64,000 bases of DNA from Candidatus Culexmicrobium cathedralense. GTDB taxonomy: Archaea > Thermoproteota > Methanomethylicia > Culexarchaeales > Culexmicrobiaceae. The DNA is taken from NCBI GenBank assembly GCA_025061115.1, contig JANZKC010000001.1:608001-672000 (forward strand), read 5' to 3'. This document shows, piece by piece, positions 1 through 64,000 of the stretch (its first letter is position 1; every line of letters starts with the position of its first letter). A program made the translations under genes and the position numbers. Under the pieces are notes generated by a model that was not told the DNA's origin, did no database searches, and was given only the letters and a program-made list of their open reading frames with translations.

Positions 1-1
1 T

Positions 2-475
2 GGGAAGAAAATCATTTTGGGTCCATTTCTTAATAGACAAATCAGAATATTCAAAAAGTCTAAGGTAATATTTAAGGGGTTAGTTCATGAACTCCCTCAA
101 GTTCACGGCATTCTGAAACATCTTCCTGAATATTATTGCCTCCTCCATTTTATTAAGCGAGACTGGTCAAGACGTCTATTCTATGCAAGACTTGAAGCAT
201 TACAGTACCATAAGCGCAAAACTAAAAGCATATGGAAAAAAGTACTTTGGCAATTAGCTCCATTAAGCACACCGCTAATATATTTATATTATTTAGCCTT
301 TTCAGCTAAAAATAGAAAACCTCTAAACATACCAACATTGATTTATGCTATGGACAGCGCATTGTACAGAGCCATCGTTCAAACTATTATGCATATTAGA
401 GGAAAAAACAAAACTCGCAGAGCTAAATTAATTGAAGAGATAGGCTTAATCAAACTATTAAAATTAGATAAGTAA
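2..475 (+). CDS. Glycosyltransferase family 2, C-terminal part (gene starts before the window)
   Basis: Frame is open from base 2; IRIFKKSKVIFKGLVHE resembles the R-x-F...F-x-G-x-VHE motif of WaaE-like GT2 enzymes; glycosylation context. Confidence 0.55.
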   Translation, partial: GKKIILGPFLNRQIRIFKKSKVIFKGLVHELPQVHGILKHLPEYYCLLHFIKRDWSRRLFYARLEALQYHKRKTKSIWKKVLWQLAPLSTPLIYLYYLAFSAKNRKPLNIPTLIYAMDSALYRAIVQTIMHIRGKNKTRRAKLIEEIGLIKLLKLDK

Positions 476-499
476 CAATTATAAATTAATAAAATAATA

Positions 500-1633
500 T
501 TACATATTATAATATTTTTCAACTATAAATAAAATCTTTCTTCTGAAAATATCATCAGAAAATAATTTAGCTCTTCTAATTAAAATTTCTTTTAGCTTTA
601 CATCCCACCTTTCTAATGCTAACTTTACCTTTGAAGCTATCTCAGCTGGAATTAATTTCTCGTATCCAAACCCATACTTTCCGTATTCAGCGATATCTAT
701 CCACTGCCCACCAGATTGGTGAACAACGGGTAAGCATCCTGATGCTAAACCTTCAACAACGACTATTCCAAAATGCTCGTAGGGATACAAGTGTAACAGA
801 ACTTTACATTTGCTTAGTAACTCTAGCTTAACTTTGTGCGGAGCATTGGGAATTAGAGTTAGATTATTAATATTAAGTTTATTTTTCAAATTAACAATCT
901 TATTAAAATATTCTTCAGATTTGAAGCCTCTAACAGATCCTATTATATAAAACTTAACTTTGGGAAGCAGTTTGGCTACGTATGGCACTAAATGTAAATG
1001 CTTTTCTGGCATAAATCTTGATATAACTATGACCGCATCATCTCTATCATCATTTTCTGAATAAGTTAGATAATCATCTATTTCAACTGGCGGGTAGACT
1101 ATAATTGCGTCTCTATTAACGTATTTCATTATTATTTCCTTGGAAAACTCGGAGTTAGTTAATAAAAGTGTTTTATTCAAAGTACTTTTCGTAAAATTGA
1201 GCAATAATTCATAAGGAGTAAAGTATGCTCTCCAGAAAAGCGACTTGGAGTACTTAACGTATGGACTCCACTCGCCTCGAAGTATCATTATGGTTGGAAA
1301 ATGCATGTACGTAATGTCTGATGGAACGATCATAGTGTCGCCGTGAGTGTTAATGATCAAATCATACTTCCTTCTGAGTCTAAGTACATTTATGAAAAGA
1401 AGCTGCCTTTGATATATGCCAAACATTCTCAATTGTCTAGTAAGTGAATACTCTCTGGGGATTCTAGGGAGTTTAATTCCCATAACAGTGAAAACCTTAT
1501 TCCAATTCGTTTTCTCTACAGTAGCTAGAGAAACATCATGACCAGCTTCCATTAATGCCTTAATGATATGTAAGCAAACCCTTTCTCCACCACCAGTGCT
1601 GTTAAGCGAATTGTGAGTTATTAAGATATTCAC
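500..1633 (-). CDS. Glycosyltransferase family 4 (GT-B, ALG11-like)
   Basis: N-terminal GGGERV, NSEFSK, VYPPV, ISRFMPEK and EHFGIVVVEGLASG (ExFG..E) motifs. Confidence 0.9.
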   Translation of the reverse strand: MNILITHNSLNSTGGGERVCLHIIKALMEAGHDVSLATVEKTNWNKVFTVMGIKLPRIPREYSLTRQLRMFGIYQRQLLFINVLRLRRKYDLIINTHGDTMIVPSDITYMHFPTIMILRGEWSPYVKYSKSLFWRAYFTPYELLLNFTKSTLNKTLLLTNSEFSKEIIMKYVNRDAIIVYPPVEIDDYLTYSENDDRDDAVIVISRFMPEKHLHLVPYVAKLLPKVKFYIIGSVRGFKSEEYFNKIVNLKNKLNINNLTLIPNAPHKVKLELLSKCKVLLHLYPYEHFGIVVVEGLASGCLPVVHQSGGQWIDIAEYGKYGFGYEKLIPAEIASKVKLALERWDVKLKEILIRRAKLFSDDIFRRKILFIVEKYYNM

Positions 1634-1880
1634 TTTTAACTCCCAAATAACCTACTAAAAACCCAAATATAACTATAATCAATTAAGCCAATCTGAAAGG
1701 TGTTATACAACTATGAATGTAAACATAGTTAAAAATATTGTATTTAAATATGTAAGACACTTCATGTAAGAACATTGAAAAAGTAAATATAACTACAATA
1801 TATGCAATTTTCGAATGAAACAGTTAAACTTAACCATTAAATTAATTGTGAATAAATAATAAACTGGTAGTGGTGGTAAT

Positions 1881-2093
1881 ATGATGGACGACAAAATTGC
1901 GGTCTACATTAAAAAAGATCTTTATGATAGAATAGCTAAACAGGTTGAGAAAAGTCAAGGCATTTTCAAAAGTGTGGATGAATACGTAAATTTCGCACTT
2001 GAAGAAATTCTTAAAGAGGAAGAAAGCCCCTTCACACCGGAAGAAGAGGAAGAGATAAAGAAAAGACTTAGGTCATTAGACTACATAGGTTAG
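1881..2093 (+). CDS. Ribbon-helix-helix (CopG-like) protein with acidic tail ending RLRSLDYIG
   Basis: IAVYIKKDLYDRI...FKSVDEYVNFALEE RHH pattern; close paralog of 22558..22785. Confidence 0.8.
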   Translation: MMDDKIAVYIKKDLYDRIAKQVEKSQGIFKSVDEYVNFALEEILKEEESPFTPEEEEEIKKRLRSLDYIG

Positions 2094-2183
2094 CTAAATC
2101 TAAACTAACACCAGAGTATTAAATATAATATAAACAGAAATTTAGATAAAAATGTCGTACATACAGGTTAAATTGAGGAGCTC

Positions 2184-2490
2184 ATGATCATGAAAGTTTC
2201 CATCCTCACATTAGACAGTCTTGAATACAAGCTAGTGGTAAAATGGAAGCTAAAGAATTTAATGCAATTAAAGTGCGGTTATTTTGAAGATAGCGACGAA
2301 TATTTGCATGAAGAGACAAAAGTTCCATATACCTATTACTTAGGCTTCATTCATAACGGGTAAAAAGCTGGAGGAGTATAGCGTTAGGACAAAATGGACA
2401 TATGGTTGACTTTTAGATATAATAAGACACATTGACACTATATAGAAAACTTAAAGGAAAAAGGCATGTTCTTTCTAAGTTCGGATCGAA
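2184..2490 (+). pseudogene. Decayed alkaline-phosphatase-superfamily (sulfatase/phosphodiesterase-like) gene
   Basis: GAGGAG RBS, then MIMKVSILTLDSLEY...; after a frameshift reads T*ASFITGKKLEEY (W>TAG in the usual WASFITG..P.EHG motif); further stops follow; 3' end approximate. Confidence 0.6.
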
Positions 2491-2542
2491 ACTAAAGTTT
2501 TTTATAAAATTTTAATTATGATTTCTTGAAAATTATCATAAA

Positions 2543-3679
2543 TTATTGAAAGCATATTTTATATTTAGCTCTTCTATTGAATAATTTATTAAATTCATTC
2601 TTATGCTTAAAGACAATTATTGGTATGAGCAGCGTCGTATATTGGCTGAATAGCGTGAACTTAATTAAATTAGCAAGGGCATTTAGCCAACTCTCACACT
2701 TAGTCAGTCTTAACTTTACGATGTACAGCAGAGATAAGACTCCATGCATCCCAATTAATATTAATCCAAAATTGATAGTGATATTTGTAAGCAACAATAA
2801 AAGCCCTACTAGGAGAGTAAAGCTATTTAAAACATGAAAAAGCATTCTCTTCCCAACGGTACTTTTCAAGAAATTAAGTGATGTTTTAAAAAAGCTTCCA
2901 CTATAATAAGTATATGCTATAACGAGAGCCTTCTTGTATAAGCCACGGAAGTACTCTCGAATACTCATACGGACATAAATATCAGATCGCTTAATTATGT
3001 TTATATCATATGCTAGGGGTTTATCGGAGCTAATAGAATAAACTTTGTATTCGTTTTTCCATACATGATAACCGAAAAGGCGATCTTCACTAAAAGTCAT
3101 GTCCGAATCAAATTTTATACGATTTGCTATTTCTGCTGGGATTAATGTCAAACTCATTTCACACCAAGGAACAGGCTTTGCTTTAATATTTAGCTCACAC
3201 TTATCCTCATCTAAATCTACAATGCTATTAGCAAATTGTACTAGATCATTCAAATTTGTAAATGTCTTGAACATTGTCTTTGCACTGACCACGCAAGGAC
3301 CATTATTTATATCAAAATCAATTAACTTAAGTAATATTTGTTTATTAGCTATAGTTATATCCGAATCAATAAAAAGTATATAATCAACACACTTTTTAAT
3401 TGCTCTAATTATACATTCATTCCTTCCCTCTGGGATATTGCATGGTTTAACTGTAATTTCATATCTTAACCCATATGAGTCAAGTATTTTCTTTGCTATA
3501 TCAGCAGTACCATCAGTGCTGCCGCCATCAACTATTATTATGTAAATCTTATCCTTAGGATATTTAAGTTTAGCAATACTTCTAAGCGCATATCCAATAA
3601 CATTACTTGCATTCTTACATGTCATGCAGATGGCAACCAGCGGGTACGAAAATTGGCGATTAAATTTATCAGAACACAT
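2543..3679 (-). CDS. Glycosyltransferase family 2 with C-terminal membrane helices
   Basis: VDGGSTDGT, GRN, LFIDSD (DxD) and SED motifs; hydrophobic C-terminus. Confidence 0.9.
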   Translation of the reverse strand: MCSDKFNRQFSYPLVAICMTCKNASNVIGYALRSIAKLKYPKDKIYIIIVDGGSTDGTADIAKKILDSYGLRYEITVKPCNIPEGRNECIIRAIKKCVDYILFIDSDITIANKQILLKLIDFDINNGPCVVSAKTMFKTFTNLNDLVQFANSIVDLDEDKCELNIKAKPVPWCEMSLTLIPAEIANRIKFDSDMTFSEDRLFGYHVWKNEYKVYSISSDKPLAYDINIIKRSDIYVRMSIREYFRGLYKKALVIAYTYYSGSFFKTSLNFLKSTVGKRMLFHVLNSFTLLVGLLLLLTNITINFGLILIGMHGVLSLLYIVKLRLTKCESWLNALANLIKFTLFSQYTTLLIPIIVFKHKNEFNKLFNRRAKYKICFQ

Positions 3680-4145
3680 ATTTCTATTTCACTTATTCTC
3701 ATTTTTAAAATTCTCTAAAGTCTCTTTTCTAAGTATTTATATAATACAATACCATTTAACAGTAATTTTTAATATTACCTCTCAATTTAAAATATATTCT
3801 AAAAAATCACAAAATAATAAAGTTATATTACAGGATTAATTACTAGAATAATTGAAAAATATCACAAAAGGTAGCCACTAGTAAATTTTTCTTTTTAGAA
3901 CGCATAGCTAATAAAATATAAAAACTAATAAAAGATAAAGCTCATCATAAGTTATTTGTGGCAGCTAGAATGCATAAAAACTTCTTTGACAACCTTATAG
4001 CTATAATCATAATATTAACATTTCATATTTTATTGATTTGCAAGATAAGTTCATTATGAAATTAATCAAGAAAGCAGAATGTTATGTCGTAAGGTCAAAG
4101 CAGAAAAAATTTATGTAAACATAATCAATATTGGATATTTATAAT

Positions 4146-5400
4146 TTAATTAAAATATTTTTTAATAATTTTCGCTTCTGATTTAACAACATTACTCCAA
4201 CTTGAAAACTTATTTAAAAACATTCTTATTTGATGAAAATCGAATTTCAAATCTCCTTTGAGAAACTTAAATATTTTATTTGCCATTGCATTTACATCGC
4301 CAACTGAAACCCTTATTACGGCATTAACTCGTTCATAGTTGAATTTTATGGCAGGAATTTCATATGCAATAACAGGTATGTTATGTGATAGACTTTCCAT
4401 AATTGCTAGAGATATTGCATCTAGATAGCTTGGATATACCATAACCTTACATGTTTTTAACAAACTTGTAAGCTTGCTATGTGATAGAAAACCGAGAAAA
4501 GTTATGTAGTCATTTAAAGATAAACTTTCAATTAATTTGAAGAAAAAGATTTCTACACTTTTATTATAGAATTTGCCTGCAACTGCCAATTTGACGTTAA
4601 CCCCTTTTTCTAGTACTTTTTTCCAAATTAGAGGTAAATCCAAAACACCTTTTTTAGGTATTAACCTTGCGAAGAAAATTGCATCATAGTTCATATGCGG
4701 CTTACTAATGTTAGTTTTAGCTATATTCTTAATATGCTCATAAGATGTGTTTGGACCTAGAACTTTAAGCCTATTAATCCACTGATCCCCCATTTCATAG
4801 GGTATTGATTGTGATACTGATAAAATTAAGTCAAACCTTTTTAGTGTTCTTCTCAATATTATTTTTCATTTTATTTAAACTCATAATCGTTATCTTTTTA
4901 GATATTCTTTTTAAAGTTTTATTTGAGTAGATAATATTGTTGAAGTAGAAATTCAATTTAGGGATTCTGTCATCATGATAGAAAGGAGGTAAGCAAAGAA
5001 GCGCTATCTTAGGTATTCTCAATAAGTTTGAAAGATAATATGAAAAAATTATTAGCTTGAAATTTTCATGATGGCAATACACTGCGTCGAAATGATCCTT
5101 ACCATAGTTTTTAATAATTTCTCTAGCTACTTTTTCAGCACACTTGCGGCAAGCATAGAGATATTCAGAAGTTTTTGTAAGTAAGGTGTACTTAAGTACG
5201 TCGATTTTTTGGATGAAGTCAATGCTTCCAACGAGGTCGATATTTAAATTTTCTTCCCTAACATTTTTGATATGTCTCTTATAGGTTATTAAGTGAGGCT
5301 CAATATCATATTCTCCCAGGTACTTTAAACTCATTAAACTTCTTAAGCTGCCGCCACTTTGCTTACTTGGCGCCGAAACATAAAGTAATTTCAATTGCAA
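4146..5400 (-). pseudogene. Glycosyltransferase family 4 split by a frameshift
   Basis: ORFs 4831..5400 (N-domain, SGGSLR) and 4146..4856 (FARLIPKKG, PSYLDAISLAIMESL) overlap; removing one A from the A5 run in ATGAAAAATAATATTG near 4860 fuses them. Confidence 0.75.
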
Positions 5401-5624
5401 TTAAATACTCCTCAGCTGAAGGTTAATCTACTCTGTTAATCACTAACATATGAAATCATTTATAAACTAATGCTAGAATTCTATTAAGTTCACCTTTTCA
5501 GAAACTACATAGTAACACAAAGATTAGGACTCATAACGTTATAGTTATTGTAACTTTACATGCATCAGTTATCATGCAAAACTGCTCAAAGTATTTTTAT
5601 TCGACTAACTTAGGAATTTTACTT

Positions 5625-6605
5625 ATGAATTTCATTGTGGGTGTTGATGGCGGCGGGGTGAAGACGGAAGCAGTGGTAGCTACAGTTGAAGGCGAAATTA
5701 TTGGATTTGGAAGAGGGGGACCTTCCAATATTAACGTTGCAAGTAAAAAGGAAGTGGCAAGATCGCTTAGGAAGGCAATTTTTTCAGCTTTGAAGAAGAG
5801 TGGGGCTAGTGGTAAGGCACTTGCTGGAGTTTTAGGTGTAGCTGGAACTGAAAGGAGGGATAACGCCGAAGCAATTAGAGAAATTGCTTTAAAACTTGAC
5901 TTTGCTGAAAGAGTTATCGTTACTTCAGACGCCATGATCGCACTTATCTCAGCAACCAAGATGAAACCAGGCATAATATTAATTTCAGGCACTGGCTCAA
6001 TTGCCTTTGGAATGAATAGTAATGGAAACACTGCTAGAGCAGGCGGCTGGGGCTACATACTAGATGATGAGGGAAGCGGATACTGGATAGGGCTAAGAGC
6101 ACTTAGAGAAGTTATGAAAGCATATGATGGTAGAGGACATAGAACTACTCTTGCTAGCACTTTGTTTGATCATCTTAATATTGAACAGCCAGAGGATTTA
6201 GTATCAATGATTTATTCCGGAGAATTGAAAGTTTCAAACATAGCTTCACTCGCGGAATTAGTTGTAAAGTGCGCCAAAATGGGAGATCAAGTGGCTAATG
6301 AAATACTGAGAGAAGCTGGCGAAAAACTAGCTGAAATGGCTGTAGCTGTAGCTAAGAAATTGAAATTCAATAGTAAAGTTGACATCTATTATTTTGGAGG
6401 AGTATTTAAGGCAGGCAATCTCATCTTAAAGCCACTAAAAAATAAGCTGTACGAATTAGGAGTTTTCGCTGAATTTAGGAAATCCGAATTAAAGCCAGTA
6501 GTAGGCGCAGTCATCTTAGCATTAAAGGCATTAGGTATAGATTTAGATGAAAAAATCTGGGCAAACTTAGTCGATTCGGCTAAGGCATGGGGATTAGCTC
6601 ACTAA
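5625..6605 (+). CDS. BadF/BcrA-type N-acetylhexosamine kinase (MurK/GlcNAc-kinase-like)
   Basis: GVDGGG.KT, GPSN, SDA, ISGTGS, RAGGWGYILDDEGSGYWIG and GGVF motifs; start placed at ATG 5625. Confidence 0.85.
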   Translation: MNFIVGVDGGGVKTEAVVATVEGEIIGFGRGGPSNINVASKKEVARSLRKAIFSALKKSGASGKALAGVLGVAGTERRDNAEAIREIALKLDFAERVIVTSDAMIALISATKMKPGIILISGTGSIAFGMNSNGNTARAGGWGYILDDEGSGYWIGLRALREVMKAYDGRGHRTTLASTLFDHLNIEQPEDLVSMIYSGELKVSNIASLAELVVKCAKMGDQVANEILREAGEKLAEMAVAVAKKLKFNSKVDIYYFGGVFKAGNLILKPLKNKLYELGVFAEFRKSELKPVVGAVILALKALGIDLDEKIWANLVDSAKAWGLAH

Positions 6606-6658
6606 TTTCCAGACATAATTTAAGCTTTTACGACACCGCTCTCAATAAAATAGATAAT

Positions 6659-8632
6659 TTATGAGAATCTGCACATCATGAAATCTTTTTTTCCAAAACA
6701 GCTTGACCTCTTCGCAAACTTGCAAATTAACCCTATAATTTTAGGTAGTTCTTTAGGTCTTGTTGAAGGAAGCCCCAACCTTAAACTCTGAAACAGCTTA
6801 TAACTATTTTTAGCAACTCTAATTGGATGCGCGCCAACTCTAATTGCTGTGATAACATTAATCAAATTATCTTCCACAACTATTATTGGATCATCGCTAC
6901 CATAATTGAACCTGCTCATACACGCTTGGAAAAGTGACTCTTTCAATGGGCCAAAGCCTGAATCTCTACCTACCACATAGTGAAAAATGCTGGTTAAGCC
7001 AACCTTCTCCAATGCCTTGGAGGCGGATTTAACGCTTTGCTTGGTGGCTAAGCAAATATACGCTTCACTAGCCAACTTTCTCAAGTAATCCACTTCATTA
7101 ACTAATAGTTTCACATACCTAATTGAATTCAGTTCGAAAGACTCAATTACACTTGATGCTCTATAAAAATCCTCAACATTATTCATCCAAAGCCTAGAAA
7201 GAGCAGCAGAAACACTTTCCCATTTGAAGGCCAGATTAGCTTTAATAAGAGCTCTTTTGACTAAAATCCAATTAATATTAAAGTCGACTAACGTTCCATC
7301 AAGATCGAAAATGAACAAAGGCCTCTTCTTCGATCTCATCAATCTACTACATAGAGATTGAAACCATCTGCTCAAAGAACTTAAGCTTTTTTCTACACTT
7401 TTTCTCCACCTTATCTTCTCACTTTTCAAACTAGACAATCCAACTAATAATTGAGGTACAAGTCTAGTTGGGTCTGATAGGTGGAAATCGCTGAATCCAA
7501 ACCCTAGAAGGCCTTTTCGAGCCATGTACAGCCAAGTAGTAGGCACTTTAGCTAAATATCTAAGCCCATCAACAACCCAATAATACTCCCCCTTAAGTAC
7601 CTTTAGCGTTTTAGCCAACTTCTCAGCACTCTCCACTCCCTCTAAGTAAGCCAAAGCAAGTATCGCAGGAAAGTGATAGCCAAGAGATACGGAAAGATGC
7701 AAGCTACCCCAAAACTTAGGGTTAAGCTCAATGACATAGTACTTACCTAGCTCATAATTCCACTTTGTTTCAACCATGAGAGGGCCGCTCCACCTTAAAT
7801 GCCTAACAACAGCTCTACCCAATGCGTAAAGATTCGGATCCATCATTGGACCTTTAGCAGCTAAACTAGCACCACCACTTGGGTCGTATTCAACAATTCT
7901 TTCATGAGTAAATTCTAGTAGAGGAGTGCCCTCATAAGCTACTACGTAATATCCTCTAGCTCTTCCAGGAGCGTACTCTTGGACAAGGCATGGAGCCCTC
8001 TTTAACGCCATTTCAGCTGCTAGCTCATGCGAGATAACATACTCAGGTTTAGAGGCGTCTCCCAAACCCTTAACAACAAGCGGCGGTTTTAAATCTCTAA
8101 TTAGGTTAACATTCTCTGAGCCTTTTACAATCACTAAGCTAGGGACCTCAGCAATTCCCTTAAGAGTTTTTGGCAAGTCCCCTTTGCTTGAAGCCTTAGC
8201 AACTGCCTCATAACTAGGCGCAGCTACTTTAACTTCAAATTCATCAAAAATCTTGATGTACTTCGAAAATGTAGCTACATCAATAAAATCTACAGGTACT
8301 ACAAGATCAGCAGCTACATTTCTTGCCAGCTTAGCTACAGCTAAAGCCCATGCAGCTTTTTCCCTATCAACTTTAACAATGTGTTTCTCATCTAGAAGCT
8401 TGGAGTAATTATGAGGATGGTGAACTCTATGAGACACGCCGATAATTTTAGCTTTAATAACCTCCTTCAACGAGTACATCATCCCAATAGCTTTGCGAGA
8501 TGCTATGGAGGCTAATAAAATTTTATATGTCATCATTAATACACCCACATCCAACACATTAACGACGGAATATTTTATCACCTTACCTCCGCGATCCAGC
8601 TTTCGCGATGTTAAGTATGAAAATTGAACCAA
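6659..8632 (-). CDS. ATP-grasp (carboxylate-amine ligase-like) domain fused to a C-terminal HAD domain
   Basis: LVQEYAPG, GPLMVETK and IELNPKFWGS ATP-grasp motifs; FIFDLDGTL HAD motif I; true start probably about 100 nt inside (MMTYKILL). Confidence 0.8.
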   Translation of the reverse strand: MVQFSYLTSRKLDRGGKVIKYSVVNVLDVGVLMMTYKILLASIASRKAIGMMYSLKEVIKAKIIGVSHRVHHPHNYSKLLDEKHIVKVDREKAAWALAVAKLARNVAADLVVPVDFIDVATFSKYIKIFDEFEVKVAAPSYEAVAKASSKGDLPKTLKGIAEVPSLVIVKGSENVNLIRDLKPPLVVKGLGDASKPEYVISHELAAEMALKRAPCLVQEYAPGRARGYYVVAYEGTPLLEFTHERIVEYDPSGGASLAAKGPMMDPNLYALGRAVVRHLRWSGPLMVETKWNYELGKYYVIELNPKFWGSLHLSVSLGYHFPAILALAYLEGVESAEKLAKTLKVLKGEYYWVVDGLRYLAKVPTTWLYMARKGLLGFGFSDFHLSDPTRLVPQLLVGLSSLKSEKIRWRKSVEKSLSSLSRWFQSLCSRLMRSKKRPLFIFDLDGTLVDFNINWILVKRALIKANLAFKWESVSAALSRLWMNNVEDFYRASSVIESFELNSIRYVKLLVNEVDYLRKLASEAYICLATKQSVKSASKALEKVGLTSIFHYVVGRDSGFGPLKESLFQACMSRFNYGSDDPIIVVEDNLINVITAIRVGAHPIRVAKNSYKLFQSLRLGLPSTRPKELPKIIGLICKFAKRSSCFGKKDFMMCRFS

Positions 8633-9688
8633 TTAAACACTACTTATCCAATAGTTGTAAATTTCCTCAGCACTAGTCATCCAAGCCTTCTTTTCTTTCA
8701 GATACATCAAAATTTTCTCATAAAGCTTTGCCCAATCTCCATAACGTAATTCATCAAAAGTGTTGTTGTGCCAAAGAATCGTTATCACGCCATTATTTCT
8801 CTCTGTAACATCTATTAAATGTTTTATAATGTCATAGGCTTTACTAGGACTTATACGCATGTATCCATAGAAAGTTGTATCCATCACCACTAAGGGAATT
8901 TCCAGGATGTCTATCTCGGCATCCTTGTTTAGGTCATATGGTTTAAACGGGTGGCACATTCCATTTCTGAAACCCGGCATATCAGGGTATCCGAAGGTGG
9001 TATCATACTTGAAACCCAGCTGAGCTAGTAGATTCCAGGTATCAGGTACCTGAAACCTTAGGTAATGCATCCGCACTCCAATAACCCTTTTCCCTACAAC
9101 CTTTTCTACTCTCTCCCTTTCTTTAGCCAATTCTTTAGGATCATTATAAGAGTAATATCCTCCATGAAGGCCGACCTCCCAACCCATATCAACAATGTAC
9201 GCAAATTCATCCGTCAACTCATTGATATCATAAACTGAACCAAAATCTCTTGTTGCTGATTTAAAGAAAAAAGTAGATTTTGCATCATATTTATTCTCAA
9301 GTTCAATAATATACCTAAAATTCCAGTAAGGGCTAAGTGACTTGCTTTTAGTAATTCCTCCAAAAAAGCGCTTAAAGCTTTCAACTAACCTTTGGTTTTT
9401 AAGAAGTTTAAGCGTTGCAGAGAAAATGTGTTTCCAATTTGGATGAATATGATCTATGTCATGAGTTAAACATGCTGCAAATCTGAAGCCCTCAGGCCAA
9501 GCAATATCCATAATACCTTCTTTGACAAGGTAACTTGAAACAACAGGATCAAATGCATTCTTGTAATTTGAGAATTTATATATGAAACGCCCATGCTCGT
9601 CCTTCATACTACTATATTCCTGTTTTGCAGTAAAAATATCAAATAGCTCCTTTTCACGTTTTATCTTCTCAACAAAAGGAACCTTCAT
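8633..9688 (-). CDS. Polysaccharide deacetylase family protein
   Basis: LTHDIDH, EVGLHG, RMHYLRF, YDTTFG and ILWHN motifs. Confidence 0.85.
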   Translation of the reverse strand: MKVPFVEKIKREKELFDIFTAKQEYSSMKDEHGRFIYKFSNYKNAFDPVVSSYLVKEGIMDIAWPEGFRFAACLTHDIDHIHPNWKHIFSATLKLLKNQRLVESFKRFFGGITKSKSLSPYWNFRYIIELENKYDAKSTFFFKSATRDFGSVYDINELTDEFAYIVDMGWEVGLHGGYYSYNDPKELAKERERVEKVVGKRVIGVRMHYLRFQVPDTWNLLAQLGFKYDTTFGYPDMPGFRNGMCHPFKPYDLNKDAEIDILEIPLVVMDTTFYGYMRISPSKAYDIIKHLIDVTERNNGVITILWHNNTFDELRYGDWAKLYEKILMYLKEKKAWMTSAEEIYNYWISSV

Positions 9689-9864
9689 TTGACCCCCCTC
9701 AAATGAAGTAGCCTCGTTATCATTATGATTATTGTCATTTATACCATTTATTAATATAATTTTAAGCGTATAATTTTAGCCAACTAAAAACAAGCTTAAA
9801 AGGATGAGGTGATGAATCATAGCTACTTATTTAAATATTAAAAATAAATTGAATATAAAAATCA

Positions 9865-10680
9865 TTAAAATTTGATTAATAATCTACAAAGAAAATTTTT
9901 TAGTTTTTCAATATATCTTCTCTTTTGCAATTCCTTCATAAAATCGGAAATATCTGATGATGATTCCACAGAGCTTATGAATCCAGCTATCATGTGCACG
10001 CCTAGAGCAAGAGACCGCATGGAAAGTAGCACGCTTCTACTAATAGCATAAGGCCACCAATATCCAACTACCTTCATCGCCTTACCCCATAAAAAGGCTT
10101 TTCTAGGAGACACTCTAGTGGGTCTTATGAGCTTGAACTTGAGGTCATCATAAGTCCGCGCATTATAACCCTGCGATAAAGCCTTAAAAATAAGCCATGG
10201 CTCAAAGCCATAAATTAGGGGATACCTATAACCAATACTCTTAAACCAATCGGCATCAACAAGCCTACCTGCACCTCTCACACCATATTCACTGCTTTCT
10301 TCACCAACAGCAATGCCAGAGGCTACTACAACCCCATCGCGCATCATCCTCTTTGCCAGCTCCTCGACATAGTGAGGAGGCTAGAGGCAATCAGCACCTG
10401 AAATCATCACGTAATCTAGCTTAAGTGACTCGAGAACTTCAAAGCCCTTATTTATCAGATAAGCGATATAAGGTGTCCCTACCATATTTGCAGTGGATTT
10501 TCTCTTAATCCTTATAACTGTGGCGCCTAATTTCTCAGCAATATCAGCGGTCCCGTCAGAACTAGAATCGTCCACTACAACTATCTTTTGAGGGGGAATT
10601 GATTGTCTCAACAAGCTTTTCAGAGTTAACCCAATGAATTTTCTCTCATTTCTAGCTGGTATTACGACGCCATATTTCAT
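9865..10680 (-). pseudogene. Glycosyltransferase family 2 interrupted by a single in-frame TAG
   Basis: VVIPARNE, VVDDSSSDGT; reads GADCL*PPHYVEELAKRMMRD in one frame, stop at 10381-10383. Confidence 0.8.
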
Positions 10681-11086
10681 GAATCACACCCATATGTCTG
10701 TCAACTGCACTATATTCCTAATAAAGCATCTATAAATTATTATTGAACCACTTTCTAATCAATTTTCGAACTATAAAACATTCTAAACTATAAAATAAAA
10801 TTTCTAACACTACAATCAAGAAAACTTGAAAGAGATTTACATGTTGTAAGAAGCTCTGGCGAGGCAGCATTTTAAAAGACGCATTTACTGCAACTAAGCC
10901 AGTTAAATTACTTTGGAAAAGCATTTTATATGAGTGTAGAATCATTATTCACTCAAAGTAGAACTAAAAACTAATTTCAAACCAGCAGTGAAAGCATTAA
11001 TTTTGGCGCTTAAAAATTAGCAAATAGAGGTAAATGAGGATGAGTGGAACGTGCTTTTACAATCAACTAAAAGTGGAGGTTAATCA

Positions 11087-12046
11087 ATGAATTTTAGCGA
11101 GGAAGAGAAGAGAATATTCGAGGAGCTCTCTAGGCTTGAGACCGAGCAGATAAATCCGAGGGCTCAGCAATTAAGTGAGCTGCCAACGATAGAAGTCCTA
11201 AAGGTGATTAATGAGGAAGATAAGAAGGTTGCCTATGCTATTGAAAAGGAGCTCCCAAGAATAGCTGAAGCAGTTGAAGTGATAGTTGATGCGGTGAGAA
11301 GAGGTGGAAAGTGGATATATGTGGGTGCGGGAACGAGCGGTAGGCTTGGAGTAATCGATGTTGCTGAGCTGCTTCCAACCTATAATGTCGGGCCGGAAAC
11401 TGCAGATGCCATTATAGCCGGCGGGCCGGGAGCAATGTTCAGGCCTATAGAGGGAGCGGAAGATGATGAGGAAATGGCGGTGAGAGAGCTGAAGGCTAGA
11501 AGGCTAAGGAGCAAAGACGTGGTGATTGGAATTTCAGCCAGTGGGAGAACGCCTTTCGTAATTTCAGCGCTCAAGTACGCGAGAAAAATTGGAGCTAAAA
11601 CTGTGGCGATAACCTGCGTCAAGAACTCTCCAATAACAAGGCACGCAGATATAATTATTTGCCCTCAAACTGGGCCGGAAGTAATCACCGGCTCAACAAG
11701 AATGAAGGCTGCAACAGCCCAAAAAATGATTTTGACGATGCTTAGCACTGCAGTCATGGTTAGGCTTGGAAGGGTTCACGGAAGCCTAATGGTGACTCTA
11801 GAGCCAGTTAGCAAAAAGCTCATTGAAAGAGCTAAGAGGATCATAATGATAGAAGCTGGAGTGAGCTATGAGGAGGCTGCTGAGCTGCTGGAAATGTCGG
11901 GTGGAAATGTCACCGTAGCCATAGTAATGGCAAAAGCTGGAGTTAATAGGGAAATTGCAGAGAAGCTCTTAGAAGCCTCAAACAACATACCTACAAGGGC
12001 AATTAAGCTTGCAGAGGAGCTGAAATGCAGTGAGAAGGAAAGCTGA
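11087..12046 (+). CDS. murQ: N-acetylmuramic acid 6-phosphate etherase
   Basis: TEQINP, YVGAGTSGRLGVIDVAE, EGAEDD, GISASGRTPFV, GPEVITGSTRMKAATAQKM and C-terminal helical domain: the full MurQ signature. Confidence 0.95.
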   Translation: MNFSEEEKRIFEELSRLETEQINPRAQQLSELPTIEVLKVINEEDKKVAYAIEKELPRIAEAVEVIVDAVRRGGKWIYVGAGTSGRLGVIDVAELLPTYNVGPETADAIIAGGPGAMFRPIEGAEDDEEMAVRELKARRLRSKDVVIGISASGRTPFVISALKYARKIGAKTVAITCVKNSPITRHADIIICPQTGPEVITGSTRMKAATAQKMILTMLSTAVMVRLGRVHGSLMVTLEPVSKKLIERAKRIIMIEAGVSYEEAAELLEMSGGNVTVAIVMAKAGVNREIAEKLLEASNNIPTRAIKLAEELKCSEKES

Positions 12047-13205
12047 AGTAAAAGTTAAAACTGGACTTGACATCCTTGTAGAGGAGGACTTCAGGAGAAT
12101 TAGAGGATATACCATTGGAGTTGTGGCAAATCAAGCTTCAACAACGAGAAACCTAACCCACCTAGTTGAAGAAGCAAAGAAGAAAAGGCGATGCAATTTA
12201 GAGATAGTATTCTCGCCGGAGCACGGATTTTTAGGCGAGAGGCCGTGCGGAGAGAAGATCGCTGGAGAGTACTACGATCTAGACTATAACGTAAGGGTCT
12301 TCAGCCTATATGGAGAAAGTTTTAAGCCGCCAATAGAGCTTCTTGAAAAGCTCGACGCGCTAATATTCGACCTGCAAGATGTAGGTGTAAGGTGGTACAC
12401 CTACACGTCAACGCTATACTACTGCATCGAAGCCTGCGGCGAAGCAAAAACCCCAATATACGTGCTGGACAGGCCCAATCCAATAACCGGAGAAGTAATT
12501 GAAGGCCCAATTCTAAATCCAAAGTACAAGTCGTTTGTGGGAATTGCAGAAGTTCCCGTGAGGTATGGGCTAACAATAGGGGAATTAGCATTACTATTAA
12601 ACGACAAGTACAATCTAAAAGCAGACCTGCAAGTAGTTACAATGAAAAACTGGAAGAGAGATTATTGGTTTAAGGACACTGGGCTACCGTGGATTCTCCC
12701 ATCCCCTAACATGCCAACTCCAGAAACAGCACTAGTCTATCCTGGAACAGCACTACTTGAAGGAACCAACATCTCCGAAGGTAGGGGGACAACCAAGCCA
12801 TTCGAACTGATAGGAGCTCCATGGATTAAAGCCAGCAAGCTGGCTAAGGAACTAAATGCCCGAGGTCTGGCCGGAGTCATGTTTAGGCCAGCCTACTTTA
12901 GGCCCAGCACATCCAAGTACGCGGGAGAGCTATGCGGAGGAGTTCAAGTGCATGTGGTTGATAGGGAGGAGTTCAGAGCATTTGAAGTTGGAGTTCACAT
13001 AATATGCGCAATTAGAAACCTATATGAAGACAAGCTTCGATGGATAAGAAGAGGTCCAATCTACTTCATAGATCAGCTGGCTGGAACAAATAAGCTAAGA
13101 GAAATGGTGGATAGTGGAGTGGATGCGTGGGAAATAGTTGATAAACTCGAAAGGGAGCTAGACAAATACGTAATTGAAAGGGAGAAGTACCTGCTATACT
13201 TCTAG
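12030..13205 (+). CDS. namZ: Exo-beta-N-acetylmuramidase (DUF1343/YbbC family)
   Basis: FSPEHG, SLYG, FDLQDVGVRWYTY, VLDRPNP, YGLTIGELA, PSPNMP and SEGRGTTKPFE motifs; no signal peptide. Confidence 0.93.
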   Translation: MRRKAEVKVKTGLDILVEEDFRRIRGYTIGVVANQASTTRNLTHLVEEAKKKRRCNLEIVFSPEHGFLGERPCGEKIAGEYYDLDYNVRVFSLYGESFKPPIELLEKLDALIFDLQDVGVRWYTYTSTLYYCIEACGEAKTPIYVLDRPNPITGEVIEGPILNPKYKSFVGIAEVPVRYGLTIGELALLLNDKYNLKADLQVVTMKNWKRDYWFKDTGLPWILPSPNMPTPETALVYPGTALLEGTNISEGRGTTKPFELIGAPWIKASKLAKELNARGLAGVMFRPAYFRPSTSKYAGELCGGVQVHVVDREEFRAFEVGVHIICAIRNLYEDKLRWIRRGPIYFIDQLAGTNKLREMVDSGVDAWEIVDKLERELDKYVIEREKYLLYF

Positions 13206-14806
13206 CCACCAACTAGAGGAACCCTAGCAAACACGTCGTCTATATTAACTGGAAGGCGGCCGCCAGCTTGCAGCTCTCCAAACAAAATCCTAACCAGCGC
13301 CTCAAGCTGAGGCAATGTAATGCCATAAGTAGCGATGAAGCACTTAACCTGCGGAAAAGCCTTAACGTCATATGGGTCTCTAGAAGCAACAATCACAGCA
13401 TTACCCAGCTTATCAACCCGATTAACAAGTTCAATCTGGCCGGGATTCAGCAATGCATTATAAGTGAAAACAATTATTGCATCGCAAAATTCAAGATCAC
13501 CCAGCAACCCCTCGACTTCCTCACGTGAAGGATCCACTGAATAGATTTGGACGCTCAGCTCTTCACACTTTCCGCTGAAAATGCTATTCAATAAAACTTC
13601 AATACCCCCATGCTCCGCACCCAACCTGCCTGCAAGCTTATCTGGAACAGCTATGCCCAGCCTTCCCAAACCACCGCTTAGAGGCAGCAAACCCTCATCC
13701 TTAACAACGGTTATCGAGCTAACAGCAATTTCAAGCACGGCCTTCCGATGGGAATTGCAGCCGACAACCGATAAAGCAGCAGGATCAAACCTGTAGCTGT
13801 AAAGGCCGAATTCCCTCCTCAAACTCTCAATTCTCGCGTAAGACTCGATCAACCTATGCTTATCAATTCTGCCAGCCTCAACACCCTTGATAATTTCATC
13901 CTTGAGCTCAATCATTAGGTCATAATCACTGGCCGGCAATAGCAAGTCAACGCCAGCATTCAATGCGAGAGCTACAATCTCCTTAGGCTCGAAGCGATCG
14001 CGAATAGCCTTCATCTCCAAAGCATCAGTCATAACAACTCCATCAAAGCCAAGCATCCCCCTCAATATTCCACCCACAATTGGCTTTGAAAGCGTAGCTG
14101 GAAGCCCCGACTCATCAATTTTAGGATAAGCTATGTGAGCAGCCATAATTGACGATACGCCGGCTTCAACTGCAGCCTTAAATGGAATCAATTCACGCTT
14201 AACCATTTCCTCCAAGCTCAAGTTCAAAACCGGAAGGTCCAAGTGGGAGTCAACCGAAGTGTCGCCGTGACCTGGAAAGTGCTTCGCAACAGCCATAACT
14301 CCATTAGATTGAAGGGATTTAATGTAAGCTTCACTGAAGGCAGCAACCTCAATTGGATCATCGCCGAAGGATCTAACCCCAATAATAGGATTAACAGGAT
14401 TGGTATTTACATCAACAACTGGAGCTAAATTCATGTTTATGCCAATAGCCTTCAACTCCTTAGCTGCAATTTCAGCTACAATTCTAGCGCATTCAATTCT
14501 CCTAGTAGCTGAAATTGCCATTAAGCTGGGAAGAGATGTTGCTCCGCGGCTAATTCTCACAACAATTCCACCCTCATAATCTATGGAGACTATCAGTGGA
14601 GGCAAACCAATCTTCTTTGCAAAGGCCTGAAAGTCTTTAATTAATCCGGCAAGCTGCTTAGGGTCAACGATGTTCCTCTTGAACAATATTATTCCAGACG
14701 GCTTAATGACCTTCAAAAGCTCTTCATGCTCCTCAGAAAACTCAACACCATGGAAGCCTACCATCATAAGCTGACCTGAAAGGAAGTTCAAATCCATCAG
14801 GCTCAC
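13202..14806 (-). CDS. nagZ: GH3 beta-N-acetylglucosaminidase
   Basis: Diagnostic KHFPGHGDTSVDSH, plus IDYEGG, LAPVVDV, RSFG and MTDALEM nucleophile; C-terminal GH3_C domain. Confidence 0.95.
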   Translation of the reverse strand: MSLMDLNFLSGQLMMVGFHGVEFSEEHEELLKVIKPSGIILFKRNIVDPKQLAGLIKDFQAFAKKIGLPPLIVSIDYEGGIVVRISRGATSLPSLMAISATRRIECARIVAEIAAKELKAIGINMNLAPVVDVNTNPVNPIIGVRSFGDDPIEVAAFSEAYIKSLQSNGVMAVAKHFPGHGDTSVDSHLDLPVLNLSLEEMVKRELIPFKAAVEAGVSSIMAAHIAYPKIDESGLPATLSKPIVGGILRGMLGFDGVVMTDALEMKAIRDRFEPKEIVALALNAGVDLLLPASDYDLMIELKDEIIKGVEAGRIDKHRLIESYARIESLRREFGLYSYRFDPAALSVVGCNSHRKAVLEIAVSSITVVKDEGLLPLSGGLGRLGIAVPDKLAGRLGAEHGGIEVLLNSIFSGKCEELSVQIYSVDPSREEVEGLLGDLEFCDAIIVFTYNALLNPGQIELVNRVDKLGNAVIVASRDPYDVKAFPQVKCFIATYGITLPQLEALVRILFGELQAGGRLPVNIDDVFARVPLVGG

Positions 14807-15900
14807 CTCACGAGCGAAGCTGCAATTACGTTGTGAAGCTTAGGCCTAACATCTTTAATAGATGTGTTCTCCCTAGTTGGATGCACCCTTTTAGTTAGGA
14901 ATATGACGATCAATCTTGCTTCGGGATCTATCCACAAGGAAGTGCCGGTAAATCCGGTGTGCCCATAAGACTTGTCGGAGAATAGGTCGCCGCACGAAGA
15001 CCCAAAGGACTTGACATCCCACCCCAAACCCCTAGCTTCACCCAAGTCCGTAGTGTGGTTCATGGTCATCAACTTCGCGGTTCTAGGACTCAGAATTCTA
15101 ACCGCATTGTAGGAGCCGAAGTTGAGCATCATTTGAGCAAAAATTGCTAAGTCAAGTGCAGTTGAAAACAAGCCTGCATGCCCAGAAACGCCGTCCATCC
15201 TATACGCATTCTCATCATGAACTTCACCCCAAACAATTCGCCCCCTAAACTTGCAATACTCGGTTGTTGCAATTCTCTCCCTCGACTCCGCCGGAGGATT
15301 GTACATGGTGTCATTCGTGCCGAGAGGAGTGAAAATCTCTGAACTTGCAAACTCATCAATTCTAGCTCCGCAAAGCTTCTCTATGATTCTAGTTAAAATT
15401 ATGAAGCCAACGTCACTGTAAATCACTGTTTCGCCGGGCTTGCGCTCAAGGCCAGTACTTAAAGCCAAATTAAATACATCCTCCCTACTGGAAGCAGTCA
15501 AGTAAAATGGCTTCCAAGCAGGTAAACCTGAAGTGTGAGTTAGCAAGTGCATTAAAGTCACATCCTCCCGCCCATCGCCACTAAAGTTCGGTAAATACTT
15601 GCACACGGGATCGTCGAGGCGGAGAAGCCCTCTCTCAAGCAGAATCATCGCGGAGGTTGCAGCCACAACAGGCTTAGTTATTGAAGCTAGGTCGAAGATC
15701 GTGTCGATCCTCGTAATCCGCCTATCAGGAACAAGCATCGAGAAGCCGAAGGCCTTATGGTAAGCGATGAAGCCATCTTTTACAATTAGCAGAACTGCAC
15801 CTGGAAAGGCTCCACTTTCAATGCAGTTCACAATGAAATCATCTACTCGATTTAAACGCTTAACCGAAAATCCAACGTCCTCCGGACTGCACCTCTCCAA
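14803..15900 (-). CDS. Serine hydrolase of the beta-lactamase/AmpC family, probable AmiE-type N-acetylmuramyl-L-alanine amidase
   Basis: FDLASITK (SxxK), LLTHTSGL, YSD, GEVHDENA, GHAGLFSTA and GHTGFTGTS motifs; coupled to nagZ as in the Bacillus nagZ/amiE locus. Confidence 0.8.
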   Translation of the reverse strand: MERCSPEDVGFSVKRLNRVDDFIVNCIESGAFPGAVLLIVKDGFIAYHKAFGFSMLVPDRRITRIDTIFDLASITKPVVAATSAMILLERGLLRLDDPVCKYLPNFSGDGREDVTLMHLLTHTSGLPAWKPFYLTASSREDVFNLALSTGLERKPGETVIYSDVGFIILTRIIEKLCGARIDEFASSEIFTPLGTNDTMYNPPAESRERIATTEYCKFRGRIVWGEVHDENAYRMDGVSGHAGLFSTALDLAIFAQMMLNFGSYNAVRILSPRTAKLMTMNHTTDLGEARGLGWDVKSFGSSCGDLFSDKSYGHTGFTGTSLWIDPEARLIVIFLTKRVHPTRENTSIKDVRPKLHNVIAASLVR

Positions 15901-15970
15901 TCAAGCCCACCAATAAAAGCTTGCACGCAACTATAATATCACTTTGACCACAACCATCTAGGGAGAGCTG

Positions 15971-17170
15971 ATGAACCCAATTGAAAAATTGGCTAAGCTC
16001 CAAAGCAAAAGGCGCAAAATCGCCGTAGGATTAATGTCAGGAACATCAGTCGACGGAGTTTCAGCAGTACTAGTTGAAATTGAGGGAAACTGGCTAAACA
16101 CGAAGTTCAAGATAATCGGCCACAAAACCTACCCTTACCCAAATGAGGTTAGGGAGAAGATATTCGAGCTGTTCGATCCTGAAACTGGAACGGTGGATAA
16201 GATCTGCACCATGAACTTCATTTTAGGGAAAATATTTGCTCAAGCAGTATTGAAAATAGCTGAAGAGTGCGGATTCCCAATTGGAGACGTAGACTTAATT
16301 GCAAGCCACGGACAGACAATCCACCACATGCCAAGGAAAATTAGAATTGCAAACTACGAGTCCAAGTCGACGCTGCAAATTGGCGAGCCATCAGTGATAG
16401 CTGAGGAGACAGGAGTGCTGACAATTGCAGACTTCAGGCCAAAAGATGTAGCTGCAGGCGGAGAAGGAGCACCAATAAGCGCATACGCAGACTACATAAT
16501 TTTCAGAAGCAGCAAAGCTTCAAGGGCAATTCAAAACATCGGAGGAATAGCAAACGTAACCTACATACCTAAAAGTGCGGATTTAAGCGAAGTCATAGCA
16601 TTCGACACTGGGCCGGGAAACATGCTAATAGATGCAATGGTAAAACGCGTAACAGACGGGAAAATGAAGTACGACTCCAATGGAAAGTTGGCTGCAAAGG
16701 GAAGAATTTCAGAGGAGCTGCTAAGCTGGCTCATGAATCACCCATACATCCATAGAAAACCTCCAAAAACAACTGGTCGAGAGGAATTTGGAGAAAAATT
16801 CGCCGAAAAAGTATTTGAAAAGGCAGCTGAGCTGGGAGTGAAAGGAGAAGACCTAATTGCAACAGTAACTATGTACACAGCCAAAACAATAGCAGAAAGC
16901 TACCGAAGACATCTACCCACAATGCCGGATGAAGTCATTGTCGGCGGAGGAGGCTCATACAATAAAACTCTAATGAAAATGCTGAAGGAAGAAATTGAAG
17001 AGGCAAAAATAATGACCCACGAAGACTTCAGAATACCTGCACAGGCAAAGGAGCCCCTAGTAATGGTTATCCTAGCAAATGAAGTAATTCACGGACACTT
17101 CAACAACATTCCAAACGCCACTGGAGCCTCAAGGAAAGTGATTATGGGAAAAATAGTTTTTGGAAATTAA
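15971..17170 (+). CDS. anmK: Anhydro-N-acetylmuramic acid kinase
   Basis: GLMSGTSVDG, SHGQT, DFRPKDVAAGGEGAP, NIGGIAN, FDTGPGN, PKTTGREEF, GGG and AKE motifs. Confidence 0.95.
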   Translation: MNPIEKLAKLQSKRRKIAVGLMSGTSVDGVSAVLVEIEGNWLNTKFKIIGHKTYPYPNEVREKIFELFDPETGTVDKICTMNFILGKIFAQAVLKIAEECGFPIGDVDLIASHGQTIHHMPRKIRIANYESKSTLQIGEPSVIAEETGVLTIADFRPKDVAAGGEGAPISAYADYIIFRSSKASRAIQNIGGIANVTYIPKSADLSEVIAFDTGPGNMLIDAMVKRVTDGKMKYDSNGKLAAKGRISEELLSWLMNHPYIHRKPPKTTGREEFGEKFAEKVFEKAAELGVKGEDLIATVTMYTAKTIAESYRRHLPTMPDEVIVGGGGSYNKTLMKMLKEEIEEAKIMTHEDFRIPAQAKEPLVMVILANEVIHGHFNNIPNATGASRKVIMGKIVFGN

Positions 17171-17176
17171 AATGCC

Positions 17177-18208
17177 TCACCCCAACAGCTTCCTATCAAA
17201 TTCAACCAGCTCAGGATGAACAAACCTCCCATCCTTCAGTAAGCAAGTGCCATCAACGTAAACCGTTGGATTCAAGCAATTTCCATCAGAATGAGCCTTA
17301 GCCCTTCCAACCTTACCTTTAAATCTAAGCGACTGAGAGCCGAAGCCAAACTCTATGCAGCCATAAACCCTCTCATCCTCAAGTGGAACTCCAGTCAACC
17401 TAGCTCCAGGATTAAATCCGAAGGATACATGAGCAATATAATACATTTTGGGGTCATTGAAGCCTGCAAGCCAGCGCTTAAAGGCCTCAGCCTCCCAGCC
17501 ACCCTCAACATCAACAATTCTCCCCTCCTCAATGGTTAAAGCTACAGGTGAAGAGAGTACGCCGACATTCTGAGGAGGCCAAAGAAATCCGTCCAGAACA
17601 AGCCTACCATTAATGCTCTTCTCAATTGGAGCCCAAGAAACTTGCCCGCCCAGAAACTTCAATTCACCCGGCTTGCGAACCTTACCATCATTATGGTAAA
17701 CCGGCCTATGGGGATCGTTTTCCATCACAAGTGAAGTCCCCTTAGGAGAATGCACTTCGATTTTCCTCGCCATTGAAATCACCTTTGCAAGCGCATCGCC
17801 AAGCTTGCACATCGCCTCATAATCCACCTTGCCGATCAACCTAATCATCATGTCAGGATTCATTCCAGTCAAATCGCAAATCCTAGCCCCAGCATTTAGA
17901 GCCTCGTAGAAAGCATTGGTATGAATAATATATTGGTATACGAAGTCTATGATGACGTCACTTGAAGCCATTGCAGCTGCAACTGGCTTTGGAGGCTCAA
18001 CATTAACCTCGCTCCTAGTCTCATAAACAACTTCAACAGCCTCACCTCCAACCGCATGAGCCATGGCGGTGACCACATCAACCATACTTCTGTCAACTGC
18101 AGTATCAGCTAAAACTAGAACTGACTCACCAGCTTCAACGCCAGCTAAAAGCTTCACGACCTTATATGCAGCTCTAGCAAGCTCCATAAACATGCGGCCA
18201 CCAAGCAC
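17177..18208 (-). CDS. Aminopeptidase T / M29-like metalloprotein (leucyl aminopeptidase-like)
   Basis: VEPP, GT.L, IAHVSFGFNP, EDERVYG.I.FGFG and AHSDG pattern of the thermophilic metalloprotease/NicX superfamily. Confidence 0.65.
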   Translation of the reverse strand: MLGGRMFMELARAAYKVVKLLAGVEAGESVLVLADTAVDRSMVDVVTAMAHAVGGEAVEVVYETRSEVNVEPPKPVAAAMASSDVIIDFVYQYIIHTNAFYEALNAGARICDLTGMNPDMMIRLIGKVDYEAMCKLGDALAKVISMARKIEVHSPKGTSLVMENDPHRPVYHNDGKVRKPGELKFLGGQVSWAPIEKSINGRLVLDGFLWPPQNVGVLSSPVALTIEEGRIVDVEGGWEAEAFKRWLAGFNDPKMYYIAHVSFGFNPGARLTGVPLEDERVYGCIEFGFGSQSLRFKGKVGRAKAHSDGNCLNPTVYVDGTCLLKDGRFVHPELVEFDRKLLG

Positions 18209-18290
18209 AAACTATTACATGGCTAGTATTACTAGGTTGCGCTAACGCGAATTGAGGATAATAAAGTTATGTAAAAAGAGTGCGGAGCTC

Positions 18291-19601
18291 CTAGTACCTC
18301 CTACGCATATACTGGAGAAGCAATATCACAATTATTATCACTATTAAAGCAGCAACCACGTAGAGCGTCGCTGGAGGAGGTGGAGGAGGACGACTACTAA
18401 CATTTACAGTCACTGAATTCGACTGAACATTATCAGCAACTGCGCGCGCCGTGTATGAGCCGGCCTCTCCAAAAGTCACCGTAAACGAAGCAACGCCATT
18501 AGCGTCGGTAGTCCTTATGCTGTAAAGCTCATCGTTAATGTATAGAGTTACGCTGACGCCGGACATCGGATTGCCATTTTGATCGTGAACCGTAGCTCTA
18601 AATGTAACTGGCTCGCCAGTTACGGCGGACTCCTTATCAACCTCCAAGCTTATGCTAGTCACAGTCGGAGCTGGCGGCAGAGGGCTGACGGTCACCGTAA
18701 TAGTGTTGGACTTCACGGAGTCCGCGATCGCATATACTTCGTGAGCACCCTCAACATCAAATCTAACTAGGAATACAGCTGCACCTCCAATTCCAGCATA
18801 CTTGGTGTCGTAGAGCTCTCCATCAACCATCAAATCGACTTGAACTCCAGCCATAGGACTACCGTACTGGTCTCGGACTGTTGCCGTAAAGATCACTACA
18901 CCCCCAACATCAACTTCAGTTGTTTCAGCGTCAAGCAATATGCTGTGAACTGCAGGGGGCTCGCGAACAGTTATATCAACAGTATTCGATTGAACGCCAT
19001 CAGCTACCGCGTAAACTTCAAAGACACCCGCTTCATCGAAAGTGACGTAGAAAGTTACTGTACCATCATAAGAGGAATTCCGAGCCCCGTAAAGCTCCCC
19101 ATCAATGTATAGTTTTACTTCAACATTGGCCATGGGGTCGCCATACTGATCATAGACTACAGCAGTGAATGCCACCACATCTCCAACGTAGATCATGCGT
19201 ATATTGGCAGTAAGCTCAACCCTACTAACTACTGGTGGAGGAGCACTAACAGTAAACGTGCACGTACTAACACTACCAGTGGAAACATCCTTAGCATAAA
19301 GCGTATAATCTCCAGTGGGCCAGTCGCTTGGAACCTTCAGCTGCATGGTTAGAGTGCCATCTGAAGATGCAACATCCTCCCAAACCCACATTGGACCAGT
19401 AGGCCCATTAAGCTGAAGCATAACCTTTCCATTTGGAGTAGCGCCTGAGACAGTTATCGTCATAACCTCGCCCAATCTATATGAAGACTTGTCGGTTGTA
19501 ACAGTAAATGAGGCATACACTAGAACTGTGGTAAACGATAGGGCGAAGAGCAAAGTTAGTGTTAGCAAAGCCAAACCCCTTAGTCTCATGATAATCACCA
19601 C
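18291..19601 (-). CDS. Cell-surface protein with tandem Ig-like (Big_1-like) repeats, signal peptide and C-terminal membrane anchor
   Basis: Three repeats of F.A.V.DQ.G.PM..V.V.L..DGELY...F...G...V.A.AD.V.SN; Pro linkers; TM helix followed by RRR. Confidence 0.85.
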   Translation of the reverse strand: MVIIMRLRGLALLTLTLLFALSFTTVLVYASFTVTTDKSSYRLGEVMTITVSGATPNGKVMLQLNGPTGPMWVWEDVASSDGTLTMQLKVPSDWPTGDYTLYAKDVSTGSVSTCTFTVSAPPPVVSRVELTANIRMIYVGDVVAFTAVVYDQYGDPMANVEVKLYIDGELYGARNSSYDGTVTFYVTFDEAGVFEVYAVADGVQSNTVDITVREPPAVHSILLDAETTEVDVGGVVIFTATVRDQYGSPMAGVQVDLMVDGELYDTKYAGIGGAAVFLVRFDVEGAHEVYAIADSVKSNTITVTVSPLPPAPTVTSISLEVDKESAVTGEPVTFRATVHDQNGNPMSGVSVTLYINDELYSIRTTDANGVASFTVTFGEAGSYTARAVADNVQSNSVTVNVSSRPPPPPPATLYVVAALIVIIIVILLLQYMRRRY

Positions 19602-20158
19602 TAACCTTGAACTTGGAAGGTAAATTCAAGCCCACTCTTGGAAGCTAAAGGTACTCCTCCCTCATCAAGCCAGTTGCTCCACACCATAACCTTAACCTTA
19701 TAAGTTCCAGTTGGGGCATCATCCGGAATTCTATATCCAATGCCAGCAGACTCGGTTTCGCCTGGAGATATCTCCTCAACAACGAAACCCATGAACACTG
19801 GAGTATTCCCATACATTACTTGGATTAGTAGCAAGAACTTAGTTGGCGTAGTGAAGTAGTAATAAGAGGTAGTATCTCCAAAGTAGTAAGCATATGCCAT
19901 CTCGATAGTTGCGTTTATCAAGACCAGCTCGCCTCTGCTAAATGTGCTCTTAGGATTTCCCGTCTGATCAGCGCTGAAAGCTGTAGTTATGTCTAGGGGT
20001 AATTCTTGAGATGGAGCTATGAAGCTCGCCAATGAGCCAATATAGCTGATTAAAGCGCCAACAGCAATAACTGCTACCAGCACTATTGCTATTAACCGCT
20101 TAGCGTCAATTTCAATGACAATCTCCCTAATTTCACCTTCGGGCAAAGCTTCTCCCAT
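19601..20158 (-). CDS. Membrane-anchored beta-sandwich protein, function unknown
   Basis: N-terminal TM helix; C-terminal IPDDAPTGTYKVKV Ig-like motif; coupled to the Ig-repeat gene. Confidence 0.7.
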   Translation of the reverse strand: MGEALPEGEIREIVIEIDAKRLIAIVLVAVIAVGALISYIGSLASFIAPSQELPLDITTAFSADQTGNPKSTFSRGELVLINATIEMAYAYYFGDTTSYYYFTTPTKFLLLIQVMYGNTPVFMGFVVEEISPGETESAGIGYRIPDDAPTGTYKVKVMVWSNWLDEGGVPLASKSGLEFTFQVQG

Positions 20159-20358
20159 CCATTAAATTCTATTGAATCATATTAAAGCGCCATCTATTTA
20201 TATGTTATTCCCTCCCAATAAAGCCCTATAAATTAGCAACATACTTAAGCTAACCTAAAATAACAAATAAATATTCATAATAACATTAGCAAAGTAAATT
20301 TACACAACGGAAATAGAGGCATTGCCTAGCCATAAGCAAAGTTGGTTGGAGGGCGAAA

Positions 20359-22089
20359 ATGAAGTTCAAAAGGATATTGCCGCTGGCTCAATCAATTCAA
20401 GCACTATTAGGAGCAGTATTGCTGCTAGACGCCCTTAAAGTGTATCATCACCCAACAATCCACAGAGCTACAGTCGCACTACAATTTCAGCTTAAATACG
20501 ACCTAACGCCGTTCGCTCTGCCACTTGTAGCAGTAACTGCAATTCACCTGGCAAAGCAGAGGCAATCCAAAATCCTAGGAAGCATAATCATAGCTTCGCT
20601 CATGCTATATCAGGCATTTGGGCTAAAAGCATCAGTAGCCACCATAGCTCTAGCTTTAACGGCACTAATCACCATAGTTGAGAGAAACGTAGTGGAAGTA
20701 GCCTTTTACACTTTAGCCTCACTAACAGCATTCGAATTCCTAGCACTGGCGCACTGGGCAATCACACTCCCATTAATGGGCTCATCGCTATTAGAAGAGC
20801 CAGCATTCCTGGAGCTCTCACTATTCTACATAGTAGCACCGCTATCGCCATTACTAATGCTATCAATCCTATACGCTTGGCTTGCAAAGCCAATAGTGAA
20901 GCAGCACTTAACCCCCATCCTAAGGTACATAACCGTAAAGATAACTAGGAAAAGGAATGAAGCGAAAAGCCTCCACCTCAACCCCAAAATTGCATTTGCA
21001 CTCTCAATAATTCTATCAGTCATAGTTGCGGCATACCCCTACATTCCCAGCATCAACCCCAAAGAAGTGCCAGTTGGAGTAGACATTAGATATTATGCAG
21101 GATGGACCCGCATGTTGGAGAGAGATCTAAACAACATTTTCACCATTGCAGGGGGCTCAAGACCCACAATCCTACTATTACTATATGCGCTTCGCCAGAT
21201 AACTGGACTGGAGCCCATCGAAGTGGTCAAGTGGACTCCAATCCTACTAAATCCACTCCTAACAATCATTACATACTACATGATTTCAAGGGCAACCGAA
21301 GATGATGAATGGGCAGCACTATCGGCCCTAATAACTGCAATTGGGCTCAAAGCAACGGTAAACATGTACTCATACTTCCTAACCAACATGCTGGCCCTCA
21401 TATTCCAGTATGCATCCATAACACTACTAGCAGTAGCAATCGAGAAAAGGGAGAAAGTTGCACTTGCAGCAGCTATAGCACTATCCTCAGCAGCCATATT
21501 CACTCACCCATGGACCTTCACCCAATACTACGCAGCCATAGCCCTATCACTTCTCATACAACTTTTAAGGCGAGCATACGCATCATCGTGGGATGAGTGG
21601 AAGGTAAAAGCACTGCTAGCATTCCTTGCAGCCACGGGCATCGTAGATGTGGTTAAAGAAAAGTTCATTGGAGCTGGAAGCTATAAGGCAACCCAAGCAA
21701 CAGTAATTAGCCAGCCAATGTACGCAAATATAATGGAGTTTTGGAACAACAACATATTTGCCTTCAGATTGCTATATGGAGGATACCTATCGAACGCAGT
21801 TCTACTGGCAATTGCAGCGCTAGGCGCCTACACTCTAAGCAGAAGAGGAGAGCTACATAAAATAATCATGAACCTCCTAATCGTGATGTCAATTACATAT
21901 CCATTCGTGAATGGAACTCTTCAAAGCAGGCTTATATTCAATTTACCAATAGAAGTCTTGACAGCTCAAGGACTACTATTCATAGTGAGAAAAGTCACAA
22001 TACCAAAGAAGCTAAGAAAAATAGCAGTAGCATTTACTATAACATCAACACTAACCTACGCACTCAGATCGCTAGCCAACTTAATTTAG
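20359..22089 (+). CDS. Polytopic membrane protein, possibly a GT-C-fold glycosyltransferase
   Basis: Many hydrophobic helices; PVGVDIRYY loop, RP and HPWT motifs recall archaeal GT-C-like proteins. Confidence 0.5.
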   Translation: MKFKRILPLAQSIQALLGAVLLLDALKVYHHPTIHRATVALQFQLKYDLTPFALPLVAVTAIHLAKQRQSKILGSIIIASLMLYQAFGLKASVATIALALTALITIVERNVVEVAFYTLASLTAFEFLALAHWAITLPLMGSSLLEEPAFLELSLFYIVAPLSPLLMLSILYAWLAKPIVKQHLTPILRYITVKITRKRNEAKSLHLNPKIAFALSIILSVIVAAYPYIPSINPKEVPVGVDIRYYAGWTRMLERDLNNIFTIAGGSRPTILLLLYALRQITGLEPIEVVKWTPILLNPLLTIITYYMISRATEDDEWAALSALITAIGLKATVNMYSYFLTNMLALIFQYASITLLAVAIEKREKVALAAAIALSSAAIFTHPWTFTQYYAAIALSLLIQLLRRAYASSWDEWKVKALLAFLAATGIVDVVKEKFIGAGSYKATQATVISQPMYANIMEFWNNNIFAFRLLYGGYLSNAVLLAIAALGAYTLSRRGELHKIIMNLLIVMSITYPFVNGTLQSRLIFNLPIEVLTAQGLLFIVRKVTIPKKLRKIAVAFTITSTLTYALRSLANLI

Positions 22090-22141
22090 CAAGCTAATAA
22101 TTTAATTGAGAATGACAAACAAGCTTTCGAGGTGAAAGTTC

Positions 22142-22453
22142 TTGACGAAATATCGCGTAAAAATAGTGGTTAAGGAAGTTAGAGGACAATGCGCTGCAGG
22201 ATATAAAGCTGGAGATACAATCATTGCTGAGCGATTTTACATCATACCACAAAATTCAGCGAAAATATGTCTACACGCACTATCAGCAATGCAAACAATA
22301 TTGTCGGCATTCCTCCACGGAACTTCGGCTAAAGAGTTAGGGATAGGCGAAAAGGATGATGCGGGATACCTTCAATGCCCAGATCCCGGACCCCCACTAA
22401 CAAAGGGAGGAACAGTTATATTCGAGTTAAAACGTGAACCCATGCAATCTTGA
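22142..22453 (+). CDS. TIGR04076-family small Cys-containing protein
   Basis: VKEVRGQC..GYK.GD, ICLHAL, CPDPG and GTVIFEL pattern. Confidence 0.75.
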   Translation: MTKYRVKIVVKEVRGQCAAGYKAGDTIIAERFYIIPQNSAKICLHALSAMQTILSAFLHGTSAKELGIGEKDDAGYLQCPDPGPPLTKGGTVIFELKREPMQS

Positions 22454-22557
22454 AATGCTAAGTAGGTAGCCATTGAAATAACGTGCATCATTCAATTAAA
22501 ACTTAAAGGCTCTGAGAATTAACGTTAAATACAATTAAACAAGTACTTTGTGTAGAG

Positions 22558-22785
22558 GTGCAAAACTTGAGCGAGGAGAAAGTTGCAATCTACATACCAA
22601 AGGAACTCTACGACAAGATAGTTGAGGAAGTTGAAAAGAGTAAGGGAGAATTCAAAAGCGTAGAAGAATACGTGAAATTCGTGCTTGAAGAATTACTGAA
22701 AGAGGAGGAAGACGAGTACGTATACACCCCGGAAGAGGAAGAGGAAATCAAGAAGAGGCTTAGAGCACTTGGCTATATAGGCTAA
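22558..22785 (+). CDS. RHH/CopG protein with acidic RLRALGYIG tail
   Basis: VAIYIPKELYDKI...FKSVEEYVKFVLEE; tail YTPEEEEEIKKRLRALGYIG. Confidence 0.85.
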   Translation: MQNLSEEKVAIYIPKELYDKIVEEVEKSKGEFKSVEEYVKFVLEELLKEEEDEYVYTPEEEEEIKKRLRALGYIG

Positions 22786-22915
22786 ATTCAGCAGATCATA
22801 CAAACTTTCAAACCCATCAAATCGAATTCTAGCAAAATCCACGAAATGCGTAATTCAAGCTTAAAATCGCCCAAGAAAATCGATGCTCTTTTATTTAATT
22901 AAATATAATTAAATT

Positions 22916-23170
22916 TTGAGGCGATCATCCTTGGGCGAGGAAAGCAGAAGCAAGGGAAAGTACACCACAGTTTCAATACCAACAACCCTCTATAATAGAA
23001 TTAAGCAGTTAATCGAAGACACTGGATTCACCTCAGTTTCAAGCTACGTGACATACGTTTTGAGGGAGATAGTAGCCGCACATGAAGAGGCCCGGTACAG
23101 CGAGCCGTACACCGAGGAAGACAAGATGAGGATCATTGAGAAGCTTAGGAAGCTAGGCTACTTAGAGTAG
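22916..23170 (+). CDS. RHH/CopG protein with KLRKLGYLE tail
   Basis: TTVSIPTTLYNRIK...GFTSVSSYVTYVLRE; tail YTEEDKMRIIEKLRKLGYLE. Confidence 0.85.
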   Translation: MRRSSLGEESRSKGKYTTVSIPTTLYNRIKQLIEDTGFTSVSSYVTYVLREIVAAHEEARYSEPYTEEDKMRIIEKLRKLGYLE

Positions 23171-23172
23171 GG

Positions 23173-24336
23173 GTGAAAGCTATGGTAGCGCCACCACATG
23201 GTGGAAAGCTCGTAAATAGAGTTTCATCGGGCAGAAGGAGAAGTAGGCTCCTAAGCGAAGTTGAAGAGCTCCCGAAAATAGCTGTCCCCAAGGAGATAGC
23301 CGTTGATGTTGAAAACATAGCCTATGGAGTTTTCAGCCCACTGGAGGGATTCATGACCCAGGAAGACTACTCACACGTGTTAAACGACATGAGGCTTAGC
23401 AACGACATACCATGGACCATCCCAATAGTATTGGACGTAGAGCCAAAAGCCATCAAAAGCTTGAAAGAAGGCGATGAAATCGCAATTACAGATAAGAATG
23501 AAGCGCCCATAGCCATCATGAAAATCGAGGAGGCATACAAGTGGGATAAAAAGGAGCATGCAATCAAGGTATTCAAAACCCTAGACGCGAACCATCCGGG
23601 CGTAGCCAAGACCATGAAAATGAAGGACACATTGCTAGCCGGAAAACTGGAATTGATAAGGGAAGTAGAAAATCCATTCTACCGCTACACTCTAAGGCCG
23701 GTGGAAACGAGAATCCTTTTCGAGGAGAAGAGGTGGAGGACGATAGTTGGATTTCAAACGAGAAATGCGCCACACCTGGGCCACGAGTACGTGCAAAAGG
23801 CAGCGCTAACCTTCACGGATGGACTCTTCATAAACCCCCTAGTAGGCTGGAAGAAGCCTGGAGACTACAAGGATGAAGTAATTTTAGAAGCATACGACGC
23901 CCTGATCAAGCACTACTACCCGAAGAATGCTGTAGTACTGGCAGTGCTAAGAACATCAATGAGGTACGCCGGCCCAAGAGAAGCGATATTCCACGCAATA
24001 GTACGCAAAAACTTTGGATGCACCCACTTCATCGTGGGCAGAGACCATGCAGGCGTAGGAAACTACTATAAGCCCTATGAGGCGCAGGAAATATTCAAGG
24101 AATTCCCAGATTTGGGAATAATACCCCTATTCGTAAAAGAGGCATTCTACTGCGCCAAGTGCGGAGGAATGGTCAGCGAGAAAATATGCCCCCACCCAGA
24201 CAATTACAAGATACGAATGAGCGGGACTAAAATCAGGCAAATAATAATGAAGAGAGTTAAGCCGCCTCCAACAATGATGCGGCCAGAAGTGGCGGAGGCA
24301 ATACTGAAATGGGAAAATCCATTCGTGACCAGCTGA
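23173..24336 (+). CDS. sat: Sulfate adenylyltransferase (ATP sulfurylase)
   Basis: PHGGKL, FQTRNAPHLGHE, MRYAGPREA, HFIVGRDHAG, Zn-site CAKC...CPH and SGT motifs. Confidence 0.96.
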   Translation: MKAMVAPPHGGKLVNRVSSGRRRSRLLSEVEELPKIAVPKEIAVDVENIAYGVFSPLEGFMTQEDYSHVLNDMRLSNDIPWTIPIVLDVEPKAIKSLKEGDEIAITDKNEAPIAIMKIEEAYKWDKKEHAIKVFKTLDANHPGVAKTMKMKDTLLAGKLELIREVENPFYRYTLRPVETRILFEEKRWRTIVGFQTRNAPHLGHEYVQKAALTFTDGLFINPLVGWKKPGDYKDEVILEAYDALIKHYYPKNAVVLAVLRTSMRYAGPREAIFHAIVRKNFGCTHFIVGRDHAGVGNYYKPYEAQEIFKEFPDLGIIPLFVKEAFYCAKCGGMVSEKICPHPDNYKIRMSGTKIRQIIMKRVKPPPTMMRPEVAEAILKWENPFVTS

Positions 24337-25355
24337 AAAAAGCTGAAAGCATATTAGCAGTACACCACTGGGACGCCGACGGCATAGCTTCAGCAGCCAT
24401 GATAGCTGAAGAATATGGAGAAATAGTAAATTACTGCCCGCCAATAGGGCTCTTCAAAGTCAATGACGAAGTGCTAGATGAGTTAAAAAGTAGGCTCAGC
24501 ACGAAAAGCGATTTAATATTAATTTTAGATTGGAACATCCCCTACAAAGATGCAGAGACGATGGAGAAAGCATTAGGGGCAAAAGTGGCAGTAATAGATC
24601 ACCACTACAAAAGCGAGCCACCGCCGAAACCAGCATACTACAACCCAGTGGCATGCGGAGAGCCGGAGGAAAACTGGCCGTCAACCACGTGGACAATCAT
24701 GAAAGCCCTAAACATGCAATTAAACCTAAAGGTCATATTAGGAGTATTTGGAGATCTAGAAGAAAAAGCCACCACGCTAAAGCTGTACCGCCAAGCGATA
24801 AAGCCCCACATAGAGAGGCGGAAACACTCAGTTGAAGAGCTCATCGAAGCGGCAAAGCGCTTGAACGCCTGTGGGAGAATTGGAGATAGAAAAATTGTAG
24901 AAAATGCTGTTTGGAAGCTAATTAAGTACGGCAGCGACTTGAAAACTATTTTAAGTGATGAAGAGTGGAGGAAAGCGCAAGCAACAATCGAAGCGGAAGT
25001 TAATAGGATAATAAATTCGGGTGGAGAAGTCATTCATGGAAACATCTTGGTGAAGAGGTTTGCAAGCCCCTACAACTTAACTTCAGAAGTCGCAAGAAAG
25101 CTTGCAAAGCTAAAGCCCAAGTCGATCATAGTGGCAGCAAATGAAAGCGCAAGGCTTAACGAAGCCGAAATTTACGTGAGAAGGGGAAGCATGCTAAAAG
25201 TGAAGCTCACTCCAATCATCAATAAGCTCAGAAAAGTAGGTTTAGAAGCAGGAGGCAAAGAGGCAGTATTTGGAGTGAAAGTAACTCACAGCAAAGTAGA
25301 AGAAGCTTTAAAATCGACATTAAACACGCTTATGGAGGATTTGAATATTGGCTAG
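24309..25355 (+). CDS. DHH-family phosphoesterase (possible pAp phosphatase)
   Basis: HHWDADG, ILD, IDHH motifs and a DHHA1-like GG motif. Confidence 0.8.
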   Translation: MGKSIRDQLKKAESILAVHHWDADGIASAAMIAEEYGEIVNYCPPIGLFKVNDEVLDELKSRLSTKSDLILILDWNIPYKDAETMEKALGAKVAVIDHHYKSEPPPKPAYYNPVACGEPEENWPSTTWTIMKALNMQLNLKVILGVFGDLEEKATTLKLYRQAIKPHIERRKHSVEELIEAAKRLNACGRIGDRKIVENAVWKLIKYGSDLKTILSDEEWRKAQATIEAEVNRIINSGGEVIHGNILVKRFASPYNLTSEVARKLAKLKPKSIIVAANESARLNEAEIYVRRGSMLKVKLTPIINKLRKVGLEAGGKEAVFGVKVTHSKVEEALKSTLNTLMEDLNIG

Positions 25356-26694
25356 GAAGCTAATGGTAATTGGGCTGGACGCAGCACCTCCAAAGCTAAT
25401 TTACGAGCAATATGAGGACGAGCTCCCAACCATATCCAAGCTAATGGTAGAGGGATGTAAAGCCGAGCTGAGAAGCACCCACCCCCCAATAACCATACCA
25501 GCATGGGCCTCCATGGTCACAGGAAAAACGCCTGGAGAACTCGGAATGTACGGCTTCAGACATAAAAAGCCTAAAAGCTACACAGACTTCTACATTGCAA
25601 ACTCGAAATTCATCAAGCACCCAACAGTATGGGATAAAGCTGGTGAAAGGGGGCTTAAAAGCATAGTTGTCGGAGTGCCTCCAGGATACCCGCCCAAGCA
25701 GATAAATGGATTTTGGGTGAGCTGCTTCATAACTCCAAGCAACAAATCCCAATACACCTACCCGCCGAAGCTAAAGCGAGAAATCGAAGAAAAATTTGGG
25801 TCATACCAGTTCGACGTAGTATTTAGAACCGAGGAGAGGGACAAGCTCATAAAGGAACTTTGGGAGATGACTAGATACCACTTCAAAGTATTAAGGTGGC
25901 TAGCGCAGAAGAGCTGGGACTTCTTCATGTTCGTAGAAATAGGGGTAGACAGAGTGCAGCACGCATTCTGGGGATACATGGATCCGGAACACCACAAGTA
26001 CAAGCCAGGAAACAAGTACGAGAAAACGATACTAGAGTACTACAAGCTAATAGATAGCGAGCTGGAAAAACTTCTGAAAAACACGCCTAAAGACGCTGCA
26101 GTAATGGTAATCTCAGACCACGGAGCAAAAAGAATGAAGGGAGCATTCTGCATAAACCAGTGGCTTGCAGAGAAAGGGTACTTGAAGCTCAAAAGCAAAC
26201 CCTCAAAGCCAGGAATAGAACTGGCTAAAGTAGACGTAGACTGGAGCAACACAATAGCGTGGGGTTGGGGCGGATACTACGCAAGAATATACCTAAACCT
26301 AGAAGGAAGAGAGGCTAAGGGAATCATTAAGCAGAAGGACTACGAGCACTACAGAGACGAGCTAGCAGAGGAGATCAGGAAGATTAAGGGCCCAAACGGA
26401 GAAAAGTGGGAGACCAAAGTCTACAAGCCGGAGGAGCTCTACCCAAAAGTTAGAGGAGACCCACCAGACCTAATAGTCTACCTAGACGACCTATACTGGA
26501 GGAGCGCAGGAACCCTCGGATGGGAAACCAAGTACCTAAGAGAAAATGATCGAGGACCAGATGACGCTGTTCACGACTGGAATGGCATCATAGTGGTGTA
26601 CGACCCAGAAAAAACCGTAGAGCTGAAAAACGAAATGGTAGAAATAGCTAGAGTGCACGAAATAATGCTCAAGCTACTGGAAATTGGAGAGTGA
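25348..26694 (+). CDS. Alkaline-phosphatase superfamily (nucleotide pyrophosphatase/phosphodiesterase-like) enzyme
   Basis: IGLDAA, PPITIPAWASMVTG (Thr nucleophile), DRVQHAFW, ISDHG and DAVHD motifs. Confidence 0.88.
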   Translation: MARKLMVIGLDAAPPKLIYEQYEDELPTISKLMVEGCKAELRSTHPPITIPAWASMVTGKTPGELGMYGFRHKKPKSYTDFYIANSKFIKHPTVWDKAGERGLKSIVVGVPPGYPPKQINGFWVSCFITPSNKSQYTYPPKLKREIEEKFGSYQFDVVFRTEERDKLIKELWEMTRYHFKVLRWLAQKSWDFFMFVEIGVDRVQHAFWGYMDPEHHKYKPGNKYEKTILEYYKLIDSELEKLLKNTPKDAAVMVISDHGAKRMKGAFCINQWLAEKGYLKLKSKPSKPGIELAKVDVDWSNTIAWGWGGYYARIYLNLEGREAKGIIKQKDYEHYRDELAEEIRKIKGPNGEKWETKVYKPEELYPKVRGDPPDLIVYLDDLYWRSAGTLGWETKYLRENDRGPDDAVHDWNGIIVVYDPEKTVELKNEMVEIARVHEIMLKLLEIGE

Positions 26695-27244
26695 AACGGT
26701 GGATAAAGGATTCGTGCTATGGATAACAGGTCTGCCAGGATCAGGAAAAACAACCATAGCAAGAGGAGTGGCGGAAAAGCTAAGGCAAAGAGGATTAAAA
26801 GTGGAATTGCTCGACGGAGATGAAGTTAGAAGGTGGCTTAGCCCAGAAGCAGGCTTCACCAGAGAAGACAGAACAAGACACTTGATAAGAGTGGCGCACG
26901 TAGCAAAGCTACTAGCCAGAAATGGAGTAGCAGTAATAGCATCCTTCGTATCCCCATACAAAGACGTTAGAAAAAAGGCAAGAGAAATAATTGAAGGAGA
27001 AGGAATACCATTCATAGAAGTCTACGTGGAGTGCAGCCTAGAAGAATGCATGAGGAGAGACCCAAAAGGACTATATAAAAGAGCATTGAGAGGAGAAATA
27101 AAGCACATGACAGGCATAGACGATCCATACGAGCCCCCCGAAAATCCAGAAATAAAGGTAAACACAGAAAAAGATGGTATAGCCGAAAACATTGAAAAAG
27201 TAATAAGTAAAGTCGAAGAACTAAAGCTAATAACACAAAATTAA
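26684..27244 (+). CDS. cysC: Adenylyl-sulfate kinase
   Basis: WITGLPGSGKTT, LDGDEVR, SFVSPY, RDPKGLYKRA and TGIDDPYEPP motifs. Confidence 0.96.
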   Translation: MESETVDKGFVLWITGLPGSGKTTIARGVAEKLRQRGLKVELLDGDEVRRWLSPEAGFTREDRTRHLIRVAHVAKLLARNGVAVIASFVSPYKDVRKKAREIIEGEGIPFIEVYVECSLEECMRRDPKGLYKRALRGEIKHMTGIDDPYEPPENPEIKVNTEKDGIAENIEKVISKVEELKLITQN

Positions 27245-27397
27245 CAATCAAATTATTTTAACTAATTCAAGCTTCTCAACATAACAATCTGAAATGCTGC
27301 AAGCCCATCAACGTAACGACAGTAAATCAGGTAGAGCATTAATGCTATCAATCAGCTAAGCAAACCTAATAAGGTGAAAGCGCCGCGAGGTGAGCAT

Positions 27398-27811
27398 ATG
27401 GAGAAATTTGAAGTAAAACCCGGCATCAGTTTAATTGAAGACTATGAAGTAAAACCTGAACATGCAGCCAAGCACGTAGGCTCAGGAGAAGTTGAAGTTC
27501 TATCCACTCCATCCATGATAGCATTCATGGAAAGAACAGCACTTAAGTGCGTTCAAAAGCAGTTGCCTAAAGGCTTCATCACAGTAGGAGTTGGAGTAAA
27601 CGTAAAGCACTTAAAGCCAGCTCCAGTGGGAGCAAAAGTAACCGTAGAAGCCGAGCTGGTAAAAGTTGAAGGTAGAAAGCTGACATTTAAAGTAAAAGCA
27701 AAATGGAAGGAGGTCACTATTGGAGAGGGAACCCATGAAAGATACATAGTAAATAAGGAAAAATTCCTAGAAAAAGTAAAAAGAATGTTCGAGGAAAAAA
27801 GCAAGAATTAA
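27398..27811 (+). CDS. FlK-like hotdog-fold thioesterase
   Basis: HVGSG..VLSTPSMIAFME, TVG..VNVKHL.PAP.G and GEGTHER motifs; GAGGTGA RBS before ATG 27398. Confidence 0.88.
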   Translation: MEKFEVKPGISLIEDYEVKPEHAAKHVGSGEVEVLSTPSMIAFMERTALKCVQKQLPKGFITVGVGVNVKHLKPAPVGAKVTVEAELVKVEGRKLTFKVKAKWKEVTIGEGTHERYIVNKEKFLEKVKRMFEEKSKN

Positions 27812-28006
27812 ATTGTATCAATCACAAAACAGTGGAAAATACAGAGGACGGCCCAATGCCTATACTATTTGGATGCATAAGTAAAAGCAGTGAACTGAAA
27901 ACCTCGAGGACATAGTCGTAAAGGCAGCTGAAAATAAATACAATCAAAAAGTAGAAGTGCGCAACCCCCACAAGAAAAGCAATCATAGGGTATAGTTGTA
28001 AAAGTA

Positions 28007-28825
28007 ATGAGATATTCGTTGAGCAGGATCGCGAAAATTAAAGGTGATATATACAGACACCCCCAAGCACTAAGTTCAGACTCAGCAGAAATAACACTAA
28101 CAGCAAACAAGCTTGAAATTGAGGTAGACGCATTCAACATGAAAAGAATTTACATTTACAAAACTTCAAGGCAACTAATATTCAGCACCTCTCTAAGGCA
28201 TATAGCTGAAATAATGAAAAAGCTAGATTTGAAATTAAAGTTAAATGTAAAGTCAACGATTTTCTACCTAGCCACAGGCATACTCCCAATAGAAACTACC
28301 ATAATTGAAGGAATTAGAAAAACAGCTCCGGGAGAAAAGCTAATAATAGAGCTAGAAAACCTCCAGGAAAATAGCATTAAGAGAGACTACATAGAATATG
28401 GAGAGCCTCCCAAAATAACTGAAAATCACATCGAAATTCTCTACAACCACTTGCTGGAAGCAGTGAAGAAAAGAGCGGAAGACAACGTGAAGCCAGCAGT
28501 AATGCTAAGTGGAGGAATAGACTCAGCCCTACTAGCAGCTTTAGTTGCTAAGTACAATGAGAATCTAACTGCAGTAAATCTCACAATCCCAAACTTCTAC
28601 AGCGAATATGAAAATGCGAGAAAAGTAGCAGAATACCTAAACATTCCAATCATGAAAATAGAAGTCAAAGTAAGAGAAAACGAAATGGTAGAAGAGCACG
28701 TAAAAGCAGCAAGCTACATTAAAGAGCCAACATCACGAGCAGGCTTCTACAACCACTATAAAATTATGAAAGAAGCGCAAGAACACTTATCAGCCAACAA
28801 TCAAACTTTAACATTAGAACAATGA
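28007..28825 (+). CDS. Asparagine-synthase-related protein, C-terminally truncated (possible pseudogene)
   Basis: T..EGIRK..PG and MLSGGIDS PP-loop; ends before the GxGxDE motif and overlaps the next start. Confidence 0.6.
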   Translation: MRYSLSRIAKIKGDIYRHPQALSSDSAEITLTANKLEIEVDAFNMKRIYIYKTSRQLIFSTSLRHIAEIMKKLDLKLKLNVKSTIFYLATGILPIETTIIEGIRKTAPGEKLIIELENLQENSIKRDYIEYGEPPKITENHIEILYNHLLEAVKKRAEDNVKPAVMLSGGIDSALLAALVAKYNENLTAVNLTIPNFYSEYENARKVAEYLNIPIMKIEVKVRENEMVEEHVKAASYIKEPTSRAGFYNHYKIMKEAQEHLSANNQTLTLEQ

Positions 28826-29901
28826 AGTTTAAACCATTAAATTTCGAAATTGGATGGTTCGACTCCCTTGGCGCCAAGTCAGCGTCAGTGCTAATCGAAA
28901 CGCCTGATGTGAAGGTTTTCATAGATCCTGGAATTGCAGTCATGCATCCATCATTTCCAGCACCAGTGGAAGTTAAATTTGAGCTCTACGAGAAGGGTTA
29001 TGAGAGAATTGTAGAGCTGGCGAAGAAGGCTGACGTAATAATAATTACGCATTACCACTACGACCACTTCACCGACTTCGACCCGCAGATTTATAGGGGT
29101 AAATTGGTGTTTGCAAAAAATCCAAATGAGTACATCAACAATTCCCAGAGGAAGAGGGCAATCAACTTCTACGAAAACCTCTATGGCCAACTCGGAGAGG
29201 TTAAGCTGGAAGAAGTCATGCTTGAGCCGGAGGAGAAGGATTACCCAAGCCCACTTAGTGACCTTGAAATAGCACGCTCCAAAAGCTTTGGCGACTACGA
29301 TGAGAGGAGGAGGCAACTACTGATGAAAGGCGAAGAGGCATTTAGGAAGCTGACTGAAAAGTGGTGTTCATGGAGGAGGGTACCTGAAGCAGATGCGAAA
29401 AACATCAAATTACGCTTTGCAGATGGCCGAAAAATCGAATTCGGCAATACAACCATTAAATTCACAAAGCCATTGTTTCATGGCATCGAATACTCCAAGT
29501 TGGGGTGGACCTATTCGGTTGTAATTGAGCATGAAGGCATTAAGCTGATGCACACATCAGACTTGAACGGACCAATCATCGAAGACTATGCGGATCTAAT
29601 AATCAATGAAAATCCCGACATATTATTCCTAGATGGGCCTCCAACATACCTTCTAGGATACACCATGAACCTAACCAACTTCAAAAGAGCAGTGGAAAAT
29701 GCTATCAAAATTATCGAAAACACGAGAAACCTCAAGCTAATAATATATGATCACCACCTACCAAGAGAACCGAAATTTAGGGAGAGAACCAAGAAGGTCT
29801 GGGAAATAGGCGAAAAAATTGAAGTTGAAATAGTTACAGCAGCAGAGTACCTTGGTGAAAAACCAGCAGTACTTCGATTCTCTAAACCTAAAAATCATTA
29901 G
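28822..29901 (+). CDS. MBL-fold metallo-hydrolase (UPF0282-like)
   Basis: FDSLGAKS, IDPG, THYHYDH, FHG, HTSD, DGPPTY and YDHH motifs. Confidence 0.85.
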   Translation: MKFKPLNFEIGWFDSLGAKSASVLIETPDVKVFIDPGIAVMHPSFPAPVEVKFELYEKGYERIVELAKKADVIIITHYHYDHFTDFDPQIYRGKLVFAKNPNEYINNSQRKRAINFYENLYGQLGEVKLEEVMLEPEEKDYPSPLSDLEIARSKSFGDYDERRRQLLMKGEEAFRKLTEKWCSWRRVPEADAKNIKLRFADGRKIEFGNTTIKFTKPLFHGIEYSKLGWTYSVVIEHEGIKLMHTSDLNGPIIEDYADLIINENPDILFLDGPPTYLLGYTMNLTNFKRAVENAIKIIENTRNLKLIIYDHHLPREPKFRERTKKVWEIGEKIEVEIVTAAEYLGEKPAVLRFSKPKNH

Positions 29902-29906
29902 AGATA

Positions 29907-29938
29907 AAATCTTAGAAAAACATATATTTCTTAGATTT
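29907..29938. promoter_or_regulatory. Inverted-repeat operator upstream of an AbrB-VapC pair
   Basis: AAATCTTAGAAA-N8-TTTCTTAGATTT (one mismatch) around an AT-rich TATA-like spacer. Confidence 0.5.
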
Positions 29939-29952
29939 ATAGATCATTCTAG

Positions 29953-30222
29953 GTGAACTATTTGGAACTAAGTAAAGTAAGTAAGAAAGGTTTAACCAGC
30001 ATTCCAGCAAGAGTGAGAAAAGCAGCCAAAATTGAAGAAGGAGACTTTCTATCTTGGGAAGTTGATGAAAAAACTAAAACAATCATAGTTAAAGTCATTA
30101 AAAATCCATACAAATTTCTGAGGGGAAAATATTGCGACCCAAATTTAACTTATGAAAATGTGGAGGGCGAAGCCGAAAAACTACTGTTTGGGGAGCTAAA
30201 GGATGCCCGTAATAGAGCTTGA
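29953..30222 (+). CDS. AbrB/MazE-type antitoxin
   Basis: KVSKKG...IPARVRKAAKIEEGD AbrB motif; overlaps the PIN gene. Confidence 0.85.
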   Translation: MNYLELSKVSKKGLTSIPARVRKAAKIEEGDFLSWEVDEKTKTIIVKVIKNPYKFLRGKYCDPNLTYENVEGEAEKLLFGELKDARNRA

Positions 30223-30625
30223 CATGCTAATAGCCTTTGTAAACAAATCAGACAAGCTCCATAAAGCAGCAGATAAACTCTTCCAAAGGATAATTCGAGG
30301 AGAAATCAGAAATCTTAAGGTCGCCTCATCCGCCTACCTAGAGTATGAGCTAATCCTCCGATCCAAGGGATATACTGAATTTCAAATACGCTCGGATCTA
30401 GCAGCCTTCAAAGGCATACCTAATTTGGGTGAAGCTCCACTAACTGCAGACGTGCTCCTGAAAGCCTCTGAACTACGAGAGAAATACAATCTAACATACT
30501 TTGACTCTCTTCACGGAGCAACAGCAATTCTTCTAGACGGAGAAATAATTTCTTCGGATAAAGACTATGAAAACGTGGAAGAGCTAAAATTGATAAATCC
30601 ATTAAAAATGGCAACAAGCCCGTAA
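30203..30625 (+). CDS. vapC: VapC/PIN-domain toxin
   Basis: IELDMLI, D.LH, YLEYE, LTYFDSLH.A and SSDKDY PIN motifs. Confidence 0.88.
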   Translation: MPVIELDMLIAFVNKSDKLHKAADKLFQRIIRGEIRNLKVASSAYLEYELILRSKGYTEFQIRSDLAAFKGIPNLGEAPLTADVLLKASELREKYNLTYFDSLHGATAILLDGEIISSDKDYENVEELKLINPLKMATSP

Positions 30626-30662
30626 TTATAATCACCTTGTATGGCTACGAATAGCTTAAGAT

Positions 30663-32063
30663 GTGCATGAGTTCAATTTACTTTTGGTGCTGTGGGCCGT
30701 GATAAAAGCCTTAGAAAGAATTGTAGGTAAGGAAAATGTGATTACTGATAGGAAGAAGATTGAGAACTACCTTCTAGATGAGACCCCCAGCATTATCAGA
30801 CCTAAACCTGCAGCCAAGCTAGTTCTAGTGAAGCCTGCAAGCACTAGGGAAGTCTCTGAAATATTGAAGTTCGCCAATGAAAATAAAATTCCAGTCTACC
30901 CTAGAGGCGGAGGAACAGGGCTTGCTGGAGGAGCAATCCCAACTAAAGATGGCATAATTCTCTCCCTTGAAAGAATGAATAAAATCGAGGTAGATAAGGA
31001 CAATTTAATGGCAATAGCAGAGGCAGGAGTAACCCTAGAAAAGCTGATAAAGGCAGCTGATGAAGCAGGCCTATTCTTCCCTCTACACCCAGGTGATGAA
31101 AGCGCTCAAATAGGCGGACTAATAGCAACCAATGCAGGAGGAGCAAGAGCAGTCAAGTTCGGAGTAATGAGAAACTACGTTCGAGGCCTAGAGGTGGTAC
31201 TGCCCACAGGCGAAATACTAAATCTAGGAGGAAAACTTCAAAAGAACAACGTAGGCTACGACCTAATGAACCTAATAATTGGAAGCGAGGGAACGCTGGC
31301 AGTAATAACCAAGGCGATTTTAAGGCTATACCCAAAGTACGAGGCAACAGCAACCCTAGTCATACCATTCAACAGCAGGCACGACGCACTAAGCAGCGTA
31401 CCAAAAATACTGCAAGATGGAAGAATGCCACTAGCAATAGAGTATGTCGAAAAGGACCTGATGGAGAGGACAGCCAAAATACTTGGAGAAGCATGGCCAG
31501 TTAAACAGGGAAAATATTACCTACTAATAATAGTGGCGGAGCAAAGTAGAGATCAAATGCTAAATGAAAGCCTAAGAATAGCCGAAATATGCCAGGCAAA
31601 CGGAGCCCTAGAACCGCTCTTCGCAGAGCCAAAAGATCAGCAGGAGAAACTACTGAGAATAAGGAGCAACATATACATAGCATTAAAGCCATACACGGCA
31701 GACATCCTAGACACCACGGTTCCACCGGCAAGCATAGGCAAATTCATAGATGCAGTAGATGAAATAGCAAAGAAGTACAACACATACCTACCAGCCTACG
31801 GCCACGCTGGAGATGGAAACCTACACATCCACATTATGCAGGAAGAAGGAATAGACGTAAATTACATCGACAAAATAAGAAGCGAAATCTACGAAGCAGC
31901 AGTAAAGCTGGGAGGAGTAATAACAGGAGAGCACGGCATAGGGAAAGTTAGACTATCAAGCCTCAAACGCTACGCCGACGAAAAGTACTTGGAGTTAATG
32001 ATGAAAATAAAGAGGATATTCGACCCAAATAACATCCTAAACCCCGAAACCAAAATAGCGTAA
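30663..32063 (+). CDS. FAD-linked oxidase (GlcD / D-lactate dehydrogenase type)
   Basis: PRGGGTGLAGGA, IGG.IATNAGG, GYDL..L.IGSEGTL, GHAGDGNLH, GEHGIG and FDP.NILNP motifs. Confidence 0.9.
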   Translation: MHEFNLLLVLWAVIKALERIVGKENVITDRKKIENYLLDETPSIIRPKPAAKLVLVKPASTREVSEILKFANENKIPVYPRGGGTGLAGGAIPTKDGIILSLERMNKIEVDKDNLMAIAEAGVTLEKLIKAADEAGLFFPLHPGDESAQIGGLIATNAGGARAVKFGVMRNYVRGLEVVLPTGEILNLGGKLQKNNVGYDLMNLIIGSEGTLAVITKAILRLYPKYEATATLVIPFNSRHDALSSVPKILQDGRMPLAIEYVEKDLMERTAKILGEAWPVKQGKYYLLIIVAEQSRDQMLNESLRIAEICQANGALEPLFAEPKDQQEKLLRIRSNIYIALKPYTADILDTTVPPASIGKFIDAVDEIAKKYNTYLPAYGHAGDGNLHIHIMQEEGIDVNYIDKIRSEIYEAAVKLGGVITGEHGIGKVRLSSLKRYADEKYLELMMKIKRIFDPNNILNPETKIA

Positions 32064-32285
32064 TCAAAGTAGTATCAAAGAAAAATTAAAAGCAATCTCA
32101 ACAACATCACCGCCAACTATACAGTAGACACTCCCCTTCTAACTCGGCTTCCCACCGCTCAACAACGAAGCCAATCGTATTCTTACGAGAATAAACGAAG
32201 TCTACGTTGCAGATCAAGCCAATTGCATTACAGCTACTCCCAATATTAAATGCAAAGCGGTTAAAGGCATGCAGCAACATATAAT

Positions 32286-32816
32286 ATGAAGGTGATTGGC
32301 GTGGAGAGCCTAGATCCAATTTATGCTTTAAATCAAATCCCACACCCGGTAGTGATAGTAACTGTTGGAGAGTATGGAGTTAAGGGCAAGTATAATGGAA
32401 TGACAGCTGCCTGGGTTTCAAGAGTCTCGTGGGACCCTCCACTAGTAATGGTTTCCATAAGCCCCAAGAGATTTACTTGGAAGCTAATCAACGAGTATAA
32501 GGAATTCGCAGTGAACATCGTGCCGAAAAGTTTGATTAAGCAAGCAGTGGACGTTTTCGGAAGCATGTCGGGAAGGGAAGTCGATAAATTTGAAGTTAGC
32601 GGAGTGAAGGTTGAGAAGGGGAGAAAAATCAAGGCGCCGGTAATCCTCAATGCAAGCGTAGTGATAGAGTGCACTGTGGAGAACATAGTTGAAGCTGGAG
32701 ACCACTACATAGTCATCGGAAGAGCGGTTGAAGCCTACAAAATCAGCGATGAAAAGCCAACGATATGGCACATGAGAAAGCCGTACAGCTTAGGAGAAGA
32801 AATTGAGTTGAAGTGA
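32286..32816 (+). CDS. Flavin reductase family protein
   Basis: NGMTAAW, PP, SGREVDKF and EAGDH motifs. Confidence 0.9.
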   Translation: MKVIGVESLDPIYALNQIPHPVVIVTVGEYGVKGKYNGMTAAWVSRVSWDPPLVMVSISPKRFTWKLINEYKEFAVNIVPKSLIKQAVDVFGSMSGREVDKFEVSGVKVEKGRKIKAPVILNASVVIECTVENIVEAGDHYIVIGRAVEAYKISDEKPTIWHMRKPYSLGEEIELK

Positions 32817-32842
32817 ATATCGGAGCAAGCAACACTAATAAC

Positions 32843-33235
32843 TTAATTTTCCTCATCCTTTTCCTCCTTAATTAAAACACCTCGCCTTCCACCTAGAACC
32901 TCATCCAAAATACTTCTTCTCCCACTTAGCTCAGATTTTGGAGGCTCCTCCACCCTTTCCGAGGCAACCTCCCTAATTAATGGCTTACCACCCTCAATCT
33001 CTATGATAGCGCCGGGGTAGCGCTCCTCCAATTCACGCCTTAGCTTAGCTACATCCACATCTGGGCCAGCCTTAACGCGAACCCTAGTTCCCTCAGGAGT
33101 ACTTACAACTGAAATGGAATAGCCTTCACCTAAATTGCTAATTTCCCTCTCCAACCTCCTGAAAAGCTCATCGAAATCCCCGAAAATGGAGTTGCTGAAA
33201 AACTCATCGAGCAAGCTCCTACGCTTACGCTTCAA
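32843..33235 (-). CDS. Hypothetical acidic protein
   Basis: 130-aa ORF with GAGGGG RBS; RRS(L/I)LDE motif occurs twice. Confidence 0.6.
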   Translation of the reverse strand: MKRKRRSLLDEFFSNSIFGDFDELFRRLEREISNLGEGYSISVVSTPEGTRVRVKAGPDVDVAKLRRELEERYPGAIIEIEGGKPLIREVASERVEEPPKSELSGRRSILDEVLGGRRGVLIKEEKDEEN

Positions 33236-33476
33236 TTAGCCCCCTCAAAATAATATATTCGCAGAAAACTATTAACTTAACTCTCAATCAGACGCAAAAT
33301 CTTCCGTGACGTGAATTCAGCCAGCAAGATAAATCAAGCCAATAGCATCGAATTATTTTCCAACAGCATGCCGCTTAGCTTTAATAAAGTGGACATGTAA
33401 TGGCAAGGATAAATCGCTGTGCCAATAGATGAGAAGCTTTATTTAAAAAAGAGAGGATGTTCAAATGGTGAACTAG

Positions 33477-34988
33477 TTGGAGAAGCAGGAAGTTTTCACC
33501 AATAGTGTTGTTAAGGAAATTCTAAAGAAAACAAGAGTTATATGGGCATTAAATCACGCATCCAGCTTAATGGGCTGGGACTTAAGAGTCAACATGCCTA
33601 GGGAGGGCGTAACCGAGAGAAGCATAGCATCTTCAGAAATAGCAGTTTTAACTCAAAAACTCACACTCGACCCCGAACTCATAAAACTCGTTGAGAAAGC
33701 TGAAGAAATAAGTGATGAGCTAAACGACTACGAGCGCGGAGTAGTCAGAGTTCTTAAGAGGGAAATAAAAATTGCCAAAGCACTTCCGCCAAAGCTAGTG
33801 GAGGAATACACTCGCATAACAGGTGAAGCGAGAGTCAGGTGGAGGGAAGCTAGAAGCAGGGACAACTACGAAATATTCAAGCCATACCTAGCGAAAATCA
33901 TAGAGCTAAGCAGGAAAATTGCAGAGCATCTAGGATATGAGGAGCACCCATACGACGCACTTCTAGATATGAGAGAGGAAGGATTGAGAACGAAGGATGT
34001 AGACAGCATATTCAAAGTACTTGAGCCAGGAATAAGGAAGGTTCTAGATAAAATAGCGACCCGTGGATCATATCCATCCAAGCACGAGCTAGAAGACGTG
34101 AGGTACGACGTAGAAGCAATGACAAAGCTAAACAGGGAAGTGCTAGAAGTCCTAGAATACCCACTTGGAGTTAGAGGTAGACTGGACGTTTCAACCCACC
34201 CATTCACCTCAAGCATGGGAATAAAAGACGTAAGAATAACCACGAGGTATGAGGGGTACGACTTCAAGAGAAGCTTATTCGCAGTAATCCACGAATTTGG
34301 ACACGCACTATACGCACTGCAAATAGATGAAAGATTAATGACAACCCCGATAGCTAGAGGAGCAAGCGGAGGAGTTCATGAAAGCCAGTCCAGATTCTGG
34401 GAAAACATAATTGGAAGATCAAAAACGTTCGTAGAAGCAATATACCCAATACTCGCCAAGCACTTGGAATTCGTAAAGAACTACACTCCAAGCGACATAT
34501 ACCTATACTTCAACACAGTAAAGCCAAGCCTAATAAGAGTAGATGCAGACGAAGTAACCTACAACCTACACATCCTACTGAGATTCAAGCTTGAAAAGCT
34601 AATGATAACTGGAGAAGTAAAAGTGGACGAGCTGCCGGAACTATGGAACAGCGAAATGGAGAGACTGCTAGGAGTAAAGCCGAAAACCTACAGGGAAGGG
34701 CTACTCCAAGACGTTCACTGGAGCAGCGGCCTAGCAGGATTCCCAGCATACACCCTAGGAAACATCATAGCAGCCCAAATAAAGTACCACGCAGAGAGGG
34801 AGCTAAAGGAAATCCACGACTACATCGCAGAGTTAAACCTAAAGCCAATAAGGGAGTACTTGAGAGAAAAAGTTCACAGGTGGGGAGCAACCTACCCGCC
34901 AAAAGAGCTCATCAAAAGAAACTTCAAAGAGGAAATAAACCCAACATACTTCCTAAAATACCTAGAAGAAAAATACCTACAAAAATAA
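33477..34988 (+). CDS. Thermostable carboxypeptidase, family M32
   Basis: HPF, DVRITTRY, HEFGH (HExxH), HESQSRFWEN, IRVDADE and QDVHW motifs. Confidence 0.95.
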   Translation: MEKQEVFTNSVVKEILKKTRVIWALNHASSLMGWDLRVNMPREGVTERSIASSEIAVLTQKLTLDPELIKLVEKAEEISDELNDYERGVVRVLKREIKIAKALPPKLVEEYTRITGEARVRWREARSRDNYEIFKPYLAKIIELSRKIAEHLGYEEHPYDALLDMREEGLRTKDVDSIFKVLEPGIRKVLDKIATRGSYPSKHELEDVRYDVEAMTKLNREVLEVLEYPLGVRGRLDVSTHPFTSSMGIKDVRITTRYEGYDFKRSLFAVIHEFGHALYALQIDERLMTTPIARGASGGVHESQSRFWENIIGRSKTFVEAIYPILAKHLEFVKNYTPSDIYLYFNTVKPSLIRVDADEVTYNLHILLRFKLEKLMITGEVKVDELPELWNSEMERLLGVKPKTYREGLLQDVHWSSGLAGFPAYTLGNIIAAQIKYHAERELKEIHDYIAELNLKPIREYLREKVHRWGATYPPKELIKRNFKEEINPTYFLKYLEEKYLQK

Positions 34989-35332
34989 GCATCACCTAAA
35001 ATCAAATTAACCTCCAATTTTTCTTTATTCAATCCAAAGCTTGGCAGCCCATAACATACCATTCGAAAACCACTTGAAATACAATATTTTAGTCCGTAAA
35101 CTGCACCTTCAAATAAACGCCCAACCCTTATAGGTGATAAGAGACAGCCTTCCAAAATAACCCTAACCTAAAATTAAGTTTGATCGAAAAATTCTCACAT
35201 AAGAATATTTCAGCAAGTCTAAGAGGTATGTCACGAGTAGATACCTATAGCCGAACATCATTCCAAGCACCGTGAAGCAATTTAACGTCAACAATTTTAA
35301 AATATGCAGCAATTAAATCAACGGTGGATTAA

Positions 35333-35857
35333 ATGCGATATCAAGCGAAAATGATAGCTGCAGATCCATCCAAATGCACGGGATGCAGATACTGCGAATT
35401 GTGGTGCTCCTTCACCCATGAAGGAGTCTTCAGTCCATCGCTATCAAGAATAATAGTCGTTAGGGACGACAGAATAGGTCTTGACATCCCCATCACATGC
35501 AGGATGTGCAGCCCAGCGCCGTGCGTTAATGCATGTCCAACAGGCGCATTAGTTAAAGGCGAAGAAGGCACCATAAGCATTATGGAGGAAAAATGCATTG
35601 GATGCGGCAGCTGCGCCAAAGCATGCCCATATGGAGCCATGAGAATACACCCATTAAAGGCAGTACCACTGATATGCGACCTATGCGGAGGAGGAAAACC
35701 CGCATGCATATCCAAATGCCCAACCAACGCCCTCAAACTCCAGCCCACGGGCCAAGTCAACTTGACCTGGATTGAAGAAATCTTCGATCAGGCCTACAGC
35801 TACGCACTTCAACAGCACAAAAAAGTGATGGAGAGGTGGGGAATTCATGCCAAGTAA
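35333..35857 (+). CDS. 4Fe-4S dicluster electron-transfer subunit (AOR-associated)
   Basis: Four CxxCxxC...CP-type Cys clusters; overlaps the aor start. Confidence 0.92.
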   Translation: MRYQAKMIAADPSKCTGCRYCELWCSFTHEGVFSPSLSRIIVVRDDRIGLDIPITCRMCSPAPCVNACPTGALVKGEEGTISIMEEKCIGCGSCAKACPYGAMRIHPLKAVPLICDLCGGGKPACISKCPTNALKLQPTGQVNLTWIEEIFDQAYSYALQQHKKVMERWGIHAK

Positions 35858-37745
35858 GCTCTACGGATACGCCGGGCAAATTCTAAGAATAAACTTGACC
35901 AACCGCAAAGTGAGGAAGGAAGAGCTTAGCAAGGAATTGGCGATCCAATACATCGGCGGCAGGGGATTCAATGCAAGAAGACTATATAACGAAGTGCCGA
36001 AGGGCGTGGATCCACTTGGGCCGAAGAACAAGCTCATGATAGCAACAGGCCCTATCTCGGGCACGGGCTTCCCCATTGGAGCGAGATTAAACGTCACTGC
36101 CAAATCGCCCCAAACAGGAATTCTAGGCGACTCAAATGTTGGCGGGCACTTCCCAGCTGAAATGAAGTACGCAGGCTTCGACCAAATAATAATTGAAGGA
36201 GCAAGCGATAAGCCCATTTACATACTCATAAGCGATGGAGAAGTTGAGTTCAGGGATGCAAGCAGCATATGGGGCCTAACCATATCCAAGGCATACGATG
36301 AAATAAGGAGGGAAGTAAGGGATTGGAAAGCTCAAATAGCCCTAATAGGGCCTGCAGCTGAAAACCTAGTCAAGTTCTCAGGAATATTCTTCAACGTCCA
36401 CAGGCCAGCAGCGCGCACAGGCCTAGGAGCAGTAATGGCCGCTAAAAAGCTTAAAGCAATAGTGGTTAGAGGCGAAGGCTACATCGAGGTCGCTGAGCCC
36501 AAGGAGTTCGAGGCATTCGTGGAAGAAATTGAAGAGTCAGTCTACAGCCACCCCCAATATTGGCCCAGAAGAATCATAGGAACATCAAGAATCCTGCTAG
36601 CAGCCAACAGGCTAGGCTTCCTTCCGGGAAAGCACTTCACCGCGGGAGAAGTAGACTACGCCTATGAAGTTAGCGGGGAAAAGCTTGCACTCAAATACAA
36701 CGTTAAGAGCCGCGGATGCTTCTCATGCATACTGCCGTGCGGCAGGTTCTACGTAATAGGTGAAGGGGAATTTGCAGGAACATACGGCGAGGGGCCAGAA
36801 TATGAAGCCCTAGCAGGCCTCACAGTTAGAATTGGAAATAACGACCTCAACTCAGCTCTAAAAGCCATAAGCATGATAAACGACCTAGGCATGGACGTCA
36901 TATCAACAAGTGAAGTCATAGCATGGGCAATCGAGCTATACGAGAAGGGACAGCTAAGCAGAAACGAAACCAGCGGGCTCGAACTAAATTGGGGCAACAT
37001 GAATGCAGTCCTCCAACTCATAGAAATGATAGCTTACAGGAGAGGCTTCGGAGCAGTCCTGGCAGATGGAGTAGCCAAGGCAGCGGAAAAGCTTGGAAAA
37101 GGAGCTGAAATAGCCTTCCACGTCAAAGGATTAGAAATGATACAGGCAGACCCAAGAGGGCTAAAGGGCTATGGACTGGGATTCGCAGTTGCATCAAGAG
37201 GAGCAGACCACCTCCGATCAGAACCCTTCATAGAGCTAAGCGACAACCCCGAAATAGGGAGAAAGCTATTCGGAGAGCCCGAAGCAACATTAAGGCTGGG
37301 AACACGCGGCAAGGGAAAGCTCGTAGCATACTATGAAAATTGGTGTGCAGTAATAGACGCCCTCGAAGTATGCAAAAACATAGCGGAAAACATGGAAATA
37401 CTCCCATTCGACAAGGCGGCCAAGCTAATCAACATAGTCACAGGCCTAAATCTGAGCGCAAGCGACCTTGTCAAGGTTGGCGAAAGAATAGTCAACATAG
37501 AAAGAGCGTACATAGTGAGGGAAGGCATAAGAAGGATGGACGACACCCTACCCAAAAGATTCCTAGAAGAGCCTATTAGAAGTGGGCCCTCAGCAGGCAA
37601 CGTAATAGAGCTAGATGAAATGCTCGAAGAATACTATGAAACCCGCAATTGGAACCCCAAAACAGGCATACCCACCGAAGAAAAGCTGCTGGAACTCCAA
37701 CTACACGACGTCGTAAAAGACCTCAAAAGCCACGGCATCCTATAA
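35847..37745 (+). CDS. aor: Aldehyde:ferredoxin oxidoreductase family (tungstopterin)
   Basis: GYAG.ILRINL, YIGGRG, KSPQTG, GLGAVM..KKLKA, C..C...C, GPEYE, G.D.IS and EYY..R.W...G.P motifs. Confidence 0.93.
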   Translation: MPSKLYGYAGQILRINLTNRKVRKEELSKELAIQYIGGRGFNARRLYNEVPKGVDPLGPKNKLMIATGPISGTGFPIGARLNVTAKSPQTGILGDSNVGGHFPAEMKYAGFDQIIIEGASDKPIYILISDGEVEFRDASSIWGLTISKAYDEIRREVRDWKAQIALIGPAAENLVKFSGIFFNVHRPAARTGLGAVMAAKKLKAIVVRGEGYIEVAEPKEFEAFVEEIEESVYSHPQYWPRRIIGTSRILLAANRLGFLPGKHFTAGEVDYAYEVSGEKLALKYNVKSRGCFSCILPCGRFYVIGEGEFAGTYGEGPEYEALAGLTVRIGNNDLNSALKAISMINDLGMDVISTSEVIAWAIELYEKGQLSRNETSGLELNWGNMNAVLQLIEMIAYRRGFGAVLADGVAKAAEKLGKGAEIAFHVKGLEMIQADPRGLKGYGLGFAVASRGADHLRSEPFIELSDNPEIGRKLFGEPEATLRLGTRGKGKLVAYYENWCAVIDALEVCKNIAENMEILPFDKAAKLINIVTGLNLSASDLVKVGERIVNIERAYIVREGIRRMDDTLPKRFLEEPIRSGPSAGNVIELDEMLEEYYETRNWNPKTGIPTEEKLLELQLHDVVKDLKSHGIL

Positions 37746-37882
37746 GGCGCAAAACCCGACACACCATATTGCCAGAAGTCAAGTCCATTCCAACATTACT
37801 AAGGAAACAAAATGCTTAACTTAAAAGCCTAAACCATTAAAACCTCAGCCAACATATCAAAGGACGAAAAGCAGGTGAAAAC

Positions 37883-39694
37883 ATGAAAGACGAAGTTTTT
37901 AAAATGCATGAAAATAGGCTGGAATGGCTTGAGGTCAAGCGCTTCCTAAGCATTAGGTCCTCAACAAGCCCAATCGCTTCAAAGCATGAAAAATTCATAG
38001 TTTACTTAAGCGACACAACGGGATTCAACATTCCCTGGATAACCTACGGCGATAAGGCAGACATCCTATTTCCCCATGACCATAGAGTAAACTCGATCAC
38101 GCTCAGCAGTAGAGGATTGCTCGCAACCGCTAGCGACATCAATGGAAATGAGAGGTGGCAAATCCACGTCTACGACATTAAAAGTGGAAGGCTAATTCAC
38201 GTAGCTGGAGACAACGTAAACATAAATCACCCAGGAGCTTGGAGCAGCAACGGATTAGCCATGGGCTACACCTCCAACACGAGAAACGGAGTGGACTTCG
38301 ACCCATACATTTACAGGCACGGCAAGGGAGTTCAGGGACCAATAATTGAAATGGAGGGGAGAAATCGAGTGGCAGAGTGGCTAACCGACGATCACATCAT
38401 AATAAATCATGACAACACAAACCTGGACAGCGACCTAATGCTCCTCGACTTGAAGAGAAGGAAAATAATCAACCTAACCAAGCATGAAGGAGAAGCACTA
38501 AACAGCTCGCCAATAAAGCTCGACGAAAAAACATTCATATACCTAACCAACCAAGACAGGGAGTACGTTGGAATAGCACTCTACCAAGTTGACAAGAAGT
38601 CTTGGAAGTACATATACACCGTCGAACACGACATTGAAGCAATGGACATTTCAAGCGACCGGAAGAGAGTAGCATTCACGGTGAACGTTGAGGGATTCTC
38701 AAAGCTCTACATAGCTCCAATAGACTTCTCAAAGGTAGAGGAAGTTGAAGTGCCGCCTGGAGTGATAAGCGAAGTTTCATGGGGCGAAATGGGACTGGCA
38801 TTCTCAATTTCAAGCCCAAAAATAGGAAATGAAATTTGGCTCTACAAGCTAAAGGAAAAGGCTGAGCAAATAACATACTCCCCCAAATACGGGCTAGACA
38901 TGCAGTCAATGATAATTCCAGAATGCATTAGATATGAAAGCTACGACGGAATGAAAATTCCAGCACTAATGTGGAAGCCCATTAAAGGCGAGCCGCCATA
39001 CCCAGCAGTAGTAATAATTCACGGAGGACCCGAAAGCCAGTTCAGGCCGAAGTTCCAGCCACTACCCCAAATACTAGCCAAGCTAGGATACCTAGTACTA
39101 GCGCCAAACTTCAGGGGATCAAGAGGATACGGGAAAACATTCATCCACCTAGACGACAGGGAGAGAAGGCTATCATCACTAAAGGACATTGGAAGCATAG
39201 TGGACTGGGCAGTAAGTCAAGGCTTGACGGAGTATGGAAGAGTTGCAGTTACAGGAGCATCCTACGGCGGATACGCCACTCTAATGAGCATGGCACTATA
39301 CCCAGACTACTGGAGCTGCGGAGTGGAAAGAGTCGGAATGACGAGCCTAGTAACATTCTTGAAAAACACTGGTCCATGGAGAAGAAAATATAGAATACCA
39401 GAGTATGGAGACCCGGAAAAGGACTATGAAATGCTAATTGAAATAAGCCCAATGACCCACGCAGAAAAAATAAAGGCGCCACTAATGATCATCCACGGAG
39501 AAAACGACCCAAGAGTACCAATAACGGAAGCACTCCAACTAGTGGAAAAGCTGAAGAAGCTTGGAAGAAAAGTCGAATTCATAAAGCTAGGCGACGAAGG
39601 CCACGGATTAGCCAAAATAAACAATAGAGTGAAAATACTGAGCAAAACAATAGAATTCATAATGAAGCACACCCCAACGGTGAATCGAGCATAG
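37883..39694 (+). CDS. S9 prolyl oligopeptidase / acylaminoacyl peptidase
   Basis: Beta-propeller N-domain; HGGPE, GASYGG nucleophile, HGENDPRV and DEGHG triad motifs. Confidence 0.93.
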   Translation: MKDEVFKMHENRLEWLEVKRFLSIRSSTSPIASKHEKFIVYLSDTTGFNIPWITYGDKADILFPHDHRVNSITLSSRGLLATASDINGNERWQIHVYDIKSGRLIHVAGDNVNINHPGAWSSNGLAMGYTSNTRNGVDFDPYIYRHGKGVQGPIIEMEGRNRVAEWLTDDHIIINHDNTNLDSDLMLLDLKRRKIINLTKHEGEALNSSPIKLDEKTFIYLTNQDREYVGIALYQVDKKSWKYIYTVEHDIEAMDISSDRKRVAFTVNVEGFSKLYIAPIDFSKVEEVEVPPGVISEVSWGEMGLAFSISSPKIGNEIWLYKLKEKAEQITYSPKYGLDMQSMIIPECIRYESYDGMKIPALMWKPIKGEPPYPAVVIIHGGPESQFRPKFQPLPQILAKLGYLVLAPNFRGSRGYGKTFIHLDDRERRLSSLKDIGSIVDWAVSQGLTEYGRVAVTGASYGGYATLMSMALYPDYWSCGVERVGMTSLVTFLKNTGPWRRKYRIPEYGDPEKDYEMLIEISPMTHAEKIKAPLMIIHGENDPRVPITEALQLVEKLKKLGRKVEFIKLGDEGHGLAKINNRVKILSKTIEFIMKHTPTVNRA

Positions 39695-39743
39695 CTAAGG
39701 CCAACTCAACAACCATAATTTATGAAGTAGCATGATAGGAGTG

Positions 39744-39830
39744 TACTTTAAAGTATTAGATATTAACACAAAAGCAACCCGCCTAAAAGCTACCAATTAA
39801 ACTACATACATAGTAATATCATAGTAATAT
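39744..39830. promoter_or_regulatory. Palindrome and tandem repeat upstream of orc1/cdc6
   Basis: Perfect palindrome TACTTTAAAGTA (39744-39755); tandem 11-mer CATAGTAATAT x2 (39809-39830). Confidence 0.4.
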
Positions 39831-39855
39831 AATAACTATAGATTGGTGATGAGCT

Positions 39856-41028
39856 ATCTCATCAATATTCACCAATAGGGACAGTTTATCACCAGCATAC
39901 GTCCCCGAAGTTCTCCCGCATAGGGAAGAGCAACTGAACTTCCTAAAAAGCCTACTGCGCGACTCAGTTAAGCGTAGGAGCCATTTGAGGAGCCTCCAAC
40001 TAGTAGGCAGCGTAGGAACGGGAAAAACTGCAACGGCAAAGAGGTTCGCGGAAATATTAAGGGCTGAAGCTGAGAATTGGGGGAATGAGCTAAGAACTTC
40101 ATATATCAATTTACGCAAGCACGGCCCATCGCGCTTCCTCATATTCAATGCGTTAGCCGAGCAGATCACGCCTGAACTCTCGTTTAGGGGTTATGGGCCG
40201 GAGGAAATTCTAAACGCCATAGTGAAGTACTTAAATTCAACGGGCAAGCTCGCACTAATAATAGTTGATGAAGTGGACTACCACTGCAAGCAGCACCCGA
40301 AGGAGAAGATAATTTATGACCTGACAAGGCTCGATGAAACGGCGCCAAGCGGCTACAGCAACGTAGTAGGATGCATATTCATTGCCAGAAATCCAAATTG
40401 GACTCAAATGCTAGATGAAGCAGAATTATCAAGCCTAGGTAGAATCCAAATAAGATTTCCACCCTACTCCTCAATCCAACTGAGGGACATTCTAACTCAA
40501 AGATGCAAATTAGCCTTCAAGCCAGGGGCAGTGGCAGATGAAGTAATAGAATTCATAGCTGATGTGGCAAGCAGGCCGCCAGTCAATGGAGATGCAAGAT
40601 ACGCACTAGACCTACTATTATACGCCGGAACGCTTGCAGAGCATAGGGGGTCAAGCAAAGTAACGGCCGAGCACGTTAGGCACGTCCACTCAAACCTATG
40701 CCCAACCATATCAACCGAAGACATCCAAGAGCTCCCCCACGACCTACTATACGTTTTACTGGCAATTGCAAGAACACTGAAGAGCAGCCAAACCCCATAC
40801 GTCCACATCAACGAAATCAAAAGCACATACGAAGTGATATGCGAAGTAAACAGCATCAAGCCAGTCAAAGACCTATACGAAGCAATAGACGACCTGGCAG
40901 CCAGGGAACTAATCGTAATTAGAGGATTAACTAGAATTGGAATTGCAGGAGTGTCGGCCGAAGCACTACTCCACTACCTAGACGACGTAATCAAGAGAGT
41001 TGAGGAGGCAATCAAAAGTGAACATTAG
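39856..41028 (+). CDS. cdc6: Orc1/Cdc6 family AAA+ ATPase
   Basis: In-frame N-terminus IFTNRDSLSPAYVPEVLPHREEQ lies upstream of the tracked ORF; Walker A GSVGTGKT, Walker B IIVDEVD, F.PY...QL..IL..R, GDAR.ALD and C-terminal wH domain; start codon uncertain (ATC 39856 or ATA 39865). Confidence 0.9.
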   Translation: MSSIFTNRDSLSPAYVPEVLPHREEQLNFLKSLLRDSVKRRSHLRSLQLVGSVGTGKTATAKRFAEILRAEAENWGNELRTSYINLRKHGPSRFLIFNALAEQITPELSFRGYGPEEILNAIVKYLNSTGKLALIIVDEVDYHCKQHPKEKIIYDLTRLDETAPSGYSNVVGCIFIARNPNWTQMLDEAELSSLGRIQIRFPPYSSIQLRDILTQRCKLAFKPGAVADEVIEFIADVASRPPVNGDARYALDLLLYAGTLAEHRGSSKVTAEHVRHVHSNLCPTISTEDIQELPHDLLYVLLAIARTLKSSQTPYVHINEIKSTYEVICEVNSIKPVKDLYEAIDDLAARELIVIRGLTRIGIAGVSAEALLHYLDDVIKRVEEAIKSEH

Positions 41029-41299
41029 AGAGGAAATTGAAAAGGCAATTGGAAGCATAAGCACCCTAAGAGTCCTAGGAGAAATGGCAAAAAACCCAAC
41101 GAAAACCTACAGCAAATACGCCCTAGCAAAGGGAACAATGCTAAATGAACGAGACGTGGCAAATGCGCTCAAAAAGCTAATAGCAATAGGATGGATTGAA
41201 GAACTAAGCTATGGAAGAATCAAAGCATACAAACTAAACCTAAACAACGAGAAAGTAAAGGCAGCCATGAAGTTCCTAAGGGAAATAGGCTACATATAA
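41018..41299 (+). CDS. Small winged-helix DNA-binding protein
   Basis: GAGGAGG RBS and GTG; SKYALAKGTML...DV..ALKKLI.IGWI...YKLN wHTH pattern; overlaps the cdc6 stop. Confidence 0.75.
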   Translation: MNIREEIEKAIGSISTLRVLGEMAKNPTKTYSKYALAKGTMLNERDVANALKKLIAIGWIEELSYGRIKAYKLNLNNEKVKAAMKFLREIGYI

Positions 41300-41323
41300 G
41301 CAACAGGAAACCACATTTATAGC

Positions 41324-41468
41324 GAAATTAATTGGGTAAGCCCAACAAGAGAAATTCAACTCGAAATATGCTGAAACCTACTTTTCAAAGTTGAAGGCAA
41401 CCCACCCCCTCCCCCCAACCTGACATTCACACTATATAAGCTCCGCAGCCCCTTGATTTCACGGTGAA
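41324..41468. promoter_or_regulatory. radA promoter region with ORB-like boxes and a C-tract
   Basis: TATA CTATATAAG near 41432; TTCAACTCGAAA (+, 41355-66); TTCAACTTTGAAA (-, 41383-95); TTCACCGTGAAATCAAGGGG (-, 41449-68); C-tract 41401-41416. Confidence 0.5.
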
Positions 41469-41470
41469 TT

Positions 41471-42412
41471 ATGGCACATGCACTCGAACTCGTTAGAGGC
41501 ATTGGACCTGCAACTGCAAGCAAGCTTAGGGAAATAGGCATAACAAGCGCTGAAGCCCTAGCAGTAACCCCTCCAAGAACCATCAGCGAAGCCCTAGGCA
41601 TAAGCGAGAAAATGGCAATCCAAATATGCAAAAACGCGAGGGAACTGCTCAACATAACCTTCATCACAGCTGAAGAATACCTGGAAAATCGAATGAAAAT
41701 TGGGAAAATAACAACTGGATGCAACTCCCTCGACCAACTATTGGGAGGGGGAGTTGAAACCGGAGCAGTAACCGAGTTCGTGGGGGAGTTCGGGTCAGGC
41801 AAAACCCAATTAGCCCACCAACTCTCAATCACAGTTCAACTACCCCAAAGCGAAGGAGGACTTGAAGGAGCAACCCTATACATAGACACCGAAGGAACAT
41901 TCAGGCCCGAAAGAATTCTGCAAATAGCCCCCAGATTTGGAATTGATGGAAGGGAAGCCCTAAGGAAGATAGTGTTTGCAAGAGCGTACAACAGTGACCA
42001 CCAAATCCTAATCGTCGAGGAAGCGCCGAAAATCCTGGAAAAGCACAGCGTCAAGCTAATAGTCGTAGACAGCCTAATCAGCCACTTCAGAGGAGAATTC
42101 CCCGGCCGGGAAAACCTAGCCCTAAGGCAGCAGAAGTTGAATAGGCACATCCACCAGCTCCTAGCCCTAGCGGACGCCTACAACCTAGCAGTAATAGTAA
42201 CCAATCAAGTAATGTCGGATCCAGCAACATTCTATGGAAATCCAACCAAGCCAACTGGAGGACACGTGCTAGCCCACTCATGCACCTACAGAATATGGCT
42301 CAGAAAAGCGAAGGGAGGAAAGAGAATAGCAAGAATATTCGACAGCCCAATGCACCCCGAAGGAGAAGCGGTGTTCAAGATAAGCGATGAAGGAATAGTC
42401 GACGCAAAATAG
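41471..42412 (+). CDS. radA: DNA repair and recombination protein RadA
   Basis: N-terminal Hh[53 protein letters not shown] and GGHVLAH motifs. Confidence 0.96.
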
Positions 42413-42438
42413 CAAGCCTCCAACTTGGAGGCTCCAAA

Positions 42439-43176
42439 ATGGCTGAAGCAAAATTCACCAATGCACTAAAGCTACTTGAAATGCAGGTGGGAGCAAAGGC
42501 TTCAACCGGAATAGATGGGCTTGACAATGCCATGGGGGGAATTGAAGCTGGAAAAAGCTACCTAATATACTCCTCCGCCGGAGAAATGGCGGACCTGCTG
42601 GCGCTCAAAATAGCAGTGAATATGCTCAAGCCAATAAGGCGCGGAGGGCTTGGCGGAGCATCAATAATAATTGCATGCAGCAACTACCGAACGGACAGAA
42701 CCATAGTGGACACCTACCTAGTAAGCGACCTAATGAAAGCTGCAGGCCTAGAGCCGGAAGAATACTTCAACAAAATAGCAATCTCAGGATGCTACAACCT
42801 AGAACAGCTGAAATTAACCGCAAAAATGCTTGAAAAGCAGATTAGGAGAATTAAAGCCAAACTAGTAGCACTGCTCCAGCCAATCAAGCTAATCAAAACC
42901 CTGGAAGACATCAAGAGGCTGAATGGAATTTCATGGAGAATAAAGTGCAGCTGCACCAAGCACAGCGCAATCCTCATAGCAACGGCAAAAGCCTCGAAAG
43001 GCAAGGCTGAAGCAGAAATTCCACTGCCAGCAGGATCATACCTAAAACACCTATTCAACGTAATCATATACCTAAAAAGGTCGAAGAAGCCCGAATACGC
43101 CTACGCCTACATCATAAAGCACCCGCTAAAGCCCAAGGTTAGACGGAGCTTCGAGGTGAAATTATGGGAAGACTAA
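42439..43176 (+). CDS. Catalytically degenerate RecA/RadA-like protein (ImuA-like)
   Basis: STGIDGLD..MGGIE.G retained, but Walker A is replaced by YSSAGEMA and Walker B is lost; GS.LKH...V.I.L...KHP C-terminal RecA-fold pattern. Confidence 0.75.
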   Translation: MAEAKFTNALKLLEMQVGAKASTGIDGLDNAMGGIEAGKSYLIYSSAGEMADLLALKIAVNMLKPIRRGGLGGASIIIACSNYRTDRTIVDTYLVSDLMKAAGLEPEEYFNKIAISGCYNLEQLKLTAKMLEKQIRRIKAKLVALLQPIKLIKTLEDIKRLNGISWRIKCSCTKHSAILIATAKASKGKAEAEIPLPAGSYLKHLFNVIIYLKRSKKPEYAYAYIIKHPLKPKVRRSFEVKLWED

Positions 43177-43469
43177 CAATTTCAATTAGAATGAAGCTTG
43201 AAGCAAAAATCATGGAGCTGGAAAATAAATTCAAAAATGCGCTGATCTCCCTAAAGAGGCGAAGAGCCTTTGACAAAATAGTTGAAGCGTGGAGCCGCGA
43301 ACTCCAAGCAATAAGCTACCTAAACTCGCCAACACTAATGGAGTCAATGCTACTGGTAGCAGCAGTAGATAATAGAAGTGAAATCGAAGAGCTGAAGGAG
43401 AAGGTAAAATGGATAGCCGGTAAAGTTGAGAAGCTTAAGGAAGGATTGAAAGGTGAAAAGCGAAGTTGA
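43164..43469 (+). CDS. Small helical PolB2-associated protein (arCOG07300-like)
   Basis: MGR.T.S.R...F..AL....R.AFD pattern, coiled-coil C-terminus, position directly before polB2. Confidence 0.65.
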   Translation: MGRLTISIRMKLEAKIMELENKFKNALISLKRRRAFDKIVEAWSRELQAISYLNSPTLMESMLLVAAVDNRSEIEELKEKVKWIAGKVEKLKEGLKGEKRS

Positions 43470-45589
43470 AAGGCTACATGATAACGGTGGGCATCCGCGA
43501 CGGCAGCGCATTCATCTGGCTGAAAACTTTAAGCGACAAAGTCGTGAAGATAACTAGAAGCTACAAGCCAGACCTATACGTCAAGCCGACCCGCATGAAT
43601 TTAAGCGAAATATGGAACCTACTTGAAAGAAGCCCCCACATCCACAAGCTAAATCTCGAACTTAAGAAGGTAAACTTCAACTCGAAAAGGAAAATCAAGG
43701 TGATTCACGCCCGCGCTGAAGGAGAGGAAAGCTACAGGATAATTTTAAGGAGGCTATCCGCCCACCCATGCAAACTCTACAACTACGATCTAGCCCACAG
43801 GCAGAAATTAATGTTCGAGCTAAAGGTTCCATGCCTAAACCCAATTGAATACGACAAGCCAAGTGGAGAGTTTAAGGCAATCAACGATGACCTAAACTTG
43901 GAGCCCCCTCCAATAAGCCACCTAAAGCTAGATCTTGAAGTAGCATGCGAGGGGTGGAATCCAAATCCAAAGCGCGATCCAATCAAGCGAATAATCCTAC
44001 AAGCCGAAAACGACCCAATTGTACTGGAGGGAAGTGAAAGTGAAATTCTAACTGAACTTGAAAAGGCAATCAATGAATTCGACCCAGACCTCATAATCAC
44101 ACCCAAAATTGCCGCCAAATACATTAACTGGAGAACCCAAATCAACCAGTTAAATTTAAATCTGGGCAGGGATTCGGCTGGCAGCAATTTGGGAGCAAGC
44201 TATGAGGGAAGAGCAATAATTAATCCAGCCCACTACGAGGAATACGGTCTAGCTGGAATAGCAGAGTTATGCAACTATTCCATGCTTCCACCAGATCTAG
44301 CAGTAAGCTGGCCAGTTGGAAAGCTCGTTGACTCAAGGCAGTGCTACGAAGCAATTAAGAGGAATATGCTGCTCCCACCAGCAAGAAACCCCAACACGGA
44401 CTTCAGATTGCTAAGCCAATTCCATCAAGCCGACCACGGGGGATTAACGCTGAATCCAAAGCCCGGAGTATATGAAAACGTATGCCAACTCGACTTCGAC
44501 TCCCAATACCCCAACATAATAGTCAACTACAACATAAGCTACGAAACAGTGCTCGACACGGGAAAAGTTCTAAGCAAACCAAGGGGATTCCTAGCTGAAA
44601 TAACCGAATACTGGCTAAAGAGAAGACTGCACTTCAAAAGGCAGGCGAAGATGCTTCCGCCGGGAAAACTGAAAACCTATGCAGAGCAGAGGCAGAAGGC
44701 ACTAAAGTCAGTTCTAGTCGTAGTATACGGCTATTCAGGATGCCCATGGAACAGATTCGGCAACGTAAAGTGCTTCGAAGAAATAAACAGAATTTCACGC
44801 AAAATACTAGTGAAGGCACTCAACATCGCTGAGGAATTGGGATTCGAAGTAATCTACGCGGATGTAGACTCAATATACGTGCACAAGCCCAACGCAAACC
44901 TAAGCGACTACGAGCATTTGAGGAGTGAAATTGCAAGCCAAACTGGACTCCCAATATCAATTGAAAACTGGTTTAAATTCATAGCATTCCCACCGCAAAA
45001 ATCAAATCCGAGTCTACCGGCGGTTAAGCGGTACTTCGGCAAACTAATGAACGGCGAAATAGTATTCAAGGGAATTGAAGCCAAACGCTACGACCAGCCA
45101 AAACTCATCAGAGAAGTTCAATTAAAAATGATTGAAGAGTTATTCAAAGCCCAAAGCATACGCGAAGTCAAAGGCAATATCGAGAGGGCTATGAAGGTGC
45201 TGGCAAATGCAGTTAAAGCCCTAAGCGAAGGAAAAATCTCGGCAGAAAAGCTGGTAATCAACAGAATGCTCCACAAACACCCGTTAAAGTACAGGTCGAA
45301 ATTCCCCCACGTAATAGCGGCACTCCAACTAATCCAGCGTGGAGCAAGCATCAAGCCAAGAATGCCAGTAAGCTACATAATCACCAAAGCCAAAAGCAAA
45401 AACCCCTACCTGAAAGTAAATGCAGTAGATCCAGCCAAAGGCAAGTACGACCCGGAAAAATACATTGAAATACTGATAAGCGCAGCAGAAACAATACTCT
45501 CACCCCTAAAAATAAGTAAGGTGCAAATAATCAACTACCTCCAACAGCTCACCCCATTAATTAAGACGCGTAATTACGCGTTAGCCTAA
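43466..45589 (+). CDS. polB2: Family B DNA polymerase, PolB2/Dpo2 group
   Basis: Motif A LDFDSQYPNII, motif B Q.ALK...V..YGY, motif C YADVDS, KRYFG and KGIE; exonuclease domain degenerate. Confidence 0.88.
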   Translation: MKGYMITVGIRDGSAFIWLKTLSDKVVKITRSYKPDLYVKPTRMNLSEIWNLLERSPHIHKLNLELKKVNFNSKRKIKVIHARAEGEESYRIILRRLSAHPCKLYNYDLAHRQKLMFELKVPCLNPIEYDKPSGEFKAINDDLNLEPPPISHLKLDLEVACEGWNPNPKRDPIKRIILQAENDPIVLEGSESEILTELEKAINEFDPDLIITPKIAAKYINWRTQINQLNLNLGRDSAGSNLGASYEGRAIINPAHYEEYGLAGIAELCNYSMLPPDLAVSWPVGKLVDSRQCYEAIKRNMLLPPARNPNTDFRLLSQFHQADHGGLTLNPKPGVYENVCQLDFDSQYPNIIVNYNISYETVLDTGKVLSKPRGFLAEITEYWLKRRLHFKRQAKMLPPGKLKTYAEQRQKALKSVLVVVYGYSGCPWNRFGNVKCFEEINRISRKILVKALNIAEELGFEVIYADVDSIYVHKPNANLSDYEHLRSEIASQTGLPISIENWFKFIAFPPQKSNPSLPAVKRYFGKLMNGEIVFKGIEAKRYDQPKLIREVQLKMIEELFKAQSIREVKGNIERAMKVLANAVKALSEGKISAEKLVINRMLHKHPLKYRSKFPHVIAALQLIQRGASIKPRMPVSYIITKAKSKNPYLKVNAVDPAKGKYDPEKYIEILISAAETILSPLKISKVQIINYLQQLTPLIKTRNYALA
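45566..45581. repeat. Perfect 16-bp palindrome at the polB2 3' end
   Basis: ACGCGTAATTACGCGT equals its own reverse complement. Confidence 0.85.
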
Positions 45590-45735
45590 ACATGAATCGA
45601 AGAGCACAACCCACTAGGCTGCAAATACAAATATTTGGGAAGAAAGTATCGCCCAAAAACTTACAAGCTTTGCAATCATTAAGCGCTTTATAGAGTTCAC
45701 CGCCATAGCTGAGGTAAACTACAAATGCAGATAAA

Positions 45736-45948
45736 TTGGAAGGTAATAAGGTGAAATATTTGGTTAGCAATGAAGGGTCTTTCACGATATTAGTCGAAAA
45801 AGATGAAGACGGATACTATGTAGCTGAGGTGGCTGAATTACCAGGCTGCCACACCCAAGCAAAAAGCATGAAAGAATTAATGAAAAGAATACGTGAAGCA
45901 ATACAGCTCTACATTGAAGAGCAGACTTCTGAGGATAATTCAAAATAG
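45736..45948 (+). CDS. hicB: HicB-family antitoxin (orphan)
   Basis: EKDEDGYYVAEVAELPGCHTQAKS..EL...I.EAI.LY. Confidence 0.88.
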   Translation: MEGNKVKYLVSNEGSFTILVEKDEDGYYVAEVAELPGCHTQAKSMKELMKRIREAIQLYIEEQTSEDNSK

Positions 45949-45996
45949 GCTCCTAGTAGGCAGCCTTAAGTCTTGAACAATTAATATCTACTTCTG

Positions 45997-46779
45997 GTGA
46001 AGCGCATGGACATGCTGGATGCGATCATGAATAGGCGCACAATCCGCAAATTCAAGTCTAAGCCGGTTCCGGAAGAATTAGTGTTGAAGATAGTTGAGGC
46101 TGGGCAGAGAGCTCCAACAGCATGCTCCCTCCAAACCTACACCATAATCTGGGTTAAAGACGAGGAGAAGAGGAAAGCCCTATGTGAAGCCTGTGGAAAG
46201 CAGCAATTCATCCTGGAGGCGCCTGTAACCCTAACCATATGCGCAGACGTGAGGAAGCTAATTGACATCGCCAAAATAGGTGGAAATGTAACTTCACTTG
46301 AAAGAGGCTATGGATATGCAGTAAAGCTATTCGCAATAATAGATGCAGCATTAGCAGCCGAAAACATGGTCATAGCTGCAGAAGCCCTAGGACTAGGCTC
46401 AGTATTCATTGGAGGGGCACTAGCAAACCCAAAGGTCGTGGAAATACTAAACCTACCAAAAGGAGTGCTGCCCATAAGCCTACTATGCATAGGATATCCG
46501 GATGAAAAGCCGCCCGTAAGGCCGAGGCTCCCATTAGAAGCAGCCCTATTCATAGACGAATACAGGCGGCTAAGCAAAGAACAGCTGGAAAAAGCCGTAA
46601 AAATCATGAATGAAAAACTGGCTGAGGAAGGCTACTACACTAAATACTCGAGAAGACCGCCAGAATTCAGATGGATAGACAACGTGAAGAGAAAATTAGC
46701 TATAAACTTGGAGAGGGAGAAAATCATAGTCGAAACCATGAAGAGACAGGGATACCACCCATACGAGCCAATAGAATGA
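45997..46779 (+). CDS. Nitroreductase (NfsA-like)
   Basis: RRTIRKF, APTA..LQ, Q..I.EAP, DAALAAEN..AAEALGLGS.FIG, IGYP and RPRLP motifs. Confidence 0.92.
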   Translation: MKRMDMLDAIMNRRTIRKFKSKPVPEELVLKIVEAGQRAPTACSLQTYTIIWVKDEEKRKALCEACGKQQFILEAPVTLTICADVRKLIDIAKIGGNVTSLERGYGYAVKLFAIIDAALAAENMVIAAEALGLGSVFIGGALANPKVVEILNLPKGVLPISLLCIGYPDEKPPVRPRLPLEAALFIDEYRRLSKEQLEKAVKIMNEKLAEEGYYTKYSRRPPEFRWIDNVKRKLAINLEREKIIVETMKRQGYHPYEPIE

Positions 46780-46849
46780 AAACTTGAAAATTGCAGGAAA
46801 ATGCGCAATCAACTTCCACATAATTATTTTAGTAGTGGAATTCCACTAT

Positions 46850-47310
46850 TCACGCTCTAATTATAGGCCTTAACTCCGCATTCAGCCTTCTAGCCGCCTC
46901 CCAAGCATTCGAGTCTATTAGGCCGCCAATTATGAGGGGTTTAGGCTCTATGCCAGTCACCTTTTCGTAGGGCCTAGCCTTCCTAAAAAGCTCCGCTACA
47001 TCCCCTTTTAATACCCCCGACTTGACCTCGACAAGTATGTGCACCTCATCCCTCACGACAACACCCCATAAACCATTAATGGATATCCATAAACGAAACC
47101 ATCCTCATCCCTGTAAGCCCACCTCTCAACCTTCGCTACGCCCAATATCTCCTCAACAACATACTTCATAGCCTCCCTCAAGGCTTCCTCAGTGATCACA
47201 CCAAAGCGGTGAGCCACAACCAAAATAAGCCTCCCATCCTCCCTAAACTCCTCTTCTACTCTAGCAAACCTCTCTTCCAACCTTAACTGCCTTTTCTCCA
47301 GCCAACCCAT
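46850..47310 (-). pseudogene. Frameshifted DUF3782 / PD-(D/E)xK archaeal coiled-coil nuclease-like gene
   Basis: AHRFGVITEEALREAM...VYGYP then, in another frame, VRDEVHILVEVKS...KAR.YEKVTG; junction near 47060-47090. Confidence 0.7.
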
Positions 47311-47558
47311 GACAATAAATTCACCATAATAAATTATATAGCAGAAGCTTCTCTCAGCACCTCATTCAGGCTTGCTGCTTCACAGGAAACTGCATTACCC
47401 TAGATTCCTCCAGATGGCAATGACCAATGCATCGTTAAAAGCATCTTAGATTGAACAGCAGGAGAGAAGTAATGCTAGACTTTATGGATTATGCTGAAGC
47501 GAACCTTAGGTTTCAAACTTAAAATTTATATACAATTTCCAAATAACTGGACTAATCT

Positions 47559-48881
47559 TTGTTGGGGGTGTCTCCAATCGCTTCATTGAGCCGCAACGTC
47601 ATTATCTTGTGTCTCGTTAACTTTCTAGTTATTCTCGGCTTCGGAGCCTTCAACATCATTAGACCCTACCTCGTACTGGCTTTGAAGGGCGTTTTAACCG
47701 AGCTCCCCGAGGAGGTAGCGAGCATCGATGCTGGTGAAGCTGTTGTCGAAATGGGCTTAATGATGAGTGCTTTCATGGCAACCAGGAGCATCATGTCCAT
47801 TGTCGGCGGATGGATTGGCGATGTCATTGAGAGAAAGAAGCTCATAATTCTCGGCTTATCATTATACGTTGTTGTAGGCTTACTCTATGGCATCGTTCCA
47901 TCGATCAACATACTTATCCTTTTAAGGGCGCTACAGGGTGTGGCTTCAGGCCTCGTCTGGCCCGTTGCTGAAGCACTATTAGCCGACACCGTTCCAAGCG
48001 AGTTTAGGGCTAGAGCCATCTCGATATACGTAATGGCCAGCAATATTGCCAGGATAATAGGTCCAAGCATCGGAGTCGTAGCCTACACTTTTGCAGTCCA
48101 CTTCCTGGGATTCAAAGACCCATTAAACGCCTTCAGAACACCTACAGTTCTAATCTCGATTTTCAGCCTGCCAGCCCTAATCGCATCCCTCACGATCAAG
48201 GGCAATGGCGGAGGCAGAATTAGAAGCGGCGGAGGCCTAAGTCTTAGAGATTACTTTAAGGGTTTCAGCCAGCTGGCTGCTAAGGCTAGGAGAAGTTTAA
48301 TTGTAATCTTCATTAATGGCATTTCAAACGGCATTGCCATGGGCATATTCATGTCCATTGCAACTGTCTACGCGATAGAATACATCGTTAAGGATCCAGC
48401 TTTACTTGGAGGATTAATGACCATAGCTTCCATTGCAGGCTTAATCTCAGCCTACCCTGCAAGCTGGCTGAGCGACAAGATAGGTAGAAAGCCCGTGGTG
48501 ATAGCATCCATGATAATCTCCAGAACCTCGATAATCCTCTACCCATTCACCTGGGACTTCACAACTTTAACATTAATATATATTGCAAGGGTTGCAGCCT
48601 TCAACATTTCAAGGCCCGTCATGCAGGCACTTCAAGCAGACATCACGCCGAAAACGATAATGGGCAGAGTCTTCGGGCTTCAACAAGCCTTCTCAAACAT
48701 AGGAATGTTCGTAGGGCCAATAATTGGAAGCTACCTATACTACGAATACAGAAAAACAACGTTTCTCAACATGCCTGGACTAACATTACCATTCATAATA
48801 AGCGGGCTAATAGGATACATAACGCTAATCCTATTCGCCCTCTTCGTATCAGAGCCAGATAAGAAAAATGAAATTCATTAA
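47559..48881 (+). CDS. MFS transporter
   Basis: About 12 TM helices; G.IGD..ERK and LSDKIGRKP MFS motif A; LRALQG. Confidence 0.92.
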   Translation: MLGVSPIASLSRNVIILCLVNFLVILGFGAFNIIRPYLVLALKGVLTELPEEVASIDAGEAVVEMGLMMSAFMATRSIMSIVGGWIGDVIERKKLIILGLSLYVVVGLLYGIVPSINILILLRALQGVASGLVWPVAEALLADTVPSEFRARAISIYVMASNIARIIGPSIGVVAYTFAVHFLGFKDPLNAFRTPTVLISIFSLPALIASLTIKGNGGGRIRSGGGLSLRDYFKGFSQLAAKARRSLIVIFINGISNGIAMGIFMSIATVYAIEYIVKDPALLGGLMTIASIAGLISAYPASWLSDKIGRKPVVIASMIISRTSIILYPFTWDFTTLTLIYIARVAAFNISRPVMQALQADITPKTIMGRVFGLQQAFSNIGMFVGPIIGSYLYYEYRKTTFLNMPGLTLPFIISGLIGYITLILFALFVSEPDKKNEIH

Positions 48882-48912
48882 GCAGTGCACCCCACAATTA
48901 AGTTGAATACTG

Positions 48913-49782
48913 CTATGACTTGACGCTAGCTATGAGCATTGCAGCCACAATTAAGGACGCCCCAACTATTTGGCCGACAGTCATCAACTCCGAAATTAAG
49001 AGGCGCGCCAACATGGCGGCAAATACGGGCTCAAGCAGGAAGATTACAGCTGCGGCCGCAGCACTAACGTACCTCTGACCAATAACTTGCAGTGTGAAAG
49101 CCCCGTTACCGCACACAAGCGCAAGGTAAGTTATGAGCGCTATTAAATCAAGCCTAAAAGGCCCAAGAGACCCAGCCAACAAGTCAGGCACAATAAAGAA
49201 GGTGGCCGGCAGCATCTCGAATAACGTAAATATTATTGGGTCTTCACGGCAGTACCTACTCACCAAAACCAGCTGGGCAGCCCACATCACAGAGCCAAGC
49301 AGCACGAGCAAGTCGCCAAAATTGAACCCCGTGCTGGGCGCCGTAATCATGTACAGTCCAGCAACTGAAAGCGCCAGCGAGATTCCCAGGTAAGGGCTGT
49401 AGGACCTCCTAATGAGGGCTACGTATAGGTGAACGAAGACCACGCTCAACCCAGTAATGAATGCCGAATTAGATGCCATAGTATACCTCGTCCCCCACCC
49501 CTGAAGCCACAACCCAACCGCGTAAGCGACGCCGGCCATCAAGCCGCCCTTAACAGCCACCCAACTAGGCGGCCCACGCCTGCGGAGGTAGTATATGAGG
49601 TAGGGGGTGAGGCCGACAACGGCAATTAAGCTCCTCAGCCAAGTGTAAGTGTACTCGCTCATCTCGGCAATAACTACCTTAATAACTGGAAAGGATGAGC
49701 CCCACAGCAGAGATGTCAGCGCAATAGCCACTACGCCCTTGAACTTGTCAGTATCCATCCGCGCTCTCCCCAAACCAACCAA
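48913..49782 (-). CDS. EamA/DMT family transporter
   Basis: LWGSSF, SAFIT.L, GDLL.L and I.LLEPVFA motifs; 10 TM helices. Confidence 0.92.
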   Translation of the reverse strand: MVGLGRARMDTDKFKGVVAIALTSLLWGSSFPVIKVVIAEMSEYTYTWLRSLIAVVGLTPYLIYYLRRRGPPSWVAVKGGLMAGVAYAVGLWLQGWGTRYTMASNSAFITGLSVVFVHLYVALIRRSYSPYLGISLALSVAGLYMITAPSTGFNFGDLLVLLGSVMWAAQLVLVSRYCREDPIIFTLFEMLPATFFIVPDLLAGSLGPFRLDLIALITYLALVCGNGAFTLQVIGQRYVSAAAAAVIFLLEPVFAAMLARLLISELMTVGQIVGASLIVAAMLIASVKS

Positions 49783-49987
49783 TTAAGCAATTCCATAATC
49801 CCTAAAAACGTTTACCTGCAACTATTTTGCAGCCGACGCAGTGCATGATGCCCCCAAATTCTCCGCACCTCCAAGCCTTACGTTGCAAACTTCATTGAAG
49901 CGCATTTTAGAAGCATTACAAAATCGGCAGCATTGAGAATTTATTGATGCATAAGGCTTAACTACAATTGGAGCTCAATTCATTTCG

Positions 49988-51043
49988 GTGTTCAAAGTGG
50001 AGGATGAAGTTAAGCTTTTGGCTTCACTCTCAAATGCCTTTGGACCTCCTGGAAGTGAGGATGAAGTACGTGAAATCCTGAGGAGAGAACTTGAAGAGCA
50101 TGCTGATGAGGTTAAGGTGGATAAGCTTGGAAACATATTCTTCCACCACCATGGAAGGGAGGAGTATCCGAGAATAATGATTACGGCGCACATGGATGAA
50201 GTAGCCTACTTGATAACAAACATAGATGAAAACGGATTCCTACGCTTCCACACGCTTGGAGGAATAGTGAGCGGAATAATGCCGGGACAAAGAATACTGC
50301 TGAGAGGAGATAAGGGCTATGTCAGAGGAATTATTGGGACGAAGCCGCCGCACCTCATGAAGCCGGAGGAGAGGGAGAAGGTAATACCGATGGAAGACCT
50401 ATTCATAGACATTGGAGCTGGAAGCAGAAAAGAAGTTGAGGAAAAGGGGATAACCATCGGAAGCACGGGCGTATTTGACGTAGAATTCACGGAGCTAGGA
50501 GGAGGATACCTAATGGGGAAAGCCTTCGACGACAGAGCCGGGTGCACGGTGCTAGTAAAAGTATTCAAGGCATTAAAGGATACGCCATACAACCTAATTG
50601 CCGTAGGAACGGTCCAGGAGGAAGTGGGTTTAAGAGGAGCAAGAACAGCGGCATGGCAGGCATATCCCGACTACGCACTAGCACTGGAAGGAACCTTCGC
50701 CAACGACATACCCGGCGTAAGGGAGGATAGAGTAGCTGCCAAGCTGAAAAGCGGGCCAGTAATAACCATAGTAGATAGAGCAACCATAACACACCCCAAA
50801 ATCCTAAAAACCCTAGTAAGCGTAGCAAAGCAGAAGAACATTCCATTCCAATTCAAGAAGATACCAGCAGGAGGAACAGATGCAGGAGCAATACACCTAA
50901 CAAAGGCAGGAGTGCCAAGCGGAACAGTAGCAGTGCCATGCAGATACATACATGGCCCAGCAGCAATAACCCACATCCAAGACCTAAAGAACACGATTAA
51001 GCTGGTAGAGGAATTCATAAAGGCAATGTCGCAGCAAAAGTAG
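49988..51043 (+). CDS. M42 (TET) aminopeptidase
   Basis: AHMDE, KAFDDRAG, VQEEVGLRGA, GGTDAG and RYIH motifs. Confidence 0.95.
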   Translation: MFKVEDEVKLLASLSNAFGPPGSEDEVREILRRELEEHADEVKVDKLGNIFFHHHGREEYPRIMITAHMDEVAYLITNIDENGFLRFHTLGGIVSGIMPGQRILLRGDKGYVRGIIGTKPPHLMKPEEREKVIPMEDLFIDIGAGSRKEVEEKGITIGSTGVFDVEFTELGGGYLMGKAFDDRAGCTVLVKVFKALKDTPYNLIAVGTVQEEVGLRGARTAAWQAYPDYALALEGTFANDIPGVREDRVAAKLKSGPVITIVDRATITHPKILKTLVSVAKQKNIPFQFKKIPAGGTDAGAIHLTKAGVPSGTVAVPCRYIHGPAAITHIQDLKNTIKLVEEFIKAMSQQK

Positions 51044-51138
51044 CATAAACGACATTTCGACCACCAACTTTAGATGCAAATGGCAGCAGGAATGTAAATT
51101 GAGGTCAAAGCTCAGCAGCTACAGCACAGTTAATTTGG

Positions 51139-51891
51139 ATGGACGGCAACTTCAATTTAATGGTGAGGCGCATGCCAACCAAGCTCCTCTACATGTATGA
51201 CAGCTATTTGAAGAAATTTAATGCCAAAGTTATAGGAGTTTATGAAAATAAAGTTGTACTTGATCAAACAGCATTCCACCCACTAGCTGGAGGAGTAGCC
51301 AATGACACTGGATACATAATTAAGGAAGGCGAGAAGCACAGAGTAGTTGACGTCCAATTAGATAAGGAGACCGGCGACGTATATCACGTAATTGATGGGG
51401 AAGTGAAGTTAAGCGAAGGAGACGCAGTTGAAGGATTAATTGACTGGGACAGAAGATATAGACTAATGAAATTGCACACCGCAGCCCACCTAATAGCAGC
51501 AGTCCTGTACAACGACTACGGAGCACTAATAACTGGAGGACACGTAGATGTCGAGTATGCCAAAGAAGACTTCAACTTGGAAAAGCCCGATAGGAGGATA
51601 TTTGAAGAAGCAGTCAGGAAAGTTAATGACCTAATTGAAAGGCAATTGCCAGTAAAAATCTACTTCCTAAGCAGGGAAGAAGCAATGAAAATACCGGGGA
51701 TAGTCAAGTTAGCCGAGAGAACGCCGCCGGAAGTAAAGGAACTAAGGATAGTCGAAATATCAGGAGTAGACATTCAAGCCGATGGAGGTCCACACGTAAG
51801 CAACACCAGCGAAATAGGAGAAGTAGTATTACTAAAAGTTCAAAATAAAGGCAAAACCAAGAGAAGAATATACTTTACAGTTAAAGACTAA
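51139..51891 (+). CDS. alaXM: Alanyl-tRNA editing protein AlaX-M
   Basis: LDQTAFHP..GG...D.G, HTAAH and DGGPHV motifs. Confidence 0.92.
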   Translation: MDGNFNLMVRRMPTKLLYMYDSYLKKFNAKVIGVYENKVVLDQTAFHPLAGGVANDTGYIIKEGEKHRVVDVQLDKETGDVYHVIDGEVKLSEGDAVEGLIDWDRRYRLMKLHTAAHLIAAVLYNDYGALITGGHVDVEYAKEDFNLEKPDRRIFEEAVRKVNDLIERQLPVKIYFLSREEAMKIPGIVKLAERTPPEVKELRIVEISGVDIQADGGPHVSNTSEIGEVVLLKVQNKGKTKRRIYFTVKD

Positions 51892-51939
51892 AATTCACCG
51901 CCAAAACGCTAAGCTCACCTTAATCCCAACACGAGCTCC

Positions 51940-52207
51940 TTGAATTATCCAGAGTCTTAGCAGCCTCAATAATTTCACGTTCAATAGGTCCTAAATTTTC
52001 TTCAGCAACCATTAGGAGCCTTGAAAGACTAGGCCCAAACGAAGGTAACCCCAAACCTAGAAGCAGAAACTTAATTGCAAAATCAGCAGCTTGCTAACAC
52101 TTTAAACATGCCCAATTAAAATCCACTCTATCGGCATCAGCCATAGCTGAAGAAAATTCTCCTTAAATGAATTCCACTCATCCAAAGTATTCTTTTTCAT
52201 CAAGCAT
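51940..52207 (-). pseudogene. HEPN-domain gene remnant
   Basis: Reads MLDEKEY...FNWACLKC*QAADF / AIKFLLLGLGLPSFGPSLSRLL...EIIEAAKTLD with stops and a frameshift; typical HEPN of MNT-HEPN pairs. Confidence 0.7.
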
Positions 52208-52313
52208 CCAACTTACATCCAAACTTTAATCACCACTTCAAAAATTAATTAACTTTACCCGAACTGCGATAAGGCAACCTAATCCTAAAGGTCACGGAAG
52301 AATTGCCGCACAG

Positions 52314-52748
52314 TCATGGCGAAACTCGAAAGCGCCTAATGTGCCTAACCCTCTCAGGATCATCAATCTTCCCAATCAGCTTCTCATCAGCAGTGTAGAG
52401 CACGGCGTTCAACTCGTAAGCTAATGCTGCGTAGGATGCATCATAAAGAGTTAAGCCCTTCCTCATGGCAATTTCAACGGCTTTCAAAGCAACTCCACCC
52501 TTCAAGCTAAACTCGGTGAATTGACAGTCCTCCAATATCCTGGCAACCTCCTTCAACTCATCCTCACCAAACTCGCCAGAATACTTCAAAGCATTAAGAA
52601 CTTCATAGTACACTAGGCTGGGGACAACTACGTCAATCAAACCACTTGCATAAGCATCCCTCAGCAGGCCAGCCTCCCTAGAATAATCCTCCTCAACAAA
52701 CCACTTACAAATAACAGATGCATCAACAACTACCTTCGCTCTCTCCAC
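52314..52748 (-). CDS. vapC: VapC/PIN toxin
   Basis: VVDASVICKWF..E, YEVLNAL, YDASY.ALA and TADEKL motifs. Confidence 0.92.
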   Translation of the reverse strand: MERAKVVVDASVICKWFVEEDYSREAGLLRDAYASGLIDVVVPSLVYYEVLNALKYSGEFGEDELKEVARILEDCQFTEFSLKGGVALKAVEIAMRKGLTLYDASYAALAYELNAVLYTADEKLIGKIDDPERVRHIRRFRVSP

Positions 52749-53002
52749 CGCCTAATCTCCTCCACACTACTCCAACCCTCAACCCTACGCACCAACTTTT
52801 TAGAGCGCAAAACCGCCCTCCTAATCCTAGCGAAATCCTTCTCCTCCCTTCGAGCCAACTCCCTAGCAACGACCTCGGCGATAGCTCGCCTCACAACCTC
52901 GCTCCAATTAATATGCCTAAGCTCATCCATCCTACGCTTCAACTCCCTATCAATCCTAAAACTAACAACAACACTCAACCCAACCACCAAAACGTAATAC
53001 AA
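52730..53002 (-). CDS. vapB: RHH-type VapB antitoxin
   Basis: VVSFRID.ELKRRM....INWSEVVRRAI...S.EEIRRWR; overlaps vapC; real start probably the TTG near 52978. Confidence 0.85.
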   Translation of the reverse strand: MYYVLVVGLSVVVSFRIDRELKRRMDELRHINWSEVVRRAIAEVVARELARREEKDFARIRRAVLRSKKLVRRVEGWSSVEEIRRWRERR

Positions 53003-53007
53003 TTATC

Positions 53008-53023
53008 GTAATATAAATATTAC
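53008..53023. promoter_or_regulatory. Palindromic operator over the TATA box of the vapBC pair
   Basis: GTAATAT-AA-ATATTAC; an extra CGTAATA half-site at 52993. Confidence 0.55.
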
Positions 53024-53257
53024 TCACCTAGAATAGGAAAATGCGACGCCAACAAGAATGCATCTAAAGATCACCCACCACAATCCCGCAAGCCCAAACC
53101 ATCATTAGACAAAGCAAAACACTTAGGAAAACAGCCGCAACATTCATGGCATTCGCACCATACGCACTTGGATTGACAGCAATTATAGTAGGAGCGCCTG
53201 GGCAAACTATAACATTAAAATATGCTTAAATGCAGGTATTGGAGGGAGTGATTAAAC

Positions 53258-53947
53258 TTGAAAAACATTGGGATCATAGGTGGATTAAGCCCTGAATCGA
53301 CAATTCTATACTACAAGACGATAATTGAGGAGTATAGGAGGAAATTTAAAGATGAAAACTACCCAAACATAATAATTTATAGCGTAAACTTCGGCAAATT
53401 CACGAAGCTAATCAGCGAAGGTAAAGATGAAGCGGCAGCAGAAATGTTAGTTGAAGCAGCAAAATCACTTGAAAAGGCAGGTGCAAGCTGCATTTTAATA
53501 GCTGCAAACACGCCGCACATGCTCCTAAACTACATAAAAGCGCGAGCGAAAGCACCAATAATAAGCATTATAGATGCCTTAGCGGAAGAACTCAAAAAGG
53601 ACAACGTAAAAACAGTAGGGCTGCTGGGAACAAAGTTCACATTAACAAAGCCATTCTACATTGAAGGCTTGAGAAAACACGGCATAAATGCATTAACGCC
53701 CCAGCCAGAAGACATAGAGCTAGTAAACAAAATAATCTACCAAGAACTAGTAAAAGGAATAGTGAGAAACGAGTCGAAAAAACAGCTAATCAAAGTAATC
53801 GAGAAACTAATCGATAATGGAGCGCAAGGAATAGCGCTTGCATGCACAGAACTACCACTACTAATAACAGGAAAAGTAAACAACATAAAACTCTACAACA
53901 CAGCAAAAATCCACGCAATAAAAGCACTTGAATACGCAACCAAATAA
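53258..53947 (+). CDS. Aspartate/glutamate racemase family (RacX/YgeA-like)
   Basis: IGIIGGLSPEST..YY, ANTPH, GLLGT.FT and ACTELP motifs. Confidence 0.9.
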   Translation: MKNIGIIGGLSPESTILYYKTIIEEYRRKFKDENYPNIIIYSVNFGKFTKLISEGKDEAAAEMLVEAAKSLEKAGASCILIAANTPHMLLNYIKARAKAPIISIIDALAEELKKDNVKTVGLLGTKFTLTKPFYIEGLRKHGINALTPQPEDIELVNKIIYQELVKGIVRNESKKQLIKVIEKLIDNGAQGIALACTELPLLITGKVNNIKLYNTAKIHAIKALEYATK

Positions 53948-54205
53948 ATTTCAACTCACAATTCCAATACCGCCACCAGAATAAGCTTAATCTCATGCCT
54001 TAAAGTTAGAACCCCACCAATTCACACACCTTATTTAAGCCCATCCTCCTAACCTCCTCAGCAAGCCTCCTCCAAGCTCCAAGATCGATCCCCCCACTCG
54101 ATGCTATGGAATCCAAATCCAGTGAGCTTGACTCCCCCAAACCAGCCCCGATAAACATGAATTTACATATAAAATACCCACAAACCATGGAATAGGCGTC
54201 AAGCA

Positions 54206-54358
54206 TTGGGTAAAGTCATCATGGTTTCTGATGAAGTTTATGAAAGACTTAAAAGCATGAAGAAACCCGGAAAGCCCTTTTCCGACGTAGTTAAGCATCT
54301 ACTAGAATACAAACTTAGACTATTCGCTTATTTGAGTACTAAGCTCCAACTCATATGA
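54206..54358 (+). CDS. Short orphan antitoxin (DUF217/VapB-like), possibly truncated
   Basis: MGKVIMVSDEVYERLKSMKKPGKPFSDVVKHLL matches the K.I.VSD.VY..L...K.PG.SFSDV pattern; 50 aa, below the ORF-track cutoff. Confidence 0.65.
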   Translation: MGKVIMVSDEVYERLKSMKKPGKPFSDVVKHLLEYKLRLFAYLSTKLQLI

Positions 54359-54370
54359 AATTTAGGCTTG

Positions 54371-54793
54371 CTAAAATATTCTCTTCAAAGGCGTGTTATC
54401 GAAATCCGCATCATTTGTTACTATTTCCTTGGCACCTGCCTTCAGCGCCGCTGCAAGGTGTAATAAGTCTTCATAATCAAGGCCATATTCTTTCATCAGT
54501 TCAGCCGCCCGAACATAATCCTCAGGCTCTAGCCTAACGATTACTAAACCCTTGAGATGCGTTATCGCATTAACAATGCTTTCCACCAGCTGTTTATCCC
54601 TCAGGTTCCTGCCCGTTAAGCCCGCCATGATTACAAGTATCTCATATATGGTCAGACTTGACGTTACGTATTTCCCTCGGGAGCTTCTTTCAATTAACCT
54701 TACCCACCTATATGCCGTTTCACCGTAGGTTGGATGATCACCCAACCAATATATGAAGACATTGACATCTACATATCTTTTGACATCCACCAC
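54371..54793 (-). CDS. vapC: VapC/PIN toxin
   Basis: YVDVNVFIY, TIYE, LDYEDLLH.A and TNDADFD motifs. Confidence 0.9.
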   Translation of the reverse strand: MVDVKRYVDVNVFIYWLGDHPTYGETAYRWVRLIERSSRGKYVTSSLTIYEILVIMAGLTGRNLRDKQLVESIVNAITHLKGLVIVRLEPEDYVRAAELMKEYGLDYEDLLHLAAALKAGAKEIVTNDADFDNTPLKRIF

Positions 54794-55014
54794 TCCCTAA
54801 TCACCCTAACCATAAATTCATCCAGATCCTCCGGCCACCTAGCAATCTTGAAAGCCCCAAAAAATTTTTCAGCAACAGGCTCTACGGGCTGAATAACCAC
54901 ACTTCTCCCCTCCACCTTAACAGAAACATAACCCCCCTCCTTCACATTAATCCTCTCCCTAATCTTTTTGGGAATGAGAATGCGGCCTCTCTCATCAACT
55001 CTAACTATCTCCAC
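54769..55014 (-). CDS. AbrB-type antitoxin
   Basis: VRVDERGRILIPKKIRE motif; TTCCCACA direct repeats (55041, 55059) flank the TATA upstream. Confidence 0.88.
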   Translation of the reverse strand: MEIVRVDERGRILIPKKIRERINVKEGGYVSVKVEGRSVVIQPVEPVAEKFFGAFKIARWPEDLDEFMVRVIREWWMSKDM

Positions 55015-55308
55015 CCCTCACACACCCACCAAAAATAACATTCCCACATATTTAAAATTTCCCACAAAACACCAAAATATTTCCCCCTTTTAAAACTCTT
55101 AAACTTCTACCAATTGTTCAACCTAACACTTCTATATTCAAATATTTGAAGATATGGTTAACGTTTAAGCAAACTTATACTGCACAATTCTTTTTAAATA
55201 TAAATCACATAAAAATATTATAATTTAATCAAAATAAATTATTATAAGTGATAATATTGTTCAACTTAAGGTCAGCAATTAACAAATTTAAAAATGTTTG
55301 AGCAAACA

Positions 55309-56544
55309 TCACATAAATTCGGTGAGTTTCTTCAATTTATAGCGGGACAACATTTCCCTATATCGCGATACTAATCTAATACATTTTTCAACTCTTTCAC
55401 GAACAATTCTGTCGGTCTTAATCTTAGGCTTTTTTAAAAGATAATTTTTAGGGTCAATACCTACTTCAGAAAAGATTTTTCTAATTCTAGCTACTTCTAA
55501 TGCTGATTTTTCTGCATTATATAGTCTAACTTCTTCTTCAAATCTACTTTTCCCACTTCTCCTATTAGCCATAATGGAGTCAATTGTTATTCTACCAGAG
55601 TTTAGCTCTGGCAGGTAATCCCTTAAAGCAATTGCTTTTTCAATATTTAAATATGAATAGTTGGTGGTGCTTAAAATCTTCTTTTCAATATCCCTTTGCC
55701 TTAACATGTCAGCTATTTCCTCGGATATAACTGGTCTTCTATGATTAGGTCCGATTACATCAATTCCTATAAATGGAGAGACAAGATCACGCGCAGTAAT
55801 CTCGTCATATTTATGAGGAGTTTTACTGAACTTAACGTTAACACCATAAATAACAACAGGTTCATCAAGACTCCGCTCTAGTTCCTTAGACAGCTTAAGA
55901 GCAAAAACATGCTTTGAATATCTTGTGACAGGATTAGAGCCATCATAATCAACACAGATAAAATTTGTAAGTAGGTTATTGTTTCTATTAGCCATATCAA
56001 AGTACATCTTAACAATTCTATCACGCAAACCTCTTGACACTTCCGGAATTGAAAGAGCTATTGACTTATTAACACTAGAAGCGGCCTCTAAAAAACCCTG
56101 AATTATAGGAAGAACATATCGCTCATTAACACGATTAAAAATAGGAGTACATAAAACATCAACTTCAACTGCTCCAAAAAGCTCCAAAATATACTCTCCA
56201 ATTTTAGCTGGATATCTAAACCTAAGAGTAGGTTTAGCCTCAATTTCAGGTACAGCTACAACAAGCTCATAGTCTTGAGCTTTCCTTGCAGCTCTTCGAA
56301 TCTTATAAGTGAAAAGATACTCCTCATCTAAATTCGACCATAAGCGCTTAAGTTTATCAGGAGTTATCCTAGCATAAATCTCCACTACTCCTCTGCAATC
56401 CCTAAGTGTAATTACTCTATCCTCCCTAGCGTTGCCAAACAAAACTCTCACTGGAGTATAAAAGGTGCCTCTAAAGTGCTTTACCTCCAAAACCCTACCA
56501 GCAATACTCTCCACATCTTCAACGTACTTTGCCTTAATGGTCAT
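55309..56544 (-). CDS. Uncharacterised 411-aa protein, possible TGT/DpdA-like TIM barrel with a C-terminal PIP-box-like motif
   Basis: GRVLEVKHFRGTFYTP recalls the TGT N-terminus (R.G.L....G.I.TP); GIDVIG and LYN recall TGT G.D.FD and HN; ends KKLTEFM. Confidence 0.4.
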   Translation of the reverse strand: MTIKAKYVEDVESIAGRVLEVKHFRGTFYTPVRVLFGNAREDRVITLRDCRGVVEIYARITPDKLKRLWSNLDEEYLFTYKIRRAARKAQDYELVVAVPEIEAKPTLRFRYPAKIGEYILELFGAVEVDVLCTPIFNRVNERYVLPIIQGFLEAASSVNKSIALSIPEVSRGLRDRIVKMYFDMANRNNNLLTNFICVDYDGSNPVTRYSKHVFALKLSKELERSLDEPVVIYGVNVKFSKTPHKYDEITARDLVSPFIGIDVIGPNHRRPVISEEIADMLRQRDIEKKILSTTNYSYLNIEKAIALRDYLPELNSGRITIDSIMANRRSGKSRFEEEVRLYNAEKSALEVARIRKIFSEVGIDPKNYLLKKPKIKTDRIVRERVEKCIRLVSRYREMLSRYKLKKLTEFM

Positions 56545-56608
56545 TTTATAGTCCTCAAATTAAAAAGCAATAATCTAATATACAAACTTTATTTTACAGT
56601 TAAATGCA

Positions 56609-57250
56609 ATGGCAAACCAAGCGAAAAAGATAGAGATCAACAAAATACTAAGCAAAATAAGTGAAGAAAGGGGTGCTGAAGAGTGGACTTTATCAATATT
56701 ATATGCCTCAAAACAAAAAGCCCTAAAAAGCAAAGTACATATACAAAAAGCATTATTCCTAGCCTCAAAATACATAAATGAATTGAAAGAAGAATTAGAG
56801 TTTAAAGCCTATAGACTAGGACCTTACAGCGAAGAAGTAGAAGACATTATTGAAGTGCTAGAATCCAGCAACTACACCATAAAAAATGAGAAAAGAATAG
56901 TCCTAACAAGTAGGGGCTTAACAAAAGCCAAAGAAATCTGGAAAAAACTAGAAGAAGACAAGAAAATCATACTTAAAAACATTGTAGAATTAATAAACAA
57001 TCTAGATGAAGATGAACTACTCTTATACATCTACACAAAATATGGTTTTAAAGAAAAATCAGATATCATAGACAAGTTACTGCGAAAAAGAAAACTCATA
57101 GCCTTAAATATGCTGAGAAAAGGCGTAGTATCAACATCACTAGCAGCAAAAATTGCGGGAATGACGCTAAGAGAATTCATAAAATACGCCAAAAGAAAGG
57201 GGGTAAAAATCTATACTGCAGAGGATGACGACCTTGTCGTCACAAAGTAA
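56609..57250 (+). CDS. Panacea/SocA(YwgA)-like wHTH fused to a UPF0175 antitoxin domain
   Basis: IQKALFL...FKAYRLGPYSEEV; C-terminal G.VS.SLAAKIAGMT..EF......GV. Confidence 0.7.
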   Translation: MANQAKKIEINKILSKISEERGAEEWTLSILYASKQKALKSKVHIQKALFLASKYINELKEELEFKAYRLGPYSEEVEDIIEVLESSNYTIKNEKRIVLTSRGLTKAKEIWKKLEEDKKIILKNIVELINNLDEDELLLYIYTKYGFKEKSDIIDKLLRKRKLIALNMLRKGVVSTSLAAKIAGMTLREFIKYAKRKGVKIYTAEDDDLVVTK

Positions 57251-57749
57251 TGAAAAGTACTGCTTAATCATAAACTCATCAACAATAATAACCCTAAACG
57301 AACTCGATCAAATCAACCTAATCAACAAGGCAAAAGAAATAGCAGAAATATACATTCCAAACGCAGTAAAAATGGAAGTAGGAAACAACATTCCAATCAA
57401 AGCAAAAGCAATACAAATAAAAAACAACGCCATACCACCCCTCATAAAATCATACCTAGAAGGATTAGGAGAAGGGGAAAAAGAAGTAATAATAACAGCA
57501 TTAACACTGAGCCAAAAAACAGACAAAACAAAAGTAATAGCAATAACAGACGACAAACAAGCAAGAAGAAAATGTAAACAACTAAAAATAAGAGTAAAAG
57601 GAACATTAGGTCTAATAAAAATACTAGAAGAAAACAACATCATAACAAAAAGAGAAGCGATAGAAATCATAGAAAAACTACCAAAAACAAGTCTATACAT
57701 AACCAAAGAACTAGTAGAAAAAGCAAAAGAGCAAATATTAACCAAGTAA
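57225..57749 (+). CDS. DUF3368-type PIN-domain toxin
   Basis: INSSTII.L, IP.AV..E, LGEGEKEVI, TDDKQAR and GTLGLI motifs. Confidence 0.85.
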   Translation: MTTLSSQSNEKYCLIINSSTIITLNELDQINLINKAKEIAEIYIPNAVKMEVGNNIPIKAKAIQIKNNAIPPLIKSYLEGLGEGEKEVIITALTLSQKTDKTKVIAITDDKQARRKCKQLKIRVKGTLGLIKILEENNIITKREAIEIIEKLPKTSLYITKELVEKAKEQILTK

Positions 57750-58146
57750 AATAAGCGAAAACTCAAAATTTGGAATTATCAAAATCACCTCAATGTTAAC
57801 AAGCCACACAATTGCATATACAATTTAGATGCAAAGCACTAAGTGATGGAGAACCAACAATTTGCCTCACTGTCTTTCTAGCTCTCTTTAAAATGTCATC
57901 TGATCGTACAAGACCCTTAGCTTCACTTAAAATTATACATGGCAGACAGAGAACTAATCAAAAAATTCCCAAACACAGCAACCCACATAAAACAATACAC
58001 ATAACCAATTTAAGCCGAAAAAGTACAGCTCCATCCTATTTAAAATTGTAGTAAGTTGCATCGCGGTTAGGTATCCCACATCGCCATAGGGACTAATTTT
58101 GCTTCTTCCTCGCTTACTAGTGCTCCTCCATACTGTTACATTATGT

Positions 58147-58980
58147 CTAAAAATTCTTCGGCTTCTTTTGTTGCGAAGATGGCGGCTGTAATGGTGGAGT
58201 TATAACTGCTTCTTGAATTAGTTCGCCAAATCTAGTTCCAATTAGAAGTGCTCTAATACCTCGGTTTCGTTCAAATAGAAATGCTTTCTGAACTCTACTA
58301 TAATACTCTGAAATTAATTCCAATAATTTTACATATTTAGGATTACTATCTAACAAAATTACATCTAAACCAAGTTCCTTAAGTACGAAGAGATTCAACG
58401 GCTTACCATGAGTCTCTACTTCTAAGACAAACTTCTTTAGGAGATCCTCATATTTCTCCTTATTCTCATTAAACTTACATTTTACATAGGTGTCCAATAC
58501 ATGTTGAACATAACTTAAACTTCTCAAAGATTCTTGGTAAAGATACATGTCTTGAGCTACGTAGAGTCTTGTAAGACCCTCTGCTCCAAGCTTTTGATTT
58601 ACAGCTAGATTGGGCAGAGTTTCTTCAATAAGTCTCTTATATGCAATAGCTAAAATGACTCTGAGACCACGTGGAGATTGAACTATTAACTGAGGATCTA
58701 TGGGTCCCAAAGATGTAGATGAGGGGCCGAGAACACGATCAGCAAGTAAAGCTAATAATGTTCCCGCAGACATAGCAATACTAGGGATAATAACATTAAC
58801 ATCATTAAAACCTAAACCCTTAACTTTACTAATAAACATCTCTGGAAAGTGAATGTCCCCCCCGAGAGTCGACAAAATAACATATAGATGACCATGATTC
58901 TCTAAGCGAAAACGTATAAGCGCCTGCTCAATCACCTGTATGGCATGAACATTCAACATACTTCCAATAGGCAATGCCAA
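58147..58980 (-). CDS. ClpP-fold serine protease (SDH_sah/DUF114 family), N-terminus possibly truncated
   Basis: LSTLGGD, AMSAGTLLAL.AD, SLGPIDPQ and THG.P motifs. Confidence 0.8.
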   Translation of the reverse strand: MALPIGSMLNVHAIQVIEQALIRFRLENHGHLYVILSTLGGDIHFPEMFISKVKGLGFNDVNVIIPSIAMSAGTLLALLADRVLGPSSTSLGPIDPQLIVQSPRGLRVILAIAYKRLIEETLPNLAVNQKLGAEGLTRLYVAQDMYLYQESLRSLSYVQHVLDTYVKCKFNENKEKYEDLLKKFVLEVETHGKPLNLFVLKELGLDVILLDSNPKYVKLLELISEYYSRVQKAFLFERNRGIRALLIGTRFGELIQEAVITPPLQPPSSQQKKPKNF

Positions 58981-59095
58981 CTAGGAAATTTAAAAGTAAG
59001 TCGACTCAAGGTAAGGATTAAGAGGGAGCTTCAAAACAAGCAGAATATGTTAATACGGCAGTAACACATTTATATAGCATCAATATTCAATTTTA

Positions 59096-59335
59096 ATGGT
59101 GGCCAATTTGTCCACGATCACGATCAGAATAGATCCTGAGATTAAGAGGCTTATGAAGAAGTACAGCTACATCAACTGGAGTGAAGTCGCTAGGAAAGCA
59201 ATCATCAAGAAGCTAAGGGAAGAGGAAGAGAAGAACATTGCTGAAGCACTACTCATAAACGAGGAACTCAGGAGAAAAGCTCCAAAAGATTGGGACTCAA
59301 CGGAGGCCATCAAAAAATGGAGAAGACAAAGATAG
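59096..59335 (+). CDS. vapB: RHH-type VapB antitoxin
   Basis: TITIRIDPEIKRLM....INWSEVARKAI...STEAIKKWR; paralog of 52730..53002. Confidence 0.85.
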   Translation: MVANLSTITIRIDPEIKRLMKKYSYINWSEVARKAIIKKLREEEEKNIAEALLINEELRRKAPKDWDSTEAIKKWRRQR

Positions 59336-59736
59336 TCGTAGACGCAAGCATCATTGCAAAGTGGTTCCTAATAGAAAAGTACAGCGACGAAGCGCTGAAA
59401 GTAAGGAACGATTACATCAAAGGGCTGATAGAGATAGCAGTTCCCTCCCTCCTAGAATATGAAGTGCTAAACGCGCTTAAGTACAGCGGCGTCTACACCA
59501 CAGAAGAACTCAAGAAAATAGGACGGGCACTAAACAACTACAACTTCACCACCCACGAACTACAAGGAGAACTAAAGCAACGCACAATCCAAATCGCAGA
59601 GGAAAACAACATCACAATATACGACGCAAGCTACATAGCACTAGCAAAAACACTCAAAACAAAACTATACACAGCAGACGAAGAACTAATCACAAAATTC
59701 CCAAACACAGCAACCCACATAAAACAATATACATAA
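59290..59736 (+). CDS. vapC: VapC/PIN toxin
   Basis: VVDASIIAKWF..E, YEVLNALKYSG, YDASYIALA and TADEEL; paralog of 52314..52748; start probably ATG 59317. Confidence 0.92.
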   Translation: MGLNGGHQKMEKTKIVVDASIIAKWFLIEKYSDEALKVRNDYIKGLIEIAVPSLLEYEVLNALKYSGVYTTEELKKIGRALNNYNFTTHELQGELKQRTIQIAEENNITIYDASYIALAKTLKTKLYTADEELITKFPNTATHIKQYT

Positions 59737-60301
59737 CCAAACCGACAACCTAAGACAATTAAAAGAGGAAAGCCCACCAAGCATCAACCTCTATTTTAGG
59801 AACAATCCCAACAGCAACTCTAAAATTACAGGTATGCCGATAACCAAAACTAAAATTAATGCCGAGAAAAGAACAGCAACTGAAACATTGAAAGTTATTA
59901 ATAAGCTAATTGAACTTAGCATCCCCAACACTCAAACCCCTCTCAACAAGAGAAACATATAGTAAACTATCGTTTACCCTACAAAACTTTCGTTTACTAG
60001 AATACCTCAATCAACATGAAATCACACTCAGAAATTCATCGGCAAAACATTTAAACTTCACATGTCAATCACACTAATTATCCTTTTTAACGCTAAGAAG
60101 TTTAAGAATATTAATGAAACTTAACTATTGCTAATCCGCTTAGACTTAGGAGTTAGATTGATGGTGTTAGAGTTAGGCTGATTAGCATTAAGGTTAAATT
60201 TATGATCAAAATGTTCTCGCCCTATCTTAGACTAGGAGTAGCCCACTGAAGGCTGGAAGAAACAGATTATGGTGGTTTAAAAAATAGGAAAATACAAATA
60301 T

Positions 60302-60323
60302 TACCAATTAAATATTATTGGTA
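60302..60323. promoter_or_regulatory. Inverted-repeat operator around the TATA box of an AbrB-VapC pair
   Basis: TACCAAT-TAAATATT-ATTGGTA, 11 bp before the ATG. Confidence 0.6.
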
Positions 60324-60334
60324 CGAAATCTAAA

Positions 60335-60565
60335 ATGGAAATTAAACTTATAGACGATCAAGGAAGATTAGTACTGCCAAAAGAATGGAGACAGAAGCAT
60401 GCTAAGAATAGAAGAATCATATTGAGAATAGAAGGTGAAAGGATAATAATAGAACCCCTCAAACTCCCAGACCTAACCAAGTTCTTCGACTCCATTGAAG
60501 CTGAAATTAAATCAGACCTCTCCAACTGGAAGTCTGTGAGGAGGGAACTACTTGAGATTCGTTGA
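60335..60565 (+). CDS. AbrB-type antitoxin
   Basis: IDDQGRLVLPKEWR motif. Confidence 0.85.
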   Translation: MEIKLIDDQGRLVLPKEWRQKHAKNRRIILRIEGERIIIEPLKLPDLTKFFDSIEAEIKSDLSNWKSVRRELLEIR

Positions 60566-60975
60566 TGCAAGCGTCTTCGTCCATGCATTCATAAAACCCA
60601 AAAGAAAACTTAAACCACATGAAATAAAAATAAAGGAATCAGCTAAAGCAATAGTGAAGAAGATAAATGAAAGCGAGAAAGTTGGCTTAACCGTAATACA
60701 GCTAGCTGAAATCGCCAACATACTAGAAAACTACATGCCATTAGAAGATGCATTACAAGTTGAAGAATTCCTCCTATATGCTCCAAACGTAAAGATATAT
60801 GGAGTCACAAAGAAAAAACTGCATAAAAGCCCTGAAAGCAGCTAAAAACAAGATAGTAGCATTAAACGATGCAATAGCATACATAGTAATGCTGGAAAAC
60901 AAGGTAAAGGAAATATATTCCTTCGACAAGACTTCGACAAACTAGAAGGAATAAAAAGAAAAACCCAAATAAATG
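60552..60975 (+). pseudogene. Frameshifted VapC/PIN toxin
   Basis: MRFVDASVF...; continues in other frames as CIKALKAAKNKIVALNDAIAYIVM...IYSFDK / FDKLEGIKR; frameshifts near the A-run at 60812 and near 60930. Confidence 0.75.
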
Positions 60976-61634
60976 AGCAATCAAACATAAAATAACCAAG
61001 CAATCTGAAACTCCAATTGTAAGATCAACCCATACAACTCTCTCACACATAGCAACCAATTACATTAAACTTAAAATAACTTCTGTTGGTGTGGAGACCA
61101 TCTCTACACCAATTAATGATTCCTTTCTAATGATAATTACATAGTCCATATTTGCCACAAGCTCTACTGTAACTGATCCCTTCTTATCAGCATATGCCTC
61201 GAAAATCAGTGTGTCATAAATCTTCTATTACTAGGAAGATATGTTAAGACTTCAACACCACTTACTGGCTTTTCATCACCCTGGTGCGGTGTCATGTATC
61301 GCACCGATAATAAGTGTGACTTTCTGAAAAACATGCTCAGATGCTAAATCAACATGCGTCATAACGTCAACAAGCCTACGCTAATGCATTATAAAGTCAA
61401 GCTATATTCCTATTTATTTTATAGTGTTGGATATGGAAATTTGTTATCTATAATTACAGCTTAACGTGCAGTTTCTCTTTATATATTTATAGTTGCTACA
61501 ATTCATTTTATCAGAACTTTTCCGAATTATTGACTACTTTTCAATAAAAAGAAACATTTTATAAAAATGGTGCTTCAAACCTTCGTTACACGTCTTCTAA
61601 AACAAAATAAGAGATTAACATAGCTACTATGAAG

Positions 61635-61847
61635 CTATGGTGATTTCGTCTCTTTAAATTTCTCGCTTGCCTGCTCTCCCCCGATACCCCAGTTTTCCTT
61701 GGATACCTCAAGTATTACTACTTCAACTGCTCGTGACGGTATTCCAAGTTCCTCGAATACCTTGGTGACTCTCCTGATTATCTTGACTTTAGCCTCCCTT
61801 GAAACTCCACTCCACATGTAAACGTGTACTATTGGCATAAAGACCAC
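61635..61847 (-). CDS. 4-oxalocrotonate tautomerase family protein
   Basis: MPIVHV (catalytic Pro-1), V.I.EV.KENWGIGG; start ATG 61838. Confidence 0.9.
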   Translation of the reverse strand: MVFMPIVHVYMWSGVSREAKVKIIRRVTKVFEELGIPSRAVEVVILEVSKENWGIGGEQASEKFKETKSP

Positions 61848-62097
61848 ACCACCACATTATGCCATGTAATTAAAATAAGCATTTTGCACTTACATCCTCG
61901 AGGAGTTGCCTCTTCAGTAAAGAGAGCTCAAATCCCCTATATGAATATTGTATAATAACCCTAGCCCACTCCTACCTCACCATTTTGACTGCATCATCAT
62001 ATAATGAATCTTTTCAAACTTAAATGACAACTAAAAATAAGAATAAATTTAAAAGAATATATCATAGATTAAAGACCAGTAGGGGTAAGGTGACTTC

Positions 62098-62355
62098 ATG
62101 GGCATAATAGGTTGGAGCATCTTAATCTTCCTCTTCGGCCTATTATTCTTCGTATTTGGAGGACTTATCGGAGCTTTTATTGGATTAGGATTAATCGCTC
62201 TTGGAGCGGTAACACTCATAGTAGGAGGATTATTCAAAGGAATAAGAGGGATCTATAAATCCACCAAATATACTCGATGCCCATACTGCAAAGAAATAAT
62301 CCGTAAAGACGCAACAATATGCCCCCACTGCCACAGAACAATAAGAGGAAAGTAA
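62098..62355 (+). CDS. Small membrane protein with a C-terminal zinc ribbon
   Basis: Two Gly-rich TM helices; CPYCKE.I...ATICPHC. Confidence 0.8.
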   Translation: MGIIGWSILIFLFGLLFFVFGGLIGAFIGLGLIALGAVTLIVGGLFKGIRGIYKSTKYTRCPYCKEIIRKDATICPHCHRTIRGK

Positions 62356-62446
62356 TGAAAGAGGTAACATCACTAAAAGACTCCAATATTATTATTTATA
62401 TTAATGTTATTCAGTATTAAATAATGAATTCTACGAGGAGAAACCT

Positions 62447-62650
62447 ATGACAAAAATAGAGAAAATATACCTAAGATATTTTAGAGGTATCATTAAGGGA
62501 GAAGTGGAATTATCACCACTAACAATTCTAATAGGGTCAAACAACACTGGAAAAACAAGCATACTAGAAGCAATACTATTGGCACACGGTCTTACCAATT
62601 ATCTATATGAAAACCTAACACCCCTAGAAATAATATCTAGAAGATCATAA
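62447..62650 (+). pseudogene. N-terminal fragment of an ABC/SMC-like (AAA_15/21) ATPase
   Basis: I.L..FRGI, LTILIGSNNTGKTSILEAI Walker A; stops after 67 aa. Confidence 0.75.
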
Positions 62651-62799
62651 TCTTTCAGATTCCCCAGTTTCAAGGAAGTATTAAAGGCTAGCTCTCTTAG
62701 GAAGGAATTTCTGACCACCAAGTGTTATTATATTCTTCTCTAAAAGCTTCTTCAACTCTTTATTTAATTGCTCATCGATAAGAGCGTCATCAATTAATT

Positions 62800-63009
62800 C
62801 TACCAGCCAATCCTTTTCCACTGGCACTTGGATGAACATGAGTATAGATAGGAAAGATACTCAACTATCTTGTCAAATAAATCTCTATCCAGCAATTCCT
62901 TACGACTACCATGAACAAATGCACTTCTAATCCCATACGCTCTCTTAACTGTGAGACTAACTAAACAATACAGTATTCTCCTTAAGAGTAGATATCTCCA
63001 TAATCTCAA
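62800..63009 (-). pseudogene. ApeA-like HEPN C-terminal fragment
   Basis: AYGIRSAFVHG matches the Y..RS..VHG (Rx4H) HEPN active-site motif. Confidence 0.55.
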
Positions 63010-63624
63010 ATACCTATCTCATATCATACTGAATATAAATCATTTTTACAACGCAGCTACAAGCACTTGAAAATGGCTACATAATAAACTCTCTTACAAA
63101 CAACATAACTGAAAATCGTAAAACTAAGCCACCATAAAAGACTGAAAAACTCGACTATGACCAATTCATACTAGTAATGGGCGACCCAGATAAATCCGCA
63201 CTACTAAACCGAGCAACCCCACCAACTATGGGCTATGAAGAATACTGGTATTGGTATAAACTAAATGAACTAGGACAAGCAATTCTAAAGAGAAAAATAA
63301 CACACTTAGAGGTACACGATGGCTCGATCACAATGCAACCAAACTACTAGCAGAAAAATTGTCGAAAAGAATCCTGAAATTGAAAGTAAACTAGAACATC
63401 TCCTAAAATAATACAAACAACTCTACAACATCAATCCTTTCTCTATAATCAACTCAATAGTGCAACTATAAACGAAGGGGTGCCTAGATAAACAAACTAG
63501 ATGAAAATAAGGGTAAGTACAAAAATCTTGCCTGAACCGTAACTTCGCATCCATGTAGTTTTCTTTATATACTTGAAAGAGTTATAAGTTCAAATGAGAG
63601 TTATAAGCAGAAAAGGTGAAGTGA

Positions 63625-63858
63625 TTGATTACTGAAGAAAAATCTTTTACAATATTGATTGAAAGGGATGAGGATGGATATTATGTGGCTGAAGTAGCTG
63701 AGTTACCAGGCTGCCATACACAGGCCAAGAATATGAGGGAGTTAATGAAGAGAATACGAGAAGCAATACAACTCTACATAGAAGTTGGAGGTAAAATAAA
63801 AGATTTAGACGTAAAAAGAATAACTATAAAGGTTCCAGTTAAGGATCCTTCTTTATAA
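63625..63858 (+). CDS. hicB: HicB-family antitoxin
   Basis: ERDEDGYYVAEVAELPGCHTQAKN..EL...I.EAI.LY. Confidence 0.9.
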   Translation: MITEEKSFTILIERDEDGYYVAEVAELPGCHTQAKNMRELMKRIREAIQLYIEVGGKIKDLDVKRITIKVPVKDPSL

Positions 63859-64000
63859 ACATGAAAAATTCTTGAAGAGATAAGCCCACATCATAAGCTA
63901 TCTTCCTCAGCAAACCCCTCCCAATATCCTCTCCAGGATGAACCGGAACAACAGTAACCCTTCCATCATTATGTTTTAAAATAACATGACTTCCTCTTCT
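63839..64000 (-). CDS. hicA: HicA-family mRNA interferase toxin, 3' part (start beyond the window)
   Basis: Manual translation RRGSHVILKHNDGRVTVVPVHPGEDIGRGLLRKIAYDVGLSLQEFFMFIKKDP*; GSH and VPVH motifs. Confidence 0.9.
   Translation of the reverse strand, partial: RRGSHVILKHNDGRVTVVPVHPGEDIGRGLLRKIAYDVGLSLQEFFMFIKKDP

Follow-up and report, generated by a model that had tools for sequence, protein, structure and literature searches.

A cluster of murein-salvage gene homologues conserved in an archaeal order: gene content, descent and probable function

Genes at the locus

The window analysed here is a stretch of 64,000 nucleotides from Candidatus Culexmicrobium cathedralense. Between positions 11087 and 17170 it carries five genes, all intact: murQ, namZ, a NagZ-type GH3 gene, a gene for a PBP4B/AmiE-like serine hydrolase, and anmK. 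A MurK-like kinase gene and a NicX/M29-like gene lie outside them (Table 1). For these seven open reading frames the coordinates given in a preliminary description of the DNA were right and the frames are intact. MurQ, NagZ and AnmK score above the curated family cut-offs, and the closest solved relatives of the cluster proteins include MurQ, GH171/DUF1343, NagZ/YbbD and a MurNAc/GlcNAc kinase.

Table 1. Features of the locus, with coordinates in the window
Feature	Position	Strand	Matches or content
MurK-like BadF/BcrAD-family sugar kinase	5574..6605	+	PF01869, 1.5e-49
Intervening lower-GC block	6659..10680	-	ATP-grasp/HAD fusion, VimE-like polysaccharide deacetylase, two GT2 pieces (Pfam, NCBIfam)
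MurQ, MurNAc-6-phosphate etherase	11087..12046	+	TIGR00274, 334.5 bits vs cut-off 302
NamZ (GH171) exo-beta-N-acetylmuramidase homologue	12030..13205	+	PF07075 1.8e-77 and PF20732 2e-56, full-length
NagZ-type GH3 exo-beta-N-acetylglucosaminidase, two domains	13202..14806	-	PF00933 2.8e-86; NF003740 225.6 vs 207
PBP4B/YfeW-like serine hydrolase, beta-lactamase fold	14803..15900	-	PF00144 5.4e-71
Divergent intergenic region, 70 bp	15901..15970		amiE-like/nagZ unit on one side, anmK on the other
AnmK-family anhydro-sugar kinase	15971..17170	+	PF03702 1.5e-98; NF007148 491 vs 387
NicX/M29-like protein	17177..18208	-	PDB 7cn3 (NicX dioxygenase) 9e-16
GlcD-like FAD-linked oxidase	30663..32063	+	PF01565 and PF02913; 13 kb from the cluster

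The closest solved relative of the MurQ protein is PDB 4s12 (5.6e-76). It shares 44% identity with E. coli MurQ, whose Glu83 and Glu114 align with the conserved Glu94 and Glu125, and is predicted to convert MurNAc-6P to GlcNAc-6P and D-lactate. The gene is preceded by GGAGG 8 nt ahead of its ATG, and its end is overlapped by 17 nt by the start of namZ. The NamZ homologue is closest to PDB 4k05 (GH171/DUF1343, 9e-75), and Glu64 of its PEHG motif is kept in 146 of 153 aligned rows. The best PDB matches of the GH3 protein are all beta-N-acetylglucosaminidases (6k5j, 3.2e-93; B. subtilis YbbD 3bmx, 4e-72), and it carries KHFPGHGDTSVDSH, which we take to be the NagZ signature.

The serine hydrolase gene lies upstream of nagZ with a 4-nt overlap, and its product has the motifs SITK, YSD and HTG. 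The protein is 35% identical to E. coli YfeW/PBP4B (6e-68), whose gene directly follows murQ-murP in the E. coli K-12 annotation. Among its relatives is Pab87, a D-stereospecific CubicO peptidase (2qmi, 7e-26), and one homologue, P0217, is a fusion of GH3_C with the beta-lactamase-fold domain PF00144. The earlier identification as AmiE is carried by genomic context and the likeness to YfeW; the protein misses the PBP4B cut-off (NF002968, 233 vs 385). It may be an AmiE-like MurNAc-L-Ala amidase or a stem-peptide peptidase. The longest possible frames of NamZ, NagZ and the AmiE-like protein begin 10-28 residues ahead of the conserved domains (10 residues for the first conserved block of NamZ), so that none of the three can have a signal peptide, as had been noted. 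NamZ and the GH3 enzyme are thus predicted to be cytoplasmic.

The BadF-type kinase matches best PDB 8zo3, an "N-acetylmuramic acid/N-acetylglucosamine kinase" (7.9e-53) that is presumably the clostridial MurK, followed by the S. tokodaii hexokinase 2e2n (3e-48); it scores below the NagK_SO3507 equivalog cut-off (144 vs 370). It would phosphorylate MurNAc and GlcNAc at O6. The AnmK homologue has the DTGPGN motif, and its top PDB match is the fungal levoglucosan kinase 4zxz (4e-78), ahead of AnmK 3cqy (5.6e-64); its predicted reaction is from 1,6-anhydro-MurNAc to MurNAc-6P. Within the divergent intergenic region is an A/T-rich ACTATAATAT box, and 5 nt ahead of the anmK ATG stands GGGAGAG; the region may act as a promoter. 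The ribosome-binding sites, described before as archaeal in style, are a plain GGAGG/GGGAG motif with no diagnostic value.

The NicX/M29-like protein has no match in the Pfam and NCBIfam copies used. The "aminopeptidase T" Atlas clusters, with PF26233 NicX and Peptidase_M29 (PF02073), match it with a score of 0.96-0.98. With the NicX match (Table 1), the earlier label of M29-like peptidase therefore holds only at the superfamily level. The protein is possibly an aminopeptidase, and its tie to the pathway is weak: the gene adjoins the cluster in one genus only, in the window and at one same-genus locus (89% identity). The GlcD-like oxidase is below the TIGR00387 cut-off (341.7 vs 567.9) and could be a candidate D-lactate dehydrogenase for the by-product of MurQ.

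Host genome, distribution and descent

Cdc6, RadA and PolB, noted before in the window, were confirmed at 39985-45589, 23-28 kb from the cluster and within the same GC block. Together with the label Candidatus Methanomethylicota on a same-genus contig, they identify the host as an archaeon; the labels of named relatives are Candidatus Methanomethylicota or Methanomethylicia. Genome completeness is 99.99%. The estimated contamination of 7.65%, which we also count against the murein-salvage reading, could mean that bacterial DNA was misjoined to, or misbinned with, an archaeal genome. A GC jump close to the left border (0.31 to 0.46) and the typically bacterial nature of all six families point the same way. 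Nevertheless, the cluster lies 620 kb inside a contig of 843 kb and is followed by archaeal replication genes, and unitigs from public runs span both borders (4001-11253 and 16987-22915) at even depth. Read depth across the cluster is likewise even (72-102, run X1), and a second study yielded a strain 95-99% alike. The cluster has the composition of native windows with similar GC: its tetranucleotide correlation with the genome is 0.80, the median of 57 such windows, and that of the cdc6-polB stretch is 0.78. Since the composition matches and the unitigs cross the borders, the cluster is not a chimera. Nine further genomes of the order carry it too, flanked by the same native genes and in one case on a 1.08-Mb contig, and for three of the proteins the nearest homologues come from archaeal MAGs. 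As far as coverage, composition and the relatives' loci reach, a bacterial chimera is ruled out, and we regard a misjoin or misbin as extremely improbable.

The preliminary description took this for a single odd genome. The cluster is an order-wide trait with a patchy distribution across the phylum. Among 401 sampled genomes of the phylum, 41 have NamZ, 36 MurQ and 34 AnmK; 26 have all three and 45 at least one. In the ten sampled genomes of the own order, NamZ and MurQ were found in nine each and AnmK in all, while none of the three occurs in the approximately 50 genomes sampled from the remaining orders of the class. This order lacks mcrA; the class to which it belongs is rich in it. In 12 of the 20 archaeal loci compared, kinase, murQ and namZ form an uninterrupted run, which supports the upstream kinase as a member of the system, and at the NamZ loci of the own order anmK is present in 7/7 and nagZ in 6/7. 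Five genomes with NamZ and AnmK, including the closed genome G059, have no MurQ.

Only in the genome of the window does the lower-GC block (GC 0.376 vs 0.456 in the cluster) stand between kinase and murQ. In a same-family genome the kinase abuts murQ and has the block genes on its other side; the block is probably outside the pathway. Identities of the cluster proteins fall off like those of native neighbours; AnmK keeps 81% identity within the genus, 68-71% within the family and 56-63% within the order, and Sat 72-74% within the family. The NamZ tree places the window in a clade of 21 rows (support 100); these are from the own order or unlabelled, and none is a named bacterium. The probable reading, in our judgement, is a cluster of bacterial origin, long fixed in an mcrA-lacking archaeal order, that serves as a cytoplasmic salvage route for bacterial murein fragments.

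Substrates and fate of the fragments

The genome search found no MurA above the cut-off, no MurB_C and no Mur ligase (Mur_ligase_M), which excludes murein self-recycling, in agreement with the preliminary description. Unable to make bacterial cell wall but equipped with a conserved bacterial-type enzyme set, this archaeon of hydrothermal settings probably scavenges what neighbouring bacteria shed. In the proposed route, a putative transporter would bring in soluble muropeptides or peptide-free glycan pieces. NagZ would take off the terminal GlcNAc, the serine hydrolase would remove or trim the stem peptide, and NamZ would then take off the terminal MurNAc. The MurK-like kinase would phosphorylate MurNAc and GlcNAc, and AnmK would turn 1,6-anhydro-MurNAc, the terminus that lytic transglycosylases produce, into MurNAc-6P, whose lactyl ether MurQ would cut. 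Judged from the encoded families, the predicted route is well supported as far as GlcNAc-6P and D-lactate. We found no account of such a pathway in archaea in the literature.

It is quite unlikely, in our view, that the names MurQ, AnmK and NamZ overstate specificity and that the enzymes act on non-murein substrates such as chitin or GlcNAc oligomers, the cell's own N-glycans or envelope sugars, or anhydro-sugars, e.g., levoglucosan. The levoglucosan kinase match of AnmK, the likeness of the sugar kinase to the broad-range S. tokodaii enzyme, and the own-glycan glycosyltransferase and deacetylase genes adjoining the cluster would fit these substrates, as would the five genomes that lack MurQ; GH3 NagZ enzymes also cleave chitooligosaccharides. 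On the other hand, MurQ exceeds its equivalog cut-off with both aligned glutamates kept, and to our knowledge MurNAc-6P is the only known substrate of its family. NamZ, MurQ and AnmK occur together in 26 of the 45 genomes with any of them, and without MurA and MurB no lactyl-ether sugar would arise in the cell by the known route. In addition, the characterised NamZ did not cleave GlcNAc substrates (PMC8054146).

The murein route has gaps at both ends. An importer and any secreted lysin were expected elsewhere in the genome. AmpG was found over the cut-off in none of 12 genomes of the order, which gave only weak MFS matches of 25-33 bits, and no OPT orthologue was found; the conserved membrane protein adjoining the cluster resembles a GT-C glycosyltransferase. 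A search of the genome for four lysin families (SLT, Amidase_2, GH25 and Amidase_3) found none, and the organism is therefore not obviously able to release fragments itself. Catabolic feeding was not borne out either, as NagA was found in none of 12 genomes of the order, and the genome itself has no NagB (PF01182), PIG-L deacetylase or stand-alone NagB-II, a point we count against salvage; GlmS is present. Since NagA was not detected in the order, deacetylation is probably carried out by a non-orthologous enzyme. The best candidate is an amidohydrolase specific to the order (G000:C1:604823-606220), whose gene is adjacent to the kinase in two sister families. It resembles dihydroorotases and D-aminoacylases over the first ~70 residues only, and the matches listed for it do not include NagA.

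With only GlmS and no NagB, NagB-II or PIG-L route to fructose-6-P found, the fragments might be used solely as a source of amino sugar for glycoproteins of the cell itself (GlcNAc-6P to UDP-GlcNAc) and not for carbon or energy, in which case feeding on bacteria would be too strong a term. The cluster does lie amid glycosylation genes (GT1, GT2, the GT-C-like membrane protein and a Big_1 surface protein), and in T. forsythia these enzyme families serve anabolic salvage (10.1101/2021.12.02.470905). However, the bacterial and archaeal routes to UDP-GlcNAc also need deacetylation to GlcN-6P, for which NagA is missing, and MurQ would discard the lactyl group as D-lactate, with the GlcD-like oxidase nearby. 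Moreover, in other archaeal families the cluster is accompanied by a PIG-L deacetylase, a DAP/Orn decarboxylase and Opp- or OPT-type transporters, a combination of catabolic appearance. We consider such an exclusive use unlikely. Within the salvage reading, use of GlcNAc-6P for the cell's own glycans seems to us just as likely as use for energy.

Comparison with known systems

The B. subtilis operon murQ-murR-murP-amiE-nagZ-namZ(ybbC) serves muropeptide rescue and MurNAc catabolism (PMC8054146). The archaeal cluster contains four of the operon's six gene families (MurQ, NamZ, NagZ and the AmiE-like PF00144 hydrolase), with the same implied exo-lytic order from NagZ through the amidase to NamZ. 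NagZ, AmiE and NamZ of B. subtilis are secreted, whereas the three archaeal hydrolases lack signal peptides. B. subtilis takes up MurNAc by the PTS transporter MurP, with MurR as regulator; in the archaeon a kinase would phosphorylate it and AnmK is added. No RpiR-type regulator appeared in the SIS-domain search.

The T. forsythia cluster ampG-namZ1-murT-murK-murQ scavenges peptidoglycan in a bacterium that cannot make MurNAc and obtains it from neighbours (10.1101/2021.12.02.470905). The archaeal route, as predicted, would likewise do without a PTS, and it shares a MurK-type kinase next to MurQ and NamZ in the cluster. T. forsythia needs MurNAc for its own wall, has NamZ enzymes with signal peptides and keeps MurT and AmpG in the cluster; the archaeon builds no wall, and its cluster encodes no transporter. 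Its kinase is closer to the 8zo3 kinase than to T. forsythia MurK, no structure of which was among its PDB matches at 1e-10.

With Gram-negative recycling of the E. coli type (AmpG, NagZ, AmpD, AnmK, MurQ, NagK and NagA), the archaeon would have cytoplasmic breakdown after import in common. NagZ, AnmK and MurQ are present, as is the relative of YfeW, the third gene of murQ-murP-yfeW. AmpD (Amidase_2), NagA and an AmpG over the cut-off were not found, and NamZ and the MurK-type kinase are extra.

Earlier evidence or argument for archaea handling bacterial murein comes from Pab87 and from archaeal peptidoglycan hydrolases. Pab87 is a D-stereospecific PF00144 enzyme whose authors proposed muropeptides as food for Thermococcales (PMC2651629). 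Secreted archaeal murein hydrolases kill bacteria, and their authors left undecided whether this is for scavenging (PMC12352652); those archaea secrete lysins, whereas the genome of the window lacks the four families tested. MurQ, NagZ and muramic-acid catabolism are unmentioned in both texts. These studies concern the peptide moiety or extracellular lysis, while the cluster described here would represent the intracellular sugar branch.

Proteins and layout of the cluster

The six genes of the cluster, encoding a MurK-like kinase, MurQ, NamZ, a NagZ-type GH3 enzyme, an AmiE/PBP4B-like serine hydrolase and AnmK, quite probably serve the processing of bacterial murein fragments. Judged from their sequences, the six families together would most likely supply every step from a disaccharide-peptide to GlcNAc-6P. 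The features are collected in the table below. The seven ORFs of the preliminary description were all recovered intact in their places, and solved-structure searches agree with the family calls for five of the six cluster proteins.

Window coordinates of the features and the matches behind their assignment (scores in bits against curated cut-offs)
Feature	Position	Strand	Match
MurK-like BadF-family kinase	5574-6605	+	PF01869, 1.5e-49
MurQ (MurNAc-6P etherase)	11087-12046	+	TIGR00274, 334.5 against 302; SIS domains
NamZ (GH171)	12030-13205	+	PF07075 and PF20732, both full length
NagZ-type GH3, two domains	13202-14806	-	NF003740, 225.6 against 207
PF00144 serine hydrolase	14803-15900	-	PF00144, 5.4e-71; nearest curated family PBP4B
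AnmK	15971-17170	+	PF03702, positions 3-365 of 367; NF007148, 491 against 387; NF007142, 454.6 against 435
NicX/M29-like ORF	17177-18208	-	NicX dioxygenase 7cn3, 9e-16
Cdc6/Orc1	39985-41028
RadA	41471-42412
Family-B polymerase	43466-45589

MurQ is 44% identical to E. coli MurQ, and in the BLASTP alignment with the E. coli K-12 protein its Glu94 and Glu125 fall on Glu83 and Glu114, which we take to be the catalytic glutamates; its solved-structure match is 4s12 (5.6e-76). NamZ covers positions 1-202 of 203 in PF07075 and 1-152 of 152 in PF20732, and is matched by the structure 4k05 (9e-75). Of 153 aligned rows, 146 keep its Glu64, which belongs to the PEHG motif. The same glutamate is at residues 81-97 in Bacillus-type rows, and the BsNamZ reference, Glu92, was compared by position only. 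PMC8054146 places Glu92 of BsNamZ, a conserved residue, at the tip of strand 2.

For the NagZ-type GH3 protein, the top solved-structure matches are the N-acetylglucosaminidases 6k5j (about 3e-93), 4zm6 and B. subtilis YbbD (4e-72). Its translation carries KHFPGHGDTSVDSH, aligned with the same motif in 6k5j; KH(F/I)PG(H/L)Gx4D(S/T)H is presumably the Asp-His dyad motif of NagZ. The serine hydrolase has the motifs SITK (SxxK), YSD (Yx[NSD]) and HTG ([KH]TG), and is 35% identical (6e-68) to YfeW/PBP4B of E. coli K-12, in whose genome yfeW follows murQ-murP. With 233 bits it is below the PBP4B equivalog cut-off of 385. Its relatives among solved structures are unnamed beta-lactamase-fold entries and the archaeal CubicO peptidase Pab87 (2qmi, 7e-26). 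The assignment as AmiE (MurNAc-L-Ala amidase) is putative and comes from gene context and from P0217, a 593-aa metagenomic homologue in which a GH3 C-terminal domain (PF01915) is fused to a PF00144 domain, thus joining the two enzyme types that adjoin and overlap in the window. A homologue of at least 40% identity is near the cluster in 7 of 20 archaeal loci.

In the solved-structure search, the closest characterised relative of the MurK-like kinase is 8zo3, a 'MurNAc/GlcNAc kinase' (7.9e-53). The AnmK homologue best matches a levoglucosan kinase from a fungus (4e-78), with bacterial AnmK structures behind it (5.6e-64 and 1.7e-49); its nearest named bacterial relatives are annotated AnmK proteins of thermophilic Clostridia, and MurQ is also present in 27 of the 34 AnmK-positive genomes. 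Within anmK (window 16157-16593) a joint skipping 416 nt, e.g. from 16176 to 16593, occurs in three public sequencing runs with sides of only 20-21 letters, and a loose end at 16157 is the same in two runs. This short-sided joint may reflect strain variation or an artefact from a repeat.

The last 17 nt of murQ lie within namZ. On the opposite strand, nagZ shares 4 nt with the serine-hydrolase gene, and anmK diverges from this unit across a 70-bp spacer. The kinase gene is shifted 4.5 kb from murQ by a lower-GC block with an ATP-grasp/HAD fusion, a VimE-like deacetylase and GT2 pieces; G272, a genome of the same family, has that block on the other side of the kinase. A GT2 gene at 9865-10680 is split into adjoining ORFs of 99 aa and 160 aa, as it is in G272 (locus L028, 17473-18240); this may reflect a conserved pair of genes or a frameshift common to both genomes. 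The ORF next to anmK had been called an M29-like peptidase. This holds at superfamily level only: NicX (PF26233) is found in 95-100% and Peptidase_M29 (PF02073) in 26-37% of the members of its Atlas protein clusters, but the protein itself has no PF02073 or other Pfam match even at E values up to 5.

Neither tRNA nor Rfam families were found in the 64-kb window. Its stretches 1-5400 and 54000-64000 have a GC content of 0.30-0.38, compared to about 0.43-0.48 between them, and the left one is rich in GT1/GT2 genes; they look like variable glycan-synthesis islands around a higher-GC core. From 22000 to 46000 there is a strong A-over-T skew (0.2-0.4) on the plus strand, where nearly all long ORFs also lie. 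The trio at 18291-22089 consists of a Big_1 surface protein, which has a signal peptide and a C-terminal anchor, and two membrane proteins, one of 185 aa and a GT-C-like one of 576 aa; three loci of the family have it conserved beside the cluster.

Archaeal host and descent in Thermoproteota

The window (G000:C1:608001-672000) is on a contig of 843,365 bp, which belongs to a genome of 1.98 Mb in 25 contigs, estimated to be 99.99% complete with 7.65% contamination. A bacterial contaminant or a chimeric junction would explain murein genes in such an assembly, and several lines of evidence speak against it. Cdc6/Orc1, RadA and the family-B polymerase are in the same GC block (43-47%) as the cluster. 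The tetranucleotide correlation of the cluster with the genome is 0.80, equal to the median of 57 windows of similar GC, while that of the cdc6-polB stretch is 0.78. Depth is even (72-102) over 4001-24000 in the run that is possibly the source. Single unitigs span 4001-11253, from the glycosyltransferases through the kinase and the insert to the start of murQ, and 16987-22915, from the end of anmK across the native genes for surface proteins. A strain 95-99% alike is present in a run of another study, and the contig from the same genus carries the label Candidatus Methanomethylicota archaeon. For NamZ, the serine hydrolase and AnmK, archaeal MAGs supply the nearest homologues, with named bacteria appearing from about 50% identity down. 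On the replication genes, composition, read support and archaeal homologues together, we reject the chimera or contaminant explanation, and the archaeal host claimed in the preliminary description is upheld.

We searched 401 genomes sampled across Thermoproteota. NamZ_N was found in 41 of them (20 of 161 genera), MurQ over the cut-off in 36 and AnmK in 34; 26 genomes have all three, 34 have NamZ and MurQ, and 45 have at least one. What had been described from one archaeon is therefore not a single odd genome: within its own order, Culexarchaeales, 9 of 10 sampled genomes have NamZ and MurQ and all 10 have AnmK, the one genome without NamZ and MurQ being 57% complete. In about 50 genomes sampled from the remaining orders of the class Methanomethylicia, none of the three was found. 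mcrA is present in 0 of 12 own-order genomes compared to 36 of 62 genomes of the class, so within the class the trait marks a non-methanogenic branch. Some genomes elsewhere in the phylum have a partial set. G059, a closed single-contig genome from another family, has NamZ, AnmK and an AmiE-like gene without MurQ over the cut-off, and G123, G226, G379 and G382 have NamZ and AnmK with MurQ absent. In such genomes MurNAc-6P would be left with no known outlet. At one locus of G059 (L045; the other is L046), a heparinase II/III-like gene is 4.7 kb from NamZ.

Gene order was compared in 20 archaeal loci, 18 centred on NamZ and two on AnmK. The synteny held for kinase-murQ-namZ, contiguous in 12 of the 20 loci (the kinase adjoins namZ or murQ in 15), but not for the NicX/M29-like gene, which is beside the cluster only in the same-genus locus. 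For the seven own-order NamZ loci, kinase-murQ-namZ is contiguous and anmK present in all seven, and nagZ is present in six. The six bacterial comparators, returned by the NamZ search, have murQ and/or a kinase near namZ, and no AmiE or NagZ homologue was found in them even at E 1e-3. In the archaeal loci L040-L042, namZ and murQ are separated by genes for a PIG-L deacetylase and a GNAT protein.

AnmK identity is 81% within the genus, 68-71% within the family and 56-63% within the order; for native neighbours in the same family, the values are 72-74% for Sat and 77% for a phosphodiesterase. The cluster identities drop with taxonomic distance much like those of native neighbours. A FastTree phylogeny of NamZ was built from 153 rows (120 best hits plus the locus sequences), most of them unlabelled. 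The window sequence is within a 21-row clade of own-order and unlabelled rows (support 100), whose sister is a 16-row clade of other Thermoproteota (support 99), and all 18 named bacterial rows are elsewhere, grouped with five archaeal rows. This pattern agrees with an early acquisition and subsequent vertical descent in the order, and with more than one transfer across the phylum; the tree names no donor. Within this archaeal order the sugar-processing route has been conserved and handed down vertically, and it occurs in about one tenth of the sampled genomes of the phylum.

Proposed route, import and outlet

In the proposed route, NagZ would take off GlcNAc, an amidase or peptidase the stem peptide, and NamZ would then release MurNAc. 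The MurK-type kinase and AnmK would make MurNAc-6P, which MurQ would convert to GlcNAc-6P and D-lactate. The order NagZ, amidase, NamZ was demonstrated with B. subtilis enzymes (PMC8054146).

Recycling of a murein of the organism's own is excluded by the genome, where no MurA over the cut-off, MurB_C or Mur ligase was found (the best MurA match, at 87 bits, is probably AroA-like). Therefore the substrate must come from outside, as the preliminary description had argued. Its view of cytoplasmic processing is also borne out: the longest ORFs of NamZ, NagZ and the serine hydrolase start only 10-28 mostly charged residues before the conserved domains, so a signal peptide is impossible on all three, and the fragments must be imported whole. 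NamZ has just 10 residues ahead of its first conserved block, and 25 of 30 archaeal NamZ rows have at most 11. A cytoplasmic NamZ is not unique to archaea: 6 of the 18 named bacterial rows have no N-terminal extension either. AnmK suggests anhydro-muropeptides, i.e. bacterial turnover products, as the substrate. Any secreted lysin had been expected to be encoded elsewhere, but no SLT, Amidase_2, GH25 or Amidase_3 was found in the genome, which makes the scavenging of soluble fragments more likely than cell lysis. A 307-aa ORF upstream, at L053 6961-7884 (G000:C1:596961-597884 of the host genome), has as its neighbour a protein of 890 aa in which an invasin-like domain was noted. The ORF was rejected as a Peptidase_M23 lysin (22 bits against 28.7, signal peptide absent).

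The expected importer was not found either: AmpG over the cut-off occurs in 0 of 12 own-order genomes, this genome has no OPT orthologue, and the cluster has no transporter gene. An SBP_bac_5 ABC system or an OPT transporter adjoins the cluster in other archaeal families, with no linked orthologue in this genome. Two candidates in the window were rejected, the MFS protein at 47559-48881, which resembles a drug-efflux or general MFS transporter, and the 576-aa membrane protein at 20359-22089, which resembles a GT-C glycosyltransferase. In L036 (G174) and L044 (G015), which come from two unrelated families of archaea, an OPT oligopeptide transporter flanks the cluster together with a very large protein (1134-1696 aa, FtsX-like by eye), and L036 also has a C39-like peptidase and an Orn/DAP decarboxylase.

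The preliminary description spoke of feeding on wall fragments. A murein-fragment processing route to GlcNAc-6P can be retained from this reading, but feeding itself goes beyond the evidence. For NagA, TIGR00221 reaches at most 30.8 bits (cut-off 225.65), and no match at 1e-10 was found in any of the 12 own-order genomes; no NagB (PF01182), PIG-L (PF02585) or stand-alone NagB-II was found in this genome, only GlmS. From GlcNAc-6P onwards, the cell may either oxidise the carbon or put the amino sugar into glycans of its own. A candidate outlet is a 465-aa amidohydrolase at G000:C1:604823-606220, located 1.8 kb ahead of the window. It shares 68% identity with the gene directly after the kinase in 5 of 5 loci of two sister families, and occurs in 9 of 401 genomes, all of the order, a restriction that is confounded with descent. 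By sequence it is not separable from D-aminoacylase or dihydroorotase types, and it could be the missing GlcNAc-6P deacetylase. Going further, one may propose that the whole mcrA-lacking order, within a class otherwise rich in methanogens, lives in part on muropeptides released by the bacteria that share its hydrothermal sediments, through a fully cytoplasmic route in which a non-orthologous, order-specific amidohydrolase replaces NagA; we consider this proposal tentative and rather doubtful.

Significance and comparison with known systems

Murein is a large sedimentary pool of carbon and nitrogen, and its recycling by bacteria is believed to be nearly complete. If the proposed route is correct, some archaea would be consumers of bacterial wall material. 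If, further, the order does live in part on muropeptides, the route would be the first known in archaea for the sugar half of murein, and a direct answer on whether the bacterial cell wall is a resource for archaea. The cluster also supplies concrete genes to trace in metatranscriptomes and isotope-probing experiments. Public annotation already names these archaeal genes, e.g. 'anhydro-N-acetylmuramic acid kinase [Candidatus Methanomethylicia archaeon]'. Among open-access papers and bioRxiv preprints, supplements aside, we found none on MurQ, AnmK or NamZ catabolism in archaea, and the words peptidoglycan, muramic and murQ do not occur in the main text of the Culexarchaeia paper. A 2009 proposal had Thermococcales fed by muropeptides through a CubicO peptidase (PMC2651629). 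A 2025 report on bactericidal archaeal murein hydrolases did not decide whether they serve killing or scavenging, and makes no mention of MurQ, NagZ or muramic acid (PMC12352652); the cluster bears directly on that question.

When compared to known systems, the archaeal one is a hybrid of three. It shares its gene families with the B. subtilis operon, whose export, PTS and MurR are not in the archaeal scheme; the characterised NamZ members are exported, whereas the window NamZ has no room for an export signal. The kinase-based logic is common to the scavenging cluster of Tannerella forsythia, while the transporters of that cluster are absent here. With Gram-negative recycling, it has in common the cytoplasmic location and AnmK, but not AmpD, AmpG and NagA.
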